From positions 101,180 to 165,179 of the forward strand of contig CAZCNL010000005.1 in NCBI GenBank assembly GCA_964500435.1: 64,000 bases of DNA, given 5' to 3'. The DNA is from an uncultured Chloroherpeton sp. (GTDB taxonomy: Bacteria; Bacteroidota; Ignavibacteria; Kapaibacteriales; UBA2268). Positions 1 to 64,000 of this stretch are shown here, piece by piece (within the stretch, counting starts at the first letter, position 1; every line of letters begins with the position of its first letter). Made by a program: the position numbers and the translations under genes. The notes below the pieces were generated by a model, which was not told the origin of the DNA, ran no database searches, and saw only the letters and a list, made by a program, of their open reading frames with translations.

Positions 1-620
1 TTCTTTAATTTTTCGATATATTCATTTATTGCATAAAAAAACACATCGAATGCATCAACAGGATTTGGAATAATTTTATCTATAGATTCGAATTTCGGTT
101 TTTCTTTTTCAATTTCTATTAAAGCTTTATGAATTGAATATAACGACTCTATTTTGTCTTTCATTAAATTTAATTGCTCTTCAGTGCTTGAAATTGTATC
201 ATTTAATTTATTTACAAATTCATTACGAATACTTTCAATAGAATTAACTTTTTCGTCAATTATTTTTTCTTCTAACTCCTTTATTCTATTTACTTTTGGA
301 ACCATCATTTTTTTAATATTATCGATATTTACCTGAGCTGTACGCCACTGTATTTCAATATCTTTTAATGCATTTAAATCTTTTGCAGTATCGCTACTTT
401 TTGCCTTTATTGAATTTGTAATTTTTTCTGTTAATGCTATTTCCTGGTCAATTCTTTCTTGCAATTTTTCTAATTCTTTTTCTAATTTTTCTCTTTCTTT
501 CGTATAATCTTGAAAGTTAGGAGTTTCGAATGTAAACTCTGCAAAAAGAGTAAAATCCCATAAAGAGTTATCCTTATTAGTCGGGACTAAATATTTAAAT
601 TCATTTTCGTTAATTTCCAT
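1..620 (-). CDS. hypothetical coiled-coil protein, partial (C-terminus lies beyond the window start)
   Basis: The reverse-strand frame runs stop-free from the ATG at 620-618 to the window edge, more than 200 codons in AT-rich DNA. The product is K/E-rich with heptad-like runs (EKEKLEKELEKLQERIDQE...). It is missing from the supplied ORF track, probably because it has no stop inside the window. Confidence 0.5.
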   Translation of the reverse strand, partial: MEINENEFKYLVPTNKDNSLWDFTLFAEFTFETPNFQDYTKEREKLEKELEKLQERIDQEIALTEKITNSIKAKSSDTAKDLNALKDIEIQWRTAQVNIDNIKKMMVPKVNRIKELEEKIIDEKVNSIESIRNEFVNKLNDTISSTEEQLNLMKDKIESLYSIHKALIEIEKEKPKFESIDKIIPNPVDAFDVFFYAINEYIEKLK

Positions 621-693
621 AACTACTTTTTTCGTAATTTTAAATTTTATTAAGTTAAAAATAAGAAAAATTATGAAATTATAAATATTTAAG

Positions 694-1905
694 GTGAAAA
701 AAATGAAAGAAAATCCAGCAAGAAAAATTCAAGATTATCAAGTTTTTGGAGAATTTGGCGAAGTAAACCCATCAATTTCCGATGGTGCTACATTTACATT
801 TATGACAGCTGAAAAAATGACCGAATTATTTCATCAAGAAGTTGAAGGTTGCTTTCTTTATTCACGACATTTAAACCCAAGCGATTATTATCTCGGTCAA
901 GCACTTGCGGCGATGGAAGGCACTGAAACCGCACAAGTTATGGGAAGTGGAATGGGAGCAATAACTTCGACTATAACTCAATTAGTATCCACAGGCGATG
1001 AAATCATTTCAAGTCGCACAATTTACGGCGGCTCTTATGCTTTTTTGAAGAACTTTTTGCCTAAATTTGGTGTTAAAACCCATTTTGTTGATATTACAAA
1101 TTTAGATAAAATTAAAAGTTTAATCAACGACAAGACAAAAATTTTATATTGCGAAACTGTTAGTAATCCTTTACTCGAAGTTGCAAACTTGCCAGAATTA
1201 AAGAAAATTGCAGCTGAACATAATATCAAACTTGTTGTTGATAATACTTTCACACCAATGATTTTCAGACCTTATCAATTAGGTGCAGATATCGTTGTTT
1301 ATAGCCTTACAAAATATGCTAATGGAATGAATGATGCTGTCGCTGGTGCTGTATGCTCAAACCATGATTTCATTGCAAGTTTACGAAGTGTTAATGATGG
1401 TGCAGCTATGTTACTCGGTCCCGTTCTCGACCCAATCAGAGCTTCGATGATTTTGAAAAATTTACATACATTACATATAAGAATTAAACAACACAGCAAA
1501 AATGCAATGTTCATTGCTGAAAATCTTGAAAAATTAGGCTTGAAAGTATTTTATCCAGGATTGCCATCTCATCCACAACACGAATTACACAAACAAATGA
1601 TGGACGATAGATACGGCTTCGGCGGTATGATTACTTTTGATGCAAAAGACCAAGATACAGCACAACGTTTGATGGAAGCAATGCAATTAAACAAAGTTGG
1701 TTATTTTGCTGTTAGCTTGGGATTTTACAAAACGTTATTTAGTTCGCCCGGTTCATCCACTTCAAGTGAAATTCCAGAAGAAGAACAAATAGAAATGGGA
1801 ATGAGCCCCGGATTAGTCCGTTTCTCCGTTGGTCTTGATGATGATATCGAAGAAACATTCGCACGCATCAAAAAATCAATGATTGAAGTAGGATTAATAA
1901 AATAA
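694..1905 (+). CDS. PLP-dependent Cys/Met-metabolism enzyme, methionine gamma-lyase / cystathionine gamma-synthase family
   Basis: 403 aa. The SLTKYANGMND lysine context matches the PLP lysine of the Cys_Met_Meta_PP family, and the GxGMGAI region is typical. Length and fold fit the gamma-family transsulfuration enzymes. Confidence 0.8.
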   Translation: MKKMKENPARKIQDYQVFGEFGEVNPSISDGATFTFMTAEKMTELFHQEVEGCFLYSRHLNPSDYYLGQALAAMEGTETAQVMGSGMGAITSTITQLVSTGDEIISSRTIYGGSYAFLKNFLPKFGVKTHFVDITNLDKIKSLINDKTKILYCETVSNPLLEVANLPELKKIAAEHNIKLVVDNTFTPMIFRPYQLGADIVVYSLTKYANGMNDAVAGAVCSNHDFIASLRSVNDGAAMLLGPVLDPIRASMILKNLHTLHIRIKQHSKNAMFIAENLEKLGLKVFYPGLPSHPQHELHKQMMDDRYGFGGMITFDAKDQDTAQRLMEAMQLNKVGYFAVSLGFYKTLFSSPGSSTSSEIPEEEQIEMGMSPGLVRFSVGLDDDIEETFARIKKSMIEVGLIK

Positions 1906-2009
1906 GTAAATTAATTTTAATAATATTTTATAAATTAATATAATTTTTTAATTTCGAATAATATTTAAATTAAACAAGCATAAAATTTTAAATACACAAG
2001 GAAGATTAT

Positions 2010-3407
2010 ATGACAGAAACAATGACGAAGAAACTAAACGACTCAAAGGCTGCAAGGTGGACAGCTTTAGCTATAGTCTCGTTTACGATGTTCGCAGGAT
2101 ATTATCTTGCTGATGTCTTAGCACCATTGCAAGGACTTTTAGAAAACAAATTAGGTTGGTCCAGCTCAGAGTATGGATTTGTTACAAGCGCCTATGGATG
2201 GTTCAATGTATTTTTATTCTTCTTAATCATCGGAGGAATAATATTAGACAAAATGGGTGTACGATTCACTGGATTGGGCGCCTCAATTGTAATGGTCATT
2301 GGTACTGCAATAAAATATTGGGCAGTTTCGACCCATTCGCTTGATGGAATAAATTGGCATATAATTTGGTTCGACGTTAAAGCACAAGTAATGTTAGCCG
2401 CTTTGGGCTATGCTATTTTTGGTGTTGGTGTCGAAGTTGCCGGAATAACCGTTTCAAAAATTATTGTTAAATGGTTCAAAGGTCACGAACTTGCTCTCGC
2501 TATGGGTTTGCAATTAGCAGTAGCAAGAATTGGAACGGCACTTGCTATTTCAACCTCTTTGCCCATTGCTTTAGCTTTCAATAATGTTTCAACACCGATT
2601 TTATTTTGCTTAATAATGCTTGTTATTGGCTTCCTCGCTTTCTTTTTGTACACTTTTAGCGACAAAAAATTAGACAAAAGCATTGCAGCTCATAACGAAG
2701 AAAATCAAGTAGCCGCCGAAGAAGAATTTAAAATAAAAGATATATTTAATATCATCACAAACAAAGGTTGGTGGTATATCGCAATTTTATGTGTTTTATT
2801 CTACTCAGCAGTTTTCCCCTTTTTAAAATATGCAACCCTTTTAATGGTAAATAAATTTGGAGTTTCAGAATATTGGGCAGGTTCAATCCCAAGCCTTTTA
2901 CCTTTTGGCACAATACTTTTGACACCGCTTTTTGGTGGAATATACGATAAAAAAGGAAAAGGAGCGACAATAATGATAATCGGCGCTTTGCTAATTATCT
3001 TTGTGCACGCAATGTTCTCAATTCCATTTTTAAACAGTTACTTCATTGCCATAGCGTTAATATTAATTTTAGGAATAGGCTTTTCATTGGTACCTTCTGC
3101 AATGTGGCCATCTGTACCCAAAATTATACCAGACAGACAACTCGGAACAGCCTATTCTCTTATTTTTTGGGTACAAAATTGGGGATTGATGGGTGTTCCG
3201 TATTTAATTGGTTGGGTTTTAGAAAAATATTGCATCACAGGAACAAAAGTAATCGATGGAGTTCAATCCACGACTTATGATTACACGTTGCCAATGTTAA
3301 TATTTACTTCATTCGGTGTTCTTGCTTTAATATTTGCTTTCCTTTTAAAAGCTGAAGATAAGAAAAAAGGCTATGGTTTGGAATTACCTAATATAACAAA
3401 GGAATAG
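2010..3407 (+). CDS. MFS-type transporter
   Basis: 465 aa with about 12 hydrophobic helices. It is a paralog of the ORF at 34208-35623 (shared N-terminal YxxDVLxPLxxLL motif). Confidence 0.7.
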   Translation: MTETMTKKLNDSKAARWTALAIVSFTMFAGYYLADVLAPLQGLLENKLGWSSSEYGFVTSAYGWFNVFLFFLIIGGIILDKMGVRFTGLGASIVMVIGTAIKYWAVSTHSLDGINWHIIWFDVKAQVMLAALGYAIFGVGVEVAGITVSKIIVKWFKGHELALAMGLQLAVARIGTALAISTSLPIALAFNNVSTPILFCLIMLVIGFLAFFLYTFSDKKLDKSIAAHNEENQVAAEEEFKIKDIFNIITNKGWWYIAILCVLFYSAVFPFLKYATLLMVNKFGVSEYWAGSIPSLLPFGTILLTPLFGGIYDKKGKGATIMIIGALLIIFVHAMFSIPFLNSYFIAIALILILGIGFSLVPSAMWPSVPKIIPDRQLGTAYSLIFWVQNWGLMGVPYLIGWVLEKYCITGTKVIDGVQSTTYDYTLPMLIFTSFGVLALIFAFLLKAEDKKKGYGLELPNITKE

Positions 3408-3430
3408 ATACAATCATTTTGATAAATCAG

Positions 3431-3468
3431 TAAAAAAAGCCTCGCAAAAAAGAGGCTTTTTTTTTCTC
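3431..3468. terminator. bidirectional rho-independent terminator between convergent genes
   Basis: aaaaaaGCCTCgcaaaaaaGAGGCttttttttt: a GC stem flanked by an A-run and a T-run. Confidence 0.7.
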
Positions 3469-3509
3469 ATTTCCTTTTTAATCCACCCCGTCATTGCGAG
3501 CGAAGTAAT

Positions 3510-4850
3510 CTAAATCTTTATAAATTTCTTTACTTTTTCATTATCAATTTTCAAAAAATATATTCCAGCGGGAAGGGTCGAAACATCGATTTCATTTGAA
3601 ATATTACCTTTTAATAGTGAAATACCTAATTGATTTATAATCTCGAACGATTTAAATCTCTCATTAATATTATGTAAATATATATTACCATTTGATGGAT
3701 TGGGGCATAAGATAAAATCGTCAATATCTTCTTTCCTTTCATTTATCGAATTAACTTGTTCATTAAATTCATAAATTTTAACATCTGAAATTACTAAATA
3801 TTTTTCACCTTCAATTATAGGGCTATAACCCATAAGAGCTAATGGAACACCTTTTTTCAAATTTATATGATTTATTATCCAACTTTCTCCAAAATCCTTG
3901 GATTCTATTAATTCATAATTATCATTAAATGCTCTCAAAATATTGTTATTGTTATAATAAAAATAATTGTCATAAAATCCTCCAAATAACGAAAACTCAG
4001 ATATTTTCTGCCATGTATCTCCACCATCTTTAGTTTGATAATAAGATAATTTCCTTTTTAAACTATCATTTTCAATAAAATCCGTCCCTGAAACTTCAAT
4101 AATTCCATTTTTTTCATCCTTAAAAATTAAATTAGATATGACGTATAAATGAGCATTTGTTGAATCTTTAATAACTTCAGTAGTTTGAATTTCGTTAGTC
4201 AATAAATTAATTTTAATAAAATCCTTATAAGAAGAAGTATATAAAATATCATTCGATATTACTAAAAGTCTCTTATCAGCAAATGATAACGGCAGAATAA
4301 TTTTTGATTTGAACCACGTATTTCCTCTATCTTCTGAGATAAAAATGTAAGATGTACCTCCCCGACAGTAAGCATATAAAAACAATTTATTTATGTTATT
4401 TTCATTATAATATAGATTTGTCTCTATATAGTTTGTAACCACACTATCATATATATTAACTTGTTTCCATTCACCACGAATTCCATTATTATTTTCAAAC
4501 AGAACCACAGAGCCATTAATTGTTCCACTTAAAATTATTTTGCCGTTGATATATATACCGGATGTTATTCCTAGTTTAATATTTGCAAAATATTTATTAT
4601 AATCATTCGAATCTAAATATGTTCGATATCCACTAGGATAATTATAAAGGATAAATATACTATTAGAAAATGGAATTTTGTTAATAATGAAATATTCATC
4701 ACTATAAGTTCTTAAAATAATGGCTGGTCTCAAAAATGCATAATGTGATAAGGTATCAATAAGTTTAAAATGTTCATTTGAATCAGCAAAAATTAATGTT
4801 TTTGATATAAATAATAACGTTAAGATAAAAATTAAATTGATTTTTTTCAT
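3510..4850 (-). CDS. BNR/Asp-box repeat protein with T9SS C-terminal sorting domain
   Basis: N-terminal signal peptide. Asp-box repeats SxDxGxTW (SEDRGNTW, TKDGGDTW, SKDFGESW). The C-terminal ~80 aa carries a CPNPSNG...IYFLKI Por_Secre_tail-like motif. Confidence 0.7.
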   Translation of the reverse strand: MKKINLIFILTLLFISKTLIFADSNEHFKLIDTLSHYAFLRPAIILRTYSDEYFIINKIPFSNSIFILYNYPSGYRTYLDSNDYNKYFANIKLGITSGIYINGKIILSGTINGSVVLFENNNGIRGEWKQVNIYDSVVTNYIETNLYYNENNINKLFLYAYCRGGTSYIFISEDRGNTWFKSKIILPLSFADKRLLVISNDILYTSSYKDFIKINLLTNEIQTTEVIKDSTNAHLYVISNLIFKDEKNGIIEVSGTDFIENDSLKRKLSYYQTKDGGDTWQKISEFSLFGGFYDNYFYYNNNNILRAFNDNYELIESKDFGESWIINHINLKKGVPLALMGYSPIIEGEKYLVISDVKIYEFNEQVNSINERKEDIDDFILCPNPSNGNIYLHNINERFKSFEIINQLGISLLKGNISNEIDVSTLPAGIYFLKIDNEKVKKFIKI

Positions 4851-4915
4851 ATTTGCACCTTTAATATCATATAGGTCGTATGATTTTTTTATAAATCAAA
4901 CGACCCGTTTAAAAA

Positions 4916-5842
4916 TTAATTAACAATAAATTTACCAAAATCAATAACTTTGTTATTTCTTGTTATCTTATAATAATAAAAACCAGGAGGATAATTATCA
5001 ATTGATATTTTTATAACTTTTTGATTTGTGGTAATGATATTTTTGATTTCTTTAATTAGTGTACCTTCAATTGTATGAATTCTAATTGATATAATTTCAT
5101 TATTATTGAAATTATTTAGTTCTAAATCAAAATTTCCGTTATTCGGATTTGGTATTACCTGTGAATAAACAAAAGAGTTAAATCCTTTAACTGAAAATAT
5201 CAAAGGAGGCGGTGGTGGTTCATGAGCTGAATCACAAGTAAACCAACACGGCGTTGTCCATTTATCACAACCATCAAACGGATGTCCTGGTTGAAACAAT
5301 TTGCGTAATAATTTAACTGAATCAATATTATAATAATCATTTGCATAAAGAGCATACTGTTCCCAACAGCAATTATCATCAGGCAAACATCCTCTGATTT
5401 TGTAAACCTGATCGATTTCATCCCACCATTCTCCCCAACATGATGTTTGAAAAACCCTCCATAAAGTATCATATTGTGGCTTTTGATGGTTAAGCAATTT
5501 ATTATTTGTAAGTAAATGTTTTATTGCTTTTTTATAAATTTCTTGCTTTGAATAGCATAAATCACAACCTGGTGAGGATTCTACGAAACGTAATTGTAAG
5601 TCCTTTGTGTATATTGCTGCTGCTAAATCTTTACAAGTGTCATCTATAAGACGATACCAATATTCATATGAAATATAACAATTAGGGCAAAGAGAATCAG
5701 TAAAGCTTCCTACTTCAGTATCAATCGACCATTTTACATTCCAACAATCGGTACATGGTGGTTTATCTGGTTGTGATATCAAATTAATAGATAATAATTC
5801 AAAAATTATTAAATATATTGCAATTAAATATTTTTTGTTCAT
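4916..5842 (-). CDS. Cys/Trp-rich secreted protein with T9SS C-terminal sorting domain
   Basis: Signal peptide, more than 20 Cys and many Trp/Tyr in the mature part, a PPPPP linker, then a CTD (IPNPNNGNFDLEL...GFYYYKI). It is preceded, in its own orientation, by copy 1 of the conserved leader element. Confidence 0.6.
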   Translation of the reverse strand: MNKKYLIAIYLIIFELLSINLISQPDKPPCTDCWNVKWSIDTEVGSFTDSLCPNCYISYEYWYRLIDDTCKDLAAAIYTKDLQLRFVESSPGCDLCYSKQEIYKKAIKHLLTNNKLLNHQKPQYDTLWRVFQTSCWGEWWDEIDQVYKIRGCLPDDNCCWEQYALYANDYYNIDSVKLLRKLFQPGHPFDGCDKWTTPCWFTCDSAHEPPPPPLIFSVKGFNSFVYSQVIPNPNNGNFDLELNNFNNNEIISIRIHTIEGTLIKEIKNIITTNQKVIKISIDNYPPGFYYYKITRNNKVIDFGKFIVN

Positions 5843-5899
5843 TTGTTTTTTCCTTATTTTATTTTTACATTTTTTTTGATAAGATTAATTTTTTTTCGC

Positions 5900-6260
5900 T
5901 CTATTTAAGCATCAAGGGAATTTTTGCTTGTGGTAACAACTCTATTCCAAATCGCTACAAAGCTGTGCGGAACTACCACGCCTCCCGCAATTGCTTTGTA
6001 GCACTGTCGCAATGAATTTCCACTCGCAGTTGTAAATAAATAATTTCTCTCGGCAAAATTTATTTGAACAAAATAATTTTTCTTTCTTTGGAAAATTTGA
6101 ATATATCGCAGTTTCAATACAATAAAAATATTTTTGAAGCGTCCATATAAAGCCATAAAGCCATAAAGCCATAAAGCCATAAAGCCATAAAGCCCATCCT
6201 ATGCCCTTTTTCGCATTTCCCGCCTCTCCAATATTTTTATTTCCTTCTTTCATTTATTTT
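5900..6260 (-). repeat. conserved ~350-bp leader element, copy 1 (reverse orientation), containing a 6x octamer tandem repeat
   Basis: Its reverse complement aligns over ~250 bp with 56800-57180 and 62470-62860. The shared core is GGCATAGGATGGGC(TTTATGGC)n...TTGCATTGAAACTGCGATTTATTCAAATTTTCCAAAGAAAGAAAAATTACTTTGTTCAAATAAATTTTGCCGAAAAAAATTATTTATTTACAACTGCGAGTGGAAATTCATTGCG. Confidence 0.8.
6147..6194. repeat. tandem octamer repeat (ATAAAGCC)x6 inside leader copy 1
   Basis: Six perfect 8-nt units by direct reading. The equivalent position holds 3 units at 56898-56921 and 2 units at 62571-62586. Confidence 0.9.
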
Positions 6261-6330
6261 TTTATTTACATTTTATATTTTTTCTAATTTAACAAATTCT
6301 TTATATATATAACAAGTGAACAGCAAAAAA

Positions 6331-6462
6331 ATTACATTCAGATGCAAAAAAATTTTTCAACCCGTCATTGCGAGCGAAGCGAAGCAATCCCTTGCTTTCC
6401 TGGGATTGCTTCGTCAACTTTGTCTCCTGGCAATGACGTCATCGTATTTTCCCGTGTTATTT
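6331..6462 (-). repeat. nested-palindrome MITE-like element, copy B
   Basis: attacattcagatgcaaaaaaa...GTCATTGCGAGCGAAGCGAAGCAATCCC...GGGATTGCTTCG...GCAATGAC. The outer arms GTCATTGCGAG/CTCGCAATGAC and the inner arms GAAGCAATCC/GGATTGCTTC are inverted repeats. The same family occurs at 52019-52162, 56629-56760, 60319-60460 and 62307-62440, with a fragment at 3486-3510. Confidence 0.8.
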
Positions 6463-6469
6463 TGGTATA

Positions 6470-6512
6470 AAAAAAGTCCGATATTTTACTTGTATCGGAC
6501 TTAATTTTTTTT
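6470..6512. terminator. bidirectional rho-independent terminator
   Basis: aaaaaaAGTCCGATAttttacttgTATCGGACTtaattttttttt. Confidence 0.7.
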
Positions 6513-6526
6513 TCATTAAATGTATT

Positions 6527-8590
6527 TTATTTTACTTTTGTTAATGCTTCTTTGACTGATTCCAAGATTGGTTTGACCGAAATTTTATCTCCAACCGCTC
6601 CTTTCATCCAAATTTCTGGCACAAGTCGTCCTTGCGATAGCATACGTGTCATTTCGCTCCCAATGTTTTTCCCTTTTATATATTTTTCGATTTGAAATTC
6701 TACTATATGACCAATTGGATATGCGGGTAAATAAAGTGGGTAATCTATCATATGTGAATAAATTGCAAGTATTGGTTCATCTTTAATTTTGAAAACAGGT
6801 GCATAATATTGATTCCATACTTCTTTTGCTATTGCAATTACTTGATTTTTGAGCTCTTCACTATTTGCATTTGGATTTTTATAAAGCCAATTCCATACTT
6901 TCATATCTACAAGCGAGACACCCATTATTTCGTACATCGACCAAAAACTATCTAAAATTTTTAAATCTTCAATATTTTCATTGTTATTTTTTAATCCTAA
7001 TAAATCCAAATCTCGTGATTGGAATATGAACGCCCAAGTTTCAGTAAAAGCTGTGTTTGGTACACCTTTCATTGAATAATAATCTACATCGTGCAAAGTT
7101 ATTGTTTGTTCTGTATTATGACCTAATTCATGCACAGCAATGTTATAGCCTTTGTAATCCATACCATCTTTGCCTACTCGGGTGCGAAGACGAGATTTTT
7201 GTGAATGCATTTCTGCTCCCCAAGCGTGTCCTGCTCCTCTTGCGGGGTCGACCTGAATTTTGCTTGCAATGAACTCGGCTTTATCTTTGCTAAAACCTAA
7301 TTTTGAATATATATTAACAATATCTTTTTCAAAGGCATCTTTATTTGGATATTTCTTTTTAGTTAATTTATCTAATTCAGCAGGGTCAATGTTGCTTCGT
7401 GATTTAAATCCATCGTACCAAATATCGAAGGCTTTCAATGGTCTTCCTAATCTTTTTGATATCAATTCTCCCACTTGATTTGCCAACGGTGAACTTACTA
7501 ATTCTACAAATAATGCTTCTACTTTCTTTTCTGGTATTTCCAAATCATGTTCGAACGTTCTATCTATTGCAGTTGGAAATGTTGGATTATATTTATCTAA
7601 TTGCCGTTGTGCTAAAAAGTTATTAAGCATAGTTTGGTACCTTGTATTTGGTTCGGGTGTAAATTTTACTTCTTTCCCGTTTTTGTAAATTTTGTTGACA
7701 GTCGGGTCCCATTGATATTCATTTTTGTTTATCACTTCTTCGGGAATTGTTTGTGTTATAATTCTTTTCATTACATCGTAAAGAAGCTCTTGCTTTTCCA
7801 ATCCATCAGTTTTATTTGTATATTGCGATTTTATTTCATCTCTTAAATTCCAATGTGTAATAAGTTTCATATCTTTTGGGAAAAATGTCTTCATATTTTT
7901 GTCAACTAATTCGCCAACATAAATATTATAGTTAGAAATGTAATTATCTGCATCTGTCAAAGCATTGGCTACATTTTGGAGAACTTCAGCTGGCACTCTG
8001 GAAGTAAAAGCATCGCCCATTCTGGCATATGCCCATTGTTTACGAGTCCAATTTTGACCAAGATTTTCTTTTTCTTCTAATGTATAAAATGGGAAATTTA
8101 ATTTGACAATAAATGCTATTTTATTTGCATAAAAATCTTCTGAAATATGTGCGGCTGGATCGTAACTCCCGAAAATTAGATCTAAATCATTAATATCTCC
8201 TATATCTAAATGCAATTTTGCTTTTAAATCTAAATTAATTGCATTCATATTCCCAGCTATTGACTCTAAATTGTTCTGTAACGTTACAAAGAAATCTTCT
8301 AATTTCTTTTCATCAGTGACAAAGTAATCATTGCAAAATTTAACAAATTCTTCTTCACTTCCATCTTTCTGTGTCCAAAGTGCAGCTGTTTGACTTACTG
8401 CTTTTGTTATTCTTTCTTGAGATTCATTAGGATATTTTTGCTTTAAATTATTTATCACTTTTTCAATTGTTGCTTTTGAGATATTTGACATTTCTGCGTT
8501 TTCTGTGTTGTTCATTTCTTTTTTTCCTTGATTATTGCAAGAAAATAATAGGACACTTATTCCTAAAAATAAAACCACTAAATATTTCAT
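6527..8590 (-). CDS. zinc metallopeptidase (HEXXH...E gluzincin type), probable lipoprotein
   Basis: 687 aa. The signal peptide has a lipobox-like LLFSC. HELGH is followed about 20 aa later by a TE, consistent with the third Zn ligand. I cannot assign it to a specific MEROPS family. Confidence 0.6.
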   Translation of the reverse strand: MKYLVVLFLGISVLLFSCNNQGKKEMNNTENAEMSNISKATIEKVINNLKQKYPNESQERITKAVSQTAALWTQKDGSEEEFVKFCNDYFVTDEKKLEDFFVTLQNNLESIAGNMNAINLDLKAKLHLDIGDINDLDLIFGSYDPAAHISEDFYANKIAFIVKLNFPFYTLEEKENLGQNWTRKQWAYARMGDAFTSRVPAEVLQNVANALTDADNYISNYNIYVGELVDKNMKTFFPKDMKLITHWNLRDEIKSQYTNKTDGLEKQELLYDVMKRIITQTIPEEVINKNEYQWDPTVNKIYKNGKEVKFTPEPNTRYQTMLNNFLAQRQLDKYNPTFPTAIDRTFEHDLEIPEKKVEALFVELVSSPLANQVGELISKRLGRPLKAFDIWYDGFKSRSNIDPAELDKLTKKKYPNKDAFEKDIVNIYSKLGFSKDKAEFIASKIQVDPARGAGHAWGAEMHSQKSRLRTRVGKDGMDYKGYNIAVHELGHNTEQTITLHDVDYYSMKGVPNTAFTETWAFIFQSRDLDLLGLKNNNENIEDLKILDSFWSMYEIMGVSLVDMKVWNWLYKNPNANSEELKNQVIAIAKEVWNQYYAPVFKIKDEPILAIYSHMIDYPLYLPAYPIGHIVEFQIEKYIKGKNIGSEMTRMLSQGRLVPEIWMKGAVGDKISVKPILESVKEALTKVK

Positions 8591-8617
8591 TTTTAACCTT
8601 TAATTATTTTTAAATTT

Positions 8618-10066
8618 TTATAATTCAATAACTTTAATATAATTACTTTCATTAACATTATTTTCGGATAATCCTGTAACGAAAACTATTAAATCTCCTT
8701 CTTTTGCAATATCTTTACTTTTCAATAATTTAAGAAGAAAATTGTTGGAATTAGCATCATTTCTTTCTCTCATATAACTCAATTCTTCGGGCAATTTATA
8801 AGGAATAACGCCCCAAATTAAATTTAAATAAGCTAAATTAGTTTCATCAGTTGTTAATGCAATAATTGGAATATTAGGTCTATTTTTAGCAATTTTCCTT
8901 GCAGTATAGTCCCATTTTGTAGCAGTAATAATAGCTTTTGCATTAATATTTGCAGCAAGCACGACAGTCGAAACTGCAATAGAATCCGATACATTTGCAG
9001 AACTTAAATGTAAGTTTTGGCTTATATTTCTAAAATTCAGCTTTTTTAATGCTAATGTTTCTGTTTTATAAATTATCTTATGCATAAATTCAACGCTTTC
9101 TACAGGATAATCGCCTACACTTGTTTCTCCGCTTAACATTACTGCATCTGTCCCATCAAGAACTGCATTTGCAACATCGCTTGTTTCTGCTCTTGTTGGA
9201 ATTGGATTTTTTATCATTGATTCCAACATTTGAGTAGCAGTAATTACTGGTTTACCTTCGTTATTTGCTTTTTTGATTAATTCTTTTTGAAGTAAAGGAA
9301 GCTCTTCGAGTGGCATTTCAAGACCGAGGTCGCCACGTGCAACCATTATTCCATCGCTTTCTTTTATGATTTGGTCAATATGTTCGAATGATTCAGCTCT
9401 TTCTATTTTTGCTATAACAGGAACTTGGCGTCCAAATATTTTCATTGCTGTTTTTAGTTCTAAAATATCTTCCGGCTTTTTCACGAATGATAAAGCAACT
9501 AAATCTACGCCATTTTCTAATCCAAATTTTAAATCTTCAATATCCTTTTCGCTTAAAGATGGAGCATTGCTTTTGGAACCTGGAACAATTATTCCTTTAT
9601 TATCTTTTAATATACCACCTTTTATTACTTTGGTTATTATATCATTATTTTGGATATTTATACATTTTAATATAATGTATCCATCATCAAGTAAAATAGT
9701 ATTACCTTTTTTTACTTCATTTATTAAATCTTTATATTTTGTGGATACTTTATTACTATTTCCAAATTCTATTTCATCAGTAGTTATAATAAATTCTTGA
9801 TTTTCTTTAAGTTCTACTTTTCCATTTTCGACTGTACTTGTTCGAATTTTTGGTCCCTGCAAATCTTGCATAATTGCAATTTCAATGCCTTCTTCTTTTT
9901 CAATTGTTTTAACAGCTTCAATTATTTTTTGATGATCTTCTTTTTTGCCATGGGAAAAGTTCAACCGCACAACATCCATACCATGACGTGCCATTTTTCT
10001 AATAATTTCAATATTAGAGCTTGCAGGTCCAATAGTGCATATAATTTTGGTCTTTGCTATTTTCAT
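8618..10066 (-). CDS. pyk: pyruvate kinase
   Basis: 482 aa. The N-terminus KTKIICTIGPAS is canonical, with a barrel plus C-terminal regulatory domain architecture. Confidence 0.9.
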   Translation of the reverse strand: MKIAKTKIICTIGPASSNIEIIRKMARHGMDVVRLNFSHGKKEDHQKIIEAVKTIEKEEGIEIAIMQDLQGPKIRTSTVENGKVELKENQEFIITTDEIEFGNSNKVSTKYKDLINEVKKGNTILLDDGYIILKCINIQNNDIITKVIKGGILKDNKGIIVPGSKSNAPSLSEKDIEDLKFGLENGVDLVALSFVKKPEDILELKTAMKIFGRQVPVIAKIERAESFEHIDQIIKESDGIMVARGDLGLEMPLEELPLLQKELIKKANNEGKPVITATQMLESMIKNPIPTRAETSDVANAVLDGTDAVMLSGETSVGDYPVESVEFMHKIIYKTETLALKKLNFRNISQNLHLSSANVSDSIAVSTVVLAANINAKAIITATKWDYTARKIAKNRPNIPIIALTTDETNLAYLNLIWGVIPYKLPEELSYMRERNDANSNNFLLKLLKSKDIAKEGDLIVFVTGLSENNVNESNYIKVIEL

Positions 10067-10093
10067 TATTTTATTTTATAAACTTGATTTTAT

Positions 10094-10534
10094 TTATAAT
10101 CTTGTAAGATTGTGAATTTTTTCGACACGAATCATATGTCTATCACCTTCGAAATCTTCTTCGAGAAATGCATCTATAATTTTTTTAGCTAATTCAGGAG
10201 AAGTTTTTCTGGCTCCTAAACACAAGACATTTGCATTATTATGATTTCTTGCTAATTTAGCATAATCTTCGTCGACACACAATGCCGCTCTTATACCTTG
10301 CACTTTATTTGCCACAATTGACATTCCAATCCCTGTTCCACAAATTAATATGCCATAATCAGCAACTAAAGAAGCTACTGATTCTGCGGCTGGAAAGGCA
10401 AAATCGGGATAATCAACTGATTCGTTCGAATATGTGCCAAAGTCTAAAATTTGATGATTTAAGGATTTAATATAATTTATTAATTCTTTTTTTAATTCGA
10501 AACCTGCATGGTCAGAAGCTATTGCTATTTTCAT
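10094..10534 (-). CDS. rpiB: ribose-5-phosphate isomerase B
   Basis: 146 aa. MKIAIASDHAGFELK is the RpiB/LacAB signature N-terminus. Confidence 0.85.
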   Translation of the reverse strand: MKIAIASDHAGFELKKELINYIKSLNHQILDFGTYSNESVDYPDFAFPAAESVASLVADYGILICGTGIGMSIVANKVQGIRAALCVDEDYAKLARNHNNANVLCLGARKTSPELAKKIIDAFLEEDFEGDRHMIRVEKIHNLTRL

Positions 10535-10848
10535 TTTTTCTTTATTTAAAGTTTATTAGACAAAAATTTATTCTTCTTTTTTTCTTAACAATTTATTAAC
10601 ATAATCTTTAGAAAACTTTATTTTATGTGTGGAAAAAGCCTCGATTATCCCTTTTTTTTATTTATCAAAAAATATTATGTAGAAAACTGATAATTTTTAA
10701 CTTTTTATTTTTTTTCTTTCCACACTATTTTTCTATATTAAATATCTTAAAAAAATAAAATTACGAATTTTTCCACATAAATTGTGCATCTATTATTATA
10801 ATACAATTTAAATTAAAATTATAAAATATATTATTATTATCCACACAT

Positions 10849-12111
10849 TTAAATTTTATTAAATCCAGTATATTTAACTAATTCATCCGGAATAAGAACA
10901 CTGCCATCACTTTGTAAGTAATTTTCTAAAATTGCGGCATATAATCTTGAAGTAGCAACTCCACTTCCATTTAAAGTATGAACAAATTCAGGTTTTGAAT
11001 TTGGTGTACGTTTAAACTTAATATTAGCCCTTCTCGCTTGAAAATCAGTAAAGTTTGAACAACTTGATACTTCAAGCCATTTTTCTTCACCAGCAGCCCA
11101 AATTTCCAAATCATAAGTAATTGCACTTGCAAATGATGTATCGCCAGAACAAAGTAAAACAACCCGATATGGAATTTTCAATGCTTTTAAAATATCTTCT
11201 GCTTCTGAAACTAAAATTTCAAGTTGTTCAAAGGATTCTTCCGGTCTTACGAAATTTACCATCTCTACTTTATTAAATTGGTGAACTCGTAAAAATCCAT
11301 GTACTTCTTTTCCATAACTTCCTGATTCTCGTCTAAAACAAGGTGAATAACCACAAACTTTTTTTGGTAATTCTTCATTTTTTAAAATATCATCTCTATG
11401 AAAATTGGTCAAAGGTACTTCTGCTGTTGGAATTAAATACATATCATCTTCTTTTGCATAATACATATCTTCGCCCATTTTAGGTAATTGTCCAGTTCCA
11501 AACATACTTGCGGCATTTACCATAAATGGTGACCATATTTCCGTATAATTGTGTTTTTGTGTATGATAATCTAACATAAATCTGATTAAAGCTCTTTCTA
11601 ACTGTGCCCCTTTTCCAATATAAAAAGAAAAACCACTGCCTGATACTTTAGCTCCCCTTTCAAAATCTATAATTCCCAGTTTCTTGGAAATCTCAATATG
11701 ATTCATTTTAATTGGTTGAGCCATAGGTTCGCCCCAAGAAAGCACGATTTTATTATCTTCTTCTGATTTACCAAGAGGAACTTGGGGTGCTAACATATTT
11801 GGAATTCTTGCAACTATTTGATTTATTTCATTTTCCACATCTCGTAATGTATCGTCGAAATCCTTAATTTTATCAGAAACAACTTTCATTTCGGCAATTA
11901 AATCATCAGCATTTTGACCTGATTTTTTATAATTTGCTATTTCTTTCGTTACTTTATTTCTTTCGTTTTTCAAAGCTTCAACTTCTTGAATTATTTTCCT
12001 TCTTTTTTCCTCTAACTCAGAAAATGAAGTCAAATCTGCTTTTTCGTTTTTTAATTCAATATTTTTCTTAACTAAATCTAAATTTTCTCGAATAAATTTT
12101 AAATCTAACAT
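10849..12111 (-). CDS. serS: seryl-tRNA synthetase
   Basis: 420 aa. It has an N-terminal coiled-coil arm (MLDLKFIRENLDLVKKN...) and a class II catalytic core. Confidence 0.9.
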   Translation of the reverse strand: MLDLKFIRENLDLVKKNIELKNEKADLTSFSELEEKRRKIIQEVEALKNERNKVTKEIANYKKSGQNADDLIAEMKVVSDKIKDFDDTLRDVENEINQIVARIPNMLAPQVPLGKSEEDNKIVLSWGEPMAQPIKMNHIEISKKLGIIDFERGAKVSGSGFSFYIGKGAQLERALIRFMLDYHTQKHNYTEIWSPFMVNAASMFGTGQLPKMGEDMYYAKEDDMYLIPTAEVPLTNFHRDDILKNEELPKKVCGYSPCFRRESGSYGKEVHGFLRVHQFNKVEMVNFVRPEESFEQLEILVSEAEDILKALKIPYRVVLLCSGDTSFASAITYDLEIWAAGEEKWLEVSSCSNFTDFQARRANIKFKRTPNSKPEFVHTLNGSGVATSRLYAAILENYLQSDGSVLIPDELVKYTGFNKI

Positions 12112-12154
12112 TTTTAACCTTTTATTTTATTTTTTCTATTTTAAATTATTTTTT

Positions 12155-12529
12155 TTATTTTTCTTCCATTATAACAACAGCAACGGCTGTGGAATCAGTA
12201 TGGGAAATGGAAACTAAAAAGGAGTAATCTCCATATTTTTCCTTCATATTTCCGTCCAAAATTATTTTTGGTTCTCCACTTTCTTTGTTAATAGTTGTTA
12301 TTTCATTAAATTTAAAACCTTGCGTAATACCGGTACCAATTGCTTTACTAAAAGCTTCTTTGACAGCAAATCGAGCTGCTAAATGAACATATTTTTTGTT
12401 TTTAAAAGATTCGGAATACTCAATTTCTTCTTTAGTATAAATTCTATTTAAAAATTTATCTGCATATTTTTCAACAGCAGTTTGTATTCTTTCAACTTCG
12501 ACTATATCAATACCTAAGCCTTTTATCAT
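12155..12529 (-). CDS. acpS: holo-[acyl-carrier-protein] synthase
   Basis: 124 aa. The GIDIVEVERI N-terminus is the AcpS hallmark. It overlaps the upstream gene by 4 bp. Confidence 0.85.
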   Translation of the reverse strand: MIKGLGIDIVEVERIQTAVEKYADKFLNRIYTKEEIEYSESFKNKKYVHLAARFAVKEAFSKAIGTGITQGFKFNEITTINKESGEPKIILDGNMKEKYGDYSFLVSISHTDSTAVAVVIMEEK

Positions 12530-13272
12530 AAACGTCCTTTTTCTTTTTTAATAATTTCTAAAATTTCGGGCAAGACCTCACCGGATTTTTCGTTAAAATG
12601 AATGTTTGCTAAATGTGTAAAAGACGTATTATTTGGATTTATTTCAACAACATAAGCAACTTGTTTTTTAGCTAAATATGGTAATTGAGCCGCAGGATAT
12701 ACTTCAGAAGATGTTCCTATTGTAAAAAATAAATCGCAATTTTGAGATTTTTCAAATGCTAAATCTAAAATATTATTTTGTAATGATTCGCCAAACCAAA
12801 CAACATTAGGTCTAATTAGCCCACCACAAAGCGGACACTTTGGCAATTCTTTTTCTACATCATATTCTTCGAAATAAGGTTCACCACAAGTGAAGCATTT
12901 GCTATCGAAAATATTTCCGTGCAATTCATATAAATTTTTACTGCCTGCTCGTTTATGCAAATTATCAACATTTTGAGTAAACAAAATAAAATCGTCAAAT
13001 AGAATTTCCATTTCAGCAAGTGCAATATGTCCCGGATTGGGTATAGCGTCTTTCGCTTTTCTCTTTCTTTCTGCATACCAAGTTAGAACAAGTTTAGGAT
13101 TCTCCAAAAAACCTTGCGGACTGGCAAGTTCCATAGGATTATATTTACCCCAAAAACCGCCTACGTCACGGAATGTGTCTAATCCGCTCTCTTTGGAAAC
13201 TCCTGCACCTGTTAAAACAACAACAGTTTTTGCATTTTTTAAAACGTCTTTGAATTCATCTGAATATTTCAT
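12526..13272 (-). CDS. cobB: NAD-dependent protein deacylase, Sir2/CobB family
   Basis: 248 aa. GAGVSKESGLDTFRD is the NAD-binding motif, and CxxC...CxxC is the zinc ribbon. It has 4-bp overlaps with both aspS and acpS. Confidence 0.8.
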   Translation of the reverse strand: MKYSDEFKDVLKNAKTVVVLTGAGVSKESGLDTFRDVGGFWGKYNPMELASPQGFLENPKLVLTWYAERKRKAKDAIPNPGHIALAEMEILFDDFILFTQNVDNLHKRAGSKNLYELHGNIFDSKCFTCGEPYFEEYDVEKELPKCPLCGGLIRPNVVWFGESLQNNILDLAFEKSQNCDLFFTIGTSSEVYPAAQLPYLAKKQVAYVVEINPNNTSFTHLANIHFNEKSGEVLPEILEIIKKEKGRL

Positions 13273-15035
13273 AATGAAATTTTTAAACCTAATTCTTTAA
13301 GTTGCTTTTCATCAACATAAGAAGGAGCGTTGTCCATTAAAGATAAACCAGACGTAGTTTTAGGAAAAGCAATAACGTCTCGTATATTATTTGTCCCCGT
13401 TAAAAGCATAGTTAATCTATCTAAACCAAGTGCAATACCACCATGAGGTGGAGCACCAAATTTCAATGCATTTAATAAAAATCCGAATTTATCCTCTGCT
13501 TCTTTTTTTTCTATTCCCATTAAATTAAACATCTTTTGCTGCACGTCAGTGTTATGAATTCTAATACTACCGCCACCAATTTCAACACCATTCAAAACAA
13601 TATCATGAGCGATTGCACGAACTTTTGAAGGTGCTTTGTCTAAAATTTCTATATCTTCTATTTTTGGTGATGTGAACGGATGATGCATTGCAACATATCT
13701 CTTTTCTTCTTCATCATATTCGAACAATGGAAAATCTATTACCCAAAGGAAATTATATTGATTTTTCAAATTATCTAAAATCTTGAGTTGGTTCGCTATT
13801 TCAAGTCGCAATGCTCCTAAAACTGTATAAGTGCGAGTGTATGCATCTGAAATGAAAAGCAACAAATCTCCATCTTCGACATCAAAAATTTCTTTAAGTT
13901 TATTAATTTCATTTTCACTTAGGAATTTTGCTATCGAACCTGTAACTTCATTATTTGCAAATTTGAGATATGCTAAACCTTTTGCACCGTACTTTTTAGC
14001 AAAATCAGTAAGGGAATCAATTTGCTTACGTGAATAATTGCCGCAGCCTTTTGCATTAATACCAGCAATAATTCCGTTAGTTTCCAAAGTTTGCTTAAAT
14101 ACTTGAAATTCAGTATTTTCAAAAACAGAGTTAAGTGTTTTAATTTTCATATCAAAGCGAGTGTCAGGTTTGTCGGAACCATAATTTTCCATTGCATCTT
14201 TATAACTCATTCGAGGGAAAGGTGTAGTAATATCGACATCTAAAATTTCTTTCCAAACACGCTTGAAGAATTTTTCAAATAAAGAAATAATATCATCTTG
14301 CTCAACAAAAGACATTTCGCAATCAATTTGAGTAAATTCAGGTTGGCGATCGCTACGCAAATCTTCATCACGGAAACATTTAACAATTTGTAAATATCGC
14401 TCGAAACCAGAAATCATAAGTATTTGCTTATAAATTTGTGGAGATTGTGGCAACGCATAAAATCTACCTTTATAATTGCGGCTTGGGACGAGAAAATCTC
14501 GAGCTCCTTCAGGAGTAGATTTCATCAAAACTGGTGTTTCAATTTCAACAAATTCATTTTCGTAGAAAAATTGGTGTGTAATTTGATATAACTTATTCCT
14601 AACAAACAAATTATTTTGCAATTCACTTCTTCGAAGGTCTAAGTATCTATATTTTAATTTCAGTTCTTCGTTTACATTAATATTGTTTTCTATTTCAAAA
14701 GGAGGAAGTTCGGATGGGTTAATAATGCCAAAATCATTCAATAAAACTTCAACTTCGCCTGTAGGGATTTTAGGATTTATACTTTCTCTTTTTCTAACAA
14801 TTCCTTTAGCCCAAATGACAAATTCGGAGCGAAGGACTTTTGCCCTCTCAGCAAGTTCCGAATTATCTTCAGGTTTAATAACAAGTTGAACAATTCCCCA
14901 TCTATCACGTAAATCAATAAAAATAAGACCACCTAAATTGCGTGTAGAAGCAACCCAACCATTTAATATTACTTCTTTTCCGATAAATTCAGATGTGATA
15001 TTGCCACACTTTTCTGTTCGTTTTTGAAATTTCAT
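13269..15035 (-). CDS. aspS: aspartyl-tRNA synthetase
   Basis: 588 aa. It has an N-terminal OB anticodon-binding domain and class II motifs (FRDEDLRSDRQPEFTQID). Confidence 0.9.
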   Translation of the reverse strand: MKFQKRTEKCGNITSEFIGKEVILNGWVASTRNLGGLIFIDLRDRWGIVQLVIKPEDNSELAERAKVLRSEFVIWAKGIVRKRESINPKIPTGEVEVLLNDFGIINPSELPPFEIENNINVNEELKLKYRYLDLRRSELQNNLFVRNKLYQITHQFFYENEFVEIETPVLMKSTPEGARDFLVPSRNYKGRFYALPQSPQIYKQILMISGFERYLQIVKCFRDEDLRSDRQPEFTQIDCEMSFVEQDDIISLFEKFFKRVWKEILDVDITTPFPRMSYKDAMENYGSDKPDTRFDMKIKTLNSVFENTEFQVFKQTLETNGIIAGINAKGCGNYSRKQIDSLTDFAKKYGAKGLAYLKFANNEVTGSIAKFLSENEINKLKEIFDVEDGDLLLFISDAYTRTYTVLGALRLEIANQLKILDNLKNQYNFLWVIDFPLFEYDEEEKRYVAMHHPFTSPKIEDIEILDKAPSKVRAIAHDIVLNGVEIGGGSIRIHNTDVQQKMFNLMGIEKKEAEDKFGFLLNALKFGAPPHGGIALGLDRLTMLLTGTNNIRDVIAFPKTTSGLSLMDNAPSYVDEKQLKELGLKISL

Positions 15036-15239
15036 TATACTTATATCAATTTTTAATTTATTAAAACATCAAAATTAATTGAATTTAATAAATTAACAGT
15101 AAACAAAATTAAAAATTGTGGCACATTAATTGCAATAATGAAGCAAGTTAAACGATTTAAATGTAAAAATTTTCTTAATTTTGTTTTTTCTTAATCTTAA
15201 AGGAGCTTTATTGGTTCTATTTACGCAATTAAATGCTTA

Positions 15240-18200
15240 TTGTTAGTGAACTTAAAAAGTAAGAATATTTTAAATAGAAAAACCAATTTATGCTCTGTTG
15301 CCCTGACAGTGTTAATATTTTCTTTTGTAATAAATTACACACTCAAAGCACAAACTTTAACTTTAAACCATAATGAACAACACTTAAATAACCCATTTTC
15401 ATTATTTTTCTTAAATTATTTTTGGCTTTTACAAAATCCTATTGATTTAAATTTAAATCAAAATTTCAATTCACAAGATACAACCGAAAAAACTTTTTCT
15501 ATATATAAACAAGAAGATTTTTATAGAATTAACAACAAATTTGGTGAAAAATGGCTTGCACCAAAGGATTATAATCAAAAAATTGAAATAGATTCCACTT
15601 TAAAAAATTTAAAAACATTCGAAGAATTTGATTCAAATCGGGTTAATTTTACTTATCCCCTTACAATTGATGAATATTTAGAATTAAGAAAAGAAAAAAT
15701 AAAAACTGAAATTTGGGATTCTGTTCTAACAAGATACGATTTAAAAAAAGCGTTAAGTCAAGGAGATTTAGCAAATACAATTAGCCAGGCAACAGGAATA
15801 AATATACCAATCCCCGCAAGTCCTTTGACAAGCATATTCGGCAAACCTCAAATAAGTATAGGAGTAAATGGCGAAGTAAATTTAAGAATAGGTTGGAGAT
15901 TTGATTCACAAAAGCTTGGAACAGTTTCTGCTTTTGGTCAAACTCAATCAACACCTATTTTTAACCAAGATATAAGAGTTAATGTAAATGCAAAAATTGG
16001 CGATAAATTTAGTTTCGGAACAGATTGGAACACAAGAAATAATTATGATTTCAACAATAAATTTAAAATAGGTTACGAAGGTTACGACGACGAAATCATA
16101 AGGAAAGTCGAGCTTGGAAATATCGATTTCCCAATACCTTCGACTTTAATAGGTGGCGGACAATCATTATTTGGCGCAAGAGTAGATTTTCAATTTGGTC
16201 CTTTATTTTTAAAAACCGTATTTTCGCAAAGAAGAGGACAAAGAAAATTTGTTGATGTTCGTGGTGGAGTAAGCAAGCAACCTTTTGCTCTGCGGGCTTA
16301 CGATTATGCTAAGAACCATTTCTTTTTGGATACATTATATAAACAAATATATGACCAGTATTTTTTAAATGCAACACCGATACTTCCAAATACACCAATA
16401 GCACAAAAGAACAGAATAAAAAGAATACAAGTTTTTGAATCCACAAACGACATAAGAGAAGGAGTAATAAGAGCAGGAAATTCTGTAGCAATAGCCGATT
16501 TGCCAGGAAAGCGATTTGGAATGGGTGAAAAATACTCGGATGCAGACAAGGCAAGACCAATACAAGCAGGTGTTGTCGAAAGAGGCAATTTTATGATTTT
16601 GGATTCGATGCAATATGCAGTCGATTATAATTTAGGTACGTTACATATAAAAAATATACGACAAGACCGCTATTATGCCGTGGCTTATGCAGTCGAAGGA
16701 GAAACATTAGCTGAAGAAGATAATGTTTATTACGGAACATTCAGCAATCAAGCAGCACCAAATGATACTTTAATTTTAAAATTGATTTATAGACCAAATT
16801 TATTGCCTTCCTACAAATTACTTTGGGATAGGCAAATGAAAAATATATATCAAATAAATGCAACTAATGTAAGCGTTCAAGACACAAAGATTAATTTATG
16901 GTACATTAGACAAAACAATGATTCAGCAGATGTTTTACCAGGAGCTGCAGATAAATTAGTTACAATATTTGGAGTAGATAGAGTAAATAATGCATCTGGT
17001 ACTGCACCAGGCGATGGAATATTTGATTTACGTCCACCATTTTTTGATGCTGTTACTGGCGAAATTACTTTTCCAAATTCAAAGCCTTTCAGCGATGGAT
17101 TGAGAAATTATTTCAAAAATAGTAATCCCGAATTAGCGGAACAATACACTTTTGACCAAGTTTATGACACTACTTACGATGTTGCAGCAAGAAATACAGC
17201 TCGAGATAGGTTTGTTATTTCAGGGGAAGTATCGGGAAAATCGGCAAATAGAATTGCTTTAGGTGCCTTTAACTTAGCACCCGGAAGCGTGAAAGTTACA
17301 TTAGATGGAGTTGCTTTAAAAGAATATCAAGATTACATTGTAGATTATTATGCAGGAATTTTGACAATAAAAAATCCCAGAGCTACTATTCCAAATGCCA
17401 ACTTAAAAGTCGAATACGAACAACAAGATATATTAAATATAGCAACTAAAACACTTGCAGGAATACGTGCAGATTATCAATTATTCAAAACGAGATACAG
17501 CAATGCCACTCTTGGAGCGACATTTATGCATTATGACCAATCAGCAACCGTCGACAGAGTTCGATTAGGCGATGAACCAGTTGCTAATACAATGTTTGGA
17601 TTTGATGCAAAATTTTCCTTAGATGCTCCTTGGTTGACAAAATTAGTCGATTTGTTGCCTTTTTATGATACAAAAGCACCATCATCTTTAAACCTTGCCG
17701 GTGAATGGGCAATGATTTTGCCAAATCCAAATAAACGCACATCAGAAATAGCTTCAGATAATGGATCATCGGTTGTTTACATTGACGATTTCGAAGGAGC
17801 TCAAAGAACAATTTCATTAGGGTTAAGTCCTTCGCAATGGCAATATAGTTCCCCGCCAGTTGATGATGCAATTGACACAACCGCTTTCGGACGGTCTTTG
17901 TATCGTGGTCATCTGTTTTGGTTCCAACACTTTTTACCTTATGTGCCAATTACAGATATTTATCCAAATAATAAAAATAATATTCAAGGACAAAGATTAG
18001 TAAGCCCTCTTGAAATATACTTCGACCCTAATATTAGAGGTATTTATAATCAAAATCCAAATTTCCTTGATAGCAATGATGTAGGATATTACGATCCAAA
18101 CAATGCTTTTTCGAGTAAACCAGAAAATAGAAAGAGAATTTGGGGAGGTTTTACAAGATTATTATCTTCATTCAACACAAATTTCGATACTGAAAATATA

Positions 18201-21200
18201 GAATACATCGAAATAATGATGAATATTTTAGATAATAATCAAGGCGAAGGGAAAATGTACATAGATTTAGGACAAATTAGCGAAGATTTAATACCTAACG
18301 GTCGGTTAGATACAGAAGATGGATTTACTAAAGCAAGCCCATTCCCTAACGGAATAATTGATGCAGGCGAAGACGTTGGAATAGACCAATTAAACGATGA
18401 CCAAGAAAAAGAAGCTTATCCATTCCCATTAAATCAAGAGCCAGACCCTGCACGTGATGACTATTATTTCGATTTCGGAAAAAGAGATGATGCACGAACG
18501 ATAAGTGATTTTTACAAATATAATAATTTTGAAAATAATTCAAAATATTCAGAAATGGGACAATTCCCAGACAAAGAAGTTTTGAATGATAATAATGGTC
18601 AAACACTACAATTAAGTAATGATTATTTTACTTATGAAGTAAATTTGACGCCAGACCCAAATAATAACCCACAAATTGTCGGTGGAAATCCTGCAAAAGG
18701 TTGGTATTTATTTAGAATTCCTATACGCAAACCAACATCAAGAGTGGGGAATCCGACGTATTCAAATGTTCAATACATAAGAATGAGATTCCAGGGCGGT
18801 TCTGTAAAATTAATGGTAGAAAAGTGGCAATTAGTTGGTTCGCAATGGCAAAGGACGAACGATTTCCAAAATGTTCCGCCAAGCGATAGCGTATTGCAAG
18901 TTTCATTTGTAAATTTGTGGGATAACGGCAAAGCCCCAGACTTTTACGAAATGCCGCCTGGTGTTACTGCACCAAGATTGTTAAACAGTACAGACCCATA
19001 TTCTGATATTCGCCAAAACGAACAATCATTGAAAATAACCGTAAAGGATTTGAATTTTGGCGAAGAAAGAATGGCAACAAGAATTTTCCGCTCAATGGAT
19101 ATTTTCAACTATAAAGTAATGAAGTTCTTTGTCCATGGCGATAATCTAATGCCTGATAATATGGTAAAAGGAGCAATTCCAAAGGCTTATACCTATATTC
19201 GTTTTGGAATAGACTCAATGAATTATTATGAATACAGAAGACCGATTATTAGAGGTTGGCAAGATTTACAAATCAATTTAGAAGAATTGACGGCAATTAA
19301 GCAAATAAGAGATACATCGAGAATTACATCACAGCAAATTTTCCCAACAAAAAATGATCCTTTAGCATACTTTATAATCAAAGGAAATCCGATATTAACA
19401 AGAATTCAATTTATTGGACTTGGAGTAGCTAACCCTCCTGAACAATTTCCAAATCAATTATCAACGACAATTTGGGTGGACGAGCTAAGGCTTATTAACC
19501 CCGAAAGAAGTGCTGATTGGGCCGGCGTTGCTAATATGGACTTGAAAGTCGCAGATTTAGCACAAGTTAATATGAATTTCCAAAACGCTTTACCTAATTT
19601 CCATAAAATTGAAGATAGGTTTGGAAATAGAGTAACAGCGATTTCTTGGTCATTCAATGTAACTGGTAATTTAGAAAAATTTGCACCGAAAAGCTTTAAT
19701 CAGATGAAAATACCAATCACTTACACACATAGCGAACAATCCGAAAATCCAGAATATGTGGCGAATAATGACATAAGTTTAAAAGAAGCCGGTTATCAAG
19801 CACGAAACCAAGCATATAGCCAAGCAATAAATAGCGGTCTCTCTCCGCAAGAAGCAAATATTTTAGCGACAAGTGCTGAACAATCAGTATTGACACGTTC
19901 TCAAACTTTACGTGTTTCGGATAATTGGGCTTTAACACAAGTTAAATTGGGAATTCCTATAAAGCATTGGCTTGTTGACCAAACTTTAAACGCTTTGACA
20001 ATAGGTTATTCTTATTCGCAAGATTATGAACGCTCACCAATTTACGAACAAAGATTTAACTGGATTTGGAAATTAAATTTACAATATGGATTGAAAATAT
20101 CTGATTTCTTATCTTTTTCACCTTTGGGTTGGATGAAAGGCTGGGATGTTTTGGGAATTTATAGCGGATTAAAGATAAATCTTTTGCCAAGCTCAATAAA
20201 CACTTCTTTTGATATGATGCGAAGGCGACAAACAGAGCAATCACGTTATTTAGATTTTCCAAGCCCCGTATTAAGAGAATTTAATGCTCAAAGACAAGCT
20301 CAAATGTCTTGGAAATTATCAGAAAATGGCTTTTTAAATCCATTATTTGATTATTCATTTAGTACAATTTCTACATTAGTTCCATTTGAATTAGATGAAA
20401 ATGGCAAGCAAAGAACAGGAAGTGAATTAAGCAAATATATCTTTTTCAAAAATGGACAGCTCATAAATTTAGGCAGCAACACATTGCATAATCAAGTTGT
20501 GACTATAAATACTAAACCTCAAATTCCCGATTTGTTCGGAATATCAAGGTTTATTGATATAACTTCAACTTATTCAGCAACATATACGTGGCAAAACCCA
20601 TTGCAGCCGAATCCACAATTTGTAGATGTTGCAAAAAATGCAAGCGTTAATACAAATTTGCGGATAAATCAGTCATTTAAATTAAAAGCTTTGGGCGATA
20701 AATGGTTTGATTTTGTATTACCCAAAAAAGGAACTCGAATTACAGAAAGTGACACAACAGGTGGATTGTGGAAAGGAACTGTAAGTGTGTTAAAAAAAAT
20801 ATTTTTTGATTGGGACAAAGTTGATTTTACTTTTAATCAAACAAGTTCAAGTTTAAATCCAGGTGTTTATGGCGGAACAGGTTTTGATAATTTCTGGGCA
20901 AGAGGCTTTTTAGGTCGGAGCGACCGAAACGAATTCGGTCCATCATTCCCTTATCAATTAGGACTGGTAACAGACCCACACGGCGGTTTCAGTGTTGTTC
21001 CTTCAAACACATTCCCATATTTCGGATTCCAAAGTTATGTTGGCAAACGTCCTCCAAATGCCGTTCTGCAAGATAATTACAGGCAACAATCAACATTTGA
21101 AATAAAAACATCACGTAGACTTTGGGAAGGTGCTACTCTCGATTTAACTTGGAAAACTGACCTTGGATTTAATCGCAATCAAACTGTGATAACTGACTCC

Positions 21201-22139
21201 AATGGAACACCAAAATTTACAAACATTATAGCAGTTAAAAATTTAAATCGTTCATTTTTGACATTTCCATCAATTTTTGGACTGGATTTATTTGGCAACA
21301 CAATCGAAAGTGTTGTTCAAGCATACAATGCAAAAAAAGCACAAATCGATGCTTTACCAATCGATACAATAAAGAAAAATGAATTACAGCAAGAAGCGCT
21401 TTCAGAAGCATTTTTCAATCAATTAAAAGCATTTCACTATATAACTGGCGAGGCGGGCAAATTTTTGCCAAGTGTGAATTGGGCATTCAGGTGGGAAGGA
21501 TTGGAAAAATGGGGCATTTGGGACGATTACTTAAAAAGATTATCATTAGAACATAATTATCAATCAAATTATCAAGAATCTATTCAAATAACAGATATAG
21601 GAAAGTTTATTCAAAATCAAATGGTTCAATACGGCTTCCAACCTTTAATTGGACTTACTGCAACATTTGACGAGAAAAAGCTGAAAGGAGCAATGACGGC
21701 AACCTTGCGTTGGTCAACTCAAAAATCTTTTATGGTAAATACTGCGTCTCGTTCTGTAATATCTTCGCAATCAACGAATGATATAACAACACAAGTAAGT
21801 TATACTATGCGTGGATTTGATTTCCCTATTTTAGGAATAAAGTTGAAAAATGATTTTGAGCTCAGCTTCCTTGGAACTTATAAAACAAATAAAAATTCAA
21901 CTTATGATATAATGAATAAAGATAGCTTCGCAGGCGGAAATTCAAATAATGGTTGGACATTGAACGGCAATACTCAAATCATAATTGAACCACGTGCACG
22001 CTACTCACTTAGTAATATCGTTACAGCATCATTCTTTGTTCGATACGAAGGTACATTTACTGAAGGTGCAGCTCAACCGGGCTATAATACCACTCAAGTC
22101 GGCTTAGACATTAGAATTGCAATTTCGGGTGGAAGATAA
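15240..22139 (+). CDS. sprA: type IX secretion system translocon SprA (Sov)
   Basis: A single 2299-aa ORF with a signal peptide and a giant beta-barrel-like composition. Size and context (a T9SS cargo gene immediately downstream) fit SprA. The start codon is uncertain. Confidence 0.8.
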   Translation: MLVNLKSKNILNRKTNLCSVALTVLIFSFVINYTLKAQTLTLNHNEQHLNNPFSLFFLNYFWLLQNPIDLNLNQNFNSQDTTEKTFSIYKQEDFYRINNKFGEKWLAPKDYNQKIEIDSTLKNLKTFEEFDSNRVNFTYPLTIDEYLELRKEKIKTEIWDSVLTRYDLKKALSQGDLANTISQATGINIPIPASPLTSIFGKPQISIGVNGEVNLRIGWRFDSQKLGTVSAFGQTQSTPIFNQDIRVNVNAKIGDKFSFGTDWNTRNNYDFNNKFKIGYEGYDDEIIRKVELGNIDFPIPSTLIGGGQSLFGARVDFQFGPLFLKTVFSQRRGQRKFVDVRGGVSKQPFALRAYDYAKNHFFLDTLYKQIYDQYFLNATPILPNTPIAQKNRIKRIQVFESTNDIREGVIRAGNSVAIADLPGKRFGMGEKYSDADKARPIQAGVVERGNFMILDSMQYAVDYNLGTLHIKNIRQDRYYAVAYAVEGETLAEEDNVYYGTFSNQAAPNDTLILKLIYRPNLLPSYKLLWDRQMKNIYQINATNVSVQDTKINLWYIRQNNDSADVLPGAADKLVTIFGVDRVNNASGTAPGDGIFDLRPPFFDAVTGEITFPNSKPFSDGLRNYFKNSNPELAEQYTFDQVYDTTYDVAARNTARDRFVISGEVSGKSANRIALGAFNLAPGSVKVTLDGVALKEYQDYIVDYYAGILTIKNPRATIPNANLKVEYEQQDILNIATKTLAGIRADYQLFKTRYSNATLGATFMHYDQSATVDRVRLGDEPVANTMFGFDAKFSLDAPWLTKLVDLLPFYDTKAPSSLNLAGEWAMILPNPNKRTSEIASDNGSSVVYIDDFEGAQRTISLGLSPSQWQYSSPPVDDAIDTTAFGRSLYRGHLFWFQHFLPYVPITDIYPNNKNNIQGQRLVSPLEIYFDPNIRGIYNQNPNFLDSNDVGYYDPNNAFSSKPENRKRIWGGFTRLLSSFNTNFDTENIEYIEIMMNILDNNQGEGKMYIDLGQISEDLIPNGRLDTEDGFTKASPFPNGIIDAGEDVGIDQLNDDQEKEAYPFPLNQEPDPARDDYYFDFGKRDDARTISDFYKYNNFENNSKYSEMGQFPDKEVLNDNNGQTLQLSNDYFTYEVNLTPDPNNNPQIVGGNPAKGWYLFRIPIRKPTSRVGNPTYSNVQYIRMRFQGGSVKLMVEKWQLVGSQWQRTNDFQNVPPSDSVLQVSFVNLWDNGKAPDFYEMPPGVTAPRLLNSTDPYSDIRQNEQSLKITVKDLNFGEERMATRIFRSMDIFNYKVMKFFVHGDNLMPDNMVKGAIPKAYTYIRFGIDSMNYYEYRRPIIRGWQDLQINLEELTAIKQIRDTSRITSQQIFPTKNDPLAYFIIKGNPILTRIQFIGLGVANPPEQFPNQLSTTIWVDELRLINPERSADWAGVANMDLKVADLAQVNMNFQNALPNFHKIEDRFGNRVTAISWSFNVTGNLEKFAPKSFNQMKIPITYTHSEQSENPEYVANNDISLKEAGYQARNQAYSQAINSGLSPQEANILATSAEQSVLTRSQTLRVSDNWALTQVKLGIPIKHWLVDQTLNALTIGYSYSQDYERSPIYEQRFNWIWKLNLQYGLKISDFLSFSPLGWMKGWDVLGIYSGLKINLLPSSINTSFDMMRRRQTEQSRYLDFPSPVLREFNAQRQAQMSWKLSENGFLNPLFDYSFSTISTLVPFELDENGKQRTGSELSKYIFFKNGQLINLGSNTLHNQVVTINTKPQIPDLFGISRFIDITSTYSATYTWQNPLQPNPQFVDVAKNASVNTNLRINQSFKLKALGDKWFDFVLPKKGTRITESDTTGGLWKGTVSVLKKIFFDWDKVDFTFNQTSSSLNPGVYGGTGFDNFWARGFLGRSDRNEFGPSFPYQLGLVTDPHGGFSVVPSNTFPYFGFQSYVGKRPPNAVLQDNYRQQSTFEIKTSRRLWEGATLDLTWKTDLGFNRNQTVITDSNGTPKFTNIIAVKNLNRSFLTFPSIFGLDLFGNTIESVVQAYNAKKAQIDALPIDTIKKNELQQEALSEAFFNQLKAFHYITGEAGKFLPSVNWAFRWEGLEKWGIWDDYLKRLSLEHNYQSNYQESIQITDIGKFIQNQMVQYGFQPLIGLTATFDEKKLKGAMTATLRWSTQKSFMVNTASRSVISSQSTNDITTQVSYTMRGFDFPILGIKLKNDFELSFLGTYKTNKNSTYDIMNKDSFAGGNSNNGWTLNGNTQIIIEPRARYSLSNIVTASFFVRYEGTFTEGAAQPGYNTTQVGLDIRIAISGGR

Positions 22140-22288
22140 TTTACAATTTTATTTGTCACATTGATACAAAAATCACTGCTTTTCCTAAAAACAAAATTAA
22201 TTAGTCGATAATTTATTATAATATTAGTTAAAGAATATTGAAATAATCAATCAAGAAAAATGGCATAATTGTTGCTATATCAACAAGT

Positions 22289-23788
22289 ATGATTAAAATT
22301 AAACACATATTCGCTATAATACTAATATTATTAATTGGTTGCTCAATTAATACTTTATATAGTCAAAGTATCCGTATAGTGCGGACTGATGTGGATTCAA
22401 CCCGTTTTGATTTTATAACAGCCGGGTATGTGTTTGGGTTTGATGTCTATGTCGATGGAGTCGATTCATTCAACGGATTGAGCTTCGATTTAGAATGGGA
22501 TGCACCAGATTATGTAAAGTTTTCTCAATGGGAATTAGGGAAATTAGGTCCTAAAGCAAATGCGCAACTTGTGAGCAGAATTGACCAAATTAATAAATTG
22601 GGCATTTTAACTGTCGGTGTTGGAACAGGACAAATATTGGATTCTACAACAAAAGCAATTTCGAAAGTTATTCATTTAGATTTTGTATTGCTACAAAGTG
22701 CTGAGCACGGAGGCAAAGTCAAATTTACATTTATCAAACCTGCAATATCATATTTTACAAGTGGAACACCAAAAATTATAGAATTAAAAGCTTCACCAAT
22801 TGAATTTAAAATTCATAGTTATGTTGATGTATATCCTGGAGATGCCGATAATAGCCATGAAGTTGACCATATGGACTATGTTAACGTAACTCTTTATATG
22901 GGAGTTGGCGGACCTGAAACAAAAAATACAAGAACATTTAAACGCACGTACCCTTCATCTTATTGGATTGCACAACGTTGTCTTGCTTGGGATATTGAGC
23001 CCGCAACTTATGCAGATTGTGATGGAAATGGCGAAATAACAATTAAAGATATGCTTATTGTTAGCTACAATTTAGGTAAAACAACAGTTGGTCCACCAGG
23101 AATAGTCCACAAAGATAAAGAACAAATTCCGTCGAATATATTTCAATCAGCAAACTTTCCACAAAATGCAATTTATATTCCGGTAAATATTTCTTCTAAA
23201 TATGATTTTTATTCAGCAACATTTAATATAAAATTTAAAAAGGACGGAATCGCAAATAAATTAATTGGAGTTAAAAACGGGGATTTATTTCCCGCCGAAA
23301 CAGACTTAATTTATTTTAATAAAAGTGATAATACAGCACAATTTTTTATAACAAATAAGCAAAATACAATTTGTAAAAATAAAAATGGTGTAATCGCCTA
23401 TTTAGTTTTTGCAGAAGATGCCAATATTGGAAATAATGAGATAATTATTGATGATGCCTCGGCAATTTCGGAAAATGGAATAATTTTTAATCTTAATTCA
23501 TTAACAAGTGTTAATTTTGTAAATCTCGATATAAACAACTTAGATAAATCAAAAATGAACTTAAATCTTAAAGACAATTTTGTCGATATAAACCTGCCTG
23601 AAAACCAGTATATTAAGTTAGTTCAAATTCAAGATTTAAATGGAAAAACTATCCGTTCGTTGCAAATTCCAAATAAATTAAATCATCTTGGAATTGATTT
23701 GACCGGATTAGTTCCCACGGTGTATTTCCTTTCGATACAAACCGAAGATGGCAAGTTTTATGTAGAACCACTTTTATATTTCCATTAA
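22289..23788 (+). CDS. secreted protein with T9SS C-terminal sorting domain
   Basis: 499 aa with a signal peptide. The C-terminal ~80 aa (YIKLVQIQDLNGKTIRSL...VYFLSIQTEDGKFY) is Por_Secre_tail-like. Confidence 0.65.
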   Translation: MIKIKHIFAIILILLIGCSINTLYSQSIRIVRTDVDSTRFDFITAGYVFGFDVYVDGVDSFNGLSFDLEWDAPDYVKFSQWELGKLGPKANAQLVSRIDQINKLGILTVGVGTGQILDSTTKAISKVIHLDFVLLQSAEHGGKVKFTFIKPAISYFTSGTPKIIELKASPIEFKIHSYVDVYPGDADNSHEVDHMDYVNVTLYMGVGGPETKNTRTFKRTYPSSYWIAQRCLAWDIEPATYADCDGNGEITIKDMLIVSYNLGKTTVGPPGIVHKDKEQIPSNIFQSANFPQNAIYIPVNISSKYDFYSATFNIKFKKDGIANKLIGVKNGDLFPAETDLIYFNKSDNTAQFFITNKQNTICKNKNGVIAYLVFAEDANIGNNEIIIDDASAISENGIIFNLNSLTSVNFVNLDINNLDKSKMNLNLKDNFVDINLPENQYIKLVQIQDLNGKTIRSLQIPNKLNHLGIDLTGLVPTVYFLSIQTEDGKFYVEPLLYFH

Positions 23789-23868
23789 TGGAATTTATAG
23801 AATAAATTACATCAAACACAAATAATAGTTAATTTTGCATTTATAATAGTTATAATTATGGAATTATT

Positions 23869-25722
23869 ATGAATGCTAAATTATTAAAAATAAAAAGTAT
23901 ATTTTTACTTTCCTCACTTGTTTTTTCGTTGCTTTTCACAGCCGCAGCCAAAGATGAATTAACACTCACAGCAACAAACGTTCGCAATCATATAAAATAC
24001 CTTGCAAGTGACGAATTGGAAGGCAGATTCCCTGGCACAAAAGGTATTGAATTAGCTAAAGACTACATTTTAAATACTTTTAAATCTTACGGATTAAAAG
24101 CTCTCAACGGTACAAATACACAAAGTTTAGAAGTGACCGTCGGATACGAATTGAGTAAAGATAACCAAGTATATTTTAATTTAATTATACCAAAACCTGG
24201 CGTCCCAATTGAAATGGTTAAACCTGTTCGCAAAACTTGGGATGTGAATAAGGATTGGCTCCCCGTAAGTTTATCAGAAAATAAGGAAATTGAAGGTGCA
24301 ATGGTATTTGCTGGTTATGGAATTACAGCAAAAGACTTAAAATATGATGACTACGAAGGAATTGATGTTAAAGATAAAATCGTCATTGTTCTTACAAATT
24401 CTCCAGATGGTGAAAAAGAATCGAGCGAATTTCACCCTTACACATCTTACCGCTACAAAGCTACAAATGCCCGAAATCATGGTGCCATTGGTGTGATTTT
24501 TGTGAAAATTCAAGGCGATTCTGCAAATGTATTTGTGCCGTTAGATAGAGACAGAGGCGAAAGAAATACAGGAATTGTAGCAATTCAAGTAAACCGCAAT
24601 CGAATTGCCGAATATTTCCCTAAAAATTCATTATACCCAACTGAATTAGAAATTAACAAAACTCGCAAGCCAAAAAGTTTTGAATTACCAAATGCAAAAA
24701 TTCATATCAAAGTAGACTTGGAAGATAAAAAAGTTAAAACTGAAAATTTATTTGCAATGCTCGAGGGCACAGACCCTAAATTGAAAGATGAGTATATAAT
24801 TATAGGTGCACATTATGACCATTTAGGCTGGGGCGGTCCAACATCGAATTATCACGGCAACAAGCCAATGATTCATAATGGTGCTGACGATAATGCCTCA
24901 GGTGTTGCTGTAATGCTTGAAATTGCAAGATTATTAAGCGAACAACAACCAAAAAGAACAATAATTTTCGTTTCATTCACTTCCGAAGAACTTGGCTTGC
25001 TTGGGTCGAATTACTTTGTAAATCATCCACCGATAGATTTATCAAAAGTATCAATGATGGTAAATTTAGATATGGTTGGACGTATGCAGAATGATAATTT
25101 ATTTGCAATTGGAGTTGCATCATCAAGTATGTTCCCAAGTCTTTTGAACGAGCTCGATTCAACGGACGTTACGATTAAAATAACACAATCAGAATCGCCA
25201 ATTGCCGCAAGTGATAATACTTCATTTTATTTGAAAAATATTCCATCAATATTCTTTTTTACAGGTGTTCATCTCGATTATCATAGACCAAGTGATGATT
25301 GGGAAAAAATCAACTACTTGGGATGCGATAAAGCTGCGAACTTTATTGCAAATTTTGTTAAAAAAGTTGCAGATTTGGATGTAAAATTACCATTTACGAG
25401 GGCAACAAACGACAACAATTCCGAAAGTAAACCATCGAGTGGAAGCAGCTACGGAAGCAAAGTATGGTTTGGTATTATCCCCAACTTCGAAAATGAGCCC
25501 AAAGGGTTTAAAATTTCAGGTTCAAGTCCTGGCAGTCCTGCGGAAAAAGCCGGTTTAATAGAAAATGATATAATTTTAAAAATAGACCAAAACGAGATTA
25601 AAAATATTCACGACTTTATGTTTGCTTTAAAAGAACATAAGCCCGGAGACGAAGTAAAAGTTATATTTTTACGAGATGGGAAAGAAAAAACAACAACTGT
25701 TAAGTTAACAGTTAAGGAATAA
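23869..25722 (+). CDS. M28-family aminopeptidase with PA domain and C-terminal PDZ domain
   Basis: The M28 metal-ligand motifs HYDHLGWG and GADDNASG are present. The C-terminus (GFKISGSSPGSPAEKAGLIENDIIL) is PDZ-like. Confidence 0.8.
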   Translation: MNAKLLKIKSIFLLSSLVFSLLFTAAAKDELTLTATNVRNHIKYLASDELEGRFPGTKGIELAKDYILNTFKSYGLKALNGTNTQSLEVTVGYELSKDNQVYFNLIIPKPGVPIEMVKPVRKTWDVNKDWLPVSLSENKEIEGAMVFAGYGITAKDLKYDDYEGIDVKDKIVIVLTNSPDGEKESSEFHPYTSYRYKATNARNHGAIGVIFVKIQGDSANVFVPLDRDRGERNTGIVAIQVNRNRIAEYFPKNSLYPTELEINKTRKPKSFELPNAKIHIKVDLEDKKVKTENLFAMLEGTDPKLKDEYIIIGAHYDHLGWGGPTSNYHGNKPMIHNGADDNASGVAVMLEIARLLSEQQPKRTIIFVSFTSEELGLLGSNYFVNHPPIDLSKVSMMVNLDMVGRMQNDNLFAIGVASSSMFPSLLNELDSTDVTIKITQSESPIAASDNTSFYLKNIPSIFFFTGVHLDYHRPSDDWEKINYLGCDKAANFIANFVKKVADLDVKLPFTRATNDNNSESKPSSGSSYGSKVWFGIIPNFENEPKGFKISGSSPGSPAEKAGLIENDIILKIDQNEIKNIHDFMFALKEHKPGDEVKVIFLRDGKEKTTTVKLTVKE

Positions 25723-25845
25723 AAATATATTTTAAAACAAACAATTAAATTTGTCTAAATACGTAATATAATTTAGGTTAAATATTTATTTATGGCACGA
25801 TGTAACTTTTAATAAATTTAAATTGTCTAAAGAAGGAATTATTGG

Positions 25846-26835
25846 TTGAAAAAAGTGTTTAAAAATATTATAAAATTTCCTATTTTTTTGAGTTTAGTGC
25901 TCATTATCATAGTTTCGGGAGTAGTTTCTACGAACAAAATAACACTTTCAAATAGATTGAAAGAAGATGATGAAGCTAAACTACAATTATTTCAACCAGT
26001 TATAAAAAAAGTAATGTCGCTTGGAATAGATTCTCTCACAATCACCCAGTTAATTTTAGATCCAAATTTACAATTTAATGAGAATTACATTAAAATTGAA
26101 GTGCCAATAAAACAAGTAGAAAAGCCCGAGCCACAAGAACCAACATCAAGTAATAAAATATACAATAAATTAGTTAATGACGAAGCAATCCACAGAATAA
26201 ACAATTTTATTCAGCAAAATAACCAAATTTTTGATAAAATACAAGAAAAGTATGGTGTTTCGAAAGAAGTACTAGCATCATTACTTTGGGTAGAAACTCG
26301 CCATGGAGATTATTTAGGCTATCATCACGTCCTTTCCGTGTTCGCAAATTTAGCATTATGCGACCAACCAGAATTTTTGGAATATAACTTGCAAAATATG
26401 AGGCATAAAGCTAAATTCAGCAAAACAGAATATGTTTCTATGAAAAAAGCATTAATTGAAAAATCTCGCAACAAAGCAAAATGGGCAATAAATGAGTTAG
26501 CTTCACTTATTAAAATAAAAGATAAAATTCCAGTTAATATTAATGAACTTTATGGCTCTTATGCTGGAGCATTTGGCATTCCACAATTTTTACCATCATC
26601 GCTTAACAAATGGGCAATTGATGCAAATGGTGACGGCAAATACGATTTATTTGATTACTCAGATGCAATTTTTAGTGCGGCTAATTATTTAAAAAAACAT
26701 GGATTTAGCGACACAGAAAATGACCAAAGAAAATCACTTTTTGCTTATAATCATAGTACACGATACGTAAATACAATTATGTTGCTTTCTGAAAAAGTAA
26801 AACAATATCAAGAATCTGAACAAAACAACGAATAA
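25846..26835 (+). CDS. lytic murein transglycosylase (MltB-like)
   Basis: 329 aa with an N-terminal TM helix. The LWVETRHG and GAFGIPQFLPSS motifs are characteristic of MltB-family lytic transglycosylases. Confidence 0.75.
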   Translation: MKKVFKNIIKFPIFLSLVLIIIVSGVVSTNKITLSNRLKEDDEAKLQLFQPVIKKVMSLGIDSLTITQLILDPNLQFNENYIKIEVPIKQVEKPEPQEPTSSNKIYNKLVNDEAIHRINNFIQQNNQIFDKIQEKYGVSKEVLASLLWVETRHGDYLGYHHVLSVFANLALCDQPEFLEYNLQNMRHKAKFSKTEYVSMKKALIEKSRNKAKWAINELASLIKIKDKIPVNINELYGSYAGAFGIPQFLPSSLNKWAIDANGDGKYDLFDYSDAIFSAANYLKKHGFSDTENDQRKSLFAYNHSTRYVNTIMLLSEKVKQYQESEQNNE

Positions 26836-26865
26836 TAGATATTTTATACAAACAAATACTAACAA

Positions 26866-26905
26866 AAAGGGCTTCAACTTATTTATTGAAGCCCTTCTTT
26901 TTTTA
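26866..26905. terminator. bidirectional rho-independent terminator
   Basis: aaaaAGGGCTTCAActtatttaTTGAAGCCCTtctttttttatt. Confidence 0.7.
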
Positions 26906-26920
26906 TTCAAGTAAATGCTA

Positions 26921-28855
26921 TTATTTTTTTGGAGTGATTACATATATTTGTACTGTTCGAGAAAGTTGACGTCCAGTTGTCAAATTGTTATTGAAAATTA
27001 AAACAGATTCCCCAATACCATATGTTTCGTAATTAACATTTTTCACTTTACCTTCCAAGTATTTGCGCACATTGTCTGCTCGTCGTGTTGCTAAATTTTT
27101 ATTATAATCTTCATCACCAATTTTATCTGTATAGCCATAAATTTGAATAGTTGAATTAGCTGATATTGAAGGAATTACGTATTTATCAATAATTTGCTTA
27201 TCTTGGTCGCTTAATGTTGGGCTATCGAAATCGAAAAGCACTAAACTAAATTTGGAAACAGTTTTATCAGGTAAATTTTCAGTCTTTTTACGTGTAAATG
27301 AGAAATAATCAACAGGTAAAGACCCATTAATAGTCTTTTTCAATCCGTTAATTGTCTTTACAGTAAATTCCCAATCAACAGGTGTTTGAGAGGAAGCAAG
27401 TTGATTAGGTAAAATTTGCCAAGATATGTTCGAAGGCATACCAAAACCCTCTTTCTTTTCTATTTCTTTGCCTGCTTGATAATATTTCAACACCCAAGAA
27501 TCAACTGTGTCATTTGTAGCAATAATCGATTTGAAATCAATAAGTTGAGGTATTGTTATTCTTTCTTTATCGCTACTAATTACAATTGGTTTCAAAATTT
27601 CTGGGTTGTTTGAAGTAATTTCAGCTCGACTATTTTCTTTATCGCCATCAATATCACTTTTAGAAGAAGGTTTTGCGGGTAAGCCTCCAGCTACTGTATT
27701 AATTTTATTTCCGTTGATGCCATAATTTGCAACTAAATAATTCTTCACAAAATCTGCTCTTTCTTTTGATAAACTCTTCTGAGATTTCAATTCCTTTGAA
27801 TTCAAAGTACCGGTGACAGTGATTTGAGCAGTATTGTCTTGCTTCATTCTTGCTCCGACAATGTCGAGAGTATATGAATTAATTTTTTCAGCACTTGCGG
27901 GTAAAGCGTCAATACGGAATTCACCAGCTTCATTTTGAGCAGCAAGGACTTGTGTTTCTGGTGCAGGTGTTGATTTACCTTCTGGGAAAAATACATAAGG
28001 AATTAAAGGAAATAGTTCTGTGTATTGAACTTCTTCCACTTTGATTTTTTCCACAGGTTGAGGCACTAATTTTTCGTTATAATAAACAATTTCAGGAGTG
28101 TTGACATCTAAGTATTTTTCATCCTTTTTGATTGTAACAGGTTCTTCATATTTATTTAGCCCAAAAGTAAGATTTACACCTAATCTTAATTGGCTAACTG
28201 TCCAATAATCATATTTTTTATCTGAAGAAACTTTTGTTAGAGGTAATCTAAAAGAAGCCTCTGGCATTAAAAAAGTATTTTCAGAAAGATTAAATACATA
28301 ACCAACACCTAAAGCAATAGCGAGCCTTGTAGCTTTACCGGGAAAGTCTAAATCGGTTATTGTAGTATTTAAAGCAGAGTTAATTAAATTCTCGTAAGTA
28401 TAATCAAATTTCATACTTAGAGGAAATCCAAATTCAAGACCTGCAAGAAAATAAATAGGACTACCTGAAATTAAGTTATGTAACTGTAAAACAGGACTGA
28501 CTTCGATATATTGAAAGCGAGCATCTATTGTATGCTTTTCTTCTGTAATTGTAGTAGAGGAAATTGAGCCATTCAAATTGTAATAACCAATTCGCCCGGA
28601 AATTGTGTATGTTTCATTTAACGGGAAATTCCCAATTATTCCAAAATAACCACTCAATGCAGTTGAACTTTGGTTAAATGGAATAAGCACTTGATTGAAT
28701 TGTGCAGTATCAGTAAAGCTTGGTGAATGCATATTGAATCCCAATCCGCCGTAAAGTCCAATATTCGTGGGCATTTCTTTTGCCACTCCTTTTATAGTAA
28801 AGAAAGAAAAGAATAGCAAAAAGAAAATAGTAAAAATACTTAAACGTTTTCTCAT
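26921..28855 (-). CDS. OmpA-family outer membrane protein
   Basis: 644 aa with a signal peptide. The C-terminal OmpA-like peptidoglycan-binding domain reads ...NLATRRADNVRKYL. Confidence 0.75.
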   Translation of the reverse strand: MRKRLSIFTIFFLLFFSFFTIKGVAKEMPTNIGLYGGLGFNMHSPSFTDTAQFNQVLIPFNQSSTALSGYFGIIGNFPLNETYTISGRIGYYNLNGSISSTTITEEKHTIDARFQYIEVSPVLQLHNLISGSPIYFLAGLEFGFPLSMKFDYTYENLINSALNTTITDLDFPGKATRLAIALGVGYVFNLSENTFLMPEASFRLPLTKVSSDKKYDYWTVSQLRLGVNLTFGLNKYEEPVTIKKDEKYLDVNTPEIVYYNEKLVPQPVEKIKVEEVQYTELFPLIPYVFFPEGKSTPAPETQVLAAQNEAGEFRIDALPASAEKINSYTLDIVGARMKQDNTAQITVTGTLNSKELKSQKSLSKERADFVKNYLVANYGINGNKINTVAGGLPAKPSSKSDIDGDKENSRAEITSNNPEILKPIVISSDKERITIPQLIDFKSIIATNDTVDSWVLKYYQAGKEIEKKEGFGMPSNISWQILPNQLASSQTPVDWEFTVKTINGLKKTINGSLPVDYFSFTRKKTENLPDKTVSKFSLVLFDFDSPTLSDQDKQIIDKYVIPSISANSTIQIYGYTDKIGDEDYNKNLATRRADNVRKYLEGKVKNVNYETYGIGESVLIFNNNLTTGRQLSRTVQIYVITPKK

Positions 28856-28910
28856 AAAATTTCTCCAAAAATGCTAATTTATGAATAATAATTATTTTAT
28901 AGAGGTAAAA

Positions 28911-29570
28911 ATGAAAAAATTATTTTTATTAAGTATCACTTTTTTAGCTATAGTTTTTAATACTTCCTTTGCGGGAGCATTAGAATTTGGAATTAATGCA
29001 GGAATTGCAACACCTGACGACAAGATGAATCAAGTATACAATACAAATACTTTGCAATTATCACAAGATTCAATAGCAAATTTAATATCTAATGGATTGA
29101 AAACAGGATACCACCTTGGTGTGAAAGTTTCGATGCCTTTAAATTCCAATTTTTCATTCGTAGGATCTGTTGGATATAATAGCTTCCCACAATCAGAAAT
29201 TGAAGTGCGAGACCCTGCCTCCAATCAATTATTAGCGACCTTATCTACATCAACCAAAGTTGTACCAGTTTCTGCGGGATTAAACTTTTACTTGTTCAAA
29301 ACTGTTTTAAGTCCATACATTGCAGGTGATTTATCATATAATTACATTTCAACAAGCGTAGAATCTAAATTTATGGGTACGACTGTACCAATTTCGACAA
29401 CACCATCCGATAGTAGATTTGGCTTTGGCTTTGGGATAGGTACAGATATCAGCTTGGGTTTGGTGGACTTAAATATAGAAGGCAAATACAACTACACAAA
29501 CTTAATAGGCAAAACCACAAACGAGCCTAATAAATACTATTTTACTTTATTACTTGGACTTACTTTTTAA
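28911..29570 (+). CDS. outer-membrane beta-barrel protein (OmpW/OmpA-barrel-like)
   Basis: Signal peptide MKKLFLLSITFLAIVFNTSFA. It has alternating amphipathic beta-strands and ends in LLLGLTF. The start was moved to the second Met of the tracked ORF (28881). Confidence 0.55.
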   Translation: MKKLFLLSITFLAIVFNTSFAGALEFGINAGIATPDDKMNQVYNTNTLQLSQDSIANLISNGLKTGYHLGVKVSMPLNSNFSFVGSVGYNSFPQSEIEVRDPASNQLLATLSTSTKVVPVSAGLNFYLFKTVLSPYIAGDLSYNYISTSVESKFMGTTVPISTTPSDSRFGFGFGIGTDISLGLVDLNIEGKYNYTNLIGKTTNEPNKYYFTLLLGLTF

Positions 29571-29613
29571 GTTTGAAGAAAATTATTAATTAATAATTAA
29601 AGACATTTTTTGA

Positions 29614-29650
29614 AAATAAATCCTTCCTTCGGGGAGGATTTGTTTATTTT
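29614..29650 (+). terminator. rho-independent terminator
   Basis: aAATCCTTCCttcgGGGAGGATTtgtttatttt. Confidence 0.6.
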
Positions 29651-29737
29651 AAGAAATATTATATTTAAAATAAAGTTATTAATTTGTAGTTTATATTATT
29701 AAATCATAAAGATAAGTAATTGAAGGTTTAATTTTTC

Positions 29738-30325
29738 ATGGAGAAGCAGACAAATTTGAGTACCGAAAAACTTGATTTCGAAAAAGTATGGCTTATGTTT
29801 CAAGAAACTGACAGGAAATTTCAAGAAACGGCTCAGCAATTTCAAGAAACTGACAAAAAGTTCAAGGAAACGGATAGATTATTGAATAATTTAATGAAAA
29901 AAATGAGCGAAGTGGAGTCTCGTTGGGGAAAATTTGTCGAATCATTAGTGGAAGGTACATTAGTAAAAATACTTAATAAAAAAGGTATTCAAGTCCAACA
30001 TACATTTTTAAGAGCAAAAGGACTAATCAAAAATAAACAATATGAAATTGATATAATAGCAAAAAATGGAGAGCAAGTAGTAGCAGTAGAAGTAAAAACA
30101 ACTTTAAGCGTTGAAGATGTGAAGCATTTTATGACAAAATTAAAAGTATTCAAAGAAGTGTTCCCGGAATACTCTACTAATCAAGTAATAGGAGCAGTAG
30201 CATATATAACATCAGAGTCAGGAGCAGAAGTATATGCGGCAAAACACGGATTATACGTTATTAAAGCCACAAACAAAAGCGCAAGAATTATCAACAGCAA
30301 GGATTTCCAACCAAAATATTGGTAA
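29738..30325 (+). CDS. hypothetical protein with N-terminal FQETDxK heptad tandem repeats and a C-terminal PD-(D/E)xK-like nuclease-fold core
   Basis: 195 aa. Four tandem 21-nt repeats at 29806-29889 encode FQETDRK/FQETAQQ/FQETDKK/FKETDRL. Downstream, EIDIIAKNGEQVVAVEVKTT fits a D...ExK restriction-endonuclease-like motif. The gene is monocistronic, bracketed by terminators. Confidence 0.5.
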   Translation: MEKQTNLSTEKLDFEKVWLMFQETDRKFQETAQQFQETDKKFKETDRLLNNLMKKMSEVESRWGKFVESLVEGTLVKILNKKGIQVQHTFLRAKGLIKNKQYEIDIIAKNGEQVVAVEVKTTLSVEDVKHFMTKLKVFKEVFPEYSTNQVIGAVAYITSESGAEVYAAKHGLYVIKATNKSARIINSKDFQPKYW

Positions 30326-30353
30326 GATTAAGTTATACAATTTTTGATAAAAA

Positions 30354-30380
30354 TAAAGGCTGCATAAGCAGCCTTTGTTA
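30354..30380. terminator. bidirectional rho-independent terminator
   Basis: aAAGGCTGCataaGCAGCCTTtgttatt. Confidence 0.6.
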
Positions 30381-30407
30381 TTATTTTATTTTAATATTTC
30401 GATTATA

Positions 30408-31556
30408 TTAAAAGAAAATCGAGCCTTTATGTCGTAAAATATCTTTTGCTATAACAATTTTTTGGATTTCATTAGTTCCTTCGAAAATTCTATTTATTCT
30501 GGAATCACGATAAAAGCGTTCGATTGGCATTTCACGAGAATAACCCATTCCAGCAAATATTTGCATCGCTAAATCAACAGTTTTATCAATGCTTTCTGAG
30601 GCATAATATTTAACCATTCCAGCTTGTGCTTGGGTCATTTTGCCTAAATCATACAATGTTGCTGTGCGATAAACAATTGATTCTAAATTGTAAATCATTA
30701 CTGCCATTTCTGAAAGCATAAATTGAACTGCTTGAAAATTTGCAATTGGTTCGTCGAATTGATATCTGTTCTTTGCATACTCTGTCGAAAGAGTTAAAAG
30801 TTCTTTCATTGAACCCAAGCAAGCAGCACCAAGTCCCAATCTACCTGCGTTCAATACTTTCATTGCTATTGGGAAGCCATATCCTTCTTTCCCAATCATA
30901 TTTTCTTTTGGAACACGCACGTTTTCGAATTTGAGTGTTGATGTTTTGCTTCCTCGAATTCCCATCTTCTTTTCAGGAGCACCGGCTGTGAAACCTTCCA
31001 TTCCTTTTTCGACGACGAAAGCGCTAATACCTTTTTTTGTGCGGGCATAAACAGCGACAACATCAGCAATTGGTCCATTTGTTATCCATTGTTTTTCGCC
31101 ATTTAAAATCCAATAATCGCCATCGAGTTCGGCGTGTGTTTTTAAATTGAATGCATCGGAACCAGCGCCTTGTTCGGTTAATCCAAAAGCACAAATTTTT
31201 TCCCCAGATGTAAGTTGGGGCATAAATCTTTGTTTTAATTCTTCGCTACCACCGAGAAAAATAGAGTTTGTGCCTATTGAAGCATGCGCACCGACAAATG
31301 TAGCAGTAGACATACAGCCTTTTGCAATTTCTTCTTGGATTATGCAATATCCGACTTCGCCAAAGCCACTACCACCATATTCGACTGGGAAAGCTGCTCC
31401 AAGTATGCCTAATTCTGCAATCTTTTTAATAATATGGTCTGGGATTGCTTCTTGTTCGTCTATTTGGGCTGCAAGAGGTTTTAACTCATTTGTTACAAAA
31501 TCTCTTACCATATCTCTGAGCATTTGTTGCTCTTCTGTGAATGTCAATTCAAACAT
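30408..31556 (-). CDS. acyl-CoA dehydrogenase
   Basis: 382 aa with typical ACAD N-, middle and C-terminal domains (GxGFGEVGY...IFEGTNEIQ). Confidence 0.85.
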   Translation of the reverse strand: MFELTFTEEQQMLRDMVRDFVTNELKPLAAQIDEQEAIPDHIIKKIAELGILGAAFPVEYGGSGFGEVGYCIIQEEIAKGCMSTATFVGAHASIGTNSIFLGGSEELKQRFMPQLTSGEKICAFGLTEQGAGSDAFNLKTHAELDGDYWILNGEKQWITNGPIADVVAVYARTKKGISAFVVEKGMEGFTAGAPEKKMGIRGSKTSTLKFENVRVPKENMIGKEGYGFPIAMKVLNAGRLGLGAACLGSMKELLTLSTEYAKNRYQFDEPIANFQAVQFMLSEMAVMIYNLESIVYRTATLYDLGKMTQAQAGMVKYYASESIDKTVDLAMQIFAGMGYSREMPIERFYRDSRINRIFEGTNEIQKIVIAKDILRHKGSIFF

Positions 31557-31604
31557 AAGTTGTTTATTTTAGTTATACATTAATAATTTACAAAAAATAT
31601 TTTT

Positions 31605-32432
31605 TTATACTGATTCGATAAAGTTTAAAATACTTTCACCACCATCTACTTTGATTGTCGCACCAGTTATCCAGTAAAACTTTTCATCAACAAGCAAAGA
31701 AATTGCTTTGGCAACATCTTGCGGAACCGTGTTTCTTTGGAATGGGTTATGTTCACGAGCATGGCGTAGCATTTTTTCGAATCCAGGAATTTTAGCAGCA
31801 GCAGGTGTATCAGTAAGTCCTGCCATAATTGCATTTGCTGTGATTTTGTAAGGTGCAAGTTCAACAGCAATTTGACGGCAATAAGATTCCAATGCAGCTT
31901 TTGCAGCGGAAACAGCTCCGTAACTCAAAATTGCTCGTTCAGAGCCTATACTTGTCATTGCAAATATTCGTGAATTCTCTGCTAAAAGTTTTGCGATAAA
32001 TAAATCTTGAACCCAATAGATTAAAGAATTTGCCATAACATCCATTGTCATTTCAATTTGCTTTTTCTTGAGCATTTTGGAGGTGTCTTCATCAAAAAAT
32101 GGACCTATTGCTCCGAAAGCTAAAGAATGAATGACAACTCTTAAAACGTGATGAGGGTCAGCTTGTCTATCTTTGTTGATTTCTTCAATTATTTGTGCTC
32201 TTTTTGTATCATCGGCGGCATTTGCATTGAAAAACTTTGCAGTTACGCCGATTGTTTCTAATGTTTGTCGGAATTGTTCTGCTTTTTCTCGAGCCGGACC
32301 TGTATCCAAATGAACGCCATAAATATTGTAGCCACTTTTAGCTAATTCGAGGGCAACTTCTTTGCCGAAACCGCTTGATACTCCTAATACGATGGCCCAT
32401 AAATTCCTGTCTGCTATTGTTGTTTTTGACAT
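31605..32432 (-). CDS. SDR-family oxidoreductase (enoyl/ketoacyl reductase-like)
   Basis: 275 aa with a Rossmann GxSSGFG motif. The YxxxK region reads YGAVSAAKAALESY. It is adjacent to the acyl-CoA dehydrogenase. Confidence 0.65.
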   Translation of the reverse strand: MSKTTIADRNLWAIVLGVSSGFGKEVALELAKSGYNIYGVHLDTGPAREKAEQFRQTLETIGVTAKFFNANAADDTKRAQIIEEINKDRQADPHHVLRVVIHSLAFGAIGPFFDEDTSKMLKKKQIEMTMDVMANSLIYWVQDLFIAKLLAENSRIFAMTSIGSERAILSYGAVSAAKAALESYCRQIAVELAPYKITANAIMAGLTDTPAAAKIPGFEKMLRHAREHNPFQRNTVPQDVAKAISLLVDEKFYWITGATIKVDGGESILNFIESV

Positions 32433-32578
32433 TTTCTTTTGTTTTGTTTTTTTTAAAAAATAAAATGAATTTAATTCATTTCAATGATAAATACTAAATT
32501 AATAAAAATTTATGTAAATTAATTGTTAATGCAAAAAAATATATTTTTTTAATTAAATTAAAATTTAACTAATTTTTT

Positions 32579-34039
32579 TTATTTATGTTTTGCCAAAAAT
32601 GAAGTTATTCGTTCCAAAGCATCTTCTTTTTCGAGCAAAGACATAGTTTCGAACAATCCAGCTCCTACTGATTTCCCTGTAAGCATTATTCTTAACGGAT
32701 GGACTATTTCACGTAACTTCAAATTCTTTTCTTCGCAATATTTTTGCGTAAAATCATGCAATGTTTGATAATCCCATTTTTCGATTTTCTTTATCTCTTC
32801 GTAATATTTACTAATTATCTCGGTCGTATTATCTTTCCAATGCTTTTTCACAAAATCTTCATCGAATTCAGTAGGTTTCGAAAACATATATGGTGCAAAG
32901 CTTTTAAGTTCTATTAAATTATCTATTCTTTCTTTAATTAAATCAATAACTTGCTTTAAATATTCTCTATTTTTATAATTAAAATTTTCTTTTTCTAAAA
33001 ATGGAATAATGAAGTCAGCAAGTTCATCAAGTGATTTAGTTCTTAAGTATTGAGAATTCATCCAATTTAATTTTGTTAAGTCAAAAATTGCACCTGATTT
33101 ATTAACTTTTTCGAGGGAGAAAGTATCTATCAATTCTTGCATTGAAAAAATTTCACGGTCTGCAGTTGGATTCCAACCAAGCAATGCTATAAAATTAACA
33201 AATGCTTCTTTGAAATATCCCTTTGCAACATAATCTTCAACGGCAACATCGCCTTGGCGTTTGCTAAGCTTTGATTTATCACGGTTTAAAAGAAGAGGCA
33301 AATGAGCAAATTCTGGACGTTCCCACCCAAAAGCATCATACAGCAGAACATGTTTTGGTGTGGATGGCAACCACTCTTCACCACGAATTACGTGCGAAAT
33401 TTGCATCAAATGGTCGTCTACGACATTTGCCAAATGATACGTTGGGAATCCGTCGCTTTTGAGCAAAATTTGGTCGTCCACATCACGACCACGTACGTTT
33501 ACTTCGCCCCGAATTAAGTCATTAAACTTTATTTCTTGCTCCATCGGAACTTTTAATCGGACAACATAAGGAGTTCCGCTTGCGAGAAGTTCTTTAGTTT
33601 TTTCCTCGCCTAATGTATACTGATTTTTCATAACGGTTCTATCGTATTTTGGGGCAATGCCAGCTTTTTGCTGCCTTTCCCTCATTGCATCAAGTTCTTC
33701 GGCTGTATCGAAGGCATAGTATGCTTTTTCATTTTCGATTAGTTGCATACCATACTTTTTATATAAATCAAATCTTTCGGATTGGACGTATGGACCGAAT
33801 TCGCCACCTACGTGAGGTCCTTCATCGAATTCAATCCCAGCCCATTCGAGGTATTTAATTAAATTTTCTTGTGCACCTTCGACAAATCTTGTTCGGTCGG
33901 TATCTTCTATTCTTAAAATCATTTTGCCTTTGTGGTGCCTTGCGAATAAATAATTATAAAGTGCTGTGCGTAAGCCACCTACGTGCAAGTAGCCGGTTGG
34001 AGATGGAGCAAATCTAACACGAACATTCATATTTTTCAA
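32579..34039 (-). CDS. gltX: glutamyl-tRNA synthetase
   Basis: 486 aa. The class I motifs are the HIGH-like RFAPSPTGYLHVGG and KLSKR. Confidence 0.9.
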   Translation of the reverse strand: MKNMNVRVRFAPSPTGYLHVGGLRTALYNYLFARHHKGKMILRIEDTDRTRFVEGAQENLIKYLEWAGIEFDEGPHVGGEFGPYVQSERFDLYKKYGMQLIENEKAYYAFDTAEELDAMRERQQKAGIAPKYDRTVMKNQYTLGEEKTKELLASGTPYVVRLKVPMEQEIKFNDLIRGEVNVRGRDVDDQILLKSDGFPTYHLANVVDDHLMQISHVIRGEEWLPSTPKHVLLYDAFGWERPEFAHLPLLLNRDKSKLSKRQGDVAVEDYVAKGYFKEAFVNFIALLGWNPTADREIFSMQELIDTFSLEKVNKSGAIFDLTKLNWMNSQYLRTKSLDELADFIIPFLEKENFNYKNREYLKQVIDLIKERIDNLIELKSFAPYMFSKPTEFDEDFVKKHWKDNTTEIISKYYEEIKKIEKWDYQTLHDFTQKYCEEKNLKLREIVHPLRIMLTGKSVGAGLFETMSLLEKEDALERITSFLAKHK

Positions 34040-34207
34040 TATATTTATTAATAAAACTACAAAATTAACTCTATTTGCCCAAAAATTATATATTTTGGTT
34101 AAAAAATTAATACCTCATTATATTTAAAGTTAGATTAACAAGCTTAATTGAGTTGTATTTTTAAGTAATAATGTGTTTCCTATGTAATAAATTTACTTAA
34201 TATTTTT

Positions 34208-35623
34208 TTAATTTTTTAAATTTATTTTCTCTTTTTCTAAAAGATAGGCAAATAAAATAGTAAAAATACCAATTAGGAAAAAGACTGTAAAAGTCAAGTT
34301 GTAGTTAATTGAAAGAGGTTCTTCGCCATTGGAAACCATTTCAGAGAGTGACGGGTTGGATATGGCGAATAAATAATTTGTCAAAATAGCAATTAGAATA
34401 ATTCCAATATTTTTTGACCAAAAAAATACGGCAAATGTCCGCCCTAAATAATTATTATCAATGATTTTTACAGCGGATGGTAATAATATTCCTGGTATTA
34501 CAGAAAACGAAAGGGCAACTAACGTTAATGAAGTGTAAAGAATTGGTATTGATGTTGGGAACACAATTATTATTATAAATGCAAATGTTAATATTATCGA
34601 GGCATATAGGATAATTCTGGTGCTTTTCCCACTTTTATCGAAATAATTGCCAAAAAATGGAGATAAAATTACAGTTCCGAGCGGAAATATCGCAATAATA
34701 AAATTTGTAGTTTCTTGCGTAATATTTATATTTATCAATAGGTTAGAAGCAACAAAATTATAAAAACCAAAAATTCCCGTGAAAAATAAACCATATAAAA
34801 TTGCAATATATATAATTGATTTGTTTTTTAATAAATGTAAGAAATCTTTTATTTTAAATTCATTGTTTTTAATTGAGTTTTGGGTATTAAAAATTTCATT
34901 TTTTTTGTCATATAAATTGAAAGTATAAAATGCAAGGGAACCTATAATAATTAATGCTAAAGAAAAAATCATAGAGTTAAGCAAATGCCCTTTAATTACT
35001 CCATTCTCGGTAATTACAACATCGGCAAAATCTGATGAGAAAAACAAAGCAAACGATGTCCCAACTCGAGAAATTAAAATTAATAAACCAAAAGATAATG
35101 CTAATTTATTGAAGGAAAACCATTTTGCAAGCGTTTTAATTGATGTTATACTTATCATTTCGAGCCCGATGCTGAAAATGATTTTGCCTAAGATAGAAAG
35201 TTTTGCGGAATTTGGGAAAGTGCTTAAAAATGAATTGAAAAAGGCATTTCCAAGACCACCATTGATAAAATATCGTGTGAACGCATATAAATTTAACATA
35301 GCACCGAGCAACATTAATGCCGAAGCAAGTTTGCCTGTAAATCGAATGCCGAATCGGTCTAAAATCATTCCTGAAAATAATACAAAGCCAATTGCATTAA
35401 TGAATATACCGGAATAATTATAAAAATCAAATGTTGTCCCGTCCCATCCGTAATTTGCATCTAATAAAACTTTAAGCGGAGTTAATACATCCGAAAAGAA
35501 ATATGCAGCATAAAGTACAATAGTAAGAAACAGTAATACAAACCAACGTTTTATGTGCGTTTCGTCAATTTTGCTTGATGGGATATCTATCATATTATTT
35601 ATTAAATAAAAAATAAATAGCAA
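34208..35623 (-). CDS. MFS-type transporter (paralog of 2010-3407)
   Basis: 471 aa with about 12 TM helices. Its N-terminal region is homologous to the other MFS ORF. Confidence 0.7.
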   Translation of the reverse strand: MLFIFYLINNMIDIPSSKIDETHIKRWFVLLFLTIVLYAAYFFSDVLTPLKVLLDANYGWDGTTFDFYNYSGIFINAIGFVLFSGMILDRFGIRFTGKLASALMLLGAMLNLYAFTRYFINGGLGNAFFNSFLSTFPNSAKLSILGKIIFSIGLEMISITSIKTLAKWFSFNKLALSFGLLILISRVGTSFALFFSSDFADVVITENGVIKGHLLNSMIFSLALIIIGSLAFYTFNLYDKKNEIFNTQNSIKNNEFKIKDFLHLLKNKSIIYIAILYGLFFTGIFGFYNFVASNLLININITQETTNFIIAIFPLGTVILSPFFGNYFDKSGKSTRIILYASIILTFAFIIIIVFPTSIPILYTSLTLVALSFSVIPGILLPSAVKIIDNNYLGRTFAVFFWSKNIGIILIAILTNYLFAISNPSLSEMVSNGEEPLSINYNLTFTVFFLIGIFTILFAYLLEKEKINLKN

Positions 35624-35673
35624 AGAATTCAGTATAAAAAATAGAAATTAGGATTAAGTATTAAATAAAATAA

Positions 35674-37311
35674 TTATTCGTTAGTTTCTTTTTTCTTTCT
35701 GTTTTTCAGTGATGCTTTGATAAAATCAATAAATAATGGATGACCGCTAATTGCTCGTGATTTTAATTCTGGGTGAAATTGCACACCTACGAACCAAGGA
35801 TGCTCAGGATATTCAATTATTTCAACAAGCGAATTATCGGGTGAAGTCCCACTCATTATTAATCCATTTTGTTCCAAAACATCACGGAACTTGTTGTTTA
35901 CTTCAAATCTATGACGGTGACGTTCTGAGATTTCTTTACTTTTATATGCTTTAAAAGCTATTGTATTTTCTTTCAAAACTGCGGGATAAGCTCCTAATCT
36001 CATAGTGCCGCCTTTATCTTTTATAGCTCTTTGCTCTTCCATCAAATCAATAACATTTTGGTCAGTTTTTTCAAATTCTGCGGAATTAGCACGTGTTAAC
36101 CCACAAACATTTCGAGCAAATTCAATAACAGCACATTGCAAACCTAAACAAATTCCAAAAAATGGTATTTTATTAATACGAGCGTAATTGATCGCAAGAA
36201 TTTTGCCCTCGATTCCACGTTTGCCAAACCCCGGACCAATTAATATACCATCCAATTTCGAGATTATTTCTGCTATATTTTCATTATTTAAATCTTCACT
36301 ATTTACCATTTCAATGTTAACACGTGTATTATTTATGGAGCCAGCATGGATGAATGCTTCTATTATACTTTTATATGAATCTCGATATTGTGTATATTTT
36401 CCAACTAATCCAACAGTTACTTCGTTTGCAGGTTTTTTAATTTTATCAACAAATCGTTTGAATTCGTCTAAGTCTGGAGTTCTGTCTTCTAAGTTTAATT
36501 TATTGAAAATTATGCTATGCAAACCTTGAGTTTTAAATGTTAAAGGTACTTCGTAAATTGTGTATGTAGCATCAGGTACATCAATAACAGATTGTTCTTC
36601 AACACTGCAAAATAATCCAATCTTTTGTTTAATTTCTTTATTTATTTTATTTTCACTTCGGCAAAGCAAAATATCTGGTCTAATCCCATATTCCATCAAT
36701 GTTTTAACAGAGTGCTGGGTCGGCTTTGTTTTAATTTCACCGGATGAAGCAATATAAGGGACATAAGTAAGATGAATGTTCAAAACACGGCTATGACCAA
36801 ATTGCAATCCAATTTGCCTTTGTGATTCCAAAAACGGTAAGGACTCAATATCGCCTACTGTTCCACCAATTTCAATGATTACAAAATCTTTTTCTCCTTC
36901 GAATGATAAAATTCGGTGTTTAATCTCATCTGTTATATGTGGAATTACTTGAACTGTTTTGCCTAAATATTCACCTCGCCTTTCTTTGTTAATTACAGTG
37001 AAATAAACTTGCCCCGTTGTATGATTATTTTTTTTGCTTAAAGATTCACCTAAAAACCGTTCATAATGTCCTAAATCCAAGTCTGTTTCTGCTCCATCAT
37101 CGGTAACGTATACTTCGCCATGTTGAAACGGATTCATTGTTCCGGGGTCCACATTAATATATGGGTCTAATTTCATTATTGTAACATTATAACCACATTG
37201 TTTTAAAAGCAACCCTATGGACGCAGATGCGATTCCTTTCCCAAGCGAGGAAAGTACTCCCCCAGTAATAAAAATATACTTTGTCTTACTATTTTGAATA
37301 TTTTGTTTCAT
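35674..37311 (-). CDS. pyrG: CTP synthase
   Basis: 545 aa. The N-terminus is [17 protein letters not shown]. The C-terminal GATase carries the GICLG catalytic Cys. Confidence 0.92.
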
Positions 37312-37434
37312 TTTTTTTGTTTTGTAAAAAAATAAAATTGCAATTTAAGAATAAAATAAAATTATATCTTACACATCATTAATTTATATGTAATTTATTT
37401 TTCAACATTTTTTAAAATTAATAAAAAAAATAAA

Positions 37435-38223
37435 ATGAAAATTGACTTAACTGGAAAAAATGCAATTGTCGGTGGCGCATCTCAAGGGCTTGGATTTTCA
37501 ATTGCAAGGCAATTTGCTATTTGTGGTGCAAATTTAATTCTTATTTCTCGTTCAGAAGAAAAATTAATGAAAGCCATAAAACAATTACCAAACAATGGTT
37601 CGCAAATTTTCCGATACTTTGTTGCCGATTTTAGCAATCCCACAAGTTTTCAAGAAGATTTAAAAAAATTTATTTCTGAAATTGGTAATATTCACATTTT
37701 AGTCAATAATTCTGGTGGACCAAGTTCTGGAGCTGCTAATTCTGCAAAATTAGAAGATTATATTTCTGCCTTTAATTCGCATTTGCTTTCATTCCAATCA
37801 CTTGTACAATTAGTTTTAAGTGGAATGAAAGCAGAAAAATTCGGGCGGATAATTAATATTACGTCAGTTGGTGCAAAACAACCTATTGATAATTTAGGTG
37901 TTTCTAATACAATTCGTGGTGCAGTTTCCAGTTGGGCTAAAATTTTATCTCGTGAATTAGCACCTTTTGGAATTACTGTAAATAACATTTTACCGGGGTA
38001 TATCGCAACGGAGAGATTAAGTTATTTATTCCAAAATCTCGCAGAACGAAATCAAACAACGCTCGATTTTGAATTCCATAAATTAGCAAATGATATTCCT
38101 GCTGGACGAATCGGTAACCCCGAAGAAATTGGTTATGTTGCAGCGTTTCTTGCTTCGAATTATGCGAATTATATTACGGGAATTAATCTTCCGGTTGATG
38201 GTGGTTATCTTCGGACGCTTTAG
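37435..38223 (+). CDS. SDR-family oxidoreductase (3-oxoacyl-ACP reductase-like)
   Basis: 262 aa. GGASQGLG is the Rossmann motif, and the NNSG and YxxxK elements are present. Confidence 0.75.
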   Translation: MKIDLTGKNAIVGGASQGLGFSIARQFAICGANLILISRSEEKLMKAIKQLPNNGSQIFRYFVADFSNPTSFQEDLKKFISEIGNIHILVNNSGGPSSGAANSAKLEDYISAFNSHLLSFQSLVQLVLSGMKAEKFGRIINITSVGAKQPIDNLGVSNTIRGAVSSWAKILSRELAPFGITVNNILPGYIATERLSYLFQNLAERNQTTLDFEFHKLANDIPAGRIGNPEEIGYVAAFLASNYANYITGINLPVDGGYLRTL

Positions 38224-38623
38224 ATTTTTCTTTTATTTTTCCTGCCGCCACTTTGATTACTTTTGTATGAAAATCTAATTCTTTTGGGTTTAAATTTATC
38301 TTCTTTACTTCATTTTTATTTGCGAGCAAATTTGCTTTTCTTTTGCTGATTTTTTCTTTTAAAGTAACTCCCTCTTTATTAGGTGCAAAAATATCTCCCT
38401 CGCCACTTATAATGTAAATTGGATTAATTCCACGGTTATAAAGTTCGAGTAAAACTCTGACGGGAACGCCTGCACGACCAAATTCGTAATTATAAATTCT
38501 TTCTGTGCTTTCACCTAACAAGTATGCAAACTGCATTGTGGATAATTTTTCTCCTTCATTGAACATAAGCCTGACTTGCCGTAACCTCTTGCCAATTTGA
38601 ATATTTAACTCTTTTGGTTCCAT
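38183..38623 (-). CDS. XRE-family helix-turn-helix DNA-binding protein with Lys-rich C-terminal tail
   Basis: 146 aa. QIGKRLRQVRLMFNEGEKLSTMQFAYLLGESTERIYNYEFG is a Cro/C1-type HTH. It is convergent with the SDR gene and overlaps its 3' end. Confidence 0.65.
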   Translation of the reverse strand: MEPKELNIQIGKRLRQVRLMFNEGEKLSTMQFAYLLGESTERIYNYEFGRAGVPVRVLLELYNRGINPIYIISGEGDIFAPNKEGVTLKEKISKRKANLLANKNEVKKINLNPKELDFHTKVIKVAAGKIKEKSKASEDNHHQPED

Positions 38624-38760
38624 AATTTACATTAATTATGTTTATAATTTGTGTATTATTTACTTGTAAAATTTGTAAATATTACATAAATTTGTGTTAA
38701 ATTTTTATATATAATATTTATTTTATTACAAAATTAATAAAAAACAATATAGGTGATATT

Positions 38761-39072
38761 ATGTTTAACAAATATTCTCAAAATGTAACAAATCCGAATA
38801 TGCACGAAATCAAAATCACAATTCCAAGCAAATATTCAGCAGTGAAAAACAGTGATTCTATAATTCCCAAAGAAGAACAAAACGCTTTATTCCAGCTTTT
38901 GTTGAATGAATTTTTCAAAAAAGTTCGTTCTACAAATTTATTTGCACCAGAAGAAATTGCAGAGTTAGCATTTTTATGCGAAGGTTATTTTGATTACAAA
39001 GCCTATGAAATTACTCAAAAAATGGATTTTATTGATGATTATTACGAAGATATTTATGATGATGAAAATTAA
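38761..39072 (+). CDS. hypothetical small acidic protein
   Basis: 103 aa with an acidic C-terminus (DDYYEDIYDDEN). I see no recognisable motif. Confidence 0.4.
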   Translation: MFNKYSQNVTNPNMHEIKITIPSKYSAVKNSDSIIPKEEQNALFQLLLNEFFKKVRSTNLFAPEEIAELAFLCEGYFDYKAYEITQKMDFIDDYYEDIYDDEN

Positions 39073-39123
39073 ATTCATAAAATTAAAAAAAAATAAAAGA
39101 AATTAAAAACAATTGGAGGCGTT

Positions 39124-39441
39124 GTGGAAACTCATTTAAATTTGATTGAATATGAAGATTTGACACCGGATTTGCAGTTATTAGCTGATGTAGTCGGAAT
39201 GGAAAATACTCGAGTAATTTTGAGGGAACTTGCTGGAGTTTACCTTTATATTCCAAATATTTCGAGGTTAGAGCGATTTGTTTTGCGATATTTACAGGAT
39301 AATATTGATAAGCCGGTTAAAAAAACAGCAAATGAACTTGGCGTCAGTGCCCAATTCCTTTGGAAGTTAAAAAGAGAAAAAATAAAATTAGTTAAGGCTG
39401 GAAGTCGTAATCTCTTAAAAAAGAAAAAAAAGAAGAATTGA
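39124..39441 (+). CDS. hypothetical small DNA-binding protein (C-terminal HTH, Mor/sigma-region-4-like)
   Basis: 105 aa. KKTANELGVSAQFLWKLKREK resembles an HTH, followed by a poly-Lys tail. Confidence 0.4.
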   Translation: METHLNLIEYEDLTPDLQLLADVVGMENTRVILRELAGVYLYIPNISRLERFVLRYLQDNIDKPVKKTANELGVSAQFLWKLKREKIKLVKAGSRNLLKKKKKKN

Positions 39442-39497
39442 ATTAAATCTTCTTAATTTTGTAAACACAAAAATTTCAATTTTGAAAAAGAGGATTT

Positions 39498-40796
39498 ATG
39501 GGTTCGACAATCATTCAAAAAATATTGGCTAAAGCGACAGGAAAACCATCTGTAAATATCGGAGAAGTGGTTGAACCAGCAGTAAGTTTAGCTATGTCTC
39601 ACGAAAACGCTGCTTTAGTGATTAATCAATTTTTAGAAATATACAAGGGCACAAATCTTGAACCAAAAATATGGGATCCCGACAAAATAGCAATTATATT
39701 TGACCACAGAGTACCAGCTGAGAGTAAGAAAACAGCGACAAATCAAAAATTAATTCGAGAATTTATTAAAGTTCACGGAATAACAAAATTTCATGACATA
39801 AGAGGCGATAGAGGTGGAATTTGCCATCAAATTTTACCTGAAAATGGTTATGTTTTGCCAGGTGGAGTTGTCGTGGGGACAGATAGCCACACTACCACTC
39901 ACGGGGCATTAGGGGCGTTTGCTTTTGGTATTGGTGCAACTGAAATGGCTTCTGTTTGGGCACTTGGAACAGTTTTAAATGTGGAAGTGCCGGAAACAAT
40001 CAAAGTTGTGATTAATGGCAGTTTACCACGTGGTGTTTATGCAAAAGATATAATTTTACATTTAATTGGGAAATTGACAAATCAAGGTGCAAATTATAAA
40101 GTATTGGAATTCCACGGAGAAGCGATTAAAACTATGCCCACCACAGCAAGATTGACAATTTCAAATATGGCTGTTGAAGCTGGAGCTACTGCTGGCATAA
40201 TTCCTCCCGATGAAGAAACCGTAAAATATCTTAGAGAAGTAGCAAAATATAGCGGTGAAGTTGATTTAGTTCAACCCGATGAAGATGCAGTATATCACAG
40301 CGTAGTTGAATTTGATGCATCAGAAATAATACCGCAAGTAGCTGCACCACACCACGTTGACAATGTTAAACCTATAACGGAATTGGAAGGCATTGAAATT
40401 GACCAAGTTGTGATTGGTTCTTGCACAAATGGCAGAATTGAAGATTTGAAAGAAGCCGCCGATATAATTAGAGGTAAAAAAGTAGCAGAGAATACCAGAA
40501 TGTTAGTATTTCCTGCTTCTTTTAGAGTTTATGAAGAAGCATTGCAAATGGGTTACATTGCAGATTTTATTCAAGCTGGAGCAGTGGTGATGAATCCCGG
40601 CTGTGGACCATGCTTAGGAATTCATCAAGGAGCATTAGGAAACGGCGAAAGAGCATTTTCGACAACAAATAGGAATTTTAAAGGTAGAATGGGCAATCCT
40701 GAAGCAGAAGTATACCTCGGCTCTCCTGCGGCTGCCGCTGCTACTGCTTTGTATGGTAAAATTACAGATCCACGTAAAATTTCGGAGGAAAAATAA
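39498..40796 (+). CDS. leuC: aconitase-family dehydratase large subunit (3-isopropylmalate dehydratase / homoaconitase LeuC-like, archaeal type)
   Basis: 432 aa. The [4Fe-4S] ligand Cys residues lie in GSCTNGR and PGCGPCLG, and GVVVGTDSHTTTHGALGAFAFG is the aconitase signature. The small subunit gene overlaps its stop. Confidence 0.8.
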   Translation: MGSTIIQKILAKATGKPSVNIGEVVEPAVSLAMSHENAALVINQFLEIYKGTNLEPKIWDPDKIAIIFDHRVPAESKKTATNQKLIREFIKVHGITKFHDIRGDRGGICHQILPENGYVLPGGVVVGTDSHTTTHGALGAFAFGIGATEMASVWALGTVLNVEVPETIKVVINGSLPRGVYAKDIILHLIGKLTNQGANYKVLEFHGEAIKTMPTTARLTISNMAVEAGATAGIIPPDEETVKYLREVAKYSGEVDLVQPDEDAVYHSVVEFDASEIIPQVAAPHHVDNVKPITELEGIEIDQVVIGSCTNGRIEDLKEAADIIRGKKVAENTRMLVFPASFRVYEEALQMGYIADFIQAGAVVMNPGCGPCLGIHQGALGNGERAFSTTNRNFKGRMGNPEAEVYLGSPAAAAATALYGKITDPRKISEEK

Positions 40797-41290
40797 TGAA
40801 AGTGATTTATAAACTTGGAAATGATATTTCTACTGACCATATTTATCCCGGCAGATATATGGCAACTGTTTTGCCGACTGAAACTCCTCAGTTTGCTTTT
40901 GGAGATATGCCAGATTTGAATAAATTATTAAACGAAGGTGACAAAACTGAGACCCGCATTATTGTTGCAGAACACAACTTTGGCACAGGTTCATCAAGGG
41001 AACAAGCTGTGTCAACTCTTGTTGGGCATAATTTGATTATTATCGCTAAAAATTTTGCTCGGATATTTTTCCAAAATAGTATTAATTTGGGATTGAAAAC
41101 AGTTATTTGTCCTGAAATTGAAGCAGAAGTTGGTGATGAGTTGATTATTGAAGATGATAAAGTAATTAATCAAACAAAAGGGAAAGAATTTCCTGTTATT
41201 CCAATTCCTGCCGCTCGCAAAGCTATTGTTGATGCTGGTGGATTAATAGCTTACACTCGTAAATTGGTTCTCGAACGTAACGCAAATTAA
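40796..41290 (+). CDS. leuD: aconitase-family dehydratase small subunit (LeuD-like, archaeal type)
   Basis: 164 aa with the swivel-domain motif GDNFGTGSSREQA. It is translationally coupled to the large subunit through an ATGA overlap. Confidence 0.8.
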   Translation: MKVIYKLGNDISTDHIYPGRYMATVLPTETPQFAFGDMPDLNKLLNEGDKTETRIIVAEHNFGTGSSREQAVSTLVGHNLIIIAKNFARIFFQNSINLGLKTVICPEIEAEVGDELIIEDDKVINQTKGKEFPVIPIPAARKAIVDAGGLIAYTRKLVLERNAN

Positions 41291-41320
41291 TTAATCAATG
41301 TGCCAATTTATTTGCTAAAA

Positions 41321-41362
41321 ATAAAAAACTCGGGTTACTTCAACATAACTCGAGTTTTTTTT
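41321..41362. terminator. rho-independent terminator
   Basis: aaaaaaCTCGggttacttcaacataaCTCGAGtttttttt. Confidence 0.55.
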
Positions 41363-41384
41363 ATTTCTTATAATGACTTGAAAA

Positions 41385-42416
41385 TTATAGCTTTTGAAAT
41401 TCAAATTTAGGATAACCTTTTTCGCCGGAAGTATTATAAAAATCTGTGAAATGTAATTTATAATATGCAACGGGCGTTTGTATTATATATACTTTCTTAT
41501 TATTAATTATATAAAATCCTTGACCAAGGTCGAACCATTTCCATTCGTGACCAATTGAATTTATATTATTCGAATAAGTTAAATTTTTGGCATAATCATA
41601 AGTAATATTGTCGAAAGACATTGAAGTATCAGCAATTGCAACTGATACCCTATTTGGGTTTAATAATGGTCCCGTAACACTATACCACATAGCTTGACCA
41701 TCATTGGTATAAAGTAATTCAGTGTATTTTGTAAAACATAAATCCCATTGGTTTGTTGTTGGTTCGATTGTAACAATAGCTCCATTATTATTAAAAGAAA
41801 AATGAATGAAATTATACAGAGGATTACGTGGTATTTCTATTTCATTTGCTTGATTACTGTTTAAATCTGAAAATTTTATATAATAAATACCATTTTCGTA
41901 ACCTAAGATTTGAAACTTTTTAAAACCACGACTTTTGCCTCTGTCAGTAACACCACGATTAATTATGTAAACTTCGGACTTGGAAATTATTTGAGTTGGA
42001 GTTTTGCTTTCCCACCATACTCCGAAAGCTGTTGAATCTAAATTCCCTTTTGGATTGTCGTAATTCCAAAGACTCGCATCAAGTCCATTAGTATCAGATG
42101 GAGAAACATCTTCGAAGCGTGTTTTGCCAGTATTATAAACGCTCATAAAACAACCGCCATTTACGATAAAAGCAACAATACTATCGGGATTGCTTGCAAA
42201 GGCTAAATCCCAGTCTGTAACAAGATTTGATGCAACAACTGAATCAAGTTCTAAATTAAAATATACTTGATTTGTATATAAATTGCCCATAGCAACTGTT
42301 CCAACCTTAACGCCACCTTTTAGATGTGGCTTTACGGGAGTTTCATCTGGAATGCAAGAGTTGAGCAAAATAATTATTGAGAACAATATTAAAGAAGCGA
42401 TTAATTTCATATTCAT
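41385..42416 (-). CDS. HmuY-like lipoprotein
   Basis: 343 aa with the lipobox LLNSC. The VYFNLELDSVVASNLVTDWDLAF...NGG region resembles the HmuY core (compare P. gingivalis HmuY ...NDLNWDMALHRYDVRLNCG). It lies immediately downstream of a TonB-dependent receptor. Confidence 0.5.
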   Translation of the reverse strand: MNMKLIASLILFSIIILLNSCIPDETPVKPHLKGGVKVGTVAMGNLYTNQVYFNLELDSVVASNLVTDWDLAFASNPDSIVAFIVNGGCFMSVYNTGKTRFEDVSPSDTNGLDASLWNYDNPKGNLDSTAFGVWWESKTPTQIISKSEVYIINRGVTDRGKSRGFKKFQILGYENGIYYIKFSDLNSNQANEIEIPRNPLYNFIHFSFNNNGAIVTIEPTTNQWDLCFTKYTELLYTNDGQAMWYSVTGPLLNPNRVSVAIADTSMSFDNITYDYAKNLTYSNNINSIGHEWKWFDLGQGFYIINNKKVYIIQTPVAYYKLHFTDFYNTSGEKGYPKFEFQKL

Positions 42417-42419
42417 TTC

Positions 42420-44711
42420 CTAATTTAATAATATTTTGTCTAAGCTAAACCTTAGAGATGTGAAAAATGTGCGGCCCCAACCAATTGGCATTTGTAAAGA
42501 ACCAGTTGAATGAGCACCTTGAACTGTAGCGATGCTTTGCTCTATTTGTTTAACATCGAAAAGATTTTTAAAGCCAAGTTGTAAATCAAGAGCATTATTC
42601 ATTATTTTAAATCCTACGGATAAGTCGAGCATTTGATAGTCGGAAACTTCATATTGGATAATACTTTCATTTTCGCCTATTCCGTAACCAGGTAATTTGC
42701 CGGTGTATTTATAAAAGGCATTAATTTGAGCAATATCTAAAAACGGTAATTTATACACAATGTTTGCTTGAATTTCGGGCGAATATGTAAATTCAGGTGT
42801 TGGGGATGTTTCACTTAAATAATTATAGCGACCAATATATGAAAATCCAAACTGAGCATTTAAATCAGAGGAAATATAATTGGCAGATATATCGCCCCCA
42901 GAAGTTTTATATTTTCCAATGTTTACGTAAGAATATTTGTCATCTTTAATTAAAGCAAATGTAACTAAATTGCTAATGTCGTTATAGTAATATTTGGCGC
43001 TAAAATTCCAAACTGCGGCTTCTTCTTGTATTCGGTAATCTGCAGAGAAATTCCACGAATTTGATGTTTCGGCTTTTAAGTTTTGATTACCATAAATATT
43101 GTGATTTACATCAACAAAGACATAGTATAATTCTCTTAAAGATGGGGCACGAAAACCTTTGGCGTATGATGCACGGAAGTCTAAATTATCAAAAAGTTGA
43201 TATTTTAAATTGATTGATGGTACAATAGGTGCTTCATATTCTGTGTTATAAATAAAGCGGACAGCTGGTTGAATTTGTAGCTCTTCAAACGGACGATAAT
43301 TTAAACTTGTATAAACCGCATAATCACCTTGTGTTTTTTCATTGTTTTCTATACGTTTACCAGTAGCTGTTTCGTAATTGATTTCAGTACCGGCGAGTAA
43401 CCCGATAATTTTATATGGGTCGTCCCAACTATAATTACCTCTGAATAACCATGTATAAAATTTCGTTGTATCTTGGTCCTCGGGATTTCCAGTTATAACT
43501 TGCTTCAATGTAGTTAAATCTTTGAAATATGTATTCTTTTCACGTAAATAATATGAATAATCAAGCATCAAGTTTAAATATTGGTACTTCGAAAGATTAC
43601 CATTTAAAAAAATGGAGTTAGATAATCTATTTGTTTTATATTCATCATCGAAAGCATCTTCGAAATACGGGGGACGAGGTGTCCCACGATTTAAAATATA
43701 CTCATTGAAATAACGTGCGGAATATCGCAATTTAAAATCACCGATATTTGTGCCATATTTCAAATCAGCGAGATATTGGATTTTTGGTTTCCATTGTTTA
43801 TGGCGTGAAGTATCGATAACAGAATAACCTCCGAAGAAATTTCGCCCACCAGTAATTACAAAATTGTGATTATCAAATAAATTAAATTTTAAAGCTCCAT
43901 CGAAATTTACCATTCCGACGCTTTCGTAATATGTATTTCCATCGAATTCTACTCGGTCGCAATTAGACGCATCATTTGTAATGATGTTCAATACACCACC
44001 CAAAGCGTCAGTTCCATAAATTGTAGACATAGGACCTTCGATTATTTCTACTTTTTGGACATTGTTTAAATTTATTTGGGATACATCTATATTCCCTTGC
44101 AAACGTCCAATAACGGGAACTCCATCAATCATTACTTTGACATTTTGACCAGAAATTCCATTTATTGAAATAGAGCTACCTAAAATGTTATCTTGAGAAA
44201 TACGCACATTCATTTGAGTTTGAAGTAAATCTCTCAAATTTGTAGCAGCTTGCGAAATAATTCGTTCTTCAGTGATTACTTGTACAGGATAAACGGAATT
44301 TTGAACAGATTGTGGGCTAAATTGTCCGGTGGTAACAATTTCTTGCAGCATAATTGCCGTCGGCTCTAAATAAACGGTGATATTGTTTTTGGCATCGACT
44401 GTATCGTGAGCGGTTTTATAACCAACGAACCTTACCGTATATGCAATTTTACCGTCAAAAGGAATAGGGACTACACCTTTTTTATTTGTTTTATGAACTT
44501 GAACTTGCGATTTTGTCGAGTTAGATAATGAAACAAAATGTACAGTTGCTGCCGCAAGTGGCTTTTCTGTACTTTTATCGAGTACTGTTAATATGTTATT
44601 ATATGAAAAAAGCGAGCTTGCAGCAAAGAAAAATAAGCAAAAAGTAATAAATTTAATTTTGCTTTGCAGATTATTCAAATTTGTTGAAAAGTGTTTCATT
44701 TGAAAACTCAT
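42420..44711 (-). CDS. TonB-dependent outer-membrane receptor (HmuR-like)
   Basis: 763 aa with a signal peptide, a carboxypeptidase-regulatory-like N-domain, a plug, and a 22-strand barrel ending in the aromatic terminal motif ...FSLDKILLN. The true start is probably an internal Met, since the tracked start overlaps the MTase gene by 41 bp. Confidence 0.85.
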   Translation of the reverse strand: MSFQMKHFSTNLNNLQSKIKFITFCLFFFAASSLFSYNNILTVLDKSTEKPLAAATVHFVSLSNSTKSQVQVHKTNKKGVVPIPFDGKIAYTVRFVGYKTAHDTVDAKNNITVYLEPTAIMLQEIVTTGQFSPQSVQNSVYPVQVITEERIISQAATNLRDLLQTQMNVRISQDNILGSSISINGISGQNVKVMIDGVPVIGRLQGNIDVSQINLNNVQKVEIIEGPMSTIYGTDALGGVLNIITNDASNCDRVEFDGNTYYESVGMVNFDGALKFNLFDNHNFVITGGRNFFGGYSVIDTSRHKQWKPKIQYLADLKYGTNIGDFKLRYSARYFNEYILNRGTPRPPYFEDAFDDEYKTNRLSNSIFLNGNLSKYQYLNLMLDYSYYLREKNTYFKDLTTLKQVITGNPEDQDTTKFYTWLFRGNYSWDDPYKIIGLLAGTEINYETATGKRIENNEKTQGDYAVYTSLNYRPFEELQIQPAVRFIYNTEYEAPIVPSINLKYQLFDNLDFRASYAKGFRAPSLRELYYVFVDVNHNIYGNQNLKAETSNSWNFSADYRIQEEAAVWNFSAKYYYNDISNLVTFALIKDDKYSYVNIGKYKTSGGDISANYISSDLNAQFGFSYIGRYNYLSETSPTPEFTYSPEIQANIVYKLPFLDIAQINAFYKYTGKLPGYGIGENESIIQYEVSDYQMLDLSVGFKIMNNALDLQLGFKNLFDVKQIEQSIATVQGAHSTGSLQMPIGWGRTFFTSLRFSLDKILLN

Positions 44712-45693
44712 TTAATTTATTTTGATTACTAATACTACTTTTATTTGTAGTCCCATCGATTATTTTTAAAATAGACCAATAACCTCTTGAATATTTTTCA
44801 GAAAGAAATTCAATCGATTGTTTTTTTGTTTTACCTTTAGAAATTAATTCGAGATATTCAGCTTTAAAAGTTGCTTTGTCAGATTCAGTTAATGGTTTTC
44901 CAGAATTTATGAATTTAGTTTGTGATGGTTTTCTCAAAGTATGTAATAAAAATCCATCTTGAATTTTTTCCATTTCTTTTATTTGATAATCAAATGCTAT
45001 TTTGCTAATTTCAAAACCAGTTGCTTTACGATTTAGACCTCTTGCAACCTTTGCAGTAGAAAAACTTCCTAAAAAAAAGTCACATACTAAATCACCGGGG
45101 TTGCTTGAATATTGTATCATTTTAATCAGTAATTCCCAAGGTAATTCATTTTTGTTCTTTATTTTATTTGGCTTATATTCCCGATTAATAAACCATACAT
45201 CTTCCCTGTCTTGATAATTTAAAGAACCATTTTTTTCATCTTTTTCGGCATCGCCAAAACGAGCAAAGGTGTTAAAAGTAGGTATATCGCCGAGTTTGAC
45301 ATAATAAAGAATATGGTAATGAGATGATATGTATTTATTTTTTGTGTAAACACCAAAATTATATTTCCAAATTATATGATTCACTTCTTTTAATTTTGTT
45401 GCTCGAAGTGCATTTAAAATATGAATTAAATTTGTATAACCAGAAACAATATATAAACTGCCTCCGGGTTTTAATACTCTTTCAGCTTCTTTAATCCACT
45501 TAAATGAGAACTCCTCATATTCATTTATTGGAATATCTACGTATCCATCAAGAACATTTTTTTCATTTCTATTATAATGCTTATGTAGTTTATCGCCATC
45601 AATACCATAAGGGGGGTCGGTGATAATTAAATCCACCGCCCCATCTTTTAAGTATTTTTGTGCACCTTCTATGCAATCAATATTATAAAACAT
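44671..45693 (-). CDS. site-specific DNA methyltransferase (beta-class N6-adenine or N4-cytosine MTase)
   Basis: 340 aa. The DPPY catalytic motif (DLIITDPPYGI) is near the N-terminus, and the AdoMet motif I (DLVCDFFLGSFSTAKVA) is near the C-terminus, which is the beta-class order. Confidence 0.85.
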   Translation of the reverse strand: MFYNIDCIEGAQKYLKDGAVDLIITDPPYGIDGDKLHKHYNRNEKNVLDGYVDIPINEYEEFSFKWIKEAERVLKPGGSLYIVSGYTNLIHILNALRATKLKEVNHIIWKYNFGVYTKNKYISSHYHILYYVKLGDIPTFNTFARFGDAEKDEKNGSLNYQDREDVWFINREYKPNKIKNKNELPWELLIKMIQYSSNPGDLVCDFFLGSFSTAKVARGLNRKATGFEISKIAFDYQIKEMEKIQDGFLLHTLRKPSQTKFINSGKPLTESDKATFKAEYLELISKGKTKKQSIEFLSEKYSRGYWSILKIIDGTTNKSSISNQNKLNEFSNETLFNKFE

Positions 45694-45701
45694 TTTATGT
45701 T

Positions 45702-46355
45702 TTAATATTTAATTTTGTAATTTTCAAATTTATCTAAGTCTTCTAATTGTAATAGATACTTTGAAGGTCGTGGCTTACTATTAGAATTACGTCCTTGGCT
45801 AAAAAGACCTAATTTACTTATATTTTGTTGATTGATAATTAAAAAAATTAATTCAACAAGCTCAGCTCTGGTTTTCCTGTATCGAGAAAAACTTGTCCTT
45901 TCTATCCTTTTTAGTTCATAGGATGATAATCCACCTTTAAGTTCGGTATGCCATTTTTGGAAGCTTCTGTCGTTATCATTATATTCAACATCACATAATG
46001 CTATTAAAATACCGTGATACTTATTCAACTCTACTGATTTTTGCATACTTTCACTATCGTTTAAAATTAGAAGATGAGAGTTAGATTTAATAGCATGAGA
46101 TTTCAAATCCCAATTGATTGACCTTTTCATATCGAATTTTACATTACCGACTTTATCACCAGGAAATTGGAAATGGTCTTTTAAAGATTTATTAACCAAT
46201 AGTTCAAAGTAAAATCCAAACCATTCCATTTGTTTCCAATTATAATTTGCTTCTTTTAATTCTAAAATTGATGACTTTCCGTCCCATACTTTCGGTAGAT
46301 GTTTTAGTTTTTCACTAATTAATTCAATATCATCAAGATATTTCTTTTTCATCAA
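45702..46355 (-). CDS. hypothetical protein, candidate cognate type II restriction endonuclease
   Basis: 217 aa with no recognisable family. It sits 8 bp upstream of the MTase on the same strand. Confidence 0.35.
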   Translation of the reverse strand: MMKKKYLDDIELISEKLKHLPKVWDGKSSILELKEANYNWKQMEWFGFYFELLVNKSLKDHFQFPGDKVGNVKFDMKRSINWDLKSHAIKSNSHLLILNDSESMQKSVELNKYHGILIALCDVEYNDNDRSFQKWHTELKGGLSSYELKRIERTSFSRYRKTRAELVELIFLIINQQNISKLGLFSQGRNSNSKPRPSKYLLQLEDLDKFENYKIKY

Positions 46356-46367
46356 AGAATTTATAAG

Positions 46368-47654
46368 TTATTGAACAATCAATTTTTGTACTTCTTTATT
46401 TCCATCTATGGAAAATACCACAAAGTATATGCCTGAACTTAATTTCGGATTTATTTGTAATGCATTGAAATTGCTTGCAGGCAAATTCATTTCGTATTGT
46501 TTTTGGCTATTTAAATTGAAAATTTCAATTTTTGGTTGAGAATTATTGCTGTTTGTTGAATAAGTTATATTCATTGCTTCATTAGGTGCAACGATATTTG
46601 GTGTTATAGCGAAATTGCCTGTGATATTACCATTGTTATCTTTTACAGAGTTAGGTTCAACTGGGGTTTTTTCGAAAATTACTTTTCCTGTTGAAGCACC
46701 TTCAAAGCCTGTAAAGACTATTTTCCAAATTAAACCATCTGGGGACATAACGAAATAGCATAAATCTGAAGGTATTTCCCATTGAAAATCTTGATTTAAA
46801 TGTTTCCAAAGATGACCGATTGTAGAAATATTGCTTGTGAAGCTATCATTCGTTGGTGTAGTAACAGTGGCTGGATCTTGACCCGCAACTTTTACTGCAC
46901 TCCATTCATAATTAATCAAAATGCCATTAACATTATAAGGGGTTTTTCCACCCTGTCCATCGTCGACCATTGCCATATATTTGCCAAATAACAAGCTCCA
47001 TGCGGATGGTTCTAAATCGAGCTTTTCTCCTGGTGTTGTTGCCAAAGAATAATAAGCAAATGATTTTGTGGAATAGTTCTTTTTATTGAATTCAACTGTT
47101 TTTGAGTTATTTCCGTTCAAATCGGCATACGAAAAATATAAAATTCCGCCAATTAAATCTTCAATTCGCATTTGATAGTAATTACCAGCTAAATCTTTGA
47201 AAATAAATAATTTTTTTCCACTAATTGCATGAGTTGACATATTATATTCGCCCCAGCCGAAATCGCCGTTATCTTCGAATCCATTTTTCCCCATATTGAA
47301 TGCACCGACAACCCAGCTTTCGTCTGAATCGAGCCATTCAATGAATTTGGTTTGGTCAGTATTCAATCCTGTCGTATCGATTACATTGCCGAAATCATCA
47401 ACGGTTTTGCCGACAACTTCCCACAAACGGCAACCTGCACCTGAATTTATTCTAATTGTTGCGTTTGTTCCTTTGGTCAATATGCTTAAATCCCAAGCAT
47501 TTAATGCTGCTGATGTTGTTGCATCATCTTCAAGATTATACCAAACACATTTGGAATAACTTTTACCATTTGCAACTTCAACTGTTGTTGTTTCTGCGAT
47601 GCTATTGGAAAATACCAAAGCAAATACGAAAAATATAGTTATTGCTGTTTTCAT
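46368..47654 (-). CDS. HmuY-like domain protein with T9SS C-terminal sorting domain
   Basis: 428 aa with a signal peptide. The N-terminal region VWYNLEDDATTSAALNAWDLSIL...NSGAG parallels the HmuY-like lipoprotein at 41385-42416. The C-terminal CTD reads SGIYFVVFSIDGNKEVQKLIVQ. Confidence 0.5.
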   Translation of the reverse strand: MKTAITIFFVFALVFSNSIAETTTVEVANGKSYSKCVWYNLEDDATTSAALNAWDLSILTKGTNATIRINSGAGCRLWEVVGKTVDDFGNVIDTTGLNTDQTKFIEWLDSDESWVVGAFNMGKNGFEDNGDFGWGEYNMSTHAISGKKLFIFKDLAGNYYQMRIEDLIGGILYFSYADLNGNNSKTVEFNKKNYSTKSFAYYSLATTPGEKLDLEPSAWSLLFGKYMAMVDDGQGGKTPYNVNGILINYEWSAVKVAGQDPATVTTPTNDSFTSNISTIGHLWKHLNQDFQWEIPSDLCYFVMSPDGLIWKIVFTGFEGASTGKVIFEKTPVEPNSVKDNNGNITGNFAITPNIVAPNEAMNITYSTNSNNSQPKIEIFNLNSQKQYEMNLPASNFNALQINPKLSSGIYFVVFSIDGNKEVQKLIVQ

Positions 47655-47786
47655 ATTATTTTTAACTCCTTTAAAATGAATATATTATATTGTTTTGTTT
47701 ATTAATAAAAAATTTTATTTACAAAATTAATGTATTAAACGTAAATTAACATAATTTTATTATTTAGCGAAATATTTCTAATTTTT

Positions 47787-48368
47787 TTAATAACATTCTT
47801 CTTCTATAATTTCACACAAAATATGACCAATCATTATATGAGTTTCTTGAATTCTTGCTGTATTATTCGAAGGAGAAATAAAGGAATAATCGCACATTTC
47901 AGCGATTTTTCCGCCATTTCCACCTAAAAATCCGATTACTGTGAGCTCTTTTGACTTTGCTGCTTCGATTGCACGGATTACATTTTCAGAATTACCACTT
48001 GTAGAAATTGCAATTAAAGCATCGCCAGTTTGAGCGAGTGCTTCGATTTGCCTGCTAAAAATATTATTGAAACCATAATCATTACCGCCAGCTGTTAAAA
48101 TTGAAGTATCCACCGTTAAAGCAATAGCTGGAATTGCGGGACGTTCGTATGAACTTCGTAAACGGACTACTAACTCTGCGGCTAAATGCTGGCTATCAGC
48201 AGCACTTCCTCCGTTTCCGCAAAATAATATTTTCTTCCCACTTTGAACAACTTCTGCAAGTTTTTTGCCTATGATTTCTATGTTCTTTATGGTATTTTTA
48301 TCTAAAATTGCTTGTTTAGTGGCAATACTTTCTTTAATCGACGATTCAATTTTGTGCTTATAATCCAT
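47787..48368 (-). CDS. gmhA: D-sedoheptulose-7-phosphate isomerase (SIS domain)
   Basis: 193 aa. ILFCGNGGSAADSQHLAAELVVR is the GmhA signature. Confidence 0.85.
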   Translation of the reverse strand: MDYKHKIESSIKESIATKQAILDKNTIKNIEIIGKKLAEVVQSGKKILFCGNGGSAADSQHLAAELVVRLRSSYERPAIPAIALTVDTSILTAGGNDYGFNNIFSRQIEALAQTGDALIAISTSGNSENVIRAIEAAKSKELTVIGFLGGNGGKIAEMCDYSFISPSNNTARIQETHIMIGHILCEIIEEECY

Positions 48369-48427
48369 ATTTTTTGGTTGATATTTTAATTTTAAATTAA
48401 ATAATATAAAGAAGAATTAATTTAATT

Positions 48428-49837
48428 TTGATTTTAAAAATGAACAATTTAGAGTTATATTTTCCAATTTTAAGTCCCTCGCTTTTGGCATATTATGTTT
48501 CAAAAGGAGAATGGAAATATTCAAGGCATTTACAATTAATCGAATCAAGCATCTTTGATATGCTTCGAGGTAATAAAAAGCACTTAATTGTAAATATGCC
48601 ACCAAGGCACGGCAAAAGTGAATTTATTTCGAAATATTTTCCATTTTGGTATCTCATAAATAATCCAAATAAAAGAATTATTTTAGTTTCGTACCAAGCA
48701 GGAATTGCTGAAGGTTGGAGCCGAAAAATTCGTGATTTGTTTGTAAATTATGGCGAGAAATTCGGCGTACGTTTAAATCCTCGACATAACAAATCGAATA
48801 GCTTTGGTTTTATGGAATATTCAGGTAGTCTGTATTCAGTCGGTATTGGAGGAGCGTTGACTGGTAAAGGTGCTGATTTATTGATTATTGATGACCCAGT
48901 GAAAAATGATGAAGAAGCGAATTCTTTGTTATTTCGTGATAAAATTTGGGAATGGTTCAATGCTACGGCAATGACAAGATTAGAACCGGATGGTCATTGT
49001 ATCGTTGTAATGACAAGATGGCACGAAGATGATTTAACAGGAAGAATTATAAATCATTCCTGCATCGATTTTAACTTAAATTGGAACTTGATTTCTTTGC
49101 CTGCAATTGCTCAAAAGAATGATTTAATTGGACGTCAAGAAGGTGAAGCTCTGTGGAAAGAACGATTTCCTATTAATAATTTGTTAAATTTAAAATCGCA
49201 AATTGGTTCTTATTGGTTTTCTTCACTTTACCAGCAAGAACCTGTGCCTTCGGGAAATAGCATTTTCAAGCGTGAAAATTTTAAATATTTTCAGGAATTT
49301 GATACTTATTATAACTTAGAAATTTCGCCAAGTTTAAATAAAAAGGTTTTGAAAGAAAATTTGACAATTATGGCGACTTCCGATTTGGCGATTTCAACAA
49401 ACGAAACATCGGATTATACAGTTATCCTGATTTTTGGCAAGAACAACGATGGAGATATATTAATTTTGGATATAATCCGAGAAAGATTTGAATTTTCGTC
49501 ACATATTTCAATGTTGAATGCAATATTTGCAAAATATCAACCAATTTTAATTGGCATCGAAAATGTGCAATTCCAGCAAGCTTTAATCCAAACTGCAATA
49601 AAATCCGGGTTGCCAATTAAATCTCTTCGAGCAGATAAAGATAAAATTTCCCGAGCTTTGCCTATTGCGTCTTTAATTGAAAACGGAAAAGTTTATTTTA
49701 AGAAAAATTCTGCCTACCTTGAAAGTTTTGAAAAAGAATTACTTAATTTTCCGAAAGGGAAAAATGACGACCAAGTCGATGCATTTGCTTATATTTCTCA
49801 GATGGTTACAATGAATAGTAAGCTTTTGCCAATTTAA
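48428..49837 (+). CDS. phage terminase large subunit (ATPase plus RNaseH-like nuclease), orphan
   Basis: 469 aa. The Walker A-like motif is NMPPRHGKSEF, the Walker B is GADLLIIDDP, and the coupling motif is VVMTRWHEDD. The C-terminal nuclease has an acidic triad (ATSDLAIS ... ENVQFQ ... NDDQVDAFAY). Confidence 0.8.
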   Translation: MILKMNNLELYFPILSPSLLAYYVSKGEWKYSRHLQLIESSIFDMLRGNKKHLIVNMPPRHGKSEFISKYFPFWYLINNPNKRIILVSYQAGIAEGWSRKIRDLFVNYGEKFGVRLNPRHNKSNSFGFMEYSGSLYSVGIGGALTGKGADLLIIDDPVKNDEEANSLLFRDKIWEWFNATAMTRLEPDGHCIVVMTRWHEDDLTGRIINHSCIDFNLNWNLISLPAIAQKNDLIGRQEGEALWKERFPINNLLNLKSQIGSYWFSSLYQQEPVPSGNSIFKRENFKYFQEFDTYYNLEISPSLNKKVLKENLTIMATSDLAISTNETSDYTVILIFGKNNDGDILILDIIRERFEFSSHISMLNAIFAKYQPILIGIENVQFQQALIQTAIKSGLPIKSLRADKDKISRALPIASLIENGKVYFKKNSAYLESFEKELLNFPKGKNDDQVDAFAYISQMVTMNSKLLPI

Positions 49838-49953
49838 CTTAACACACCATAAAAGAAATTTAAAAAAAATTTTTAAAATTTTGTAACTAAAATAAGAAAT
49901 ATTACGTATTTTGGAATAGAAAAATAATAAATTTACAAAATAACGGAGAAAAT

Positions 49954-50739
49954 ATGAAAATCAAATTATTATTTACATTCTTTATTTGTATATTAGTTAC
50001 AAATCTTGCTTACTCTCAAAAAGGAGAAATGCCAAATCAACAAAATAAAAATTCGCAAGAAGAAGCACAAAGAGTTGAATATTTGAAGAATTTACCCTTG
50101 CATGGTTTCGCAGGAATAAATTTTTCGAACTCTGTCCCACAAAATGAATATATGGACAATTTACAGACAGCAGGTCCTGGCTTCGGTTTTATCGGTGGTT
50201 ATAGGTTTGAACCAATCCCAATAAGTGTTGGGGGCCAGTTTGATATGGTGTTTTTCGGTGGAGATACAAAATATTATAATTACAAATTACCGAATGGGTG
50301 GACTTATGCACGAGACACGCTCACGACATCTTCTTGGGCGATGCCAATTACAGCATTTGTTAAAATCGAACCTAACTTATTCAATTTTGCATACCCATAT
50401 CTTGAAGCCTTTGCAGGATTTACGATGATGAATGCAAGTGCAAATTATAAATCTAATTATGGAATAAATGACGATAAAAACGAATTTAGTGCTAATTTTA
50501 ATTATGGATTAGGTATCGGCACATCTATCAAACTTGCAGATTTTATTTTATTACCAAATAACATCACAAGAATGCTTCTCGATGTCAAATTTAGATATAT
50601 GTCAGGAAATGAAACTGATTACTATAAGGTAAAATCAAATCCGGATGGTTCGGTTACGTTTGACAAATTCCGTTCCAAAACTGACCAAGTATTCTTCAAT
50701 TTAGGTTTAGTATTTTATTTTGGAAGTGCAAATAATTAA
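49954..50739 (+). CDS. outer-membrane beta-barrel (porin-like) protein
   Basis: 261 aa with a signal peptide, Gly/aromatic-rich alternating strands, and the terminal strand LGLVFYFGS. Confidence 0.5.
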   Translation: MKIKLLFTFFICILVTNLAYSQKGEMPNQQNKNSQEEAQRVEYLKNLPLHGFAGINFSNSVPQNEYMDNLQTAGPGFGFIGGYRFEPIPISVGGQFDMVFFGGDTKYYNYKLPNGWTYARDTLTTSSWAMPITAFVKIEPNLFNFAYPYLEAFAGFTMMNASANYKSNYGINDDKNEFSANFNYGLGIGTSIKLADFILLPNNITRMLLDVKFRYMSGNETDYYKVKSNPDGSVTFDKFRSKTDQVFFNLGLVFYFGSANN

Positions 50740-50772
50740 TTATAAAATTTAAATAAATATAGAGGAAAAATT

Positions 50773-51192
50773 ATGAAAAAGGTATTTTTATTATTAGCAA
50801 GCTTTGCTCTTTTAGCAATTACTTTCAATGCATGTGTTACAGTTCGAGGTCAAGGAACTTATTCAGGTAGTTCGAATGATTATGATAGAAATTTGACAGC
50901 CGGCAAAGTTCAAAAAGAAATTCATAAAGGGATGAGTGGCGCAGAAGTTACAGAAATTCTTGGTTCTCCAAATATTGTCACAGCAGATGAAAATGGCTAT
51001 GAAACTTGGGTTTACGACAAAATTGCAACAGAAGCAAGTTATTCTAAAAGCAACGACGCCTTATTTTTATTCATTTATGGTCAAAGCAACACAAGTTCTA
51101 ATTATACTGTAACTCAAAAAACTTTAACAGTTGTAATTAAACTCAAAGACAATAAAGTTGATAGTTTTGCATACCACTCAAGCAAATTTTAA
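50773..51192 (+). CDS. hypothetical lipoprotein
   Basis: 139 aa with a signal peptide and the lipobox FNAC. Confidence 0.5.
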   Translation: MKKVFLLLASFALLAITFNACVTVRGQGTYSGSSNDYDRNLTAGKVQKEIHKGMSGAEVTEILGSPNIVTADENGYETWVYDKIATEASYSKSNDALFLFIYGQSNTSSNYTVTQKTLTVVIKLKDNKVDSFAYHSSKF

Positions 51193-51213
51193 TTAATTTT
51201 ACATAATTAAAAT

Positions 51214-51789
51214 ATGAAAAATATGAAAACAAAAATTATTATATTTCTGCTCGTGGTTGTAGGTTTATCATCTTGCACAGTCATTTCATATAATACAGCA
51301 ACTAAAACACACGAGGCGACTCAGCTTGAAACACGTGAATTTCAAACACGAATGTTCGATACAAATGATACAAAACTCATTATGAAAGCAATGGTAAATG
51401 TTTTGCAAGATGATAGTTATATTATCACAAATGCAGTAACAGATTTAGGTGTTTTAATGGCAAAAAAAGAAATTGATTTAGGAAATAAAAGTCATGCCCA
51501 AAATTCGGACTCAGACTTTTGGTTCGACTTTTTCCGTGCCTTAAATAACGATAAAACACGAAGAAACAACAATCAAGAAACTACTTACCAAAAAACTAAA
51601 GTAGTCGAGGTTTCAATTAACGTAACACAATATGGCAAACAAACAAAAGTTAGAGCTAATTTCCAAGCAAAGATTTTGGATAACAAAGGCAATGTTGTCG
51701 ATGTTTTCCCTGTTAATGATGGAAAGTTCTATCAAGATTTCTTTGCGAAAACAGATAAAGCCATATTTTTACAAAAACAAGGATTGTAA
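51214..51789 (+). CDS. hypothetical lipoprotein
   Basis: 191 aa with a signal peptide and the lipobox LSSC. Confidence 0.5.
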   Translation: MKNMKTKIIIFLLVVVGLSSCTVISYNTATKTHEATQLETREFQTRMFDTNDTKLIMKAMVNVLQDDSYIITNAVTDLGVLMAKKEIDLGNKSHAQNSDSDFWFDFFRALNNDKTRRNNNQETTYQKTKVVEVSINVTQYGKQTKVRANFQAKILDNKGNVVDVFPVNDGKFYQDFFAKTDKAIFLQKQGL

Positions 51790-51880
51790 AAACACAATTT
51801 CAAGTTAAATTTAGGGGGTAAATTTTTTTAAAGCTATCGTTATATCTTTTAGCTATTAAAAGTTAAAAATATAATTATTC

Positions 51881-51928
51881 ACCAGCTTAAATGAATATCT
51901 TATGATGTTTTGGGCTGGTGTTTTTTTT
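51881..51928 (+). terminator. rho-independent terminator
   Basis: tCACCAGCttaaatgaatatcttatgatgttttgGGCTGGTGttttttttt. Confidence 0.65.
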
Positions 51929-52018
51929 TATTGTTATTATATTCCAATAATTAAAAAAATATTTTTTAATTGCAAATATTTCGAAATCTTATTGATTTTT
52001 AAGAAATTTGCTTCAAAT

Positions 52019-52162
52019 CTACATTCAGAATAACGAGAAGAAGACGGTTGTATCATTGCCAGTAAACGAAAGTCGACGAAGCAGTCCCAAGAATGCAAGA
52101 GATTGCTTCGCTTCCGCTCGCAATGACTGGTTGAAAAATTTTTTTGTATCTGAATGTAACTT
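52019..52162 (+). repeat. nested-palindrome MITE-like element, copy D, with terminal inverted repeats
   Basis: The flanks acattcagaat ... attctgaatgt-like (tacattcagaa / atctgaatgta) are inverted. The internal sequence is cgacgaagcagtcc...gagattgcttcgcttccgctcgcaatgac. It sits 120 bp upstream of the 52283 gene. Confidence 0.75.
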
Positions 52163-52282
52163 TTTGCTTGTTTAATAGTCTTTGTTTATTATAATAGTGA
52201 AAAAATATAAAATATTTTGTTATTTAAATAAAAATTGTTATATTATAATTACTATTTTTACAAACTTTTTTAAGGTGTTAAT

Positions 52283-54874
52283 ATGAAAGAATTTTTACAG
52301 AAAATTGAACTTGAAGACAAAAAGGGCTTCAATGGTTCAATTGTTCAATGGTTCAATGGATTACGATTTATAATCGTATTTATTGTAATTATATTTATAT
52401 TTCCGAATAATTCTAATGCATTATCAGAAGGGAAGCTATCTTTCCTAAACTACTCATCGTTAACAGTAGTTGCAGATAGTATATTAAATGTTGGCGATAC
52501 TATCAAATTGCAACTAAATGTAACATCTCTTCAGCAAGATTCAGCAACAATATTGTGTCATGTTAGTAGGGGGTTATATATCTTGAACAATGATTCTGAA
52601 TTTTATAATATAAGAACTTATACAGATACAAATTCATTACAAAATATAGAAATTAGGTTAATAATTGATTCTATTCAAAATTGTTTTTTTGAATTGGTAA
52701 CAGTTTCTGATTTTAATATCGGATTATATGGAAATACAATATCATATCGAAGAGAATTGTTCATCAATGGTGGGAACGAATTAGTTTTAAACAATACTTA
52801 TGATAACAATGATGCAATTATAAATACAATTCAATATTCCCAACCAATTTGTACACTTCAAAATAACCACCATATAAAAATAAAAGGCAAGGTATCATTT
52901 CTTGATTGGAATGAACCAAAAACTTTTTATGCGAATGGTAATACATTAGAACATTTTCCGAGAAGGAAATCCCCGAGAACCACAGCATGGATTTTTTTCA
53001 GAACAAACGACCAACAAAATAAATTTTCTCATCCCATAAAATTTAATCAAATTACTGGAAAACCTATAAAAGGAATTCACTATGTAGAATGCATTGAGGG
53101 AACAAATTTTAATGAAGAGAGTGGTGAATTTATTTTCGAATTCGATTACAATCCACTATCTTTGTATTGTCAGGCTTATGAAAATATGACAGTAGAAATA
53201 TATATTGCAAAGGAAAATGAAGCAACATTATTAAATTCCGGGAGCGATCACATAATAGTATCAAATTACCCAAACCCTTTTAATACAACCAACGAATTAA
53301 AACTTTACCCTACAAAATATTTTAGCATTACTTATCCAAATGGTGTGCCACAAAATATTGATATTTCTTATATTACAACACCAGAACTTAATATTGAATT
53401 ACCTTTTGACGAGGGCGCCATGTTCAGATATATGACTATTTCAAGAGAATTTCTTAAAGATCTATATAACAATAACAACCTTGAATTTTCTGAAAATCGA
53501 AAGTTAAAACAGTGCAATTCAAATTTGTTATGGAGGGCACATACAGGCAGTGATCCGGGCGGTCAATATTCTTTTAATTCAAAGAACATTGATATTTATA
53601 AATATTATAATGGAAATGATCAAAATTATACAAATTGCAAAGTAATCGCTCATGAATATGGTCATTATTTTGATCATATATTAACAAATTGTGGTCATAA
53701 TGAAATAGAAGGATTTGCAATGTTTTTTTCTTATGCAGCTAATGTATGGATGAGAAATTCTTTTGGTGACTTTTTTGGTATAGAAGATGATTGTGAGATT
53801 GGTCCATTTTGCAAGTTTATGGTAAATGATGTTGTCCTTACTAAGAATGGAGTATCATATAATAGATACGGTAATATCACTAAATTGGGTGTACCTGATA
53901 TAAATTCTTGCAGATTTGCTTGTTATTTATGGAATATTTATGACTCTAAAAGTGACCAGCCATTTTCACCAATTAATGATTGGGACGGTATGGCAAATGA
54001 CGATATCGAAGATTTACGAGAAGATCTAATGGACTTTTGGATTGAATTACCATTAGATGGAGTTAATTTTTCAGGTTTTAATGATTCTTTGAAAAACAAA
54101 TATTCTGCTAATGTAAGACTTCAAAATTCTTTACAAGCAATATATGATTTCATGGATTTTCCGTCAGGTAGTTTTAATCCATCAATTGAAAATATTTCGG
54201 CAAGAATGAGAAGCCCAAATATACAATCAATGAGTTATACTACTAACGTAATAAATAATCAAATCTATGTTAAGTTCTTATGGGGTGATGATATATCTTA
54301 TAAAAATATACCATTTGAATCTATTTACAAAGATACTAAATATGTATATCCATTTCAGAATACTCCTCAATCTATAAGACTTTCTCACAATTATACTAAT
54401 TCGGATGAATGGCAAGTTTATGAAACAATTGAAAATTATATCAATGTTAAAGAAAGTGAGTGGTATTTAACTAATAATGATATTCCATACGACAAATTTA
54501 AATTATCGACTTTGAATACTAATTCAGAAGAGTCTTACCAACCATTAATAGTTAATTTTGGGATTCCAATGGCAAAAATTGCTTATAATGATTTGGAAGT
54601 TTCAGACATTTCTCTTAACTTAACAACCTATAAAATTGAAAACTTATTAACTATCAGTTCATTAGATAAGATTGATATTAAAATGATTAGGTTTTATAAT
54701 ATTGAAGGTAAAATTGTAAATGAAATTGCAATAAATGATGGTTTTTCATTGTATCATTCAATTGATTTAAGCAATACAGTTCATAATATCAGTTCACAAT
54801 CATTATTTATGCAAATAATATTTACAGATAGAAATAATAAGTTACATTTCATTAATTATAAATTAATAAAATAA
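52283..54874 (+). CDS. large secreted protein with HEXXH zinc-metalloprotease-like motif and T9SS C-terminal sorting domain
   Basis: 863 aa with an N-terminal TM/signal region. The internal motif is AHEYGHYFDH. The C-terminal ~90 aa (IRFYNIEGKIVNEI...FMQIIF) is CTD-like. Confidence 0.55.
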   Translation: MKEFLQKIELEDKKGFNGSIVQWFNGLRFIIVFIVIIFIFPNNSNALSEGKLSFLNYSSLTVVADSILNVGDTIKLQLNVTSLQQDSATILCHVSRGLYILNNDSEFYNIRTYTDTNSLQNIEIRLIIDSIQNCFFELVTVSDFNIGLYGNTISYRRELFINGGNELVLNNTYDNNDAIINTIQYSQPICTLQNNHHIKIKGKVSFLDWNEPKTFYANGNTLEHFPRRKSPRTTAWIFFRTNDQQNKFSHPIKFNQITGKPIKGIHYVECIEGTNFNEESGEFIFEFDYNPLSLYCQAYENMTVEIYIAKENEATLLNSGSDHIIVSNYPNPFNTTNELKLYPTKYFSITYPNGVPQNIDISYITTPELNIELPFDEGAMFRYMTISREFLKDLYNNNNLEFSENRKLKQCNSNLLWRAHTGSDPGGQYSFNSKNIDIYKYYNGNDQNYTNCKVIAHEYGHYFDHILTNCGHNEIEGFAMFFSYAANVWMRNSFGDFFGIEDDCEIGPFCKFMVNDVVLTKNGVSYNRYGNITKLGVPDINSCRFACYLWNIYDSKSDQPFSPINDWDGMANDDIEDLREDLMDFWIELPLDGVNFSGFNDSLKNKYSANVRLQNSLQAIYDFMDFPSGSFNPSIENISARMRSPNIQSMSYTTNVINNQIYVKFLWGDDISYKNIPFESIYKDTKYVYPFQNTPQSIRLSHNYTNSDEWQVYETIENYINVKESEWYLTNNDIPYDKFKLSTLNTNSEESYQPLIVNFGIPMAKIAYNDLEVSDISLNLTTYKIENLLTISSLDKIDIKMIRFYNIEGKIVNEIAINDGFSLYHSIDLSNTVHNISSQSLFMQIIFTDRNNKLHFINYKLIK

Positions 54875-54885
54875 AGGGGGCTATA

Positions 54886-56499
54886 ATGAAAAAAGTATAT
54901 ATTATTTTATTAACCTTGGTTTTCTTCCAATTTAATAAATTGTTTTCTGAAAATTGGGAACCTTTTCCATTGAATCAAACTTCATACTATAAAATAACAA
55001 AAGCAAAATATCTTTGGATTGATAATATTTTTGAAAGCAAAGATTTGATCGACGCTATAACAATAATAAAATTCGATTCAGTAACAAATCAAAATTCAAA
55101 TAATAAAAAATATTACTCACAAATAATAAAAAATAACGATAAATGTCTTTTAAGTAAACAAGATACATTATGGGATAAATATGATCACTTACAGAATCTA
55201 CAACCAAAGTCGTATATTTTTGTTGACGATACTTTAGTATTCCTAATTAAGGATGAGCATAATATTTCAAATACTTGCTTAAAGTTGCCATTAAATTTAG
55301 ATAATAGTAAATCCTATTTCCAAATAAATTATGATAGCAATTTCAATTCTACTATGAAAATTGAAACTAAATTAATCTCTAAAACAGAAAAATCAATTTT
55401 TGGTATCAAAGATTCAATAATTACTTTTGAGATACAAAGAAGACGAGTGCCAGAAAAAGAAGATGGTACTTTTATAATTGAGTTAAGCAAAACTTTTGGG
55501 CTAATAAAATATTTCCCTTTAGACATACTTTTTAATTGGTCGTTATCTGCTCAAATTCAAGAGATAGAATTAGCTTCTGTCGATAAAAATCAAGAGCATT
55601 ATGGCGAGGTTTATGATTTTAAATATCGCAATCGTAACTTATTTGAAAAGCCCAGAAATATTAAAATATATAGGGATGTCTGGGGTGTTAATTCCTGGGA
55701 TTATGTATTTATACGAGATTCAATAATTAGTGTCGACAATTCAGAGGACTTTGTTTTTGTAGTATATAATCGCCAAACATTATCGTCTAATCAAGGAGTA
55801 AAACCGAATATTAATATAAATTATACATATACTTACTTAAAAAAAGATAGTATAATTTATGAAGGATTTAATGCTATGGTAGATGCCCTCCGAAGAGGCG
55901 AAACTTTTATTCCAAGTGCACATTTATTTGATAAAGTTCCTAACAATGAAACTAAGCAAATTGACGATTCATTAGAAGTTATTGCTACTCCATTATTATT
56001 TAAATTTGTTGATAAATGTGGTCACAAAGATCTACAGATATTTTATGTTTTTGATGCAACATTAGATAGAGAAAATTGCTTTCTTCAAAATCGATTTTTT
56101 GTAAACAAGATATTAGATTATAAAATGGATTTGTGGTGGGAGATCAATAACTATGGACCGTGGCGAACTGATGACCTCTATATTGGTTTCAAAGATGGCG
56201 ATTGTGAATGGGGCGATTTAAGTTGGCCACCCAAGGAAGTATCAGTCTCGCAAGAGCAGCAATATCATTATCAACTCTTCCCCAACCCAGTTCGTTCAAC
56301 AACACGGGTGAATTTGCAACAAGAGGGGCAAGTGGCGATTACGGCAGTGGATTTGCTTGGACACTCGTTCCCGCTTTGGTCGGGCTATGCAAGCACCGGC
56401 ACTCTGGAACTTGACGTCAGCACCTTGCCGACAGGCTCCTACACCTTGCTCATCGATTACGGCACAAAACGAGAAGCAGTACGGATGATGAAGGAGTAG
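54886..56499 (+). CDS. T9SS C-terminal-domain secreted protein, paralog 1
   Basis: 537 aa with a signal peptide. The CTD is LFPNPVRSTTRVNLQQEGQVAITAVDLLGHSFPLWSG...TLLIDYGTKREAVRMMKE. It is about 80% identical to 60579-62177 and only 11 bp downstream of the previous gene, so probably co-transcribed. Confidence 0.7.
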   Translation: MKKVYIILLTLVFFQFNKLFSENWEPFPLNQTSYYKITKAKYLWIDNIFESKDLIDAITIIKFDSVTNQNSNNKKYYSQIIKNNDKCLLSKQDTLWDKYDHLQNLQPKSYIFVDDTLVFLIKDEHNISNTCLKLPLNLDNSKSYFQINYDSNFNSTMKIETKLISKTEKSIFGIKDSIITFEIQRRRVPEKEDGTFIIELSKTFGLIKYFPLDILFNWSLSAQIQEIELASVDKNQEHYGEVYDFKYRNRNLFEKPRNIKIYRDVWGVNSWDYVFIRDSIISVDNSEDFVFVVYNRQTLSSNQGVKPNININYTYTYLKKDSIIYEGFNAMVDALRRGETFIPSAHLFDKVPNNETKQIDDSLEVIATPLLFKFVDKCGHKDLQIFYVFDATLDRENCFLQNRFFVNKILDYKMDLWWEINNYGPWRTDDLYIGFKDGDCEWGDLSWPPKEVSVSQEQQYHYQLFPNPVRSTTRVNLQQEGQVAITAVDLLGHSFPLWSGYASTGTLELDVSTLPTGSYTLLIDYGTKREAVRMMKE

Positions 56500-56507
56500 G
56501 GCTATTT

Positions 56508-56563
56508 AACCTTCAGAAGGTTCTTTTCACCAGATGTCCTACACCTCCAAGGTGTAGGACATC
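56508..56563 (+). terminator. tandem hairpins after paralog 1 (terminator-like)
   Basis: AACCTTCaGAAGGTT followed by a T-rich tract, then the perfect 13-bp stem GATGTCCTACACCtccaaGGTGTAGGACATC. The same pair occurs at 62186-62241. Confidence 0.6.
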
Positions 56564-56628
56564 TTAGTTTCTACTTCCCCTTCCTTAAAGCGGTGTCACG
56601 CAGTGCCGGGGCAGGCATTATTATAAAA

Positions 56629-56760
56629 TCCCGTTTTCAAGGGAATGACAAATTTGCTGGTCTTTGCGAGGAGTTTAAGCGAAGAAGCAATCTGAGAAAG
56701 GTATTGCTTCGCTTACGCTCGCAATGAAGAAAATAAATTTCTTGCATTTGAATGTAATTT
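56629..56760 (+). repeat. nested-palindrome MITE-like element, copy E
   Basis: tcccgttttcaagggaatgacaaatttgc...ttgcgaggag...gaagcaatctgagaaaggtattgcttcgcttacgctcgcaatga...ttgcatttgaatgtaattttttgcc. Confidence 0.8.
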
Positions 56761-56799
56761 TTTGCCAAAATTTTTGTCTTTATTTTAAGAAAAAAATAA

Positions 56800-57180
56800 T
56801 TTGTTAAATTAGAGAAAGAGAAAGCTGCAAAACTAAAAAAATAAATGGTTGTAATTAATAAAAATATTGAGAAGGCGGGAAATACGGAAAATGGCATAGG
56901 ATGGGCTTTATGGCTTTATGGCTTTATGTGGATGCCTCAAGAATATTTTTATTGCATTGAAACTGCGATTTATTCAAATTTTCCAAAGAAAGAAAAATTA
57001 CTTTGTTCAAATAAATTTTGCCGAAAAAAATTATTTATTTACAACTGCGAGTGGAAATTCATTGCGTTTAGCGGGCTGATGCTGTTTTCCTGAAAGATTT
57101 TTGGATAATAGCAGAAGTCTGCAAAAGCCGCTCGCAGTTCCACTGGGCAGAGCGAAAGCTTGGAACTGTTCGAATAATGC
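56800..57180 (+). repeat. conserved ~350-bp leader element, copy 2 (3x octamer repeat)
   Basis: Colinear with 62470-62860 at roughly 85-90% identity, and with the reverse complement of 5900-6260. GCTTTATG occurs 3 times at 56898-56921. The tail contains the hairpin CAGTTCCA...GCGAAAGC...TGGAACTG. Confidence 0.8.
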
Positions 57181-57225
57181 TCGGGAAAGTAAATATTTTA
57201 TGTAAAAAATATAAAAGAGGAAAAA

Positions 57226-57867
57226 ATGAAGAATATTATAATTAAATTAGTATTATTAATAATTATATTTACGGGAATAAGTATCAAAGCAACTTCACAA
57301 ATACCAAATAATTGTCCGGATGGATTTACGATGATTGAAGCTCAAATTCCAGTAACTGAAAATGGCAATACTTGTATTTACCAAGTGTTTTTGTGTACCA
57401 AATGTCAAGCAGGGACGTATCCAGGCTCGATATTGACAGAAATAATGGTGCATGCAATGAGACCGATAGATGAGAACTGCCAATGTAATCCAGATGTAGT
57501 TATGAATGCTATAGTGGATAAAATAAATGATGTAAATTGGCTTGCACAATTTATAAGTAATTGTGGAAATGGATGGCCCCCTTGTTCAGGAAATCCGGCA
57601 AATTACATACGAATAGAATATTACTATCCAAAATGCTGGAAGTGGGAATACTTCTTTTACAATGAAGAACCGCCATACGAATATGATATTTTTAAAGTTG
57701 CAGGATGTGATTGCTTTTGTAGATGGACAAAAACTTTTTGTTGGGATGGTAGCAGATTAATTGAAATAATAGAATTAGCCACACCCCCAGAACGAACAGG
57801 TACATGTGAGTGTTTGCAACCTGAATATAATGGAGAATGTTGGTCAGAAGATAGTGTCTGTCAGTAA
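57226..57867 (+). CDS. Cys/Trp-rich small secreted protein
   Basis: 213 aa with a signal peptide, about 24 Cys and many Trp/Tyr/Pro. No CTD is evident. It lies 45 bp downstream of leader copy 2. Confidence 0.6.
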   Translation: MKNIIIKLVLLIIIFTGISIKATSQIPNNCPDGFTMIEAQIPVTENGNTCIYQVFLCTKCQAGTYPGSILTEIMVHAMRPIDENCQCNPDVVMNAIVDKINDVNWLAQFISNCGNGWPPCSGNPANYIRIEYYYPKCWKWEYFFYNEEPPYEYDIFKVAGCDCFCRWTKTFCWDGSRLIEIIELATPPERTGTCECLQPEYNGECWSEDSVCQ

Positions 57868-57957
57868 AAATGAAAAAGTGCCCCAATTTCCAGAAATTGG
57901 GGCTATATAATACAAAATGTCAACAGTTTTATTTTATATTTAATATGGAGTTACAAG

Positions 57958-60309
57958 ATGAAAATTCTTTTAAGAGTTAATTTGATAATTTTAATTTGTT
58001 TAATATCAATCCAAAATTCATATTCTACAAATTGGGAATTTATTAAAGGTCCTGGGAATAACAAGGGCGTTTATGCTATAGATACGTATGGAAATGATAT
58101 TTATATTGGGTTAAATTCCGCAAAATTATATAAAAGTACAAATTATGGTACTTCATGGATTGAAATTAAATATAATGACTCTCTGCCTTTTCTTGATATT
58201 ACAACTATAGCCAAAGTTAAGTCTAATTTATTTATACTATCATCATTTCGTTCGAAACCTCCTTTTTATGAATTAGCAGTTTCCCAAGATGATGGATTAA
58301 ATTGGAATGAGGTTATCATGGATGATACATTATATTTTTATTATTTTATTAAAAAAGATAAGAATGATTTATATTGCTCATATTATTCTAAGAAATCAAA
58401 TTCGATGCCATCAACAAAATTTGCAAAATTCGATTATAATAACAATAATTGGATAAATTTAGTTGATTCAATTTCATTAAAAAAAATATATTCTTCTGCA
58501 AAGTCCATAGCAAAATATGGAAATAAAATATTAATAGGGTGTTCAATAGTTAAACCAAGTGTAGATGCGGGAGTAAAAACTATACCAGTTATTTATATTT
58601 ATGATACCCAATCCCAAAATTTACAACCGATAGTTGATACATTAAGTGACTTATGGAAAAGTTATATAAATTGCTTTTTAATTAAAGGGGACGATATATT
58701 TATCGGAACATCAACGGGAGTTTACAAATCAACAGATGGTGGATTAACCTGGACAAGAAAAAGCAGTGGTTTACACTTCAAGAATGAATATTATGATTAT
58801 GATTATGAAATACATAAAATGTGTGAATTTGAAGGGAATATATATGCAATAACAAATCCACCGAGCACTTATGGCTATTTTAATACAAATAGTTCCACAT
58901 TAGTGTATAGCACGGATAATGGAGAAAGTTGGCAGAATAGTGAATTATTTTCATATGACATATTTGTAGCAGATATGCCTCAAGATTTTGCAGTTATTAA
59001 TAATAAATTATTAATAAGCACATTAGATGGATTATTCGAAGTAGATAAAGATTTAACAAAGAAAACACAGTTAATAAATGATACATTAAGCAGCGGGACA
59101 GTGCAAGATTTTTATGTCGATAATGAAAAGATAATTGCGACAAAATTCAATGATTTTATATACCAAACAAACGTGAAAAATAACGGGAAATGGGAAAGGT
59201 TAGCAAAAAAACAGGCATTTCCAATCGCTAACGTTGATAATTTCTGCAAGAACAATGAAAATATATATGCATTAGTAGGATATAATGGATATGTGAGTGG
59301 CTCTTTTGCAATATCAAACGATACAGGCAATACATTTTGGTTTGTAAATGAAAAAGATACCACAATGCTGAATTTACAATATTATAGCATATATGCACAT
59401 ACAAACGATTCAGTCTATGTAACGACGAGTAAGGGAATATTTCTATCGAATGACGAAGGAAAGACATGGCATAGAATAACAGGAGATGGATTTATGTATA
59501 AAGTGATGAAAATGATAAAAATAGATGAAAATATATTTGCGGGTACACTTGATTATGGTTTAATAAAGTCGGTAGATGGGGGTAAGTCGTGGGAAAAGAA
59601 AAAATTACCAACGAAATATGATGAAATAACAATAAAAGATATATTATATCACGATAATAAAATATATTTAGCAACAAAACAATATTACGATCCTGAAAAA
59701 AAAATATTAGTTAATGGAGAAGGCATATTTATGTCGTCTGATTTAGGAGAAAGTTGGGAAAAGAAAAACAATGGATATCCAGACTCACTCGAAACAGCAA
59801 GTTTAGCCAGTTACGGAGATTATATATTTGCAGCAACGAATTGGTATGGGAGTGTGTATTATTCGACGAATGGCGGAGAAAAATGGCATTCGATAAACAA
59901 GGGATTGTCAGGATATTCATTAAGTAGAATCAAGGTATTTGGAGGTTATTTATACGCAGGTACATCGACTGGACTATATAAATATAATTTAAAGAATTTA
60001 ATAACAAGCGTAGATGAAATCGAGAAGCGGAATTATTTATATTCGATGCAACCCTATCCGATACCTGCAACAAATCGAGTGCAAGCAGAAATATATTGGG
60101 ATAAAGCATTAGATATAAATCAAGCAGACATCAAGGTTTATAATATTTATGGCGAAGAAATCAACAGCAAGGACAAAATCAAAGTCATACCCGAAAGCGA
60201 TTGGTATGGCAAAATAATTTGGAACTGCGAAGGAAACGAACCTGGAGTATACATCATTACAATAAATTACGGCACCGAGAAAAAAGCAATAAAGGTAATA
60301 AAGAATTAG
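57958..60309 (+). CDS. BNR/Asp-box repeat (sortilin/Ycf48/xyloglucanase-like) protein with T9SS C-terminal sorting domain
   Basis: 783 aa with a signal peptide and at least 9 Asp-box motifs (STNYGTSW, SQDDGLNW, STDGGLTW, STDNGESW, SNDEGKTW, SVDGGKSW, SSDLGESW, STNGGEKW...). The C-terminal CTD reads YPIPATNRVQ...GVYIITINYGTEKKAIKVIKN. Confidence 0.75.
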   Translation: MKILLRVNLIILICLISIQNSYSTNWEFIKGPGNNKGVYAIDTYGNDIYIGLNSAKLYKSTNYGTSWIEIKYNDSLPFLDITTIAKVKSNLFILSSFRSKPPFYELAVSQDDGLNWNEVIMDDTLYFYYFIKKDKNDLYCSYYSKKSNSMPSTKFAKFDYNNNNWINLVDSISLKKIYSSAKSIAKYGNKILIGCSIVKPSVDAGVKTIPVIYIYDTQSQNLQPIVDTLSDLWKSYINCFLIKGDDIFIGTSTGVYKSTDGGLTWTRKSSGLHFKNEYYDYDYEIHKMCEFEGNIYAITNPPSTYGYFNTNSSTLVYSTDNGESWQNSELFSYDIFVADMPQDFAVINNKLLISTLDGLFEVDKDLTKKTQLINDTLSSGTVQDFYVDNEKIIATKFNDFIYQTNVKNNGKWERLAKKQAFPIANVDNFCKNNENIYALVGYNGYVSGSFAISNDTGNTFWFVNEKDTTMLNLQYYSIYAHTNDSVYVTTSKGIFLSNDEGKTWHRITGDGFMYKVMKMIKIDENIFAGTLDYGLIKSVDGGKSWEKKKLPTKYDEITIKDILYHDNKIYLATKQYYDPEKKILVNGEGIFMSSDLGESWEKKNNGYPDSLETASLASYGDYIFAATNWYGSVYYSTNGGEKWHSINKGLSGYSLSRIKVFGGYLYAGTSTGLYKYNLKNLITSVDEIEKRNYLYSMQPYPIPATNRVQAEIYWDKALDINQADIKVYNIYGEEINSKDKIKVIPESDWYGKIIWNCEGNEPGVYIITINYGTEKKAIKVIKN

Positions 60310-60318
60310 GTGCTTGAT

Positions 60319-60460
60319 TCCCGTTTTCACGGGAATGACAAATTTGCAAGTCATTGCGAGGAGACGAAGTCGACGAAGCAATCTCAGGAAGGGATTGCTT
60401 CGCTACGCTCGCAATGACATAAAAAAATTTTTTTTGCATCAAAATGTAATTTTTTGCCAA
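60319..60460 (+). repeat. nested-palindrome MITE-like element, copy F
   Basis: ATTCCCGttttcaCGGGAATgacaaatttgcaaGTCATTGCGAGgagacgaagtcgacGAAGCAATCtcaggaagGGATTGCTTCgctacgCTCGCAATGACat...ttgcatcaaaatgtaattttttgcc. It is upstream of paralog 2. Confidence 0.85.
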
Positions 60461-60578
60461 ATTTTTTGTCTTTATTTTTAAAAAATAATTTATTAAATTA
60501 GAAGTGTTAGAAGTAAGAAAGTAAATAATATTCTTCAAATACTGTTGAAATCTCTTTTATAAAATAAAAGGTCTTACA

Positions 60579-62177
60579 ATGAAAAAAGTATATATTATTT
60601 TATTAACCTTGATTTTCTTTGAATTTAATAATTTGTTTTCTGAAAATTGGGAACCCTTTCCATTGAATCAAACCTCTTATTATAAGATAACAAAAACAAA
60701 ATTACCTTATACTACAAATTTTGAAAGTAAAGATTTAATAGATGCAATAACAATAATTAAATTCGATTCAGTATCAAATCAAAATTCAAATAATAAAAAA
60801 TATTTCTCACAAATATTAAAAGTTAACGATAGTTGCATTATCAGTAAAAAAGATTCTTTATGGAATGATGATTTCCCAAATTTACAGCCAGAGGCATATC
60901 TTTTTCTTGGTGATACATTAGTATTCTTAATTAAGGAAGAGCATAATATTTCAAATACTTGCTTAAAGTTGCCATTAAATTTAGATCAAAGTGACTCCTA
61001 TTTCCAAATTAATTATGATAGCAATTACAATTCTACTATGAAGATAGAAACTAAGTTAATTTCTAAGACAGAAAAATCAGTTTTTGGTATTATAGATTCA
61101 GTAATTACTTTTGAAATTCAAAGAAACCGATTGCCTACAAAAGATGATGGTGTTTTTTTAATTGAGTTAAGTAAAAAATTTGGGCTAATAAAATTTTTCC
61201 CCTTAGATATTCTTGCTTATGGGGGGCTATTTGATCAAATTCAGCAATTAGAATTGGTATCGGTAGATGAAAACAAAGAACATTATGGCGAGGTTTATAA
61301 TTTCAAATATCGTAACCGTAACTTATTTGAAAAGCCCGGAAATATTAAAATATATGAGAATATATGGGGTGAACCTTGGGATTTGGTGTTTATTAGAGAT
61401 TCTATAATTAGTGTTGACAATTCAGATGATAGAGTTTATGTGGAATATAATCGACAAACAATGTCTACAAATCAAGGTATTAAACCGGACATAAATCAAA
61501 ATTATAAATATTTTTATTTTAAAAAAGATAGTTTAATTCATTATGGATTTAATGCAATGGTTGATGCCCTTCGAAGAGGTGAGACATTTATTCCGAGTAC
61601 AAATTTATTTGACAAAATTCCAAATGAGAAACCAACGCAAACACCCTTGGAAATAATTGCAACACCATTGTTATTCAAATTTATTGAAAAATGTGGTCAA
61701 AAAGATTTACAGATTTTTTATATTTACCAAGCTGGCTTGGATAGAGGAAATTGCACTCTTCCAATGAAATTTTTTTGGTACCGAATATTGGATTATAAAA
61801 TGGATTTGTGGTGGGAGTGCAATAACGAAAACATTTTTCCAAGCTTAGGGGACCACTATGTTGGTATTAAAGATGGCGATTGTGAATGGGGGGATTTATC
61901 GTGGCCTCCAAAGGGACTTTCTGTTTTTGAAGGACAGCAATATAATTCTTATCTCTCCCCTAACCCAGCTCGTTCAATTACACGATTAAATTTACAGCAA
62001 GAGGGAGATATATCTATAACGGCAGTGGATTTGCTTGGTCGCTCGTATCCCCTTTGGTCGGGCTACGCAAGCAGCGGCGATATGGAACTTGACGTAAGTA
62101 CCTTACCGACAGGCTCATACACCTTGCTAATTGATTACGGCACAAAGCGAGAAGCAGTACGGATGATGAAGGAGTAG
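60579..62177 (+). CDS. T9SS C-terminal-domain secreted protein, paralog 2
   Basis: 532 aa, colinear with 54886-56499 over its full length, with the same CTD. Confidence 0.7.
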   Translation: MKKVYIILLTLIFFEFNNLFSENWEPFPLNQTSYYKITKTKLPYTTNFESKDLIDAITIIKFDSVSNQNSNNKKYFSQILKVNDSCIISKKDSLWNDDFPNLQPEAYLFLGDTLVFLIKEEHNISNTCLKLPLNLDQSDSYFQINYDSNYNSTMKIETKLISKTEKSVFGIIDSVITFEIQRNRLPTKDDGVFLIELSKKFGLIKFFPLDILAYGGLFDQIQQLELVSVDENKEHYGEVYNFKYRNRNLFEKPGNIKIYENIWGEPWDLVFIRDSIISVDNSDDRVYVEYNRQTMSTNQGIKPDINQNYKYFYFKKDSLIHYGFNAMVDALRRGETFIPSTNLFDKIPNEKPTQTPLEIIATPLLFKFIEKCGQKDLQIFYIYQAGLDRGNCTLPMKFFWYRILDYKMDLWWECNNENIFPSLGDHYVGIKDGDCEWGDLSWPPKGLSVFEGQQYNSYLSPNPARSITRLNLQQEGDISITAVDLLGRSYPLWSGYASSGDMELDVSTLPTGSYTLLIDYGTKREAVRMMKE

Positions 62178-62185
62178 GGCTATTT

Positions 62186-62241
62186 AACCTTCAGAAGGTT
62201 TTTTTCACCAGATGTCCTACACCTCCAAGGTGTAGGACATC
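62186..62241 (+). terminator. tandem hairpins after paralog 2 (terminator-like)
   Basis: AACCTTCaGAAGGTTttttttc, then GATGTCCTACACCtccaaGGTGTAGGACATC. Confidence 0.65.
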
Positions 62242-62306
62242 TTAATTTCTACTTCCACTTCCTTGAAGGGGTGGCACGTAGTGACGGGGAGGTATAATTA
62301 TAAAAT

Positions 62307-62440
62307 CCCGTTTTCAAGGGAATTAAAAATTTGCAAGTCATTGCGAGGAGCGTGAGCGACGAAGCAATCTCAGGAAGGGATTGCTTCGCTACGCTCGCAA
62401 TGACGAAAAATTTTTTGCATTAGAATGTAATTTTTTGCCA
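62307..62440 (+). repeat. nested-palindrome MITE-like element, copy G
   Basis: tcccgttttcaagggaat...gtcattgcgaggagcgtgagcgacgaagcaatctcaggaagggattgcttcgctacgctcgcaatgacg...ttgcattagaatgtaattttttgcc. Confidence 0.85.
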
Positions 62441-62469
62441 AATTTTTTGTCTTTGTTTTTAAAATAATT

Positions 62470-62860
62470 TGTTAAATTATAGGAAGAGAAAGCTGCAAAA
62501 CAAGAAAATATATGGTTGTAATTAATAAAAATAAAGAAAAGGCGGGAAGTTCGGAAAAGGGCATAGAATGGGCTTTATGGCTTTATGTAGACGCCTCAAG
62601 AATATTTATATTGTATTGAAACTGCGATTTATTCAAATTTTCCAAAGAAAGAAAAATTACTTTGTTCAAATAAATTTTGCCGAAAAAAATTATTTATTTA
62701 CAACTGCGAGTGGAAATTCATTGCGTTTAGCGGGCTGATGCTATTTTGTCGAAACAATATAATTTGTTTTGGGAATTAGCAAAAGTCCGCTGAAATCGCT
62801 CGCAGTTCTATTGGGCAGGGCGAAAGTTTGGAACTGTGCCAGTAATGCCTGAAAAAAATC
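62470..62860 (+). repeat. conserved ~350-bp leader element, copy 3 (2x octamer repeat)
   Basis: Colinear with copy 2. GCTTTATG occurs twice at 62571-62586. The short ORF that is open in copies 1 and 2 is interrupted here by a TGA, which argues that the element is non-coding. Confidence 0.8.
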
Positions 62861-62886
62861 AATAATTTTAAAATTTAAGGTGATTA

Positions 62887-63672
62887 ATGAAAAAGATATT
62901 TATTTTATCGGTTGTATTATTGCTTTTATTCTTTAGTAGTATAAATACTATGAGAGCTCAATTGGAGAATTGTTATCCAACTAATCAAAATGAAACTTGT
63001 ACCGATTGGACAGGTTCATCATTTGAATTTACTTATATGAGCTGTAACGTCCATATAGATTATTATTACAGAGTTTGCAAAGACCCTACTGGATGTGAGG
63101 GACAACCTAAAGTCAGAATAGATGCTCGTATATTCCAAATTGTTTGGGATTGGGATAACTGCTTAAATTTAACTCAAGCTATATATCCAGGTTATCCAAA
63201 TGATTTCGGTACGATGAATTATGTTCAATTTGCATCATTGTTTAATTTAGCAAGCAGGCAAATGGGGGAAACATCTTTTATAAATTATTACAATTCGCAC
63301 CCTGACGAACAAATTTCACTACAATGCTATGGTACACCTCCTGATTGTTCAGACCCAGACCCAAATAGTTGTAATTTTTCTGTATATTATTCAAATTTCT
63401 CGTGTGAGATGATTTGTTGGCATATTAAAGATGCAGGAACAGGTTGGGCTGGTCCTGGAGTAATTGTAAATAATTATCCTTGTACATCTGCAAATTCAAC
63501 TTGCTGTGAACACATTGCTCACTATTGTATGTGTGGCGATCAAGTGCATTCAATTATTTCAGTAAATGGAACAGGTTTATGTAATGATGCTATTCCTCCT
63601 TATGATTCTTGCTTCGAATTAGAACATTATACGACTTATTCAAGTAATGGTTGTATTACAATTTGCGAGTAA
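62887..63672 (+). CDS. Cys/Trp-rich small secreted protein
   Basis: 261 aa with a signal peptide and about 30 Cys. It is unrelated in sequence to the 57226 product but similar in composition, and lies 27 bp downstream of leader copy 3. Confidence 0.6.
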   Translation: MKKIFILSVVLLLLFFSSINTMRAQLENCYPTNQNETCTDWTGSSFEFTYMSCNVHIDYYYRVCKDPTGCEGQPKVRIDARIFQIVWDWDNCLNLTQAIYPGYPNDFGTMNYVQFASLFNLASRQMGETSFINYYNSHPDEQISLQCYGTPPDCSDPDPNSCNFSVYYSNFSCEMICWHIKDAGTGWAGPGVIVNNYPCTSANSTCCEHIAHYCMCGDQVHSIISVNGTGLCNDAIPPYDSCFELEHYTTYSSNGCITICE

Positions 63673-63676
63673 TGAA

Positions 63677-64000
63677 ATGAAAAACACATATTTAATTATT
63701 ATCTTGTTTTTAACATTATTTCTCAATGTAATGTTAAGTAGCGATAATATTATTGTTAAAAAAATTGTTAGTAAAGATAACCATTCAATCATTCAAAATA
63801 AAATACAAAATAATAAATTTTCGTTTTTAATATATCCAAATCCAATTGAAAATGAAAATATTAAAATTATTTTTAATGATTTGAAAAGTAAACCGAAAAA
63901 TTATATAATAACTAAATTGGATAAAAGTTTGTTAATTGAGAAAATATTCAATTTAGAAGAATATGAGATTAAAGTTAGCAACTTATGTCCAGGTGAATAT
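63677..64000 (+). CDS. small secreted protein consisting essentially of signal peptide plus T9SS CTD-like domain, partial (runs off the window end)
   Basis: The frame is stop-free from the ATG at 63677. MKNTYLIIILFLTLFLNVMLS is a signal peptide, and FLIYPNPIENENIKIIFNDL...YEIKVSNLCPGEY matches the CTD consensus. Confidence 0.45.
   Translation, partial: MKNTYLIIILFLTLFLNVMLSSDNIIVKKIVSKDNHSIIQNKIQNNKFSFLIYPNPIENENIKIIFNDLKSKPKNYIITKLDKSLLIEKIFNLEEYEIKVSNLCPGEY

Follow-up and report, generated by a model that had tools for sequence, protein, structure and literature searches.

The three octamer arrays present in the window (the whole 64,000-nt stretch of DNA that was analysed) are each embedded in a conserved leader of about 400 nt, which is found in constant orientation and at a near-constant distance 5' of diverse genes coding for signal-peptide proteins. 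The array is a hypermutable repeat whose unit number sets the frame of an open reading frame within the leader (uORF), and we tentatively propose, giving the idea somewhat less than even credence, that the leader may in this way work as a random on/off switch.

On the leader strand the unit GGCTTTAT occurs in 6, 3 and 2 tandem units at the three loci. Tandem Repeats Finder returned a period of 8 with 100% matches at 6147-6194 (6.0 copies, unit ATAAAGCC on the plus strand), at 56904-56928 (3.1 copies, unit GGCTTTAT) and at 62571-62587 (2.1 copies). A 16-mer probe made of two units gave 8 overlapping matches in the window, all confined to the three arrays, against 0.07 expected from shuffled sequences. 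Counted in whole units, the array of copy 1 occupies 6147..6194 on the minus strand, as (GGCTTTAT)x6, while those of copy 2, (GGCTTTAT)x3, and copy 3, (GGCTTTAT)x2, lie on the plus strand at 56904..56927 and 62571..62586 respectively. The octamer with 6, 3 and 2 units had already been reported in a sequence-only reading of this DNA and was confirmed by both searches; the coordinates given there were exact for copies 1 and 3, while copy 2, placed at 56898-56921, had been set 6 nt too far upstream. Among 31 arrays 22 are perfect and 7 more deviate in the last unit only, in contrast to the sequence immediately 5' of the array, which is strongly diverged.

The arrays of the window mark three homologous blocks, copy 1 being on the minus strand. 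Identity among the three copies amounts to 94-96% over the 139 nt following the array and to 80-88% over the region preceding it, in agreement with the earlier description of the flanks as conserved. This 139-nt core was located at 6008..6146 on the minus strand for copy 1 and at 56928..57066 and 62587..62725 on the plus strand for copies 2 and 3, and in all three it ends in the invariant box AACTGCGAGTGGAAATTCATTGCG. Copies 2 and 3 are part of a 2.3-kb segmental duplication, the adjacent coding sequence of which is 78-89% identical, below the value of the core. Read from 5' to 3', the leader consists of a REP-like palindrome, a promoter-like box, a TTG...TAAATTWG motif, an ATG, 19 purine-rich codons, the array, the 139-nt core ending in the box, a G+C-richer domain of about 120 nt, an A-rich stretch with a Shine-Dalgarno-like motif and, finally, the start of the signal-peptide protein.

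The gene downstream of copy 1 (4916..5842, minus strand) codes for a Cys-rich protein of 308 aa that begins with a signal peptide and carries a T9SS sorting domain at its C-terminus. Copies 2 and 3 precede genes for Cys-rich signal-peptide proteins of 213 aa (57226..57867, plus strand) and 261 aa (62887..63672, plus strand), neither of which returned a Pfam match. The previous assignment of the downstream genes to secreted or surface proteins was thus borne out, all three products starting with signal peptides and one carrying the T9SS Por_Secre_tail domain; the sorting domain occurs in one of the three downstream proteins and also in several neighbouring genes. In every complete copy of the leader the main ORF starts at +168 to +209 from the box and its product is a signal-peptide or lipoprotein-type protein, and the secreted proteins that carry the leader fall into several unrelated families. 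Since the distance to the starts of the secreted-protein genes is constant, the leader is a cis element and not a randomly inserted repeat. A MITE-like mobile element was also considered and discarded, as the leader keeps one orientation and a constant spacing from the start codon of the gene, which speaks against random insertion.

Species-representative genomes were scanned using 20 nt of the invariant box as query and the element was found in three metagenome-assembled genomes (MAGs), with about 11 leader copies in the MAG 'Bacteroidetes bacterium BP6.bin56', 5 in a MAG labelled Chloroherpeton and 2 in a Candidatus Kapabacteria MAG. Four further matches, in Tenacibaculum, Flavobacteriaceae and Actinomycetota contigs, shared the 20-mer without any flanking leader sequence and were rejected as chance. 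The comparative set was enlarged with 18 contigs from a metagenome scan and 3 contigs from three look-ups. Many short-read contigs, including public contigs bearing the downstream proteins of the window, break off within the leader core, a behaviour to be expected of a multi-copy repeat. The ORF running over the leader is represented by 11 database 'homologs' or gene-caller clusters, which differ in the number of copies of the peptide repeat ALWLYGFM. A search against Rfam 15 gave 0 matches at gathering thresholds across the whole window, and at E values up to 10 both leader regions returned only noise (17 bits or less). The leader is a conserved, multi-copy, putative RNA module of Kapabacteria-like Bacteroidota MAGs that is absent from Rfam.

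The number of units per array ranges from 1 to 12 among 36 distinct related copies, with 1 unit in 3 copies, 2 units in 6, 3 in 7, 4 in 5, 5 in 9, 6 in 1, 7 in 1, 8 in 3 and 12 in 1. Two contigs from two metagenomes (L042 and L043) were aligned over 6770 nt with 0 mismatches and a single 8-nt gap, corresponding to exactly one unit (4 versus 5). As these contigs are identical over 6.77 kb save for one unit, the repeat can be regarded with high confidence as hypermutable, its unit number shifting by slippage on very short evolutionary time scales. A second pair, L007 with 12 units and L018 with 8, is 100% identical over 3248 nt and was given lower weight, L018 beginning only 17 nt before the array. 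Moreover, the ortholog of window copy 1 (L031, 95.6% identity over 2.2 kb) has 3 units instead of 6. Other loci are stable, and the exact leader-ORF products P0004 (3 units) and P0011 (8 units) were each found on 9 contigs. The leader thus combines two of the marks of a contingency locus, a perfect short-unit repeat and a difference in unit number between very close strains. The sequence-only reading had seen in the array a substrate for slipped-strand mispairing upstream of secreted-protein genes and had suggested comparing related strains; at this level the proposal is supported both by the overall range of unit numbers and by the differences within these three pairs.

The position of the array relative to the promoter was then evaluated. 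The motif TTG(TTAT)...TAAATT(T/A)G is the sole upstream motif conserved across all lineages and is located about 25 nt 5' of the conserved ATG and about 90 nt 5' of the array. TAAWTTTG is the -7 promoter consensus of Bacteroidota, and it also occurs 28-100 nt 5' of about eleven other genes of the window. Putative -7 boxes of the Bacteroidota type are found in the leaders at 6284..6291 on the minus strand (copy 1) and 56805..56812 on the plus strand (copy 2), both reading TAAATTAG, and at 62473..62480 on the plus strand (copy 3), reading TAAATTAT. The promoter-like box also precedes two leader-less genes (52132 and 60422); the homology at 60422-60512 ends right 3' of the box, and homology of copy 2 with the leader-less promoters likewise stops just 3' of it. 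A search of the window for the combined TTG-N20-TAAATTWG pattern was uninformative. Since a conserved box lies about 90 nt upstream and the leader-less homology ends there, we infer with moderate confidence that transcription begins at the TAAATTWG box, which would put the array at about +85 and, most likely, within the transcript.

These data bear directly on the mechanism put forward by the sequence-only reading, in which steps of 8 bp would switch promoter geometry. Such a mechanism would require two promoter elements, or an activator site and the promoter, to stand on either side of the array, so that their phasing changes with its length. An octamer is indeed not a helical repeat, and each step would rotate the flanking sites. 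Nevertheless, a scan of both leader regions detected no sigma-70-like hexamer pair around the array on the leader strand, giving no sign that the array separates a -35 from a -10 element or a regulator site from the promoter, while the conserved promoter-like motif lies about 90 nt upstream. In addition, the arrays span 8-96 bp, well beyond any -35/-10 spacer, and the conserved ATG, the frame features and the strand-specific G-U pairs described below all point to a transcribed region. A promoter-spacing switch is therefore hardly credible, and the relevant quantity is most likely the unit number modulo 3 rather than helical phasing, as far as can be judged from the layout of the leader.

The uORF of copy 1 (5942..6253, minus strand) comprises 103 codons, begins at the ATG at 6251-6253, 19 codons before the array, and enters the 3' domain. 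That of copy 2 (56845..57093, plus strand) has 82 codons and its ATG, at 56845, also stands 19 codons before the array. Copy 3 (62512..62619, plus strand) uses the same conserved ATG and has only 35 codons, stopping at the TGA at 62617-62619, because its 2 units place the uORF in the stop-containing frame. In 31 of 32 copies an in-frame ATG is present 18-20 codons (mostly 19) before the array with no intervening stop, thus providing the ATG-led frame open into the array that characterises the pil1-type switch discussed below; its 5'-proximal position is suggested by the promoter motif. The DNA between ATG and array is highly variable, and its length differences are whole codons. No Shine-Dalgarno motif was found 5' of the leader ATG, a start that is plausible since about half of the genes of the host genome lack such a motif. 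Every repeat unit carries an ATG, the last two always falling in the two long frames; if ribosomes started at these ATGs, the unit number would be irrelevant.

The core was found to be exactly 139 nt long, without indels, in 35 copies. Its consensus is 73% A+T and contains only 3 stop triplets, all in a single frame, against 9.5 expected. Stop statistics obtained from dinucleotide-preserving shuffles of the consensus core returned a probability of 2.4e-4 for 3 or fewer stops and of 6e-4 for two or more open frames. Each open frame is interrupted by a stop in just one copy, and on the reverse strand all three frames of the core are closed. At the amino-acid level, tests based on codon positions, synonymous variants and pN/pS detected no purifying selection on the uORF in any frame: the variable core columns are evenly distributed over codon positions (22/19/21), 18 synonymous variants were observed against 14.8-17.5 expected, and pN/pS is 0.70, 0.60 and 0.96 in the three core frames. 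The leader ORF gave no match in a Pfam search, and a conventional protein gene was rejected on the basis of this result together with the lack of amino-acid constraint in any frame. By these statistics, the core is constrained at the nucleotide level, with an additional constraint to remain readable in two frames.

The same data were used to weigh an opa-like reading, according to which the ORF would be a real gene of 80-120 aa for a phase-variable small secreted protein, switched on and off by frameshifts in the repeat. Its translation after a Lys-rich N-terminus is hydrophobic in every frame of the repeat, the four Cys residues are retained in nearly all copies, and gene callers predict the protein in 11 clusters. 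However, amino-acid constraint is missing (18 synonymous variants against 14.8 expected, pN/pS 0.70), variation is even across codon positions, the second frame is just as open, only 9 of 36 copies are in the required frame and Pfam has no match. We consider such a gene quite improbable; its product would have a positively charged N-terminus, a hydrophobic segment, (ALWLYGFM)n, encoded by the repeat and serving as signal or anchor, and a C-terminal part with four cysteines.

As the unit is 8 nt long, each unit shifts the frame by 2 and the unit number modulo 3 selects the frame in which the core is read, a remainder of 0 leading to f1, 1 to f2 and 2 to f3. The outcomes were tabulated for 31 copies. 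Frame f3 stops at -70 to -103 from the invariant box (AACUGCGAGUGG), while f1 and f2 cross both core and box and stop at +25 to +163, positions that are unconserved over this range. The stops are thus frame-dependent with respect to the downstream RNA structure as in a pil1-type switch, f3 ending before the box and f1/f2 past it. In the window, copies 1 and 2 (6 and 3 units, both 0 modulo 3) are in the long frame f1, with 103 and 82 codons respectively, and copy 3 (2 units, 2 modulo 3) is in the short state with 35 codons. The contigs L042 and L043, one unit apart, occupy different frame states. Residues 0, 1 and 2 occur 8, 7 and 16 times among the 31 copies, and the excess of the short state (16/31) is marginal (binomial P = 0.036, chi-square P = 0.09), the copies not being independent.

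Two individual copies deserve mention as anecdotes. L025 has an in-frame stop in the leader ORF and its array is also decayed, and L046 combines 2 units with the loss of 1 nt from the core, which brings back the long frame and is the sole core indel seen, at 3.8x coverage. Both fit the frame-switch model.

The distribution of unit numbers might also be explained by a neutral microsatellite, i.e. a slippage-prone unit at a length-tolerant site without regulatory consequence. Neutrality would agree with the presence of every residue modulo 3 (8/7/16) without a strict preference, with the constancy of some loci over many assemblies, and with the leaders that are devoid of both array and leader ORF and are still found 5' of genes (L029, L042/L043). 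Yet the same unit is maintained at the same site in three lineages despite the strongly diverged sequence preceding it, the arrays remain pure, their surroundings are sensitive to frame, with the ATG conserved and two frames free of stops, and the sole copy with a broken leader ORF, L025, is one whose array has decayed. On balance a neutral repeat seems unlikely.

The G+C-richer domain following the box was examined for RNA structure. It occurs in two types with unrelated sequences, both of which complement the invariant box: copy 1 carries type B (5885..6007, minus strand), copies 2 and 3 carry type A (57067..57195 and 62726..62856, plus strand), all boundaries being approximate. In type A a 12-bp helix is predicted between the box, AACUGCGAGUGG, and CCGCUCGCAGUU, enclosing a nested hairpin, with a second hairpin located 3'. 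Inspection revealed an alternative helix of CAGUUCUA with UUGGAACUG, and the CAGUU strand is common to the two helices. The type B domain is predicted to be pseudoknot-like (GCUACAAAG/CUUUGUAGC plus GUGGUA/UACCAC in copy 1), a 10-bp helix being crossed by a 7-bp helix of GUGGUAA with UUACCAC, and its second strand (CCAC...CAGU) can alternatively pair with GUGG of the box. In 17 type-B sequences 94% of the helix cells were paired against 37-64% in slid controls, and the helices show several G-U changes, which are possible on the leader strand only; double changes are few, so that covariation lends the 3' domain weak support. The z-scores for folding of the whole leader were -3.2, -3.1 and -2.1. 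These calculations predict that the box pairs with the 3' structured domain and that competing helices are present.

RNA structure could also enter in a different way, with the length of the transcribed array, and not the frame, tuning expression gradually through structure, processing or spacing of the 5'-UTR. The array is probably part of the transcript, as discussed above, RNAfold paired AAUAAAAAUAUU before it with AAUAUUUUUAUU after it in copies 1 and 2, giving a long A/U stem that has the array at its tip, and the heptamer repeat in the 5'-UTR of Haemophilus influenzae hmw1A, with its RNase III hairpin, provides a precedent (PMC12721329). However, the flanking stem is absent in copy 3 and in other lineages, where the changes are uncompensated, and the leader alignments, read by eye, show no conserved partner complementary to the unit. 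The long stem around the array, a prediction for two of the window copies that is unconserved elsewhere, was not retained. A graded effect would also leave unexplained the conserved ATG and the strand-specific scarcity of stops in two frames, and we hold it to be rather a poor candidate.

According to the frame-switch explanation that we favour, ribosomes on a long leader ORF would cover the box together with the 5' half of the 3' domain, thus blocking the box helix; the 3' domain would then be refolded or protected and expression of the downstream gene altered. A short leader ORF would leave the box and the 3' domain free, the rest of the leader being untranslated. Slippage would flip each leader-carrying locus on or off independently. 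Streptococcus gallolyticus pil1, whose leader peptide contains GCAGA repeats, has been shown to follow the same frame-switch logic, and by analogy an effect on expression may be supposed here, although we would put it a little short of an even chance. In pil1 the GCAGA repeats are located in a leader-peptide ORF that has a short frame besides two longer ones (Danne et al. 2014, PMC3894217), and translation of the longer peptides prevents formation of a downstream terminator hairpin (PMC3894217).

Both systems have in common a frame whose short peptide ends well upstream of an RNA structure, two further frames whose longer peptides extend up to or beyond this structure, and a unit number that varies from strain to strain. 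The two differ in that the repeat is an octamer in 1-12 copies here and a pentamer in about 22 copies in pil1, and in that the leader ATG described here lacks a Shine-Dalgarno motif. Moreover, the pil1 terminator has no counterpart: between leader ORF and gene, no intrinsic terminator (hairpin plus U tract) was found in the two leader regions scanned, the hairpins of the 3' domain being followed by A-rich and not U-rich sequence, and a larger domain of two types with alternative helices occurs instead. Without an intrinsic terminator the pil1 scheme loses the step that acts on expression, which counts against the frame-switch explanation. Unlike pil1, the leader is a conserved multi-copy element, with 3 copies in the window and about 11 in one related MAG, and precedes unrelated families of secreted proteins; its host is an uncultured environmental Bacteroidota, in which a switch is predicted from the sequence.

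A second point of comparison is offered by the 5'-UTR repeats of Haemophilus influenzae hmw1A/hmw2A, which consist of the heptamer ATCTTTC or, in some strains, of the octamer GCATCATC (PMC12721329, PMC2651432). In hmw, RNase III cleaves a long hairpin of which the repeat makes up one arm, and expression declines gradually as the repeat number rises (PMC12721329, PMC2651432). Both cases present a tandem repeat of 7-8 nt in a region 5' of a gene, an adhesin gene in hmw, that is transcribed there and probably transcribed here, and in both the copy number varies between strains, in hmw modulating expression post-transcriptionally. The leader differs in that no conserved complementary arm was seen in its alignments by eye and in placing the repeat within an ORF with frame-dependent stops. 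Finally, the opa genes of Neisseria contain CTCTT repeats within the stretch that codes for the signal peptide, and there the repeat is part of the gene under regulation. As in opa, the repeat encodes a hydrophobic, signal-peptide-like segment and slippage changes the frame; the many opa loci of one genome switch independently, to which the multi-copy leader may be likened. However, the array described here lies about 320 nt 5' of the gene start, in a separate ORF without protein-level constraint. The hydrophobic, signal-peptide-like leader peptide encoded by the repeat could couple translation of the leader to secretion capacity, by analogy with SecM, MifM and VemP.

To our knowledge, phase variation driven by repeats has been described almost exclusively in host-adapted pathogens, where it usually affects promoters or the regulated gene. 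The same mutational device appears here in uncultured environmental Kapabacteria-like Bacteroidota, with a geometry that, as read from the DNA, matches the rare leader-peptide/attenuation switch of pil1. A broader interpretation, which we regard as doubtful but worth stating, is that of an undescribed, family-wide 'contingency leader', in which one RNA module would stand before at least ten unrelated secreted-protein genes per genome as a three-state switch (short, long-1 and long-2), with loci flipping independently and giving rise to combinatorial variation of the surface and secretome in a Bacteroidota lineage that is free-living and non-pathogenic. In practical terms, leaders of this kind disrupt assembly from short reads, and the leader ORF ends up as a hypothetical protein in the output of gene callers. 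If the frame-switch explanation is true, selection can keep a leader ORF open in two frames without constraint on the peptide, a single portable leader module puts many unrelated genes under independent random switches, and stochastic variation of the secretome would be used outside pathogens.

Six public short-read contigs that carry the leader (L001, L003, L011, L012, L015 and L020) terminate within its conserved core, and the leader is therefore a repeat that fragments the assemblies of these genomes. In annotation, the short leader ORF is carried as a hypothetical protein. Within the window, segments 54863-57180 and 60556-62848 form a segmental duplication of about 2.3 kb containing a T9SS protein gene (532/537 aa) and the leader, whose core was better kept, being 96% identical as compared with 78-89% for the coding part.

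The 139-nt core showed a single indel among the leaders observed. The copy at 561-827 of the leader-carrying contig L046 has two octamer units and a T run of the core shortened by a 1-nt deletion, which returned the leader ORF to the long frame; since coverage was low (3.8x), this deletion may be an error. Truncated leaders were found on contig L029 (around 1500-1572), on the minus strand of L042 and on L043 around 960-1060. What these retain is the 3' portion of the core, along with the invariant box, the 3' domain and the gene that follows; they have no leader ATG and no octamer array. A divergent copy on the minus strand of L025, a Candidatus Kapabacteria MAG contig (about 2800-3300), has an array decayed to three imperfect units, an in-frame TGA interrupting the leader ORF and a 3' domain belonging to a third type.

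The window also contains five copies of a palindromic REP-like element of the form GTCATTGCGAGG...CTCGCAATGAC (6364-6437, 52053-52127, 56660-56728, 60350-60418 and 62337-62404). The promoter-like box TTTTTTGCATnnGAATGTAATTTTTT comes after every copy, and the element stands upstream of genes with and without the long leader alike.

Finally, a further octamer array, (TTCAATGG)x4 with one deviating unit (TTCAATTG), was detected at 52328-52359 in the 5' end of an 863-aa ORF (52283-54874), directly preceding the hydrophobic N-terminal segment of its product. Slippage in this array would frameshift the 863-aa ORF itself.

Follow-up and report, generated by a model that had tools for sequence, protein, structure and literature searches.

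A repeated leader ahead of unrelated secreted-protein genes most likely holds a short translated reading frame that is reset by an unstable 8-base repeat

Why does nearly the same leader stand in front of three different secreted-protein genes, and is it kept as DNA, as RNA or as protein? The question is raised by the window (the whole stretch of 64,000 nucleotides analysed here), in which a first-pass annotation had described three colinear copies of such a leader, each upstream of, and co-oriented with, a signal-peptide gene. Alignment, together with an exact search for the 22-mer TTGTTCAAATAAATTTTGCCGA that returned precisely three matches (at 6050, 57003 and 62662, with none expected from 100 shuffles), established that the copies are real, and each does face its gene in this way; the positions given for the copies held, but their extent did not, as the aligned spans are longer. 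The copies (by colinear alignment) and their downstream genes are:

~6450-5880, minus strand: leader copy 1
56660-57190, plus strand: leader copy 2
62338-62860, plus strand: leader copy 3
4916-5842, minus strand: gene downstream of copy 1 (308 aa, signal peptide, 14 Cys, C-terminal T9SS sorting domain, family F4)
57226-57867, plus strand: gene downstream of copy 2 (213 aa, signal peptide, 17 Cys, family F2; RBS AAGAGGAA)
62887-63672, plus strand: gene downstream of copy 3 (261 aa, signal peptide, 20 Cys, family F1)

The leader is a composite, made up of a palindrome and promoter-like block, an upstream open reading frame (uORF), a (GGCTTTAT)n tract, a core and an RNA tail, followed by an RBS and the signal-peptide gene. 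Its conservation is not simply a by-product of gene duplication, since about 40 relatives of the leader lie ahead of at least six unrelated protein families. The downstream proteins fall into 13 BLASTP clusters (E < 1e-3), 7 of them with two or more members (6 true families) and 6 singletons, and each gene carries an RBS and either a signal peptide or a lipobox. The three products in the window had been described as unalignable, and BLASTP indeed detects no significant similarity among them (E = 0.43, 1.6 and 0.051); yet the description does not hold at the profile level for the families of copies 2 and 3, where an hhalign match (81.5%, E 1e-5) suggests, as a weak link, that F2 and F1 are remote relatives. 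Copies 2 and 3 also have in common the 3' end of 74%-identical upstream paralogues, and part of their similarity is therefore due to segmental duplication. Many of the secreted proteins behind the leader are Cys-rich. When the model of the 213-aa Cys-rich protein was compared with the PDB by Foldseek, it had no counterpart there (best E 0.047, TM 0.13). Genes for SprA and for numerous T9SS cargo proteins are present in the organism.

The 5' portion of the element proved to be shared more widely than the leader itself:

56660-56727, no strand: long imperfect palindrome of copy 2 (TCTTTGCGAGGAG..GAAGCAAT / ATTGCTTCG..CTCGCAATGA), repeated elsewhere
56738-56812, plus strand: promoter-like block of copy 2 (TTCTTGCATTTGAATGTAATTTTTTGCC ... 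AATTTGTTAAATTAG), kept in all copies and in distant relatives
62338-62481, plus strand: palindrome (62338-62404) and promoter-like block (62411-62481) of copy 3
6284-6437, minus strand: palindrome (6364-6437) and promoter-like block (6284-6351) of copy 1

Besides copy 2, the palindrome recurs at 6364-6437, 52064-52130, 60349-60417 and 62338-62404, so that the palindrome and promoter-like module is present five times in the window, twice without a leader (52064-52230 and 60349-60500), and the promoter-like block is likewise found ahead of two leaderless genes, at 52283 and 60579. A generic palindrome/promoter module, not specific to the leader, thus makes up the upstream third of the element. 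The genes upstream of copies 1 and 2 end in terminators (6474-6502 and 56532-56564, respectively), and the promoter-like block of copy 2 sits downstream of the latter. We dropped a reading of the block TTAAATTAG as a Bacteroidetes -7 box, as the full Bacteroidetes -33/-7 pattern is found upstream of none of the 45 window ORFs examined.

The recurrence of the leader (at least three copies in 64 kb and eight in one MAG) before unrelated genes, with a tail type (see below) that is independent of gene family and an upstream palindrome module that is itself repeated five times, could also be read as the trace of a mobile or recombinational element, be it a MITE, an IS end or a cassette-acceptor site that takes up one effector gene in exchange for another. 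However, the unit is not flanked by terminal inverted repeats; scans of 55 window ORFs, which comprise every long ORF that does not overlap another, and of the surroundings of 12 related loci with Pfam-marked called genes turned up no transposase, integrase or invertase; the neighbours are housekeeping genes; and both the orientation relative to the gene (identical in all ~45 copies) and the distance from the core end to the downstream start codon (147-188 nt) are fixed, as in a regulatory region. We therefore regard an origin as a mobile element as very improbable. The leader is not the arm of an IS, and the cassette-acceptor idea put forward in the first-pass annotation finds no direct support in the form of a recombinase, terminal repeats or attC-like sites. 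Two related candidates were also rejected: the inverted repeats that surround the element (I2, I3 and I8) as recombination sites, because they are A/T-rich and not colinear, and a Bacteroides-type invertible promoter, on account of the same inverted repeats, the single orientation and the lack of a recombinase.

A different picture emerges from the middle of the leader, which carries a perfect tandem repeat, (GGCTTTAT)n, that Tandem Repeats Finder locates in the three copies as follows:

6147-6194, minus strand: (GGCTTTAT)x6 tract of copy 1
56904-56927, plus strand: (GGCTTTAT)x3 tract of copy 2, inside the uORF
62571-62586, plus strand: (GGCTTTAT)x2 tract of copy 3

The unit number is 6, 3 and 2 in copies 1, 2 and 3 and ranges from 1 to 12 in the ~40 relatives. 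The tract is hypervariable: two pairs of loci from different assemblies whose 400-nt flanks are 100% identical differ by 4 versus 5 and 12 versus 8 units, and another pair from different assemblies (L045 and L046, both beside a peptidase M24 gene) has 7 versus 12. The three frame classes of the unit number are about equally filled (11 : 15 : 9), as expected of an unselected, switching tract; an initial impression that unit numbers are mostly multiples of three, as under selection for one frame, was dropped after this proper count. Distant lineages have a tract at this position too, but built from different units (GGCTTATT in L018 and L041, GGCTCTAT in L043), and it is therefore conserved as a feature rather than as a sequence. 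A search for a conserved complement to the repeat unit within the leader found none, and a possible A/U helix surrounds the tract in ~18 of 28 copies.

These observations bear on the earlier argument that the ORF is frame-broken in copy 3 and hence that the leader is not conserved as protein. The break arises because copy 3 has 2 units where the others have 3 and 6; a change of TGG to TAG at 62588-62590 also closes frame 0. As the break is caused by the tract itself, it is no evidence against translation, and the argument falls. Read from the repeats, the break in copy 3 is instead the signature of slipped-strand phase variation. The reading frames that contain the tract are:

5942-6253, minus strand: uORF of copy 1, long form, frame 0, 103 codons
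56845-57093, plus strand: uORF of copy 2, long form, frame 0, 82 codons
62512-62619, plus strand: uORF of copy 3, short form, 35 codons, its 2 repeat units giving the closed frame

The tract begins 19 codons past a conserved ATG. Among 29 unique sequences with a median nucleotide identity of 62%, this ATG and the 18-20 codons before the tract are open in 27, while the other two frames of the same stretch accumulate 105 and 48 stops, and its only two indels are 3 nt each. Thus, the start of the uORF is maintained across diverged sequences. In the predicted translations, tracts with n = 2, 5 or 8 lead to short products of 28-51 aa that stop 91-136 nt before the core end, and the other two classes of n lead to long products of 67-118 aa that stop 1-139 nt past the core, beyond a segment termed box 2 (see below). 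Exceptions in length are L011 (49 aa, with an in-frame stop in the core), L026 (19 aa, with a stop before the tract) and L028, whose contig ends before the stop. No RBS precedes the uORF in the three window copies, unlike the downstream genes. Most likely, a short reading frame within the leader is translated, and changes in the unstable 8-base repeat reset its frame.

Downstream of the tract lies a core of 120 nt:

6011-6130, minus strand: core of copy 1, with box 2 at 6020-6031
56944-57063, plus strand: core of copy 2, with frames 0 and 1 open and frame 2 closed by the TGA at 56957-56959
62603-62722, plus strand: core of copy 3, with box 2 at 62702-62713

No indel occurs in the core in 31 unique copies, and two of its frames are open: frame 0 contains a stop in 1 and frame 1 in 0 of the 31 unique cores, compared to 31 for frame 2. 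Only 18 of 20,000 dinucleotide shuffles of the core yield two open frames (P ~0.0009), and substitutions on the consensus core that create a stop in frame 0 or 1 number 4 of 62 versus 9.1 expected (P = 0.04). The arrangement of two long frames and one short frame is also found in five diverged lineages with active tracts, and in the two cases of tract loss frame 1 closes after 81 nt (L037) and after 12 nt (L044, read by hand). The core is invariant in a block-wise manner at all codon positions, which could equally reflect a binding site for protein or RNA that is unrelated to translation.

Might the frame-0 product (~80-118 aa) itself be functional, as a phase-variable small protein that is co-transcribed with the secreted protein? 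Such a product would have a charged N-terminus, a repeat-encoded hydrophobic (ALWLYGFM)n stretch and the motifs YFYCI.T...LFI.NCEWKFI, and its homologues are called as ORFs in several assemblies (11 matches in one search and 14 in another). There are synonymous changes (TGC CGA to TGT AGA or TGT CGG, and TTA to CTC in L042), indels of 6 and 21 nt in distant cores are in frame, and there is the analogy to Neisseria opa, whose signal peptide is encoded in part by CTCTT repeats. For distant homologues, frame 0 has a pN/pS of 0.52 versus 0.91 and 0.92 in the other frames, a comparison that is biased downwards because this set was found through ORF or peptide searches, whereas in close copies frames 0 and 1 are alike (0.48 versus 0.57). 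Moreover, only about one third of the copies are in frame 0, the stop position and the C-terminus vary widely between copies, the Cys residues are not kept in distant homologues, neither Pfam nor NCBIfam has a match, and AlphaFold2 predicts no fold for the 82-aa product (pLDDT 42, pTM 0.21). On balance, we think it quite improbable that the frame-0 protein is the functional product of the leader.

The 3' part of the leader was next in line for structural analysis by inverted-repeat searches and RNA folding, which placed the following features:

5880-6010, minus strand: structured tail of copy 1, type B (z = -2.19), with helix P2 (GCTACAAAGC/GCTTTGTAGC) and an inner hairpin
57064-57190, plus strand: structured tail of copy 2, type A (MFE -73.3 kcal/mol, z = -3.93)
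62723-62860, plus strand: structured tail of copy 3, type A, with the P1 3' arm at 62796-62807
57043-57054, plus strand: box 2 of copy 2 (AACTGCGAGTGG), 5' arm of the long-range helix P1, from the inverted-repeat search and from RNAalifold (columns 100-111 with 197-208)
57128-57139, plus strand: P1 3' arm of copy 2 (CCGCTCGCAGTT), overlapping the 5' arm of an alternative hairpin

The hairpin CAGTTCCA...GCGAAAGC...TGGAACTG (57135-57168) that had been noted in the first-pass annotation is present, and its variants keep pairing by way of G-U pairs. It corresponds to the alternative hairpin of copy 2, with arms CAGTTCCA (57135-57142) and TGGAACTG (57161-57168) and a GAAA loop at 57154-57157. The suggestion of a structured RNA leader ahead of different genes was likewise borne out: the tail of copy 2 folds in a strand-specific manner (sense z = -3.93 versus antisense z = -0.87), and tail helices are kept through G-U changes, so that the fold predictions support a strand-specific RNA structure in the 3' part of the leader. 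The 12-bp helix P1 is predicted in every type A copy and, as a split helix, in type B; in copy 2, box 1 (56955-56968) may pair with the same tail segment as box 2, and the type B loop GTGGTA of copy 1 is complementary to a downstream TACCAC. A type B structure drawn by hand is 93.5% paired, compared to 28-54% in slid controls. L042 has an entirely different sequence in both arms of helix P2 (GGGCAACGC/GCGUUGCCC), and both partners of its box 2/tail pairing are altered. Covariation in the tails of the aligned leader copies is sparse because the copies are close relatives, and in a shuffle control the observed level is not separated from random. As no complement to box 2 is found in the distant tails of L037 or L043 and L018 has only a 7-nt match, P1 is claimed for type A, type B and L042 only. 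In both tail types the last elements are hairpins, after which the sequence is A-rich, and a consensus scan for an intrinsic terminator (stem-loop and U-tract) inside the leaders of copies 1 and 2 found none. Masking the ribosome-covered RNA raises the predicted accessibility of the RBS from 0.50 to 0.60, an increase that is expected from masking alone and is non-discriminating.

With such structure in place, the leader could be a purely RNA-level cis-regulatory element (similar to a riboswitch, or the target of a protein or small RNA), in which the core and tail act as the sensor, the ORF is incidental and the tract is a neutral, hypermutable spacer. Strand-specific folding with helices kept via G-U pairs speaks for it, as do the invariance of the core in blocks of 15-21 nt at all codon positions (variable columns 14/10/15 over positions 1/2/3, from close copies and hence uninformative by themselves), G/C-ending codons (AAC TGC GAG TGG AAA TTC) that are fixed in a genome of 31% G+C, the occurrence of the motif GGGCATAGGATGG in a different reading frame in L041, and the unstructured peptide. 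However, it leaves unexplained the conserved ATG with its 19-codon open frame, the two open frames over 120 nt, and the perfect tract that is regenerated at the same place from different units in distant lineages; the regulated genes have no common metabolic theme that would point to a ligand; and the leader is not known to Rfam. The covariance-model search called for earlier was run over the whole window with Rfam 15 and gave no match at the gathering score, and at E values of up to 10 only weak, unrelated miRNA, sRNA and snoRNA matches appeared (9-16 bits versus cut-offs of 50-64). We therefore consider a purely RNA-level leader unlikely.

How might the reading frame and the RNA structure be connected? 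Our preferred reading, rated at about even, is that the 5' leader is modular and serves secreted-protein operons as a contingency (phase-variation) switch. Transcription would start in the promoter-like module that is common to other genes, giving an RNA with the conserved AUG and ~19 codons of unconstrained sequence near its 5' end. The ORF would then enter the perfect (GGCTTTAT)n tract, in which slipped-strand mispairing would alter n and each 8-nt step would shift the frame. At n = 2, 5 or 8 the ribosome would stop at or just before the core start, releasing a peptide of 28-51 aa, and at n = 3, 6 or 12, or n = 1, 4 or 7, it would read the whole core in one of the two open frames and run on into the folded tail (67-118 aa). 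Box 2 (AACUGCGAGUGG) is predicted to pair with a tail segment 70-110 nt downstream to form P1, which would exclude the hairpin CAGUUCYA/URGAACUG in type A tails and compete with the loop-to-3' pairing GUGGUAA/UUACCAC in type B tails. Ribosomes on the long ORFs would have to melt P1, and the tail would refold. The output step is our inference, as no intrinsic terminator was found: refolding of the tail and/or protection of a ~300-nt untranslated stretch (from Rho-type termination or decay) may set the gene high or low, such that each operon would switch stochastically and independently of the others. The sequences themselves establish the layout of the leader, the hypervariable tract, the upkeep of the ORF start and of two open frames, and an RNA fold specific to the sense strand, whereas a common RNA for leader and gene, translation of the uORF and the identity of the ON frame are inferred.

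More tentatively, and with slightly less than even confidence, the leader may be a self-contained, portable phase-variation cassette, comprising promoter module, uORF, octanucleotide tract, two-frame core and two interchangeable RNA-switch types, that has spread through a free-living lineage of Kapabacteria/Ignavibacteria type to stand before many unrelated operons for secreted proteins, lipoproteins and T9SS cargo. In that case every cell would display a combinatorial, stochastically switching secretome, and the extreme conservation of the core would stem from dual-frame translation together with RNA pairing. If the switch is confirmed, contingency loci would serve secretome bet-hedging outside pathogens, one leader design would be reusable across a regulon, and selection could hold two frames open for no other purpose than to bring ribosomes into an RNA switch. 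For annotation, it would follow that a perfect short tandem repeat next to a "frame-broken" small ORF is a reason not to discard the ORF as non-coding.

In phase variation by intragenic repeats, such as the CTCTT repeats of Neisseria opa and the tetranucleotide loci of Haemophilus, genes are switched on and off by the unit number modulo 3. The tract described here resembles them in being a perfect short repeat near the 5' end of an ORF that encodes a hydrophobic stretch, but it lies in a separate uORF, 260-330 nt upstream of the regulated start codon, and two of the three frames stay open throughout a 120-nt stretch. With attenuators and riboswitches the leader has in common a set of predicted mutually exclusive helices (box 1 or box 2 with CGCAGUU versus CAGUUCYA with URGAACUG), the choice among which would follow ribosome position. 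Unlike these systems, it shows no runs of regulatory codons, no terminator and no Rfam match, and its input would be mutation (the repeat number) rather than a metabolite or charged tRNA. Another parallel is the heptanucleotide repeat hairpin in the 5'-UTR of Haemophilus influenzae hmw1A, which is processed by RNase III (PMC12721329). In both cases a simple-sequence repeat lies in a long, structured 5' leader (presumably transcribed here) of an adhesin or secreted-protein gene, with RNA structure taking part in phase variation. The hmw1A repeats, however, form one arm of a hairpin, expression is inverse to repeat number and no reading frame is involved (PMC12721329), whereas our tract is inside an ORF, has no conserved complement, and the frame (n modulo 3) is likely the variable.

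By analogy, the nearest precedent is the leader of the Streptococcus gallolyticus pil1 (and pil3) locus, in which phase variation of a leader peptide is coupled to transcription attenuation (Danne et al. 2014, PMC3894217) and the GCAGA repeats of pil1 yield three frames, one short and two long, through which a structure further downstream is controlled (PMC3894217). In both leaders a tandem repeat sits within a short ORF at the 5' end of the operon (with leader and gene presumably on a single transcript here); in both, repeat number varies (here 4 versus 5 and 12 versus 8 units with identical flanks, between assemblies), repeat gain or loss shifts the frame, with a short peptide as the outcome in one frame and, in the other two, long peptides that extend into RNA structure, and the regulated genes encode surface or secreted proteins. 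They differ in the unit (8 nt in 1-12 copies here, compared to the 5-nt GCAGA in ~22 copies in pil1), in the stem-loop terminator with a U-tract, of which none was found here, and in the 120-nt invariant core with a long-range helix into a ~130-nt multi-helix tail of two alternative types. The host here belongs to a Kapabacteria/Ignavibacteria-like branch of the FCB group rather than being a host-adapted Gram-positive. To our knowledge, nearly all known cases of repeat-driven phase variation come from host-adapted pathogens, and in the literature searched the variant that combines a leader peptide with RNA structure is confined to one streptococcal species. The same logic would recur here as a conserved multi-copy module of uncultured environmental FCB-group bacteria, placed before secreted proteins and T9SS cargo, with at least eight copies per genome and at least six unrelated gene families behind it.

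Three segments of the window (6450-5800 on the minus strand, 56500-57260 and 62190-62920) align in MAFFT at a mean column identity of 77%, with a stretch of ~115 nt nearly identical across all three, and a 22-mer taken from this stretch has exactly three matches in the window, where none is expected. Each copy is followed, in the orientation of the leader, by a signal-peptide gene, and BLASTP detected no similarity among the three downstream products, bearing out the first-pass annotation, which had described a conserved leader in front of three Cys-rich genes with essentially no alignable sequence in common. The genes upstream of copies 2 and 3 are paralogues (74% identical), while copy 1 has no shared upstream similarity; since these paralogues precede both copies, the additional upstream similarity of copies 2 and 3 reflects a segmental duplication.

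The leader unit is composite. It begins with an upstream module that sits 3' of the preceding genes' terminators and consists of an imperfect palindrome of ~70 nt (TCATTGCGAGGAGC..CGACGAAGCAATC / GATTGCTTCGC..CGCTCGCAATGA) and a promoter-like block (TTTTTTGCATCTGAATGTAATTTTTTGCC ... AATTTGTTAAATTAG). Five instances of it lie in the window, two of them (before the genes at 52283 and 60579) with no leader behind, and it is thus a separable, putatively promoter-type module. The palindrome half-site has 12 matches compared to ~1 expected, and the palindrome could be an operator, an insulator or a REP-like repeat. Next come an upstream ORF that opens with ATG and 18-20 codons, a perfect (GGCTTTAT)n tract, a core of exactly 120 nt (no indels in 31 unique copies), a tail of ~130 nt that is of type A or type B, an A/U-rich spacer and a ribosome-binding site, with the downstream start codon 147-188 nt past the core.

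Leader copies and upstream modules in the window (palindromes are intergenic and always followed by TTTTTTGCATCTGAATGTAATTTTTTGCC)
~6450-5880, minus strand: copy 1; palindrome 6364-6437; n = 6; upstream ORF long; tail B
52064-52130: palindrome of the module before the gene at 52283
56660-57190, plus strand: copy 2; palindrome 56660-56727; n = 3; upstream ORF long; tail A
60349-60417: palindrome of the module before the gene at 60579
62338-62860, plus strand: copy 3; palindrome 62338-62404; n = 2; upstream ORF short; tail A

The 82-aa ORF of the leader has 11 called homologues, and 14 by a profile search covering 1.8 billion representatives; searches by peptide and DNA pattern, together with exact look-up of proteins, gathered ~45 copies of the element. 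They come from metagenomes and from MAGs that carry the labels Bacteroidetes bacterium BP6.bin56 (8 copies), Candidatus Kapabacteria, 'Chloroherpeton sp.' and Ignavibacteria. At least six unrelated families are represented among the downstream proteins (Cys-rich of ~200 aa, Cys-rich of ~263 aa, a Cys-rich 308-aa T9SS protein, lipoproteins, a 135-aa family and BNR proteins of ~775 aa), alongside singletons, and the sole link between families is a weak profile match of F1 and F2, the families downstream of copies 3 and 2, respectively (hhalign 81.5%, E 1e-5). Conservation of the leader is therefore not a mere by-product of gene duplication. Tail type is independent of gene family, as F1 lies behind A and B tails alike. 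We found no transposase or integrase among the 55 window ORFs scanned; the window is chromosomal and encodes SprA and several T9SS cargo proteins as well as housekeeping functions.

No part of the element changes faster than the tract, which as a feature is maintained: its unit number varies, and its position is kept even with other units. Across copies it spans 1 to 12 units; two locus pairs with 100% identical 400-nt flanks differ in unit number (4 versus 5; 12 versus 8), as do L045 and L046, related loci from other assemblies that both adjoin a peptidase M24 gene (7 versus 12). Distant lineages keep a perfect tract of another unit (GGCTTATT, GGCTCTAT) at the same position, and in two lineages the tract has decayed. 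The classes of n modulo 3 are near-equal (11 : 15 : 9), which argues against selection for a single fixed frame and fits a switching tract.

ORF length depends on unit number. With n = 2, 5 or 8 the upstream ORF ends at or before the core start (28-51 aa), with n = 3, 6 or 12 frame 0 is read on to 82-118 aa (L011, with an in-frame stop, is the exception), and with n = 1, 4 or 7 frame 1 is read on to 67-114 aa, except in L026 (stop ahead of the tract) and L028 (contig end reached before a stop). Stops occur in 1 of 31 unique cores in frame 0, in none in frame 1 and in all 31 in frame 2. Of 20,000 dinucleotide-shuffled cores only 18 had two open frames, and of the observed substitutions, set on the consensus core, 4 would create a stop in frame 0 or 1, versus 9.1 expected (P = 0.04). 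Five diverged lineages with active tracts likewise have two long frames and a short one; where tracts are active, the second core frame is open for 96-285 nt. In distant L037 and L044, whose tracts have decayed to three imperfect units, that frame closes after 81 nt and 12 nt, respectively (L044 read by hand); these two cases suggest that tract decay accompanies loss of the second open frame. Copy 3 carries TAG at 62588-62590, directly after the tract, where all other copies have TGG, so that frame 0 is closed at any repeat number and frame 1 alone can yield a long upstream ORF.

Between ATG and tract, median identity is 62% and the frame is open in 27 of 29 unique sequences, compared to 105 and 48 stops in the other two frames, and the peptide itself is not conserved in this stretch (variable columns 13/13/13 by codon position), a pattern expected of a regulatory upstream ORF. 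For close copies, pN/pS is 0.48 and 0.57 in frames 0 and 1, respectively; for distant copies, which however had been found via their ORFs, it is 0.52 in frame 0 versus ~0.9 in the other frames. The Cys residues of the frame-0 peptide are not conserved and its AlphaFold2 model has a pLDDT of 42; the case for a function of this peptide in itself is weak.

From core to start codon, the RNA of copy 2 has a predicted folding energy of -73.3 kcal/mol (z = -3.93), compared to z = -0.87 for its antisense strand, with z = -2.19 for copy 1; the leader has no Rfam match. In ten type A leaders, RNAalifold predicts that the core segment box 2 (AACUGCGAGUGG) pairs with CCGCUCGCAGUU 73-85 nt downstream, forming a 12-bp helix (P1) that encloses a three-helix domain. 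The first-pass annotation had noticed a hairpin with a GAAA loop, and this hairpin (CAGUUCYA/URGAACUG, inner GRGC-GAAA-GYYY stem) is indeed present in type A tails; the 3' arm of P1 overlaps its 5' arm, and the two pairings are mutually exclusive. A second core segment, box 1 (core positions 12-25), could likewise pair with the tail partner of box 2. In seventeen type B leaders box 2 is again predicted to pair downstream (UGC:GYA and GUGG:CCAC), with an 11-bp helix (P2) and an inner hairpin lying between the arms, and alternatively the CCAC segment can pair with the hairpin loop GUGGUAA. The hand-drawn type B structure is 93.5% paired, versus 28-54% with partners slid, although covariation is sparse and the shuffle control non-discriminating. 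In distant L042, P2 is wholly replaced by GGGCAACGC/GCGUUGCCC and both arms of the box 2/tail pairing have changed (CUGC/GCAG to AUGC/GCAU). In ~18 of 28 copies (window 56857-56868 with 56942-56953; loci L003, L005, L007, L009-L011), the opening codons of the upstream ORF, in many cases with the AUG, show 10-16 nt of complementarity to the invariant core start (UAUUUUUAUUGUAUU), the 5' partner differing among N-terminal families; the repeat tract would lie in the loop of the resulting A/U helix.

The element is best read as a repeat-switched, probably translated, structured leader of the phase-variation type. The earlier reading as a conserved structured leader is supported; an argument against translation of the ORF from the broken frame of copy 3 is not. 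We give an even chance to a contingency switch in which tract slippage would set the upstream ORF frame. In one class of n, ribosomes would halt ahead of box 2 and P1 would remain; in the other two they would cross box 2 into the tail, P1 would melt and the alternative fold would form, and long-form ribosomes would also shield an otherwise naked leader of ~300 nt. No intrinsic terminator was found in the leaders of copies 1 and 2, and the downstream gene might be affected through ribosome-binding-site exposure, RNA stability or Rho-type termination. Masking ribosome-covered RNA modestly raised predicted ribosome-binding-site accessibility, a rise expected from masking alone.

Two of the leaders lie in a cluster of genes for secreted proteins whose architecture repeats (52283-63672), in the order 863 aa and 537 aa; leader, 213 aa and a 783-aa BNR/F510_1955-like protein; module and 532 aa (paralogous to the 537-aa protein); leader and 261 aa. 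At related loci (L003, L042), too, the leader often precedes a small Cys-rich protein with a BNR/sortilin-like T9SS protein after it. For the 213-aa protein, AlphaFold2 gives a mostly beta model (pLDDT 72.7, pTM 0.69), to which Foldseek found no match in the PDB (best E 0.047); it may represent a new disulfide-rich secreted fold. The SprA_N domain identifies a T9SS translocon, and the methylase and terminase-like ORFs, which lie amid housekeeping genes with no integrase found nearby (44671-49837), may be a prophage remnant.

Other ORFs of the window
3510-4850, 4916-5842, 46368-47654, 54886-56499, 57958-60309, 60579-62177: T9SS C-terminal sorting domain, scoring at or close to the curated cut-off (at least six such ORFs)
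15240-22139: 2299-aa ORF with SprA_N domain
44671-45693: N6/N4 DNA methylase
48428-49837: terminase large-subunit-like (Terminase_6N/6C)
57226-57867: 213-aa Cys-rich protein of copy 2
62887-63672: 261-aa Cys-rich protein of copy 3

Full-text searches of the literature turned up no such leader for Bacteroidota or related phyla. Among known systems, the pil1 leader of S. gallolyticus comes closest: there, a leader peptide containing GCAGA repeats has one short frame and two long ones, and a terminator is overridden by the long peptides (PMC3894217). The present leader shares the frame logic set by repeats, with one short and two long frames, but lacks the terminator that defines pil1 and differs in unit length, invariant two-frame core, two tail types, copy number and host lineage. 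The repeat hairpin in the 5'-UTR of H. influenzae hmw (PMC12721329) is a second, more distant relative.

Follow-up and report, generated by a model that had tools for sequence, protein, structure and literature searches.

Between which genes does a short, GC-rich hairpin repeat lie, and what has put it there? In the window, the stretch of 64,000 nucleotides analysed here, a sequence-only reading had described a MITE-like element with nested palindromes ahead of secreted-protein genes and had proposed it as the operator or promoter module of a dedicated regulon for T9SS substrates. In our analysis the most probable explanation is a different one, namely that the element consists of Ssn-type single-stranded DNA (ssDNA) hairpin sites, which have been co-duplicated with T9SS cargo-gene cassettes and now bracket them. 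The position ahead of secreted-protein genes would then mostly result from local gene duplication and not from a dedicated secretion regulon.

The element and its copies in the window

Sequence searches of the window confirmed five composite copies (A-E) and one fragment, all of them intergenic (Table 1). Each copy has a core of 68-78 nt, formed by two inverted GTCATTGCGAG-x-GAAGCAATC units, which is followed by a tail with the consensus TTG[C/T]AT..(G/A)AATGTAA(T/C)TTTTTGC and by an AT-rich block. The cores have a GC content of 46-56%, compared to 31.5% for the window, and the region of copy D has a predicted fold of -52.9 kcal/mol (z = -6.3), in agreement with the description of a relatively GC-rich, hairpin-forming, multi-copy intergenic element. 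The 9-mer CATTGCGAG, with at most one mismatch, has 26 matches in the window where 8.4 are expected, a number that no shuffled sequence reached; together with the fold of copy D this excludes chance. The individual units are 26-34 nt long and are imperfect palindromes, which are capable of forming hairpins according to fold predictions and to the covariation of their inner stems. A search for the inner palindrome with a fixed loop of 12 nt found nothing, since the real loops comprise 9-16 nt. Copy C and the left arm of copy B contain degenerate units, and a short unit is located at 3489-3509. The element is real, but the proposed length of ~140 bp falls short: similarity between the copies continues beyond the tail for ~60-100 nt of AT-rich sequence, up to near AATTTGTTAAATTAG, so that the whole repeated module spans ~200-230 nt.

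Table 1. Positions of hairpin units and of the copies of the element in the window.
Feature	Position	Strand or orientation	Basis
Intact GTCATTGCGAG...GAAGCAATC units	6364, 60350, 62337	+	pattern search of the window
Intact GTCATTGCGAG...GAAGCAATC units	6437 (GTCATTGCCAG), 52127, 60418, 62404	-	pattern search of the window
Single unit, short or truncated (GTCATTGCGAGCGAAGTAATC), directly at the stop codon of the 446-aa CTD gene	3489-3510	+	
Copy A: NTS-like remnant 6440-6462, long unit 6404-6437 (-, GTCATTGCCAG), short unit 6364-6389 (+), tail 6324-6350	6324-6462	functional orientation -	
Copy B: reversed tail (TACATTCAGA) 52024-52033, degenerate left unit 52052-52086, intact right unit 52101-52127 (-), tail 52144-52170	52024-52170	+	
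Copy C: degenerate NTS-like hairpin, degenerate long unit 56660-56692 (GTCTTTGCGAG), degenerate short unit 56702-56728 (-), tail	56626-56768	+	
Copy D: NTS/dRS3-like hairpin unit GTCATTCCCGTGAAAACGGGAATC	60316-60339	-	exact palindrome, match to the NTS consensus
Copy D: long unit GTCATTGCGAG-GAGACGAAGTCGAC-GAAGCAATC	60350-60383	+	
Copy D: short unit GTCATTGCGAG-CGTAGC-GAAGCAATC, with 60350-60383 a long/short inverted doublet	60393-60418	-	
Copy D: tail (TTGCATCAAAATGTAATTTTTTGCC) and co-duplicated AT-rich promoter-like block	60434-60520	+	family D5
Copy E: degenerate NTS-like hairpin, long unit 62337-62369 (+), short unit 62379-62404 (-), tail 62415-62441	62303-62441	+	

Judged by its sequence, the element is a composite of three parts: a minus-strand NTS-like hairpin, an inverted doublet of a long and a short unit, and a lineage-specific AT-rich tail with a promoter-like block. 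The left hairpin, described earlier as an ATTCCCG/CGGGAAT component of the whole family, is exact in copy D only, where it forms an ATTCCC-N8-GGGAAT palindrome of the dRS3 form at 60317-60336 (ATTCCCGTTTTCACGGGAAT), the sole exact copy in the window; it is degenerate in copies C and E, reduced to a remnant in copy A and absent from copy B. On the minus strand, the hairpin of copy D reads TGTCATTCCCGTGAAAACGGGAATCAAG and matches the NTS consensus CGTCATTCCCGCGMAVGCGGGAATCYRG at 24 of 28 positions, with two of the four mismatches forming one compensatory change from a C-G to a T-A pair. The same hairpin gave a weak, chance-level match to the Rfam family FtrB at permissive E-values. In copy B the hairpin is degraded (z = -0.64 for the DNA fold); the tail, repeated there in reverse, takes the place of the left hairpin and creates the inverted repeat TACATTCAGA/TCTGAATGTA. 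This terminal inverted repeat had been placed in the fourth copy (D); it belongs to the copy at 52019.

The window encodes SprA, which identifies its source as a T9SS organism, and CTD signals were found in the 308-, 446-, 537-, 783- and 532-aa proteins adjoining the copies. The copies punctuate the cargo cluster at 52-64 kb in the order B-genes-C-genes-D-gene-E, and the operon at 3510-6253 is bracketed by units (fragment, 446 aa, 308 aa, leader, copy A). The statement that all copies lie upstream of secreted-protein units and are oriented toward them holds for five out of five copies, including the one at 6331, copy A, which is in reverse orientation; the fragment, however, adjoins the 3' end of a CTD gene. 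These five cases share much of their history. Copies C and E are contained in one 2.3-kb segmental duplication, with 54863-57180 matching 60556-62848, and are 90% identical over ~200 nt. Also included in this duplication are the paralogs of 537 and 532 aa together with their terminators, a small ORF or leader and the first part of a Cys-rich gene. Copies A (reversed), C and E head paralogous modules of a leader and a Cys-rich/CTD gene, and copy D is 79-83% identical to C and E over ~200 nt that include both sides of the core. Copies A and B constitute a second subgroup with 73% identity. Hence, the association with secreted-protein genes is inflated and perhaps rests on two or three independent events.

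A difference between relatives was found at the fragment. On contig L260 of a related strain (12780-12919, corresponding to 3440-3560 of the window), a full, slightly degenerate doublet occupies this site, followed by unrelated DNA that lacks the 446-aa CTD gene, and synteny with the window ends at the unit. Judging from this comparison, the difference is a structural polymorphism with its breakpoint at the unit. A metagenome contig, L121, carries an ortholog of copy A that is near-identical by eye. No exact matches to the 532-aa and 213-aa proteins of the window were on record. Several public metagenome or Logan contigs of this organism (L121, L243 and L256-L258) stop within the doublet or the leader. 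Assembly from short reads does not get past these repeats, and more copies are therefore to be expected in the genome.

A leader block of ~125 nt (ATATTTTTATTGTATTGAAACTGCGA...AACTGCGAGTGGAAATTCATTGCG) was observed at 56950-57077, 62609-62736 and 6020-6140 (-) and at 265-390 of L121, where it separates the hairpin element from the Cys-rich or CTD genes. It is ~95-100% identical among the three paralogous modules, compared to only 78-89% for the coding DNA around it. It has no Rfam match and is a candidate for a cis-regulatory leader. An 8-nt tandem repeat, GGCTTTAT (56905-56930, 62570-62587 and 6170-6200 (-)), is present three times in the modules of copies A and C and twice in that of copy E. 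Its differing copy number puts the small upstream ORF into another frame (82 aa vs ~35 aa), so that conservation of the downstream block does not extend to the protein level; the repeat might allow slipped-strand switching. Beside the cargo-gene cluster, the region 44671-49837 encodes an N6_N4_Mtase DNA methylase and a terminase large subunit and looks like a prophage remnant, and an HNH gene is located just left of the window (L259, 7248-7559).

Relation of the hairpin units to Ssn sites

The core consists of two units of the type Y-GTC-ATTGC-GAG-(mini-hairpin)-CGAA-GCAAT-C-Y, inverted relative to each other, in which the mini-hairpin has the form G..C, usually GCGNAGC, with CGNAGC as the most frequent variable inner segment. 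All intact units of the window begin with GTC-ATT, placing a GTC directly 5' of the palindrome, and the units end in ...GCAAT-C, with a C directly 3' of it (for example AATCTCAGG and AATCCCAGG). The pattern GTCATTGCGAG-N4-30-GAAGCAATC was found at 120 or more loci in viral contigs and at 120 or more in species-representative genome contigs, covering ~10 phyla. Among the matches listed are Alpha- and Gammaproteobacteria, Chloroflexi, Desulfobacterota, Patescibacteria (CPR), Bacteroidota, Cyanobacteria/Melainabacteria, Zixibacteria, Planctomycetota, Bacillota (Firmicutes), Helicobacter, Latescibacterota and phage contigs. With 20 specified bases, a few tens of matches are expected by chance in the whole collection of 596 Gb; the presence of several units per locus and of 51 inverted doublets that match exactly at all of their 40 specified bases, among 352 units from loci of other genomes takes the distribution beyond chance.

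The same 352 units show a bias at positions that the search pattern left unconstrained. Position -1 is C in 52% and T in 43% of the units, position +1 is C in 53% and T in 43%, position +2 is A or C (A 40%) and position +3 is enriched in G (41%). This mirrors the frame CGTC...ATCYRG of the NTS repeat (PMC11893778). The inner stems covary, with at least three anchored pairs in 70 of 352 units and in 27 of 352 after shuffling, and longer inner inserts form covarying stems such as TCCCGA..TCGGGA or GCTCC..GGAGC. The commonest doublet elsewhere combines inner segments of 12-13 nt and 6 nt, and the doublets of the window fit this long/short form (13-14 and 6 nt in copies D and E, 6 and 14 nt in copy A). 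A pattern of core plus tail had no matches in genome contigs and in metagenomes retrieved the orthologous contig L121 only, which indicates that the tail is lineage-specific.

In the public records checked (BLAST, plasmids and phages) the unit portion alone found matches, and none of them carried an annotation of GTCATTGCGAG...GAAGCAATC; no Rfam family reached the gathering threshold for the element. Searching the literature with 9-mers of the element returned primers only, whereas 11-mers led to a study of single-domain GIY-YIG nucleases (Ssn), whose genes are flanked by the NTS repeat CGTCATTCCCGCGMAVGCGGGAATCYRG, which contains dRS3, and by related SRM hairpins (Chenal et al. 2025, PMC11893778). 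Ssn of Neisseria and three other tested homologs bind the hairpin as ssDNA only, binding requires the C just 3' of the palindrome, and cleavage occurs a few nt 5' of the unit and depends on the GTC 5' of the palindrome (PMC11893778). In Neisseria, the NTS repeats cluster around surface-protein genes (PMC11893778).

In phage-like contigs (L003, L004, L006, L015, L029, L036, L090 and L092), single GTCATTGCGAG units often lie directly 5' of a ribosome binding site and start codon, in either orientation. Such contigs hold up to six units, and some of them (L046 and L020) contain short tandem arrays.

A link between the GTCATTGCGAG class and this type of nuclease was found in other genomes. At five of five loci examined (L187, L250, L251-253, L254 and L255), units of this class lie on both sides of a 95-100-aa single-domain Pfam GIY-YIG gene; L254 and L255 were picked blind to their flanks, while the other three were found or chosen knowing the unit. 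In the planctomycetotal locus L187, the gene between the units encodes a 96-aa protein, whose homologs form a distinct clade with the motif REKQIKGGSRQKKIDLIN and have the same class of unit in the flanks of the other four loci. In L254 the outer stem carries a compensatory variant, with GTTGC/GCAAC replacing ATTGC/GCAAT. The L187 protein is 53% identical to P0190 from the control locus L244, whose flanking hairpins conform to the published SRM pattern. The control loci L244, L245 and L246 and the Chryseobacterium locus L192 have other stems in the same GTC...C frame, with the upstream hairpin direct and the downstream one inverted. The published pattern, HGTCWYN(0-2)YYVSBRHN(0-5)WNVSBRGN(0-2)RNCYNB, works on the positive controls L244-246 and L248-249 and misses the hairpins of L192. 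It has no match in the window (0.02 expected), where it misses the NTS-like hairpin by one position, and it misses every GTCATTGCGAG unit examined, so that this class of unit extends the SRM family. Taken together, the hairpin units appear to belong to a superfamily of Ssn-related hairpin repeats that includes NTS and SRM.

Most copies of the unit are not linked to a nuclease gene, as expected of dispersed repeats: an HMM built from GIY-YIG matches found no such gene next to the unit at 238 of 240 listed loci, and regex screens and the HMM found none in the 64-kb window. The regex screens nearly missed the L187 protein, which starts with CAYIM, and the association was recovered by the HMM. A DNA pattern of a unit followed by [FY]VY[IM] codons had no matches in viral contigs, but it had little power, as the NTS positive control gave only two; a locus search with the Chryseobacterium GIY-YIG protein returned one unrelated viral locus.

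In L187, the unit-GIY-YIG-unit cassette (4880-5540) lies between the two copies of a perfect direct duplication, 113 nt long, of the 5' end of pheT, which may be a recent insertion footprint or an assembly artefact. Database ORFs of Ssn-like proteins (P0125, P0140, P0152, P0183, P0334, P0337 and P0308) are often over-extended into the flanking hairpins, giving the peptides VIPAQAGIQ, SFPRRRES and RFRGHD for the NTS type and VIASD, SLPAYRSNL and DCF..AMT for the GTCATTGC type. Such peptides provide a signature for typing the flanking motif from protein databases.

Other explanations for the element

The nested palindrome could instead be bound as double-stranded DNA by a dimeric regulator, with the tail supplying promoter elements for a regulon of T9SS substrates. 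The placement and orientation of the five copies speak for this, as does the conserved AT-rich block that follows the hairpin in every copy and could hold a promoter. Against it, the same palindrome, including its long/short asymmetry, occurs in phage contigs and in phyla without T9SS, which make up most of those with the unit. Within the window, two CTD (Por_Secre_tail) genes, at 22289-23788 and 46368-47654, are not preceded by a copy, the fragment is found at the 3' end of a gene, and copies A, C, E and also D are explained by duplication. In a manual reading of the aligned modules the spacing of the candidate TTG-to-TTTG boxes varies, and the Bacteroidetes promoter TTG-N17-23-TAnnTTTG has no exact match in any module, compared to 18 matches elsewhere in the window; a sigma-70 promoter scan showed no enrichment. 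While a promoter in the co-duplicated AT-rich block is possible, a dedicated operator is very unlikely, and the proposal of the sequence-only reading was not borne out in this respect. It may also be asked whether the element acts as RNA, i.e. as a transcribed, REP-like hairpin in 3' UTRs or between cistrons that stabilises the upstream mRNA, attenuates read-through or serves as a processing site. The predicted RNA fold is very stable on both strands, many units of viral contigs lie directly 5' of a ribosome binding site, and 7-10 nt separate the start of copy D from the stop codon at the end of the 783-aa gene, an interval that holds no other terminator. However, separate terminators precede copies C and E (56532-56564 and 62210-62242), the terminator scan does not flag the hairpins, and no Rfam family matches. 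The conserved GTC/C frame and the GCGNAGC mini-hairpin, a motif that is unusually stable in DNA, point to recognition as ssDNA. SsnA does not bind RNA (PMC11893778). As the main function an RNA-level role is quite unlikely, although it is compatible with the ssDNA hairpin sites and the two are not exclusive. Among specific RNA structures, an intrinsic terminator, with a GC-rich stem directly followed by a T-run, was rejected on the basis of the scan; a hammerhead ribozyme, considered for the GUC and GA...GAA, was rejected as the CUGAUGA core is absent.

The remaining explanation is an ordinary, non-autonomous MITE, or a REP/REPIN that depends for its movement on a transposase, for example a Y1 enzyme of the RAYT type or a member of the IS110 family. 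It shares with the ssDNA hairpin sites a multi-copy, intergenic repeat. REPs carry a 5' tetranucleotide with the consensus GT[AG]G, and the doublet architecture resembles REPINs, but the tetranucleotide of the unit is GTCA. The term MITE-like applies loosely, in that copy B has 10-bp terminal inverted repeats; around this copy no target-site duplication, proposed earlier as a check, is visible. The 113-nt direct duplication around the L187 cassette suggests mobility, but at the loci examined the gene between the units is a GIY-YIG nuclease and never a transposase, and near-identical units across ~10 phyla would be atypical of such elements. We therefore regard this explanation as highly improbable.

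Proposed role and comparison with known repeat systems

For the favoured explanation, Ssn-type ssDNA hairpin sites, the following scenario can be drawn. When DNA is single-stranded, on entry by conjugation or transformation, in replication or in repair, the units would form hairpins, and a cognate Ssn encoded elsewhere in the genome would cut them. Both strands carry a unit in a doublet, so that a cut at its outer edge could be made in either of them, and the doublets may act as recombination-modulating or recombination-prone boundaries around cargo cassettes. Presumably a doublet first came to lie beside the 5' region of an ancestral cassette of cargo genes; segmental duplication then copied the two together, with the result that units now bracket the cargo operons. 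The synteny break at the unit in L260 supports such a boundary role. Several observations speak against this explanation: no GIY-YIG gene was found in the window, the published SRM pattern matches neither the GTCATTGCGAG unit nor the NTS-like hairpin, 238 of 240 listed loci have no such gene beside the unit, three of the five nuclease loci were found or chosen knowing the unit, and the same orientation of all five local copies is not predicted by the Ssn model except via duplication.

A broader generalization, that doublets of the Ssn type mark the edges of exchangeable surface- or secreted-protein cassettes in Bacteroidota as NTS repeats do in Neisseria, is drawn by analogy and we regard it as unlikely. 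If true, a hairpin together with a GIY-YIG ssDNA nuclease would constitute a general, cross-phylum control of recombination, duplication and loss of surface-protein genes, with the strain-level synteny break and the co-duplication of doublets and T9SS cassettes as footprints of the role at cassette edges. In a bolder variant, doublet and tail are a candidate for a portable 5' regulatory cassette that has been co-opted from the repeat.

The analysis removes the T9SS-specific operator as a tempting false lead and identifies the widespread hairpin repeat GTCATTGCGAG...GAAGCAATC as a flanking motif of a distinct Ssn-like GIY-YIG clade. As the Ssn/SRM hairpin family is already known, the GTCATTGCGAG class is, as far as its sequence tells, a modest extension; since the published pattern misses this class, the Ssn/SRM system may be underestimated. 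It also nominates a candidate enzyme/site pair for ssDNA tools. The units around secreted-protein genes and the strain breakpoint at a unit provide a Bacteroidota counterpart to the observation in Neisseria.

The closest known system are the SRM/NTS repeats. These have in common with the GTCATTGCGAG unit the (C/T)GTC, the hairpin and the C-Y-R-G frame; they are multi-copy and intergenic, flank genes of ~95-aa single-domain GIY-YIG proteins, in direct orientation upstream and in inverted orientation downstream, and cluster around or bracket genes of surface or secreted proteins. They differ in the architecture of the hairpin, which in the GTCATTGCGAG unit is made up of an outer stem of 5 bp, an internal GA/GAA loop and an inner mini-hairpin that varies, whereas NTS has one continuous CCCGCG stem. 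In addition, the GTCATTGCGAG unit often occurs in long/short inverted doublets and is linked to the REKQIKGGSRQKKIDLIN clade, and the units of the window are fused to an AT-rich tail and promoter-like block with no ssn gene within the window. For SRM/NTS, cleavage has been demonstrated biochemically; for the GTCATTGCGAG class it is predicted from the sequence. The dRS3 repeats and the neisserial intergenic mosaic elements resemble the element in their exact palindrome, in repeats at the boundaries of variable surface-protein genes and in a breakpoint at the unit. Here, however, there is one exact dRS3 copy, the host is of the Bacteroidota type with SprA/T9SS, and no associated phage integrase was seen.

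REP/BIME and REPIN-RAYT systems likewise consist of short imperfect palindromes with a conserved 5' tag, which occur as singletons and inverted doublets in intergenic regions and flank the gene of a cognate enzyme, and REPs are recognised as ssDNA hairpins. In contrast to REPIN-RAYT, the enzyme here is a GIY-YIG nuclease and not an HUH Y1 (IS200/IS605-like) transposase, and the tag is GTC(A) instead of GTAG; moreover, REPs are species-specific, whereas the sequence of the GTCATTGCGAG unit is conserved across phyla. MITEs such as the Correia elements are similar in being ~140 bp long, intergenic, multi-copy and able to adjoin promoters. The element differs from them by the lack of consistent terminal inverted repeats and of a target-site duplication, by local copies that are explained by segmental duplication, and by a core that is made of nuclease-associated hairpin units.
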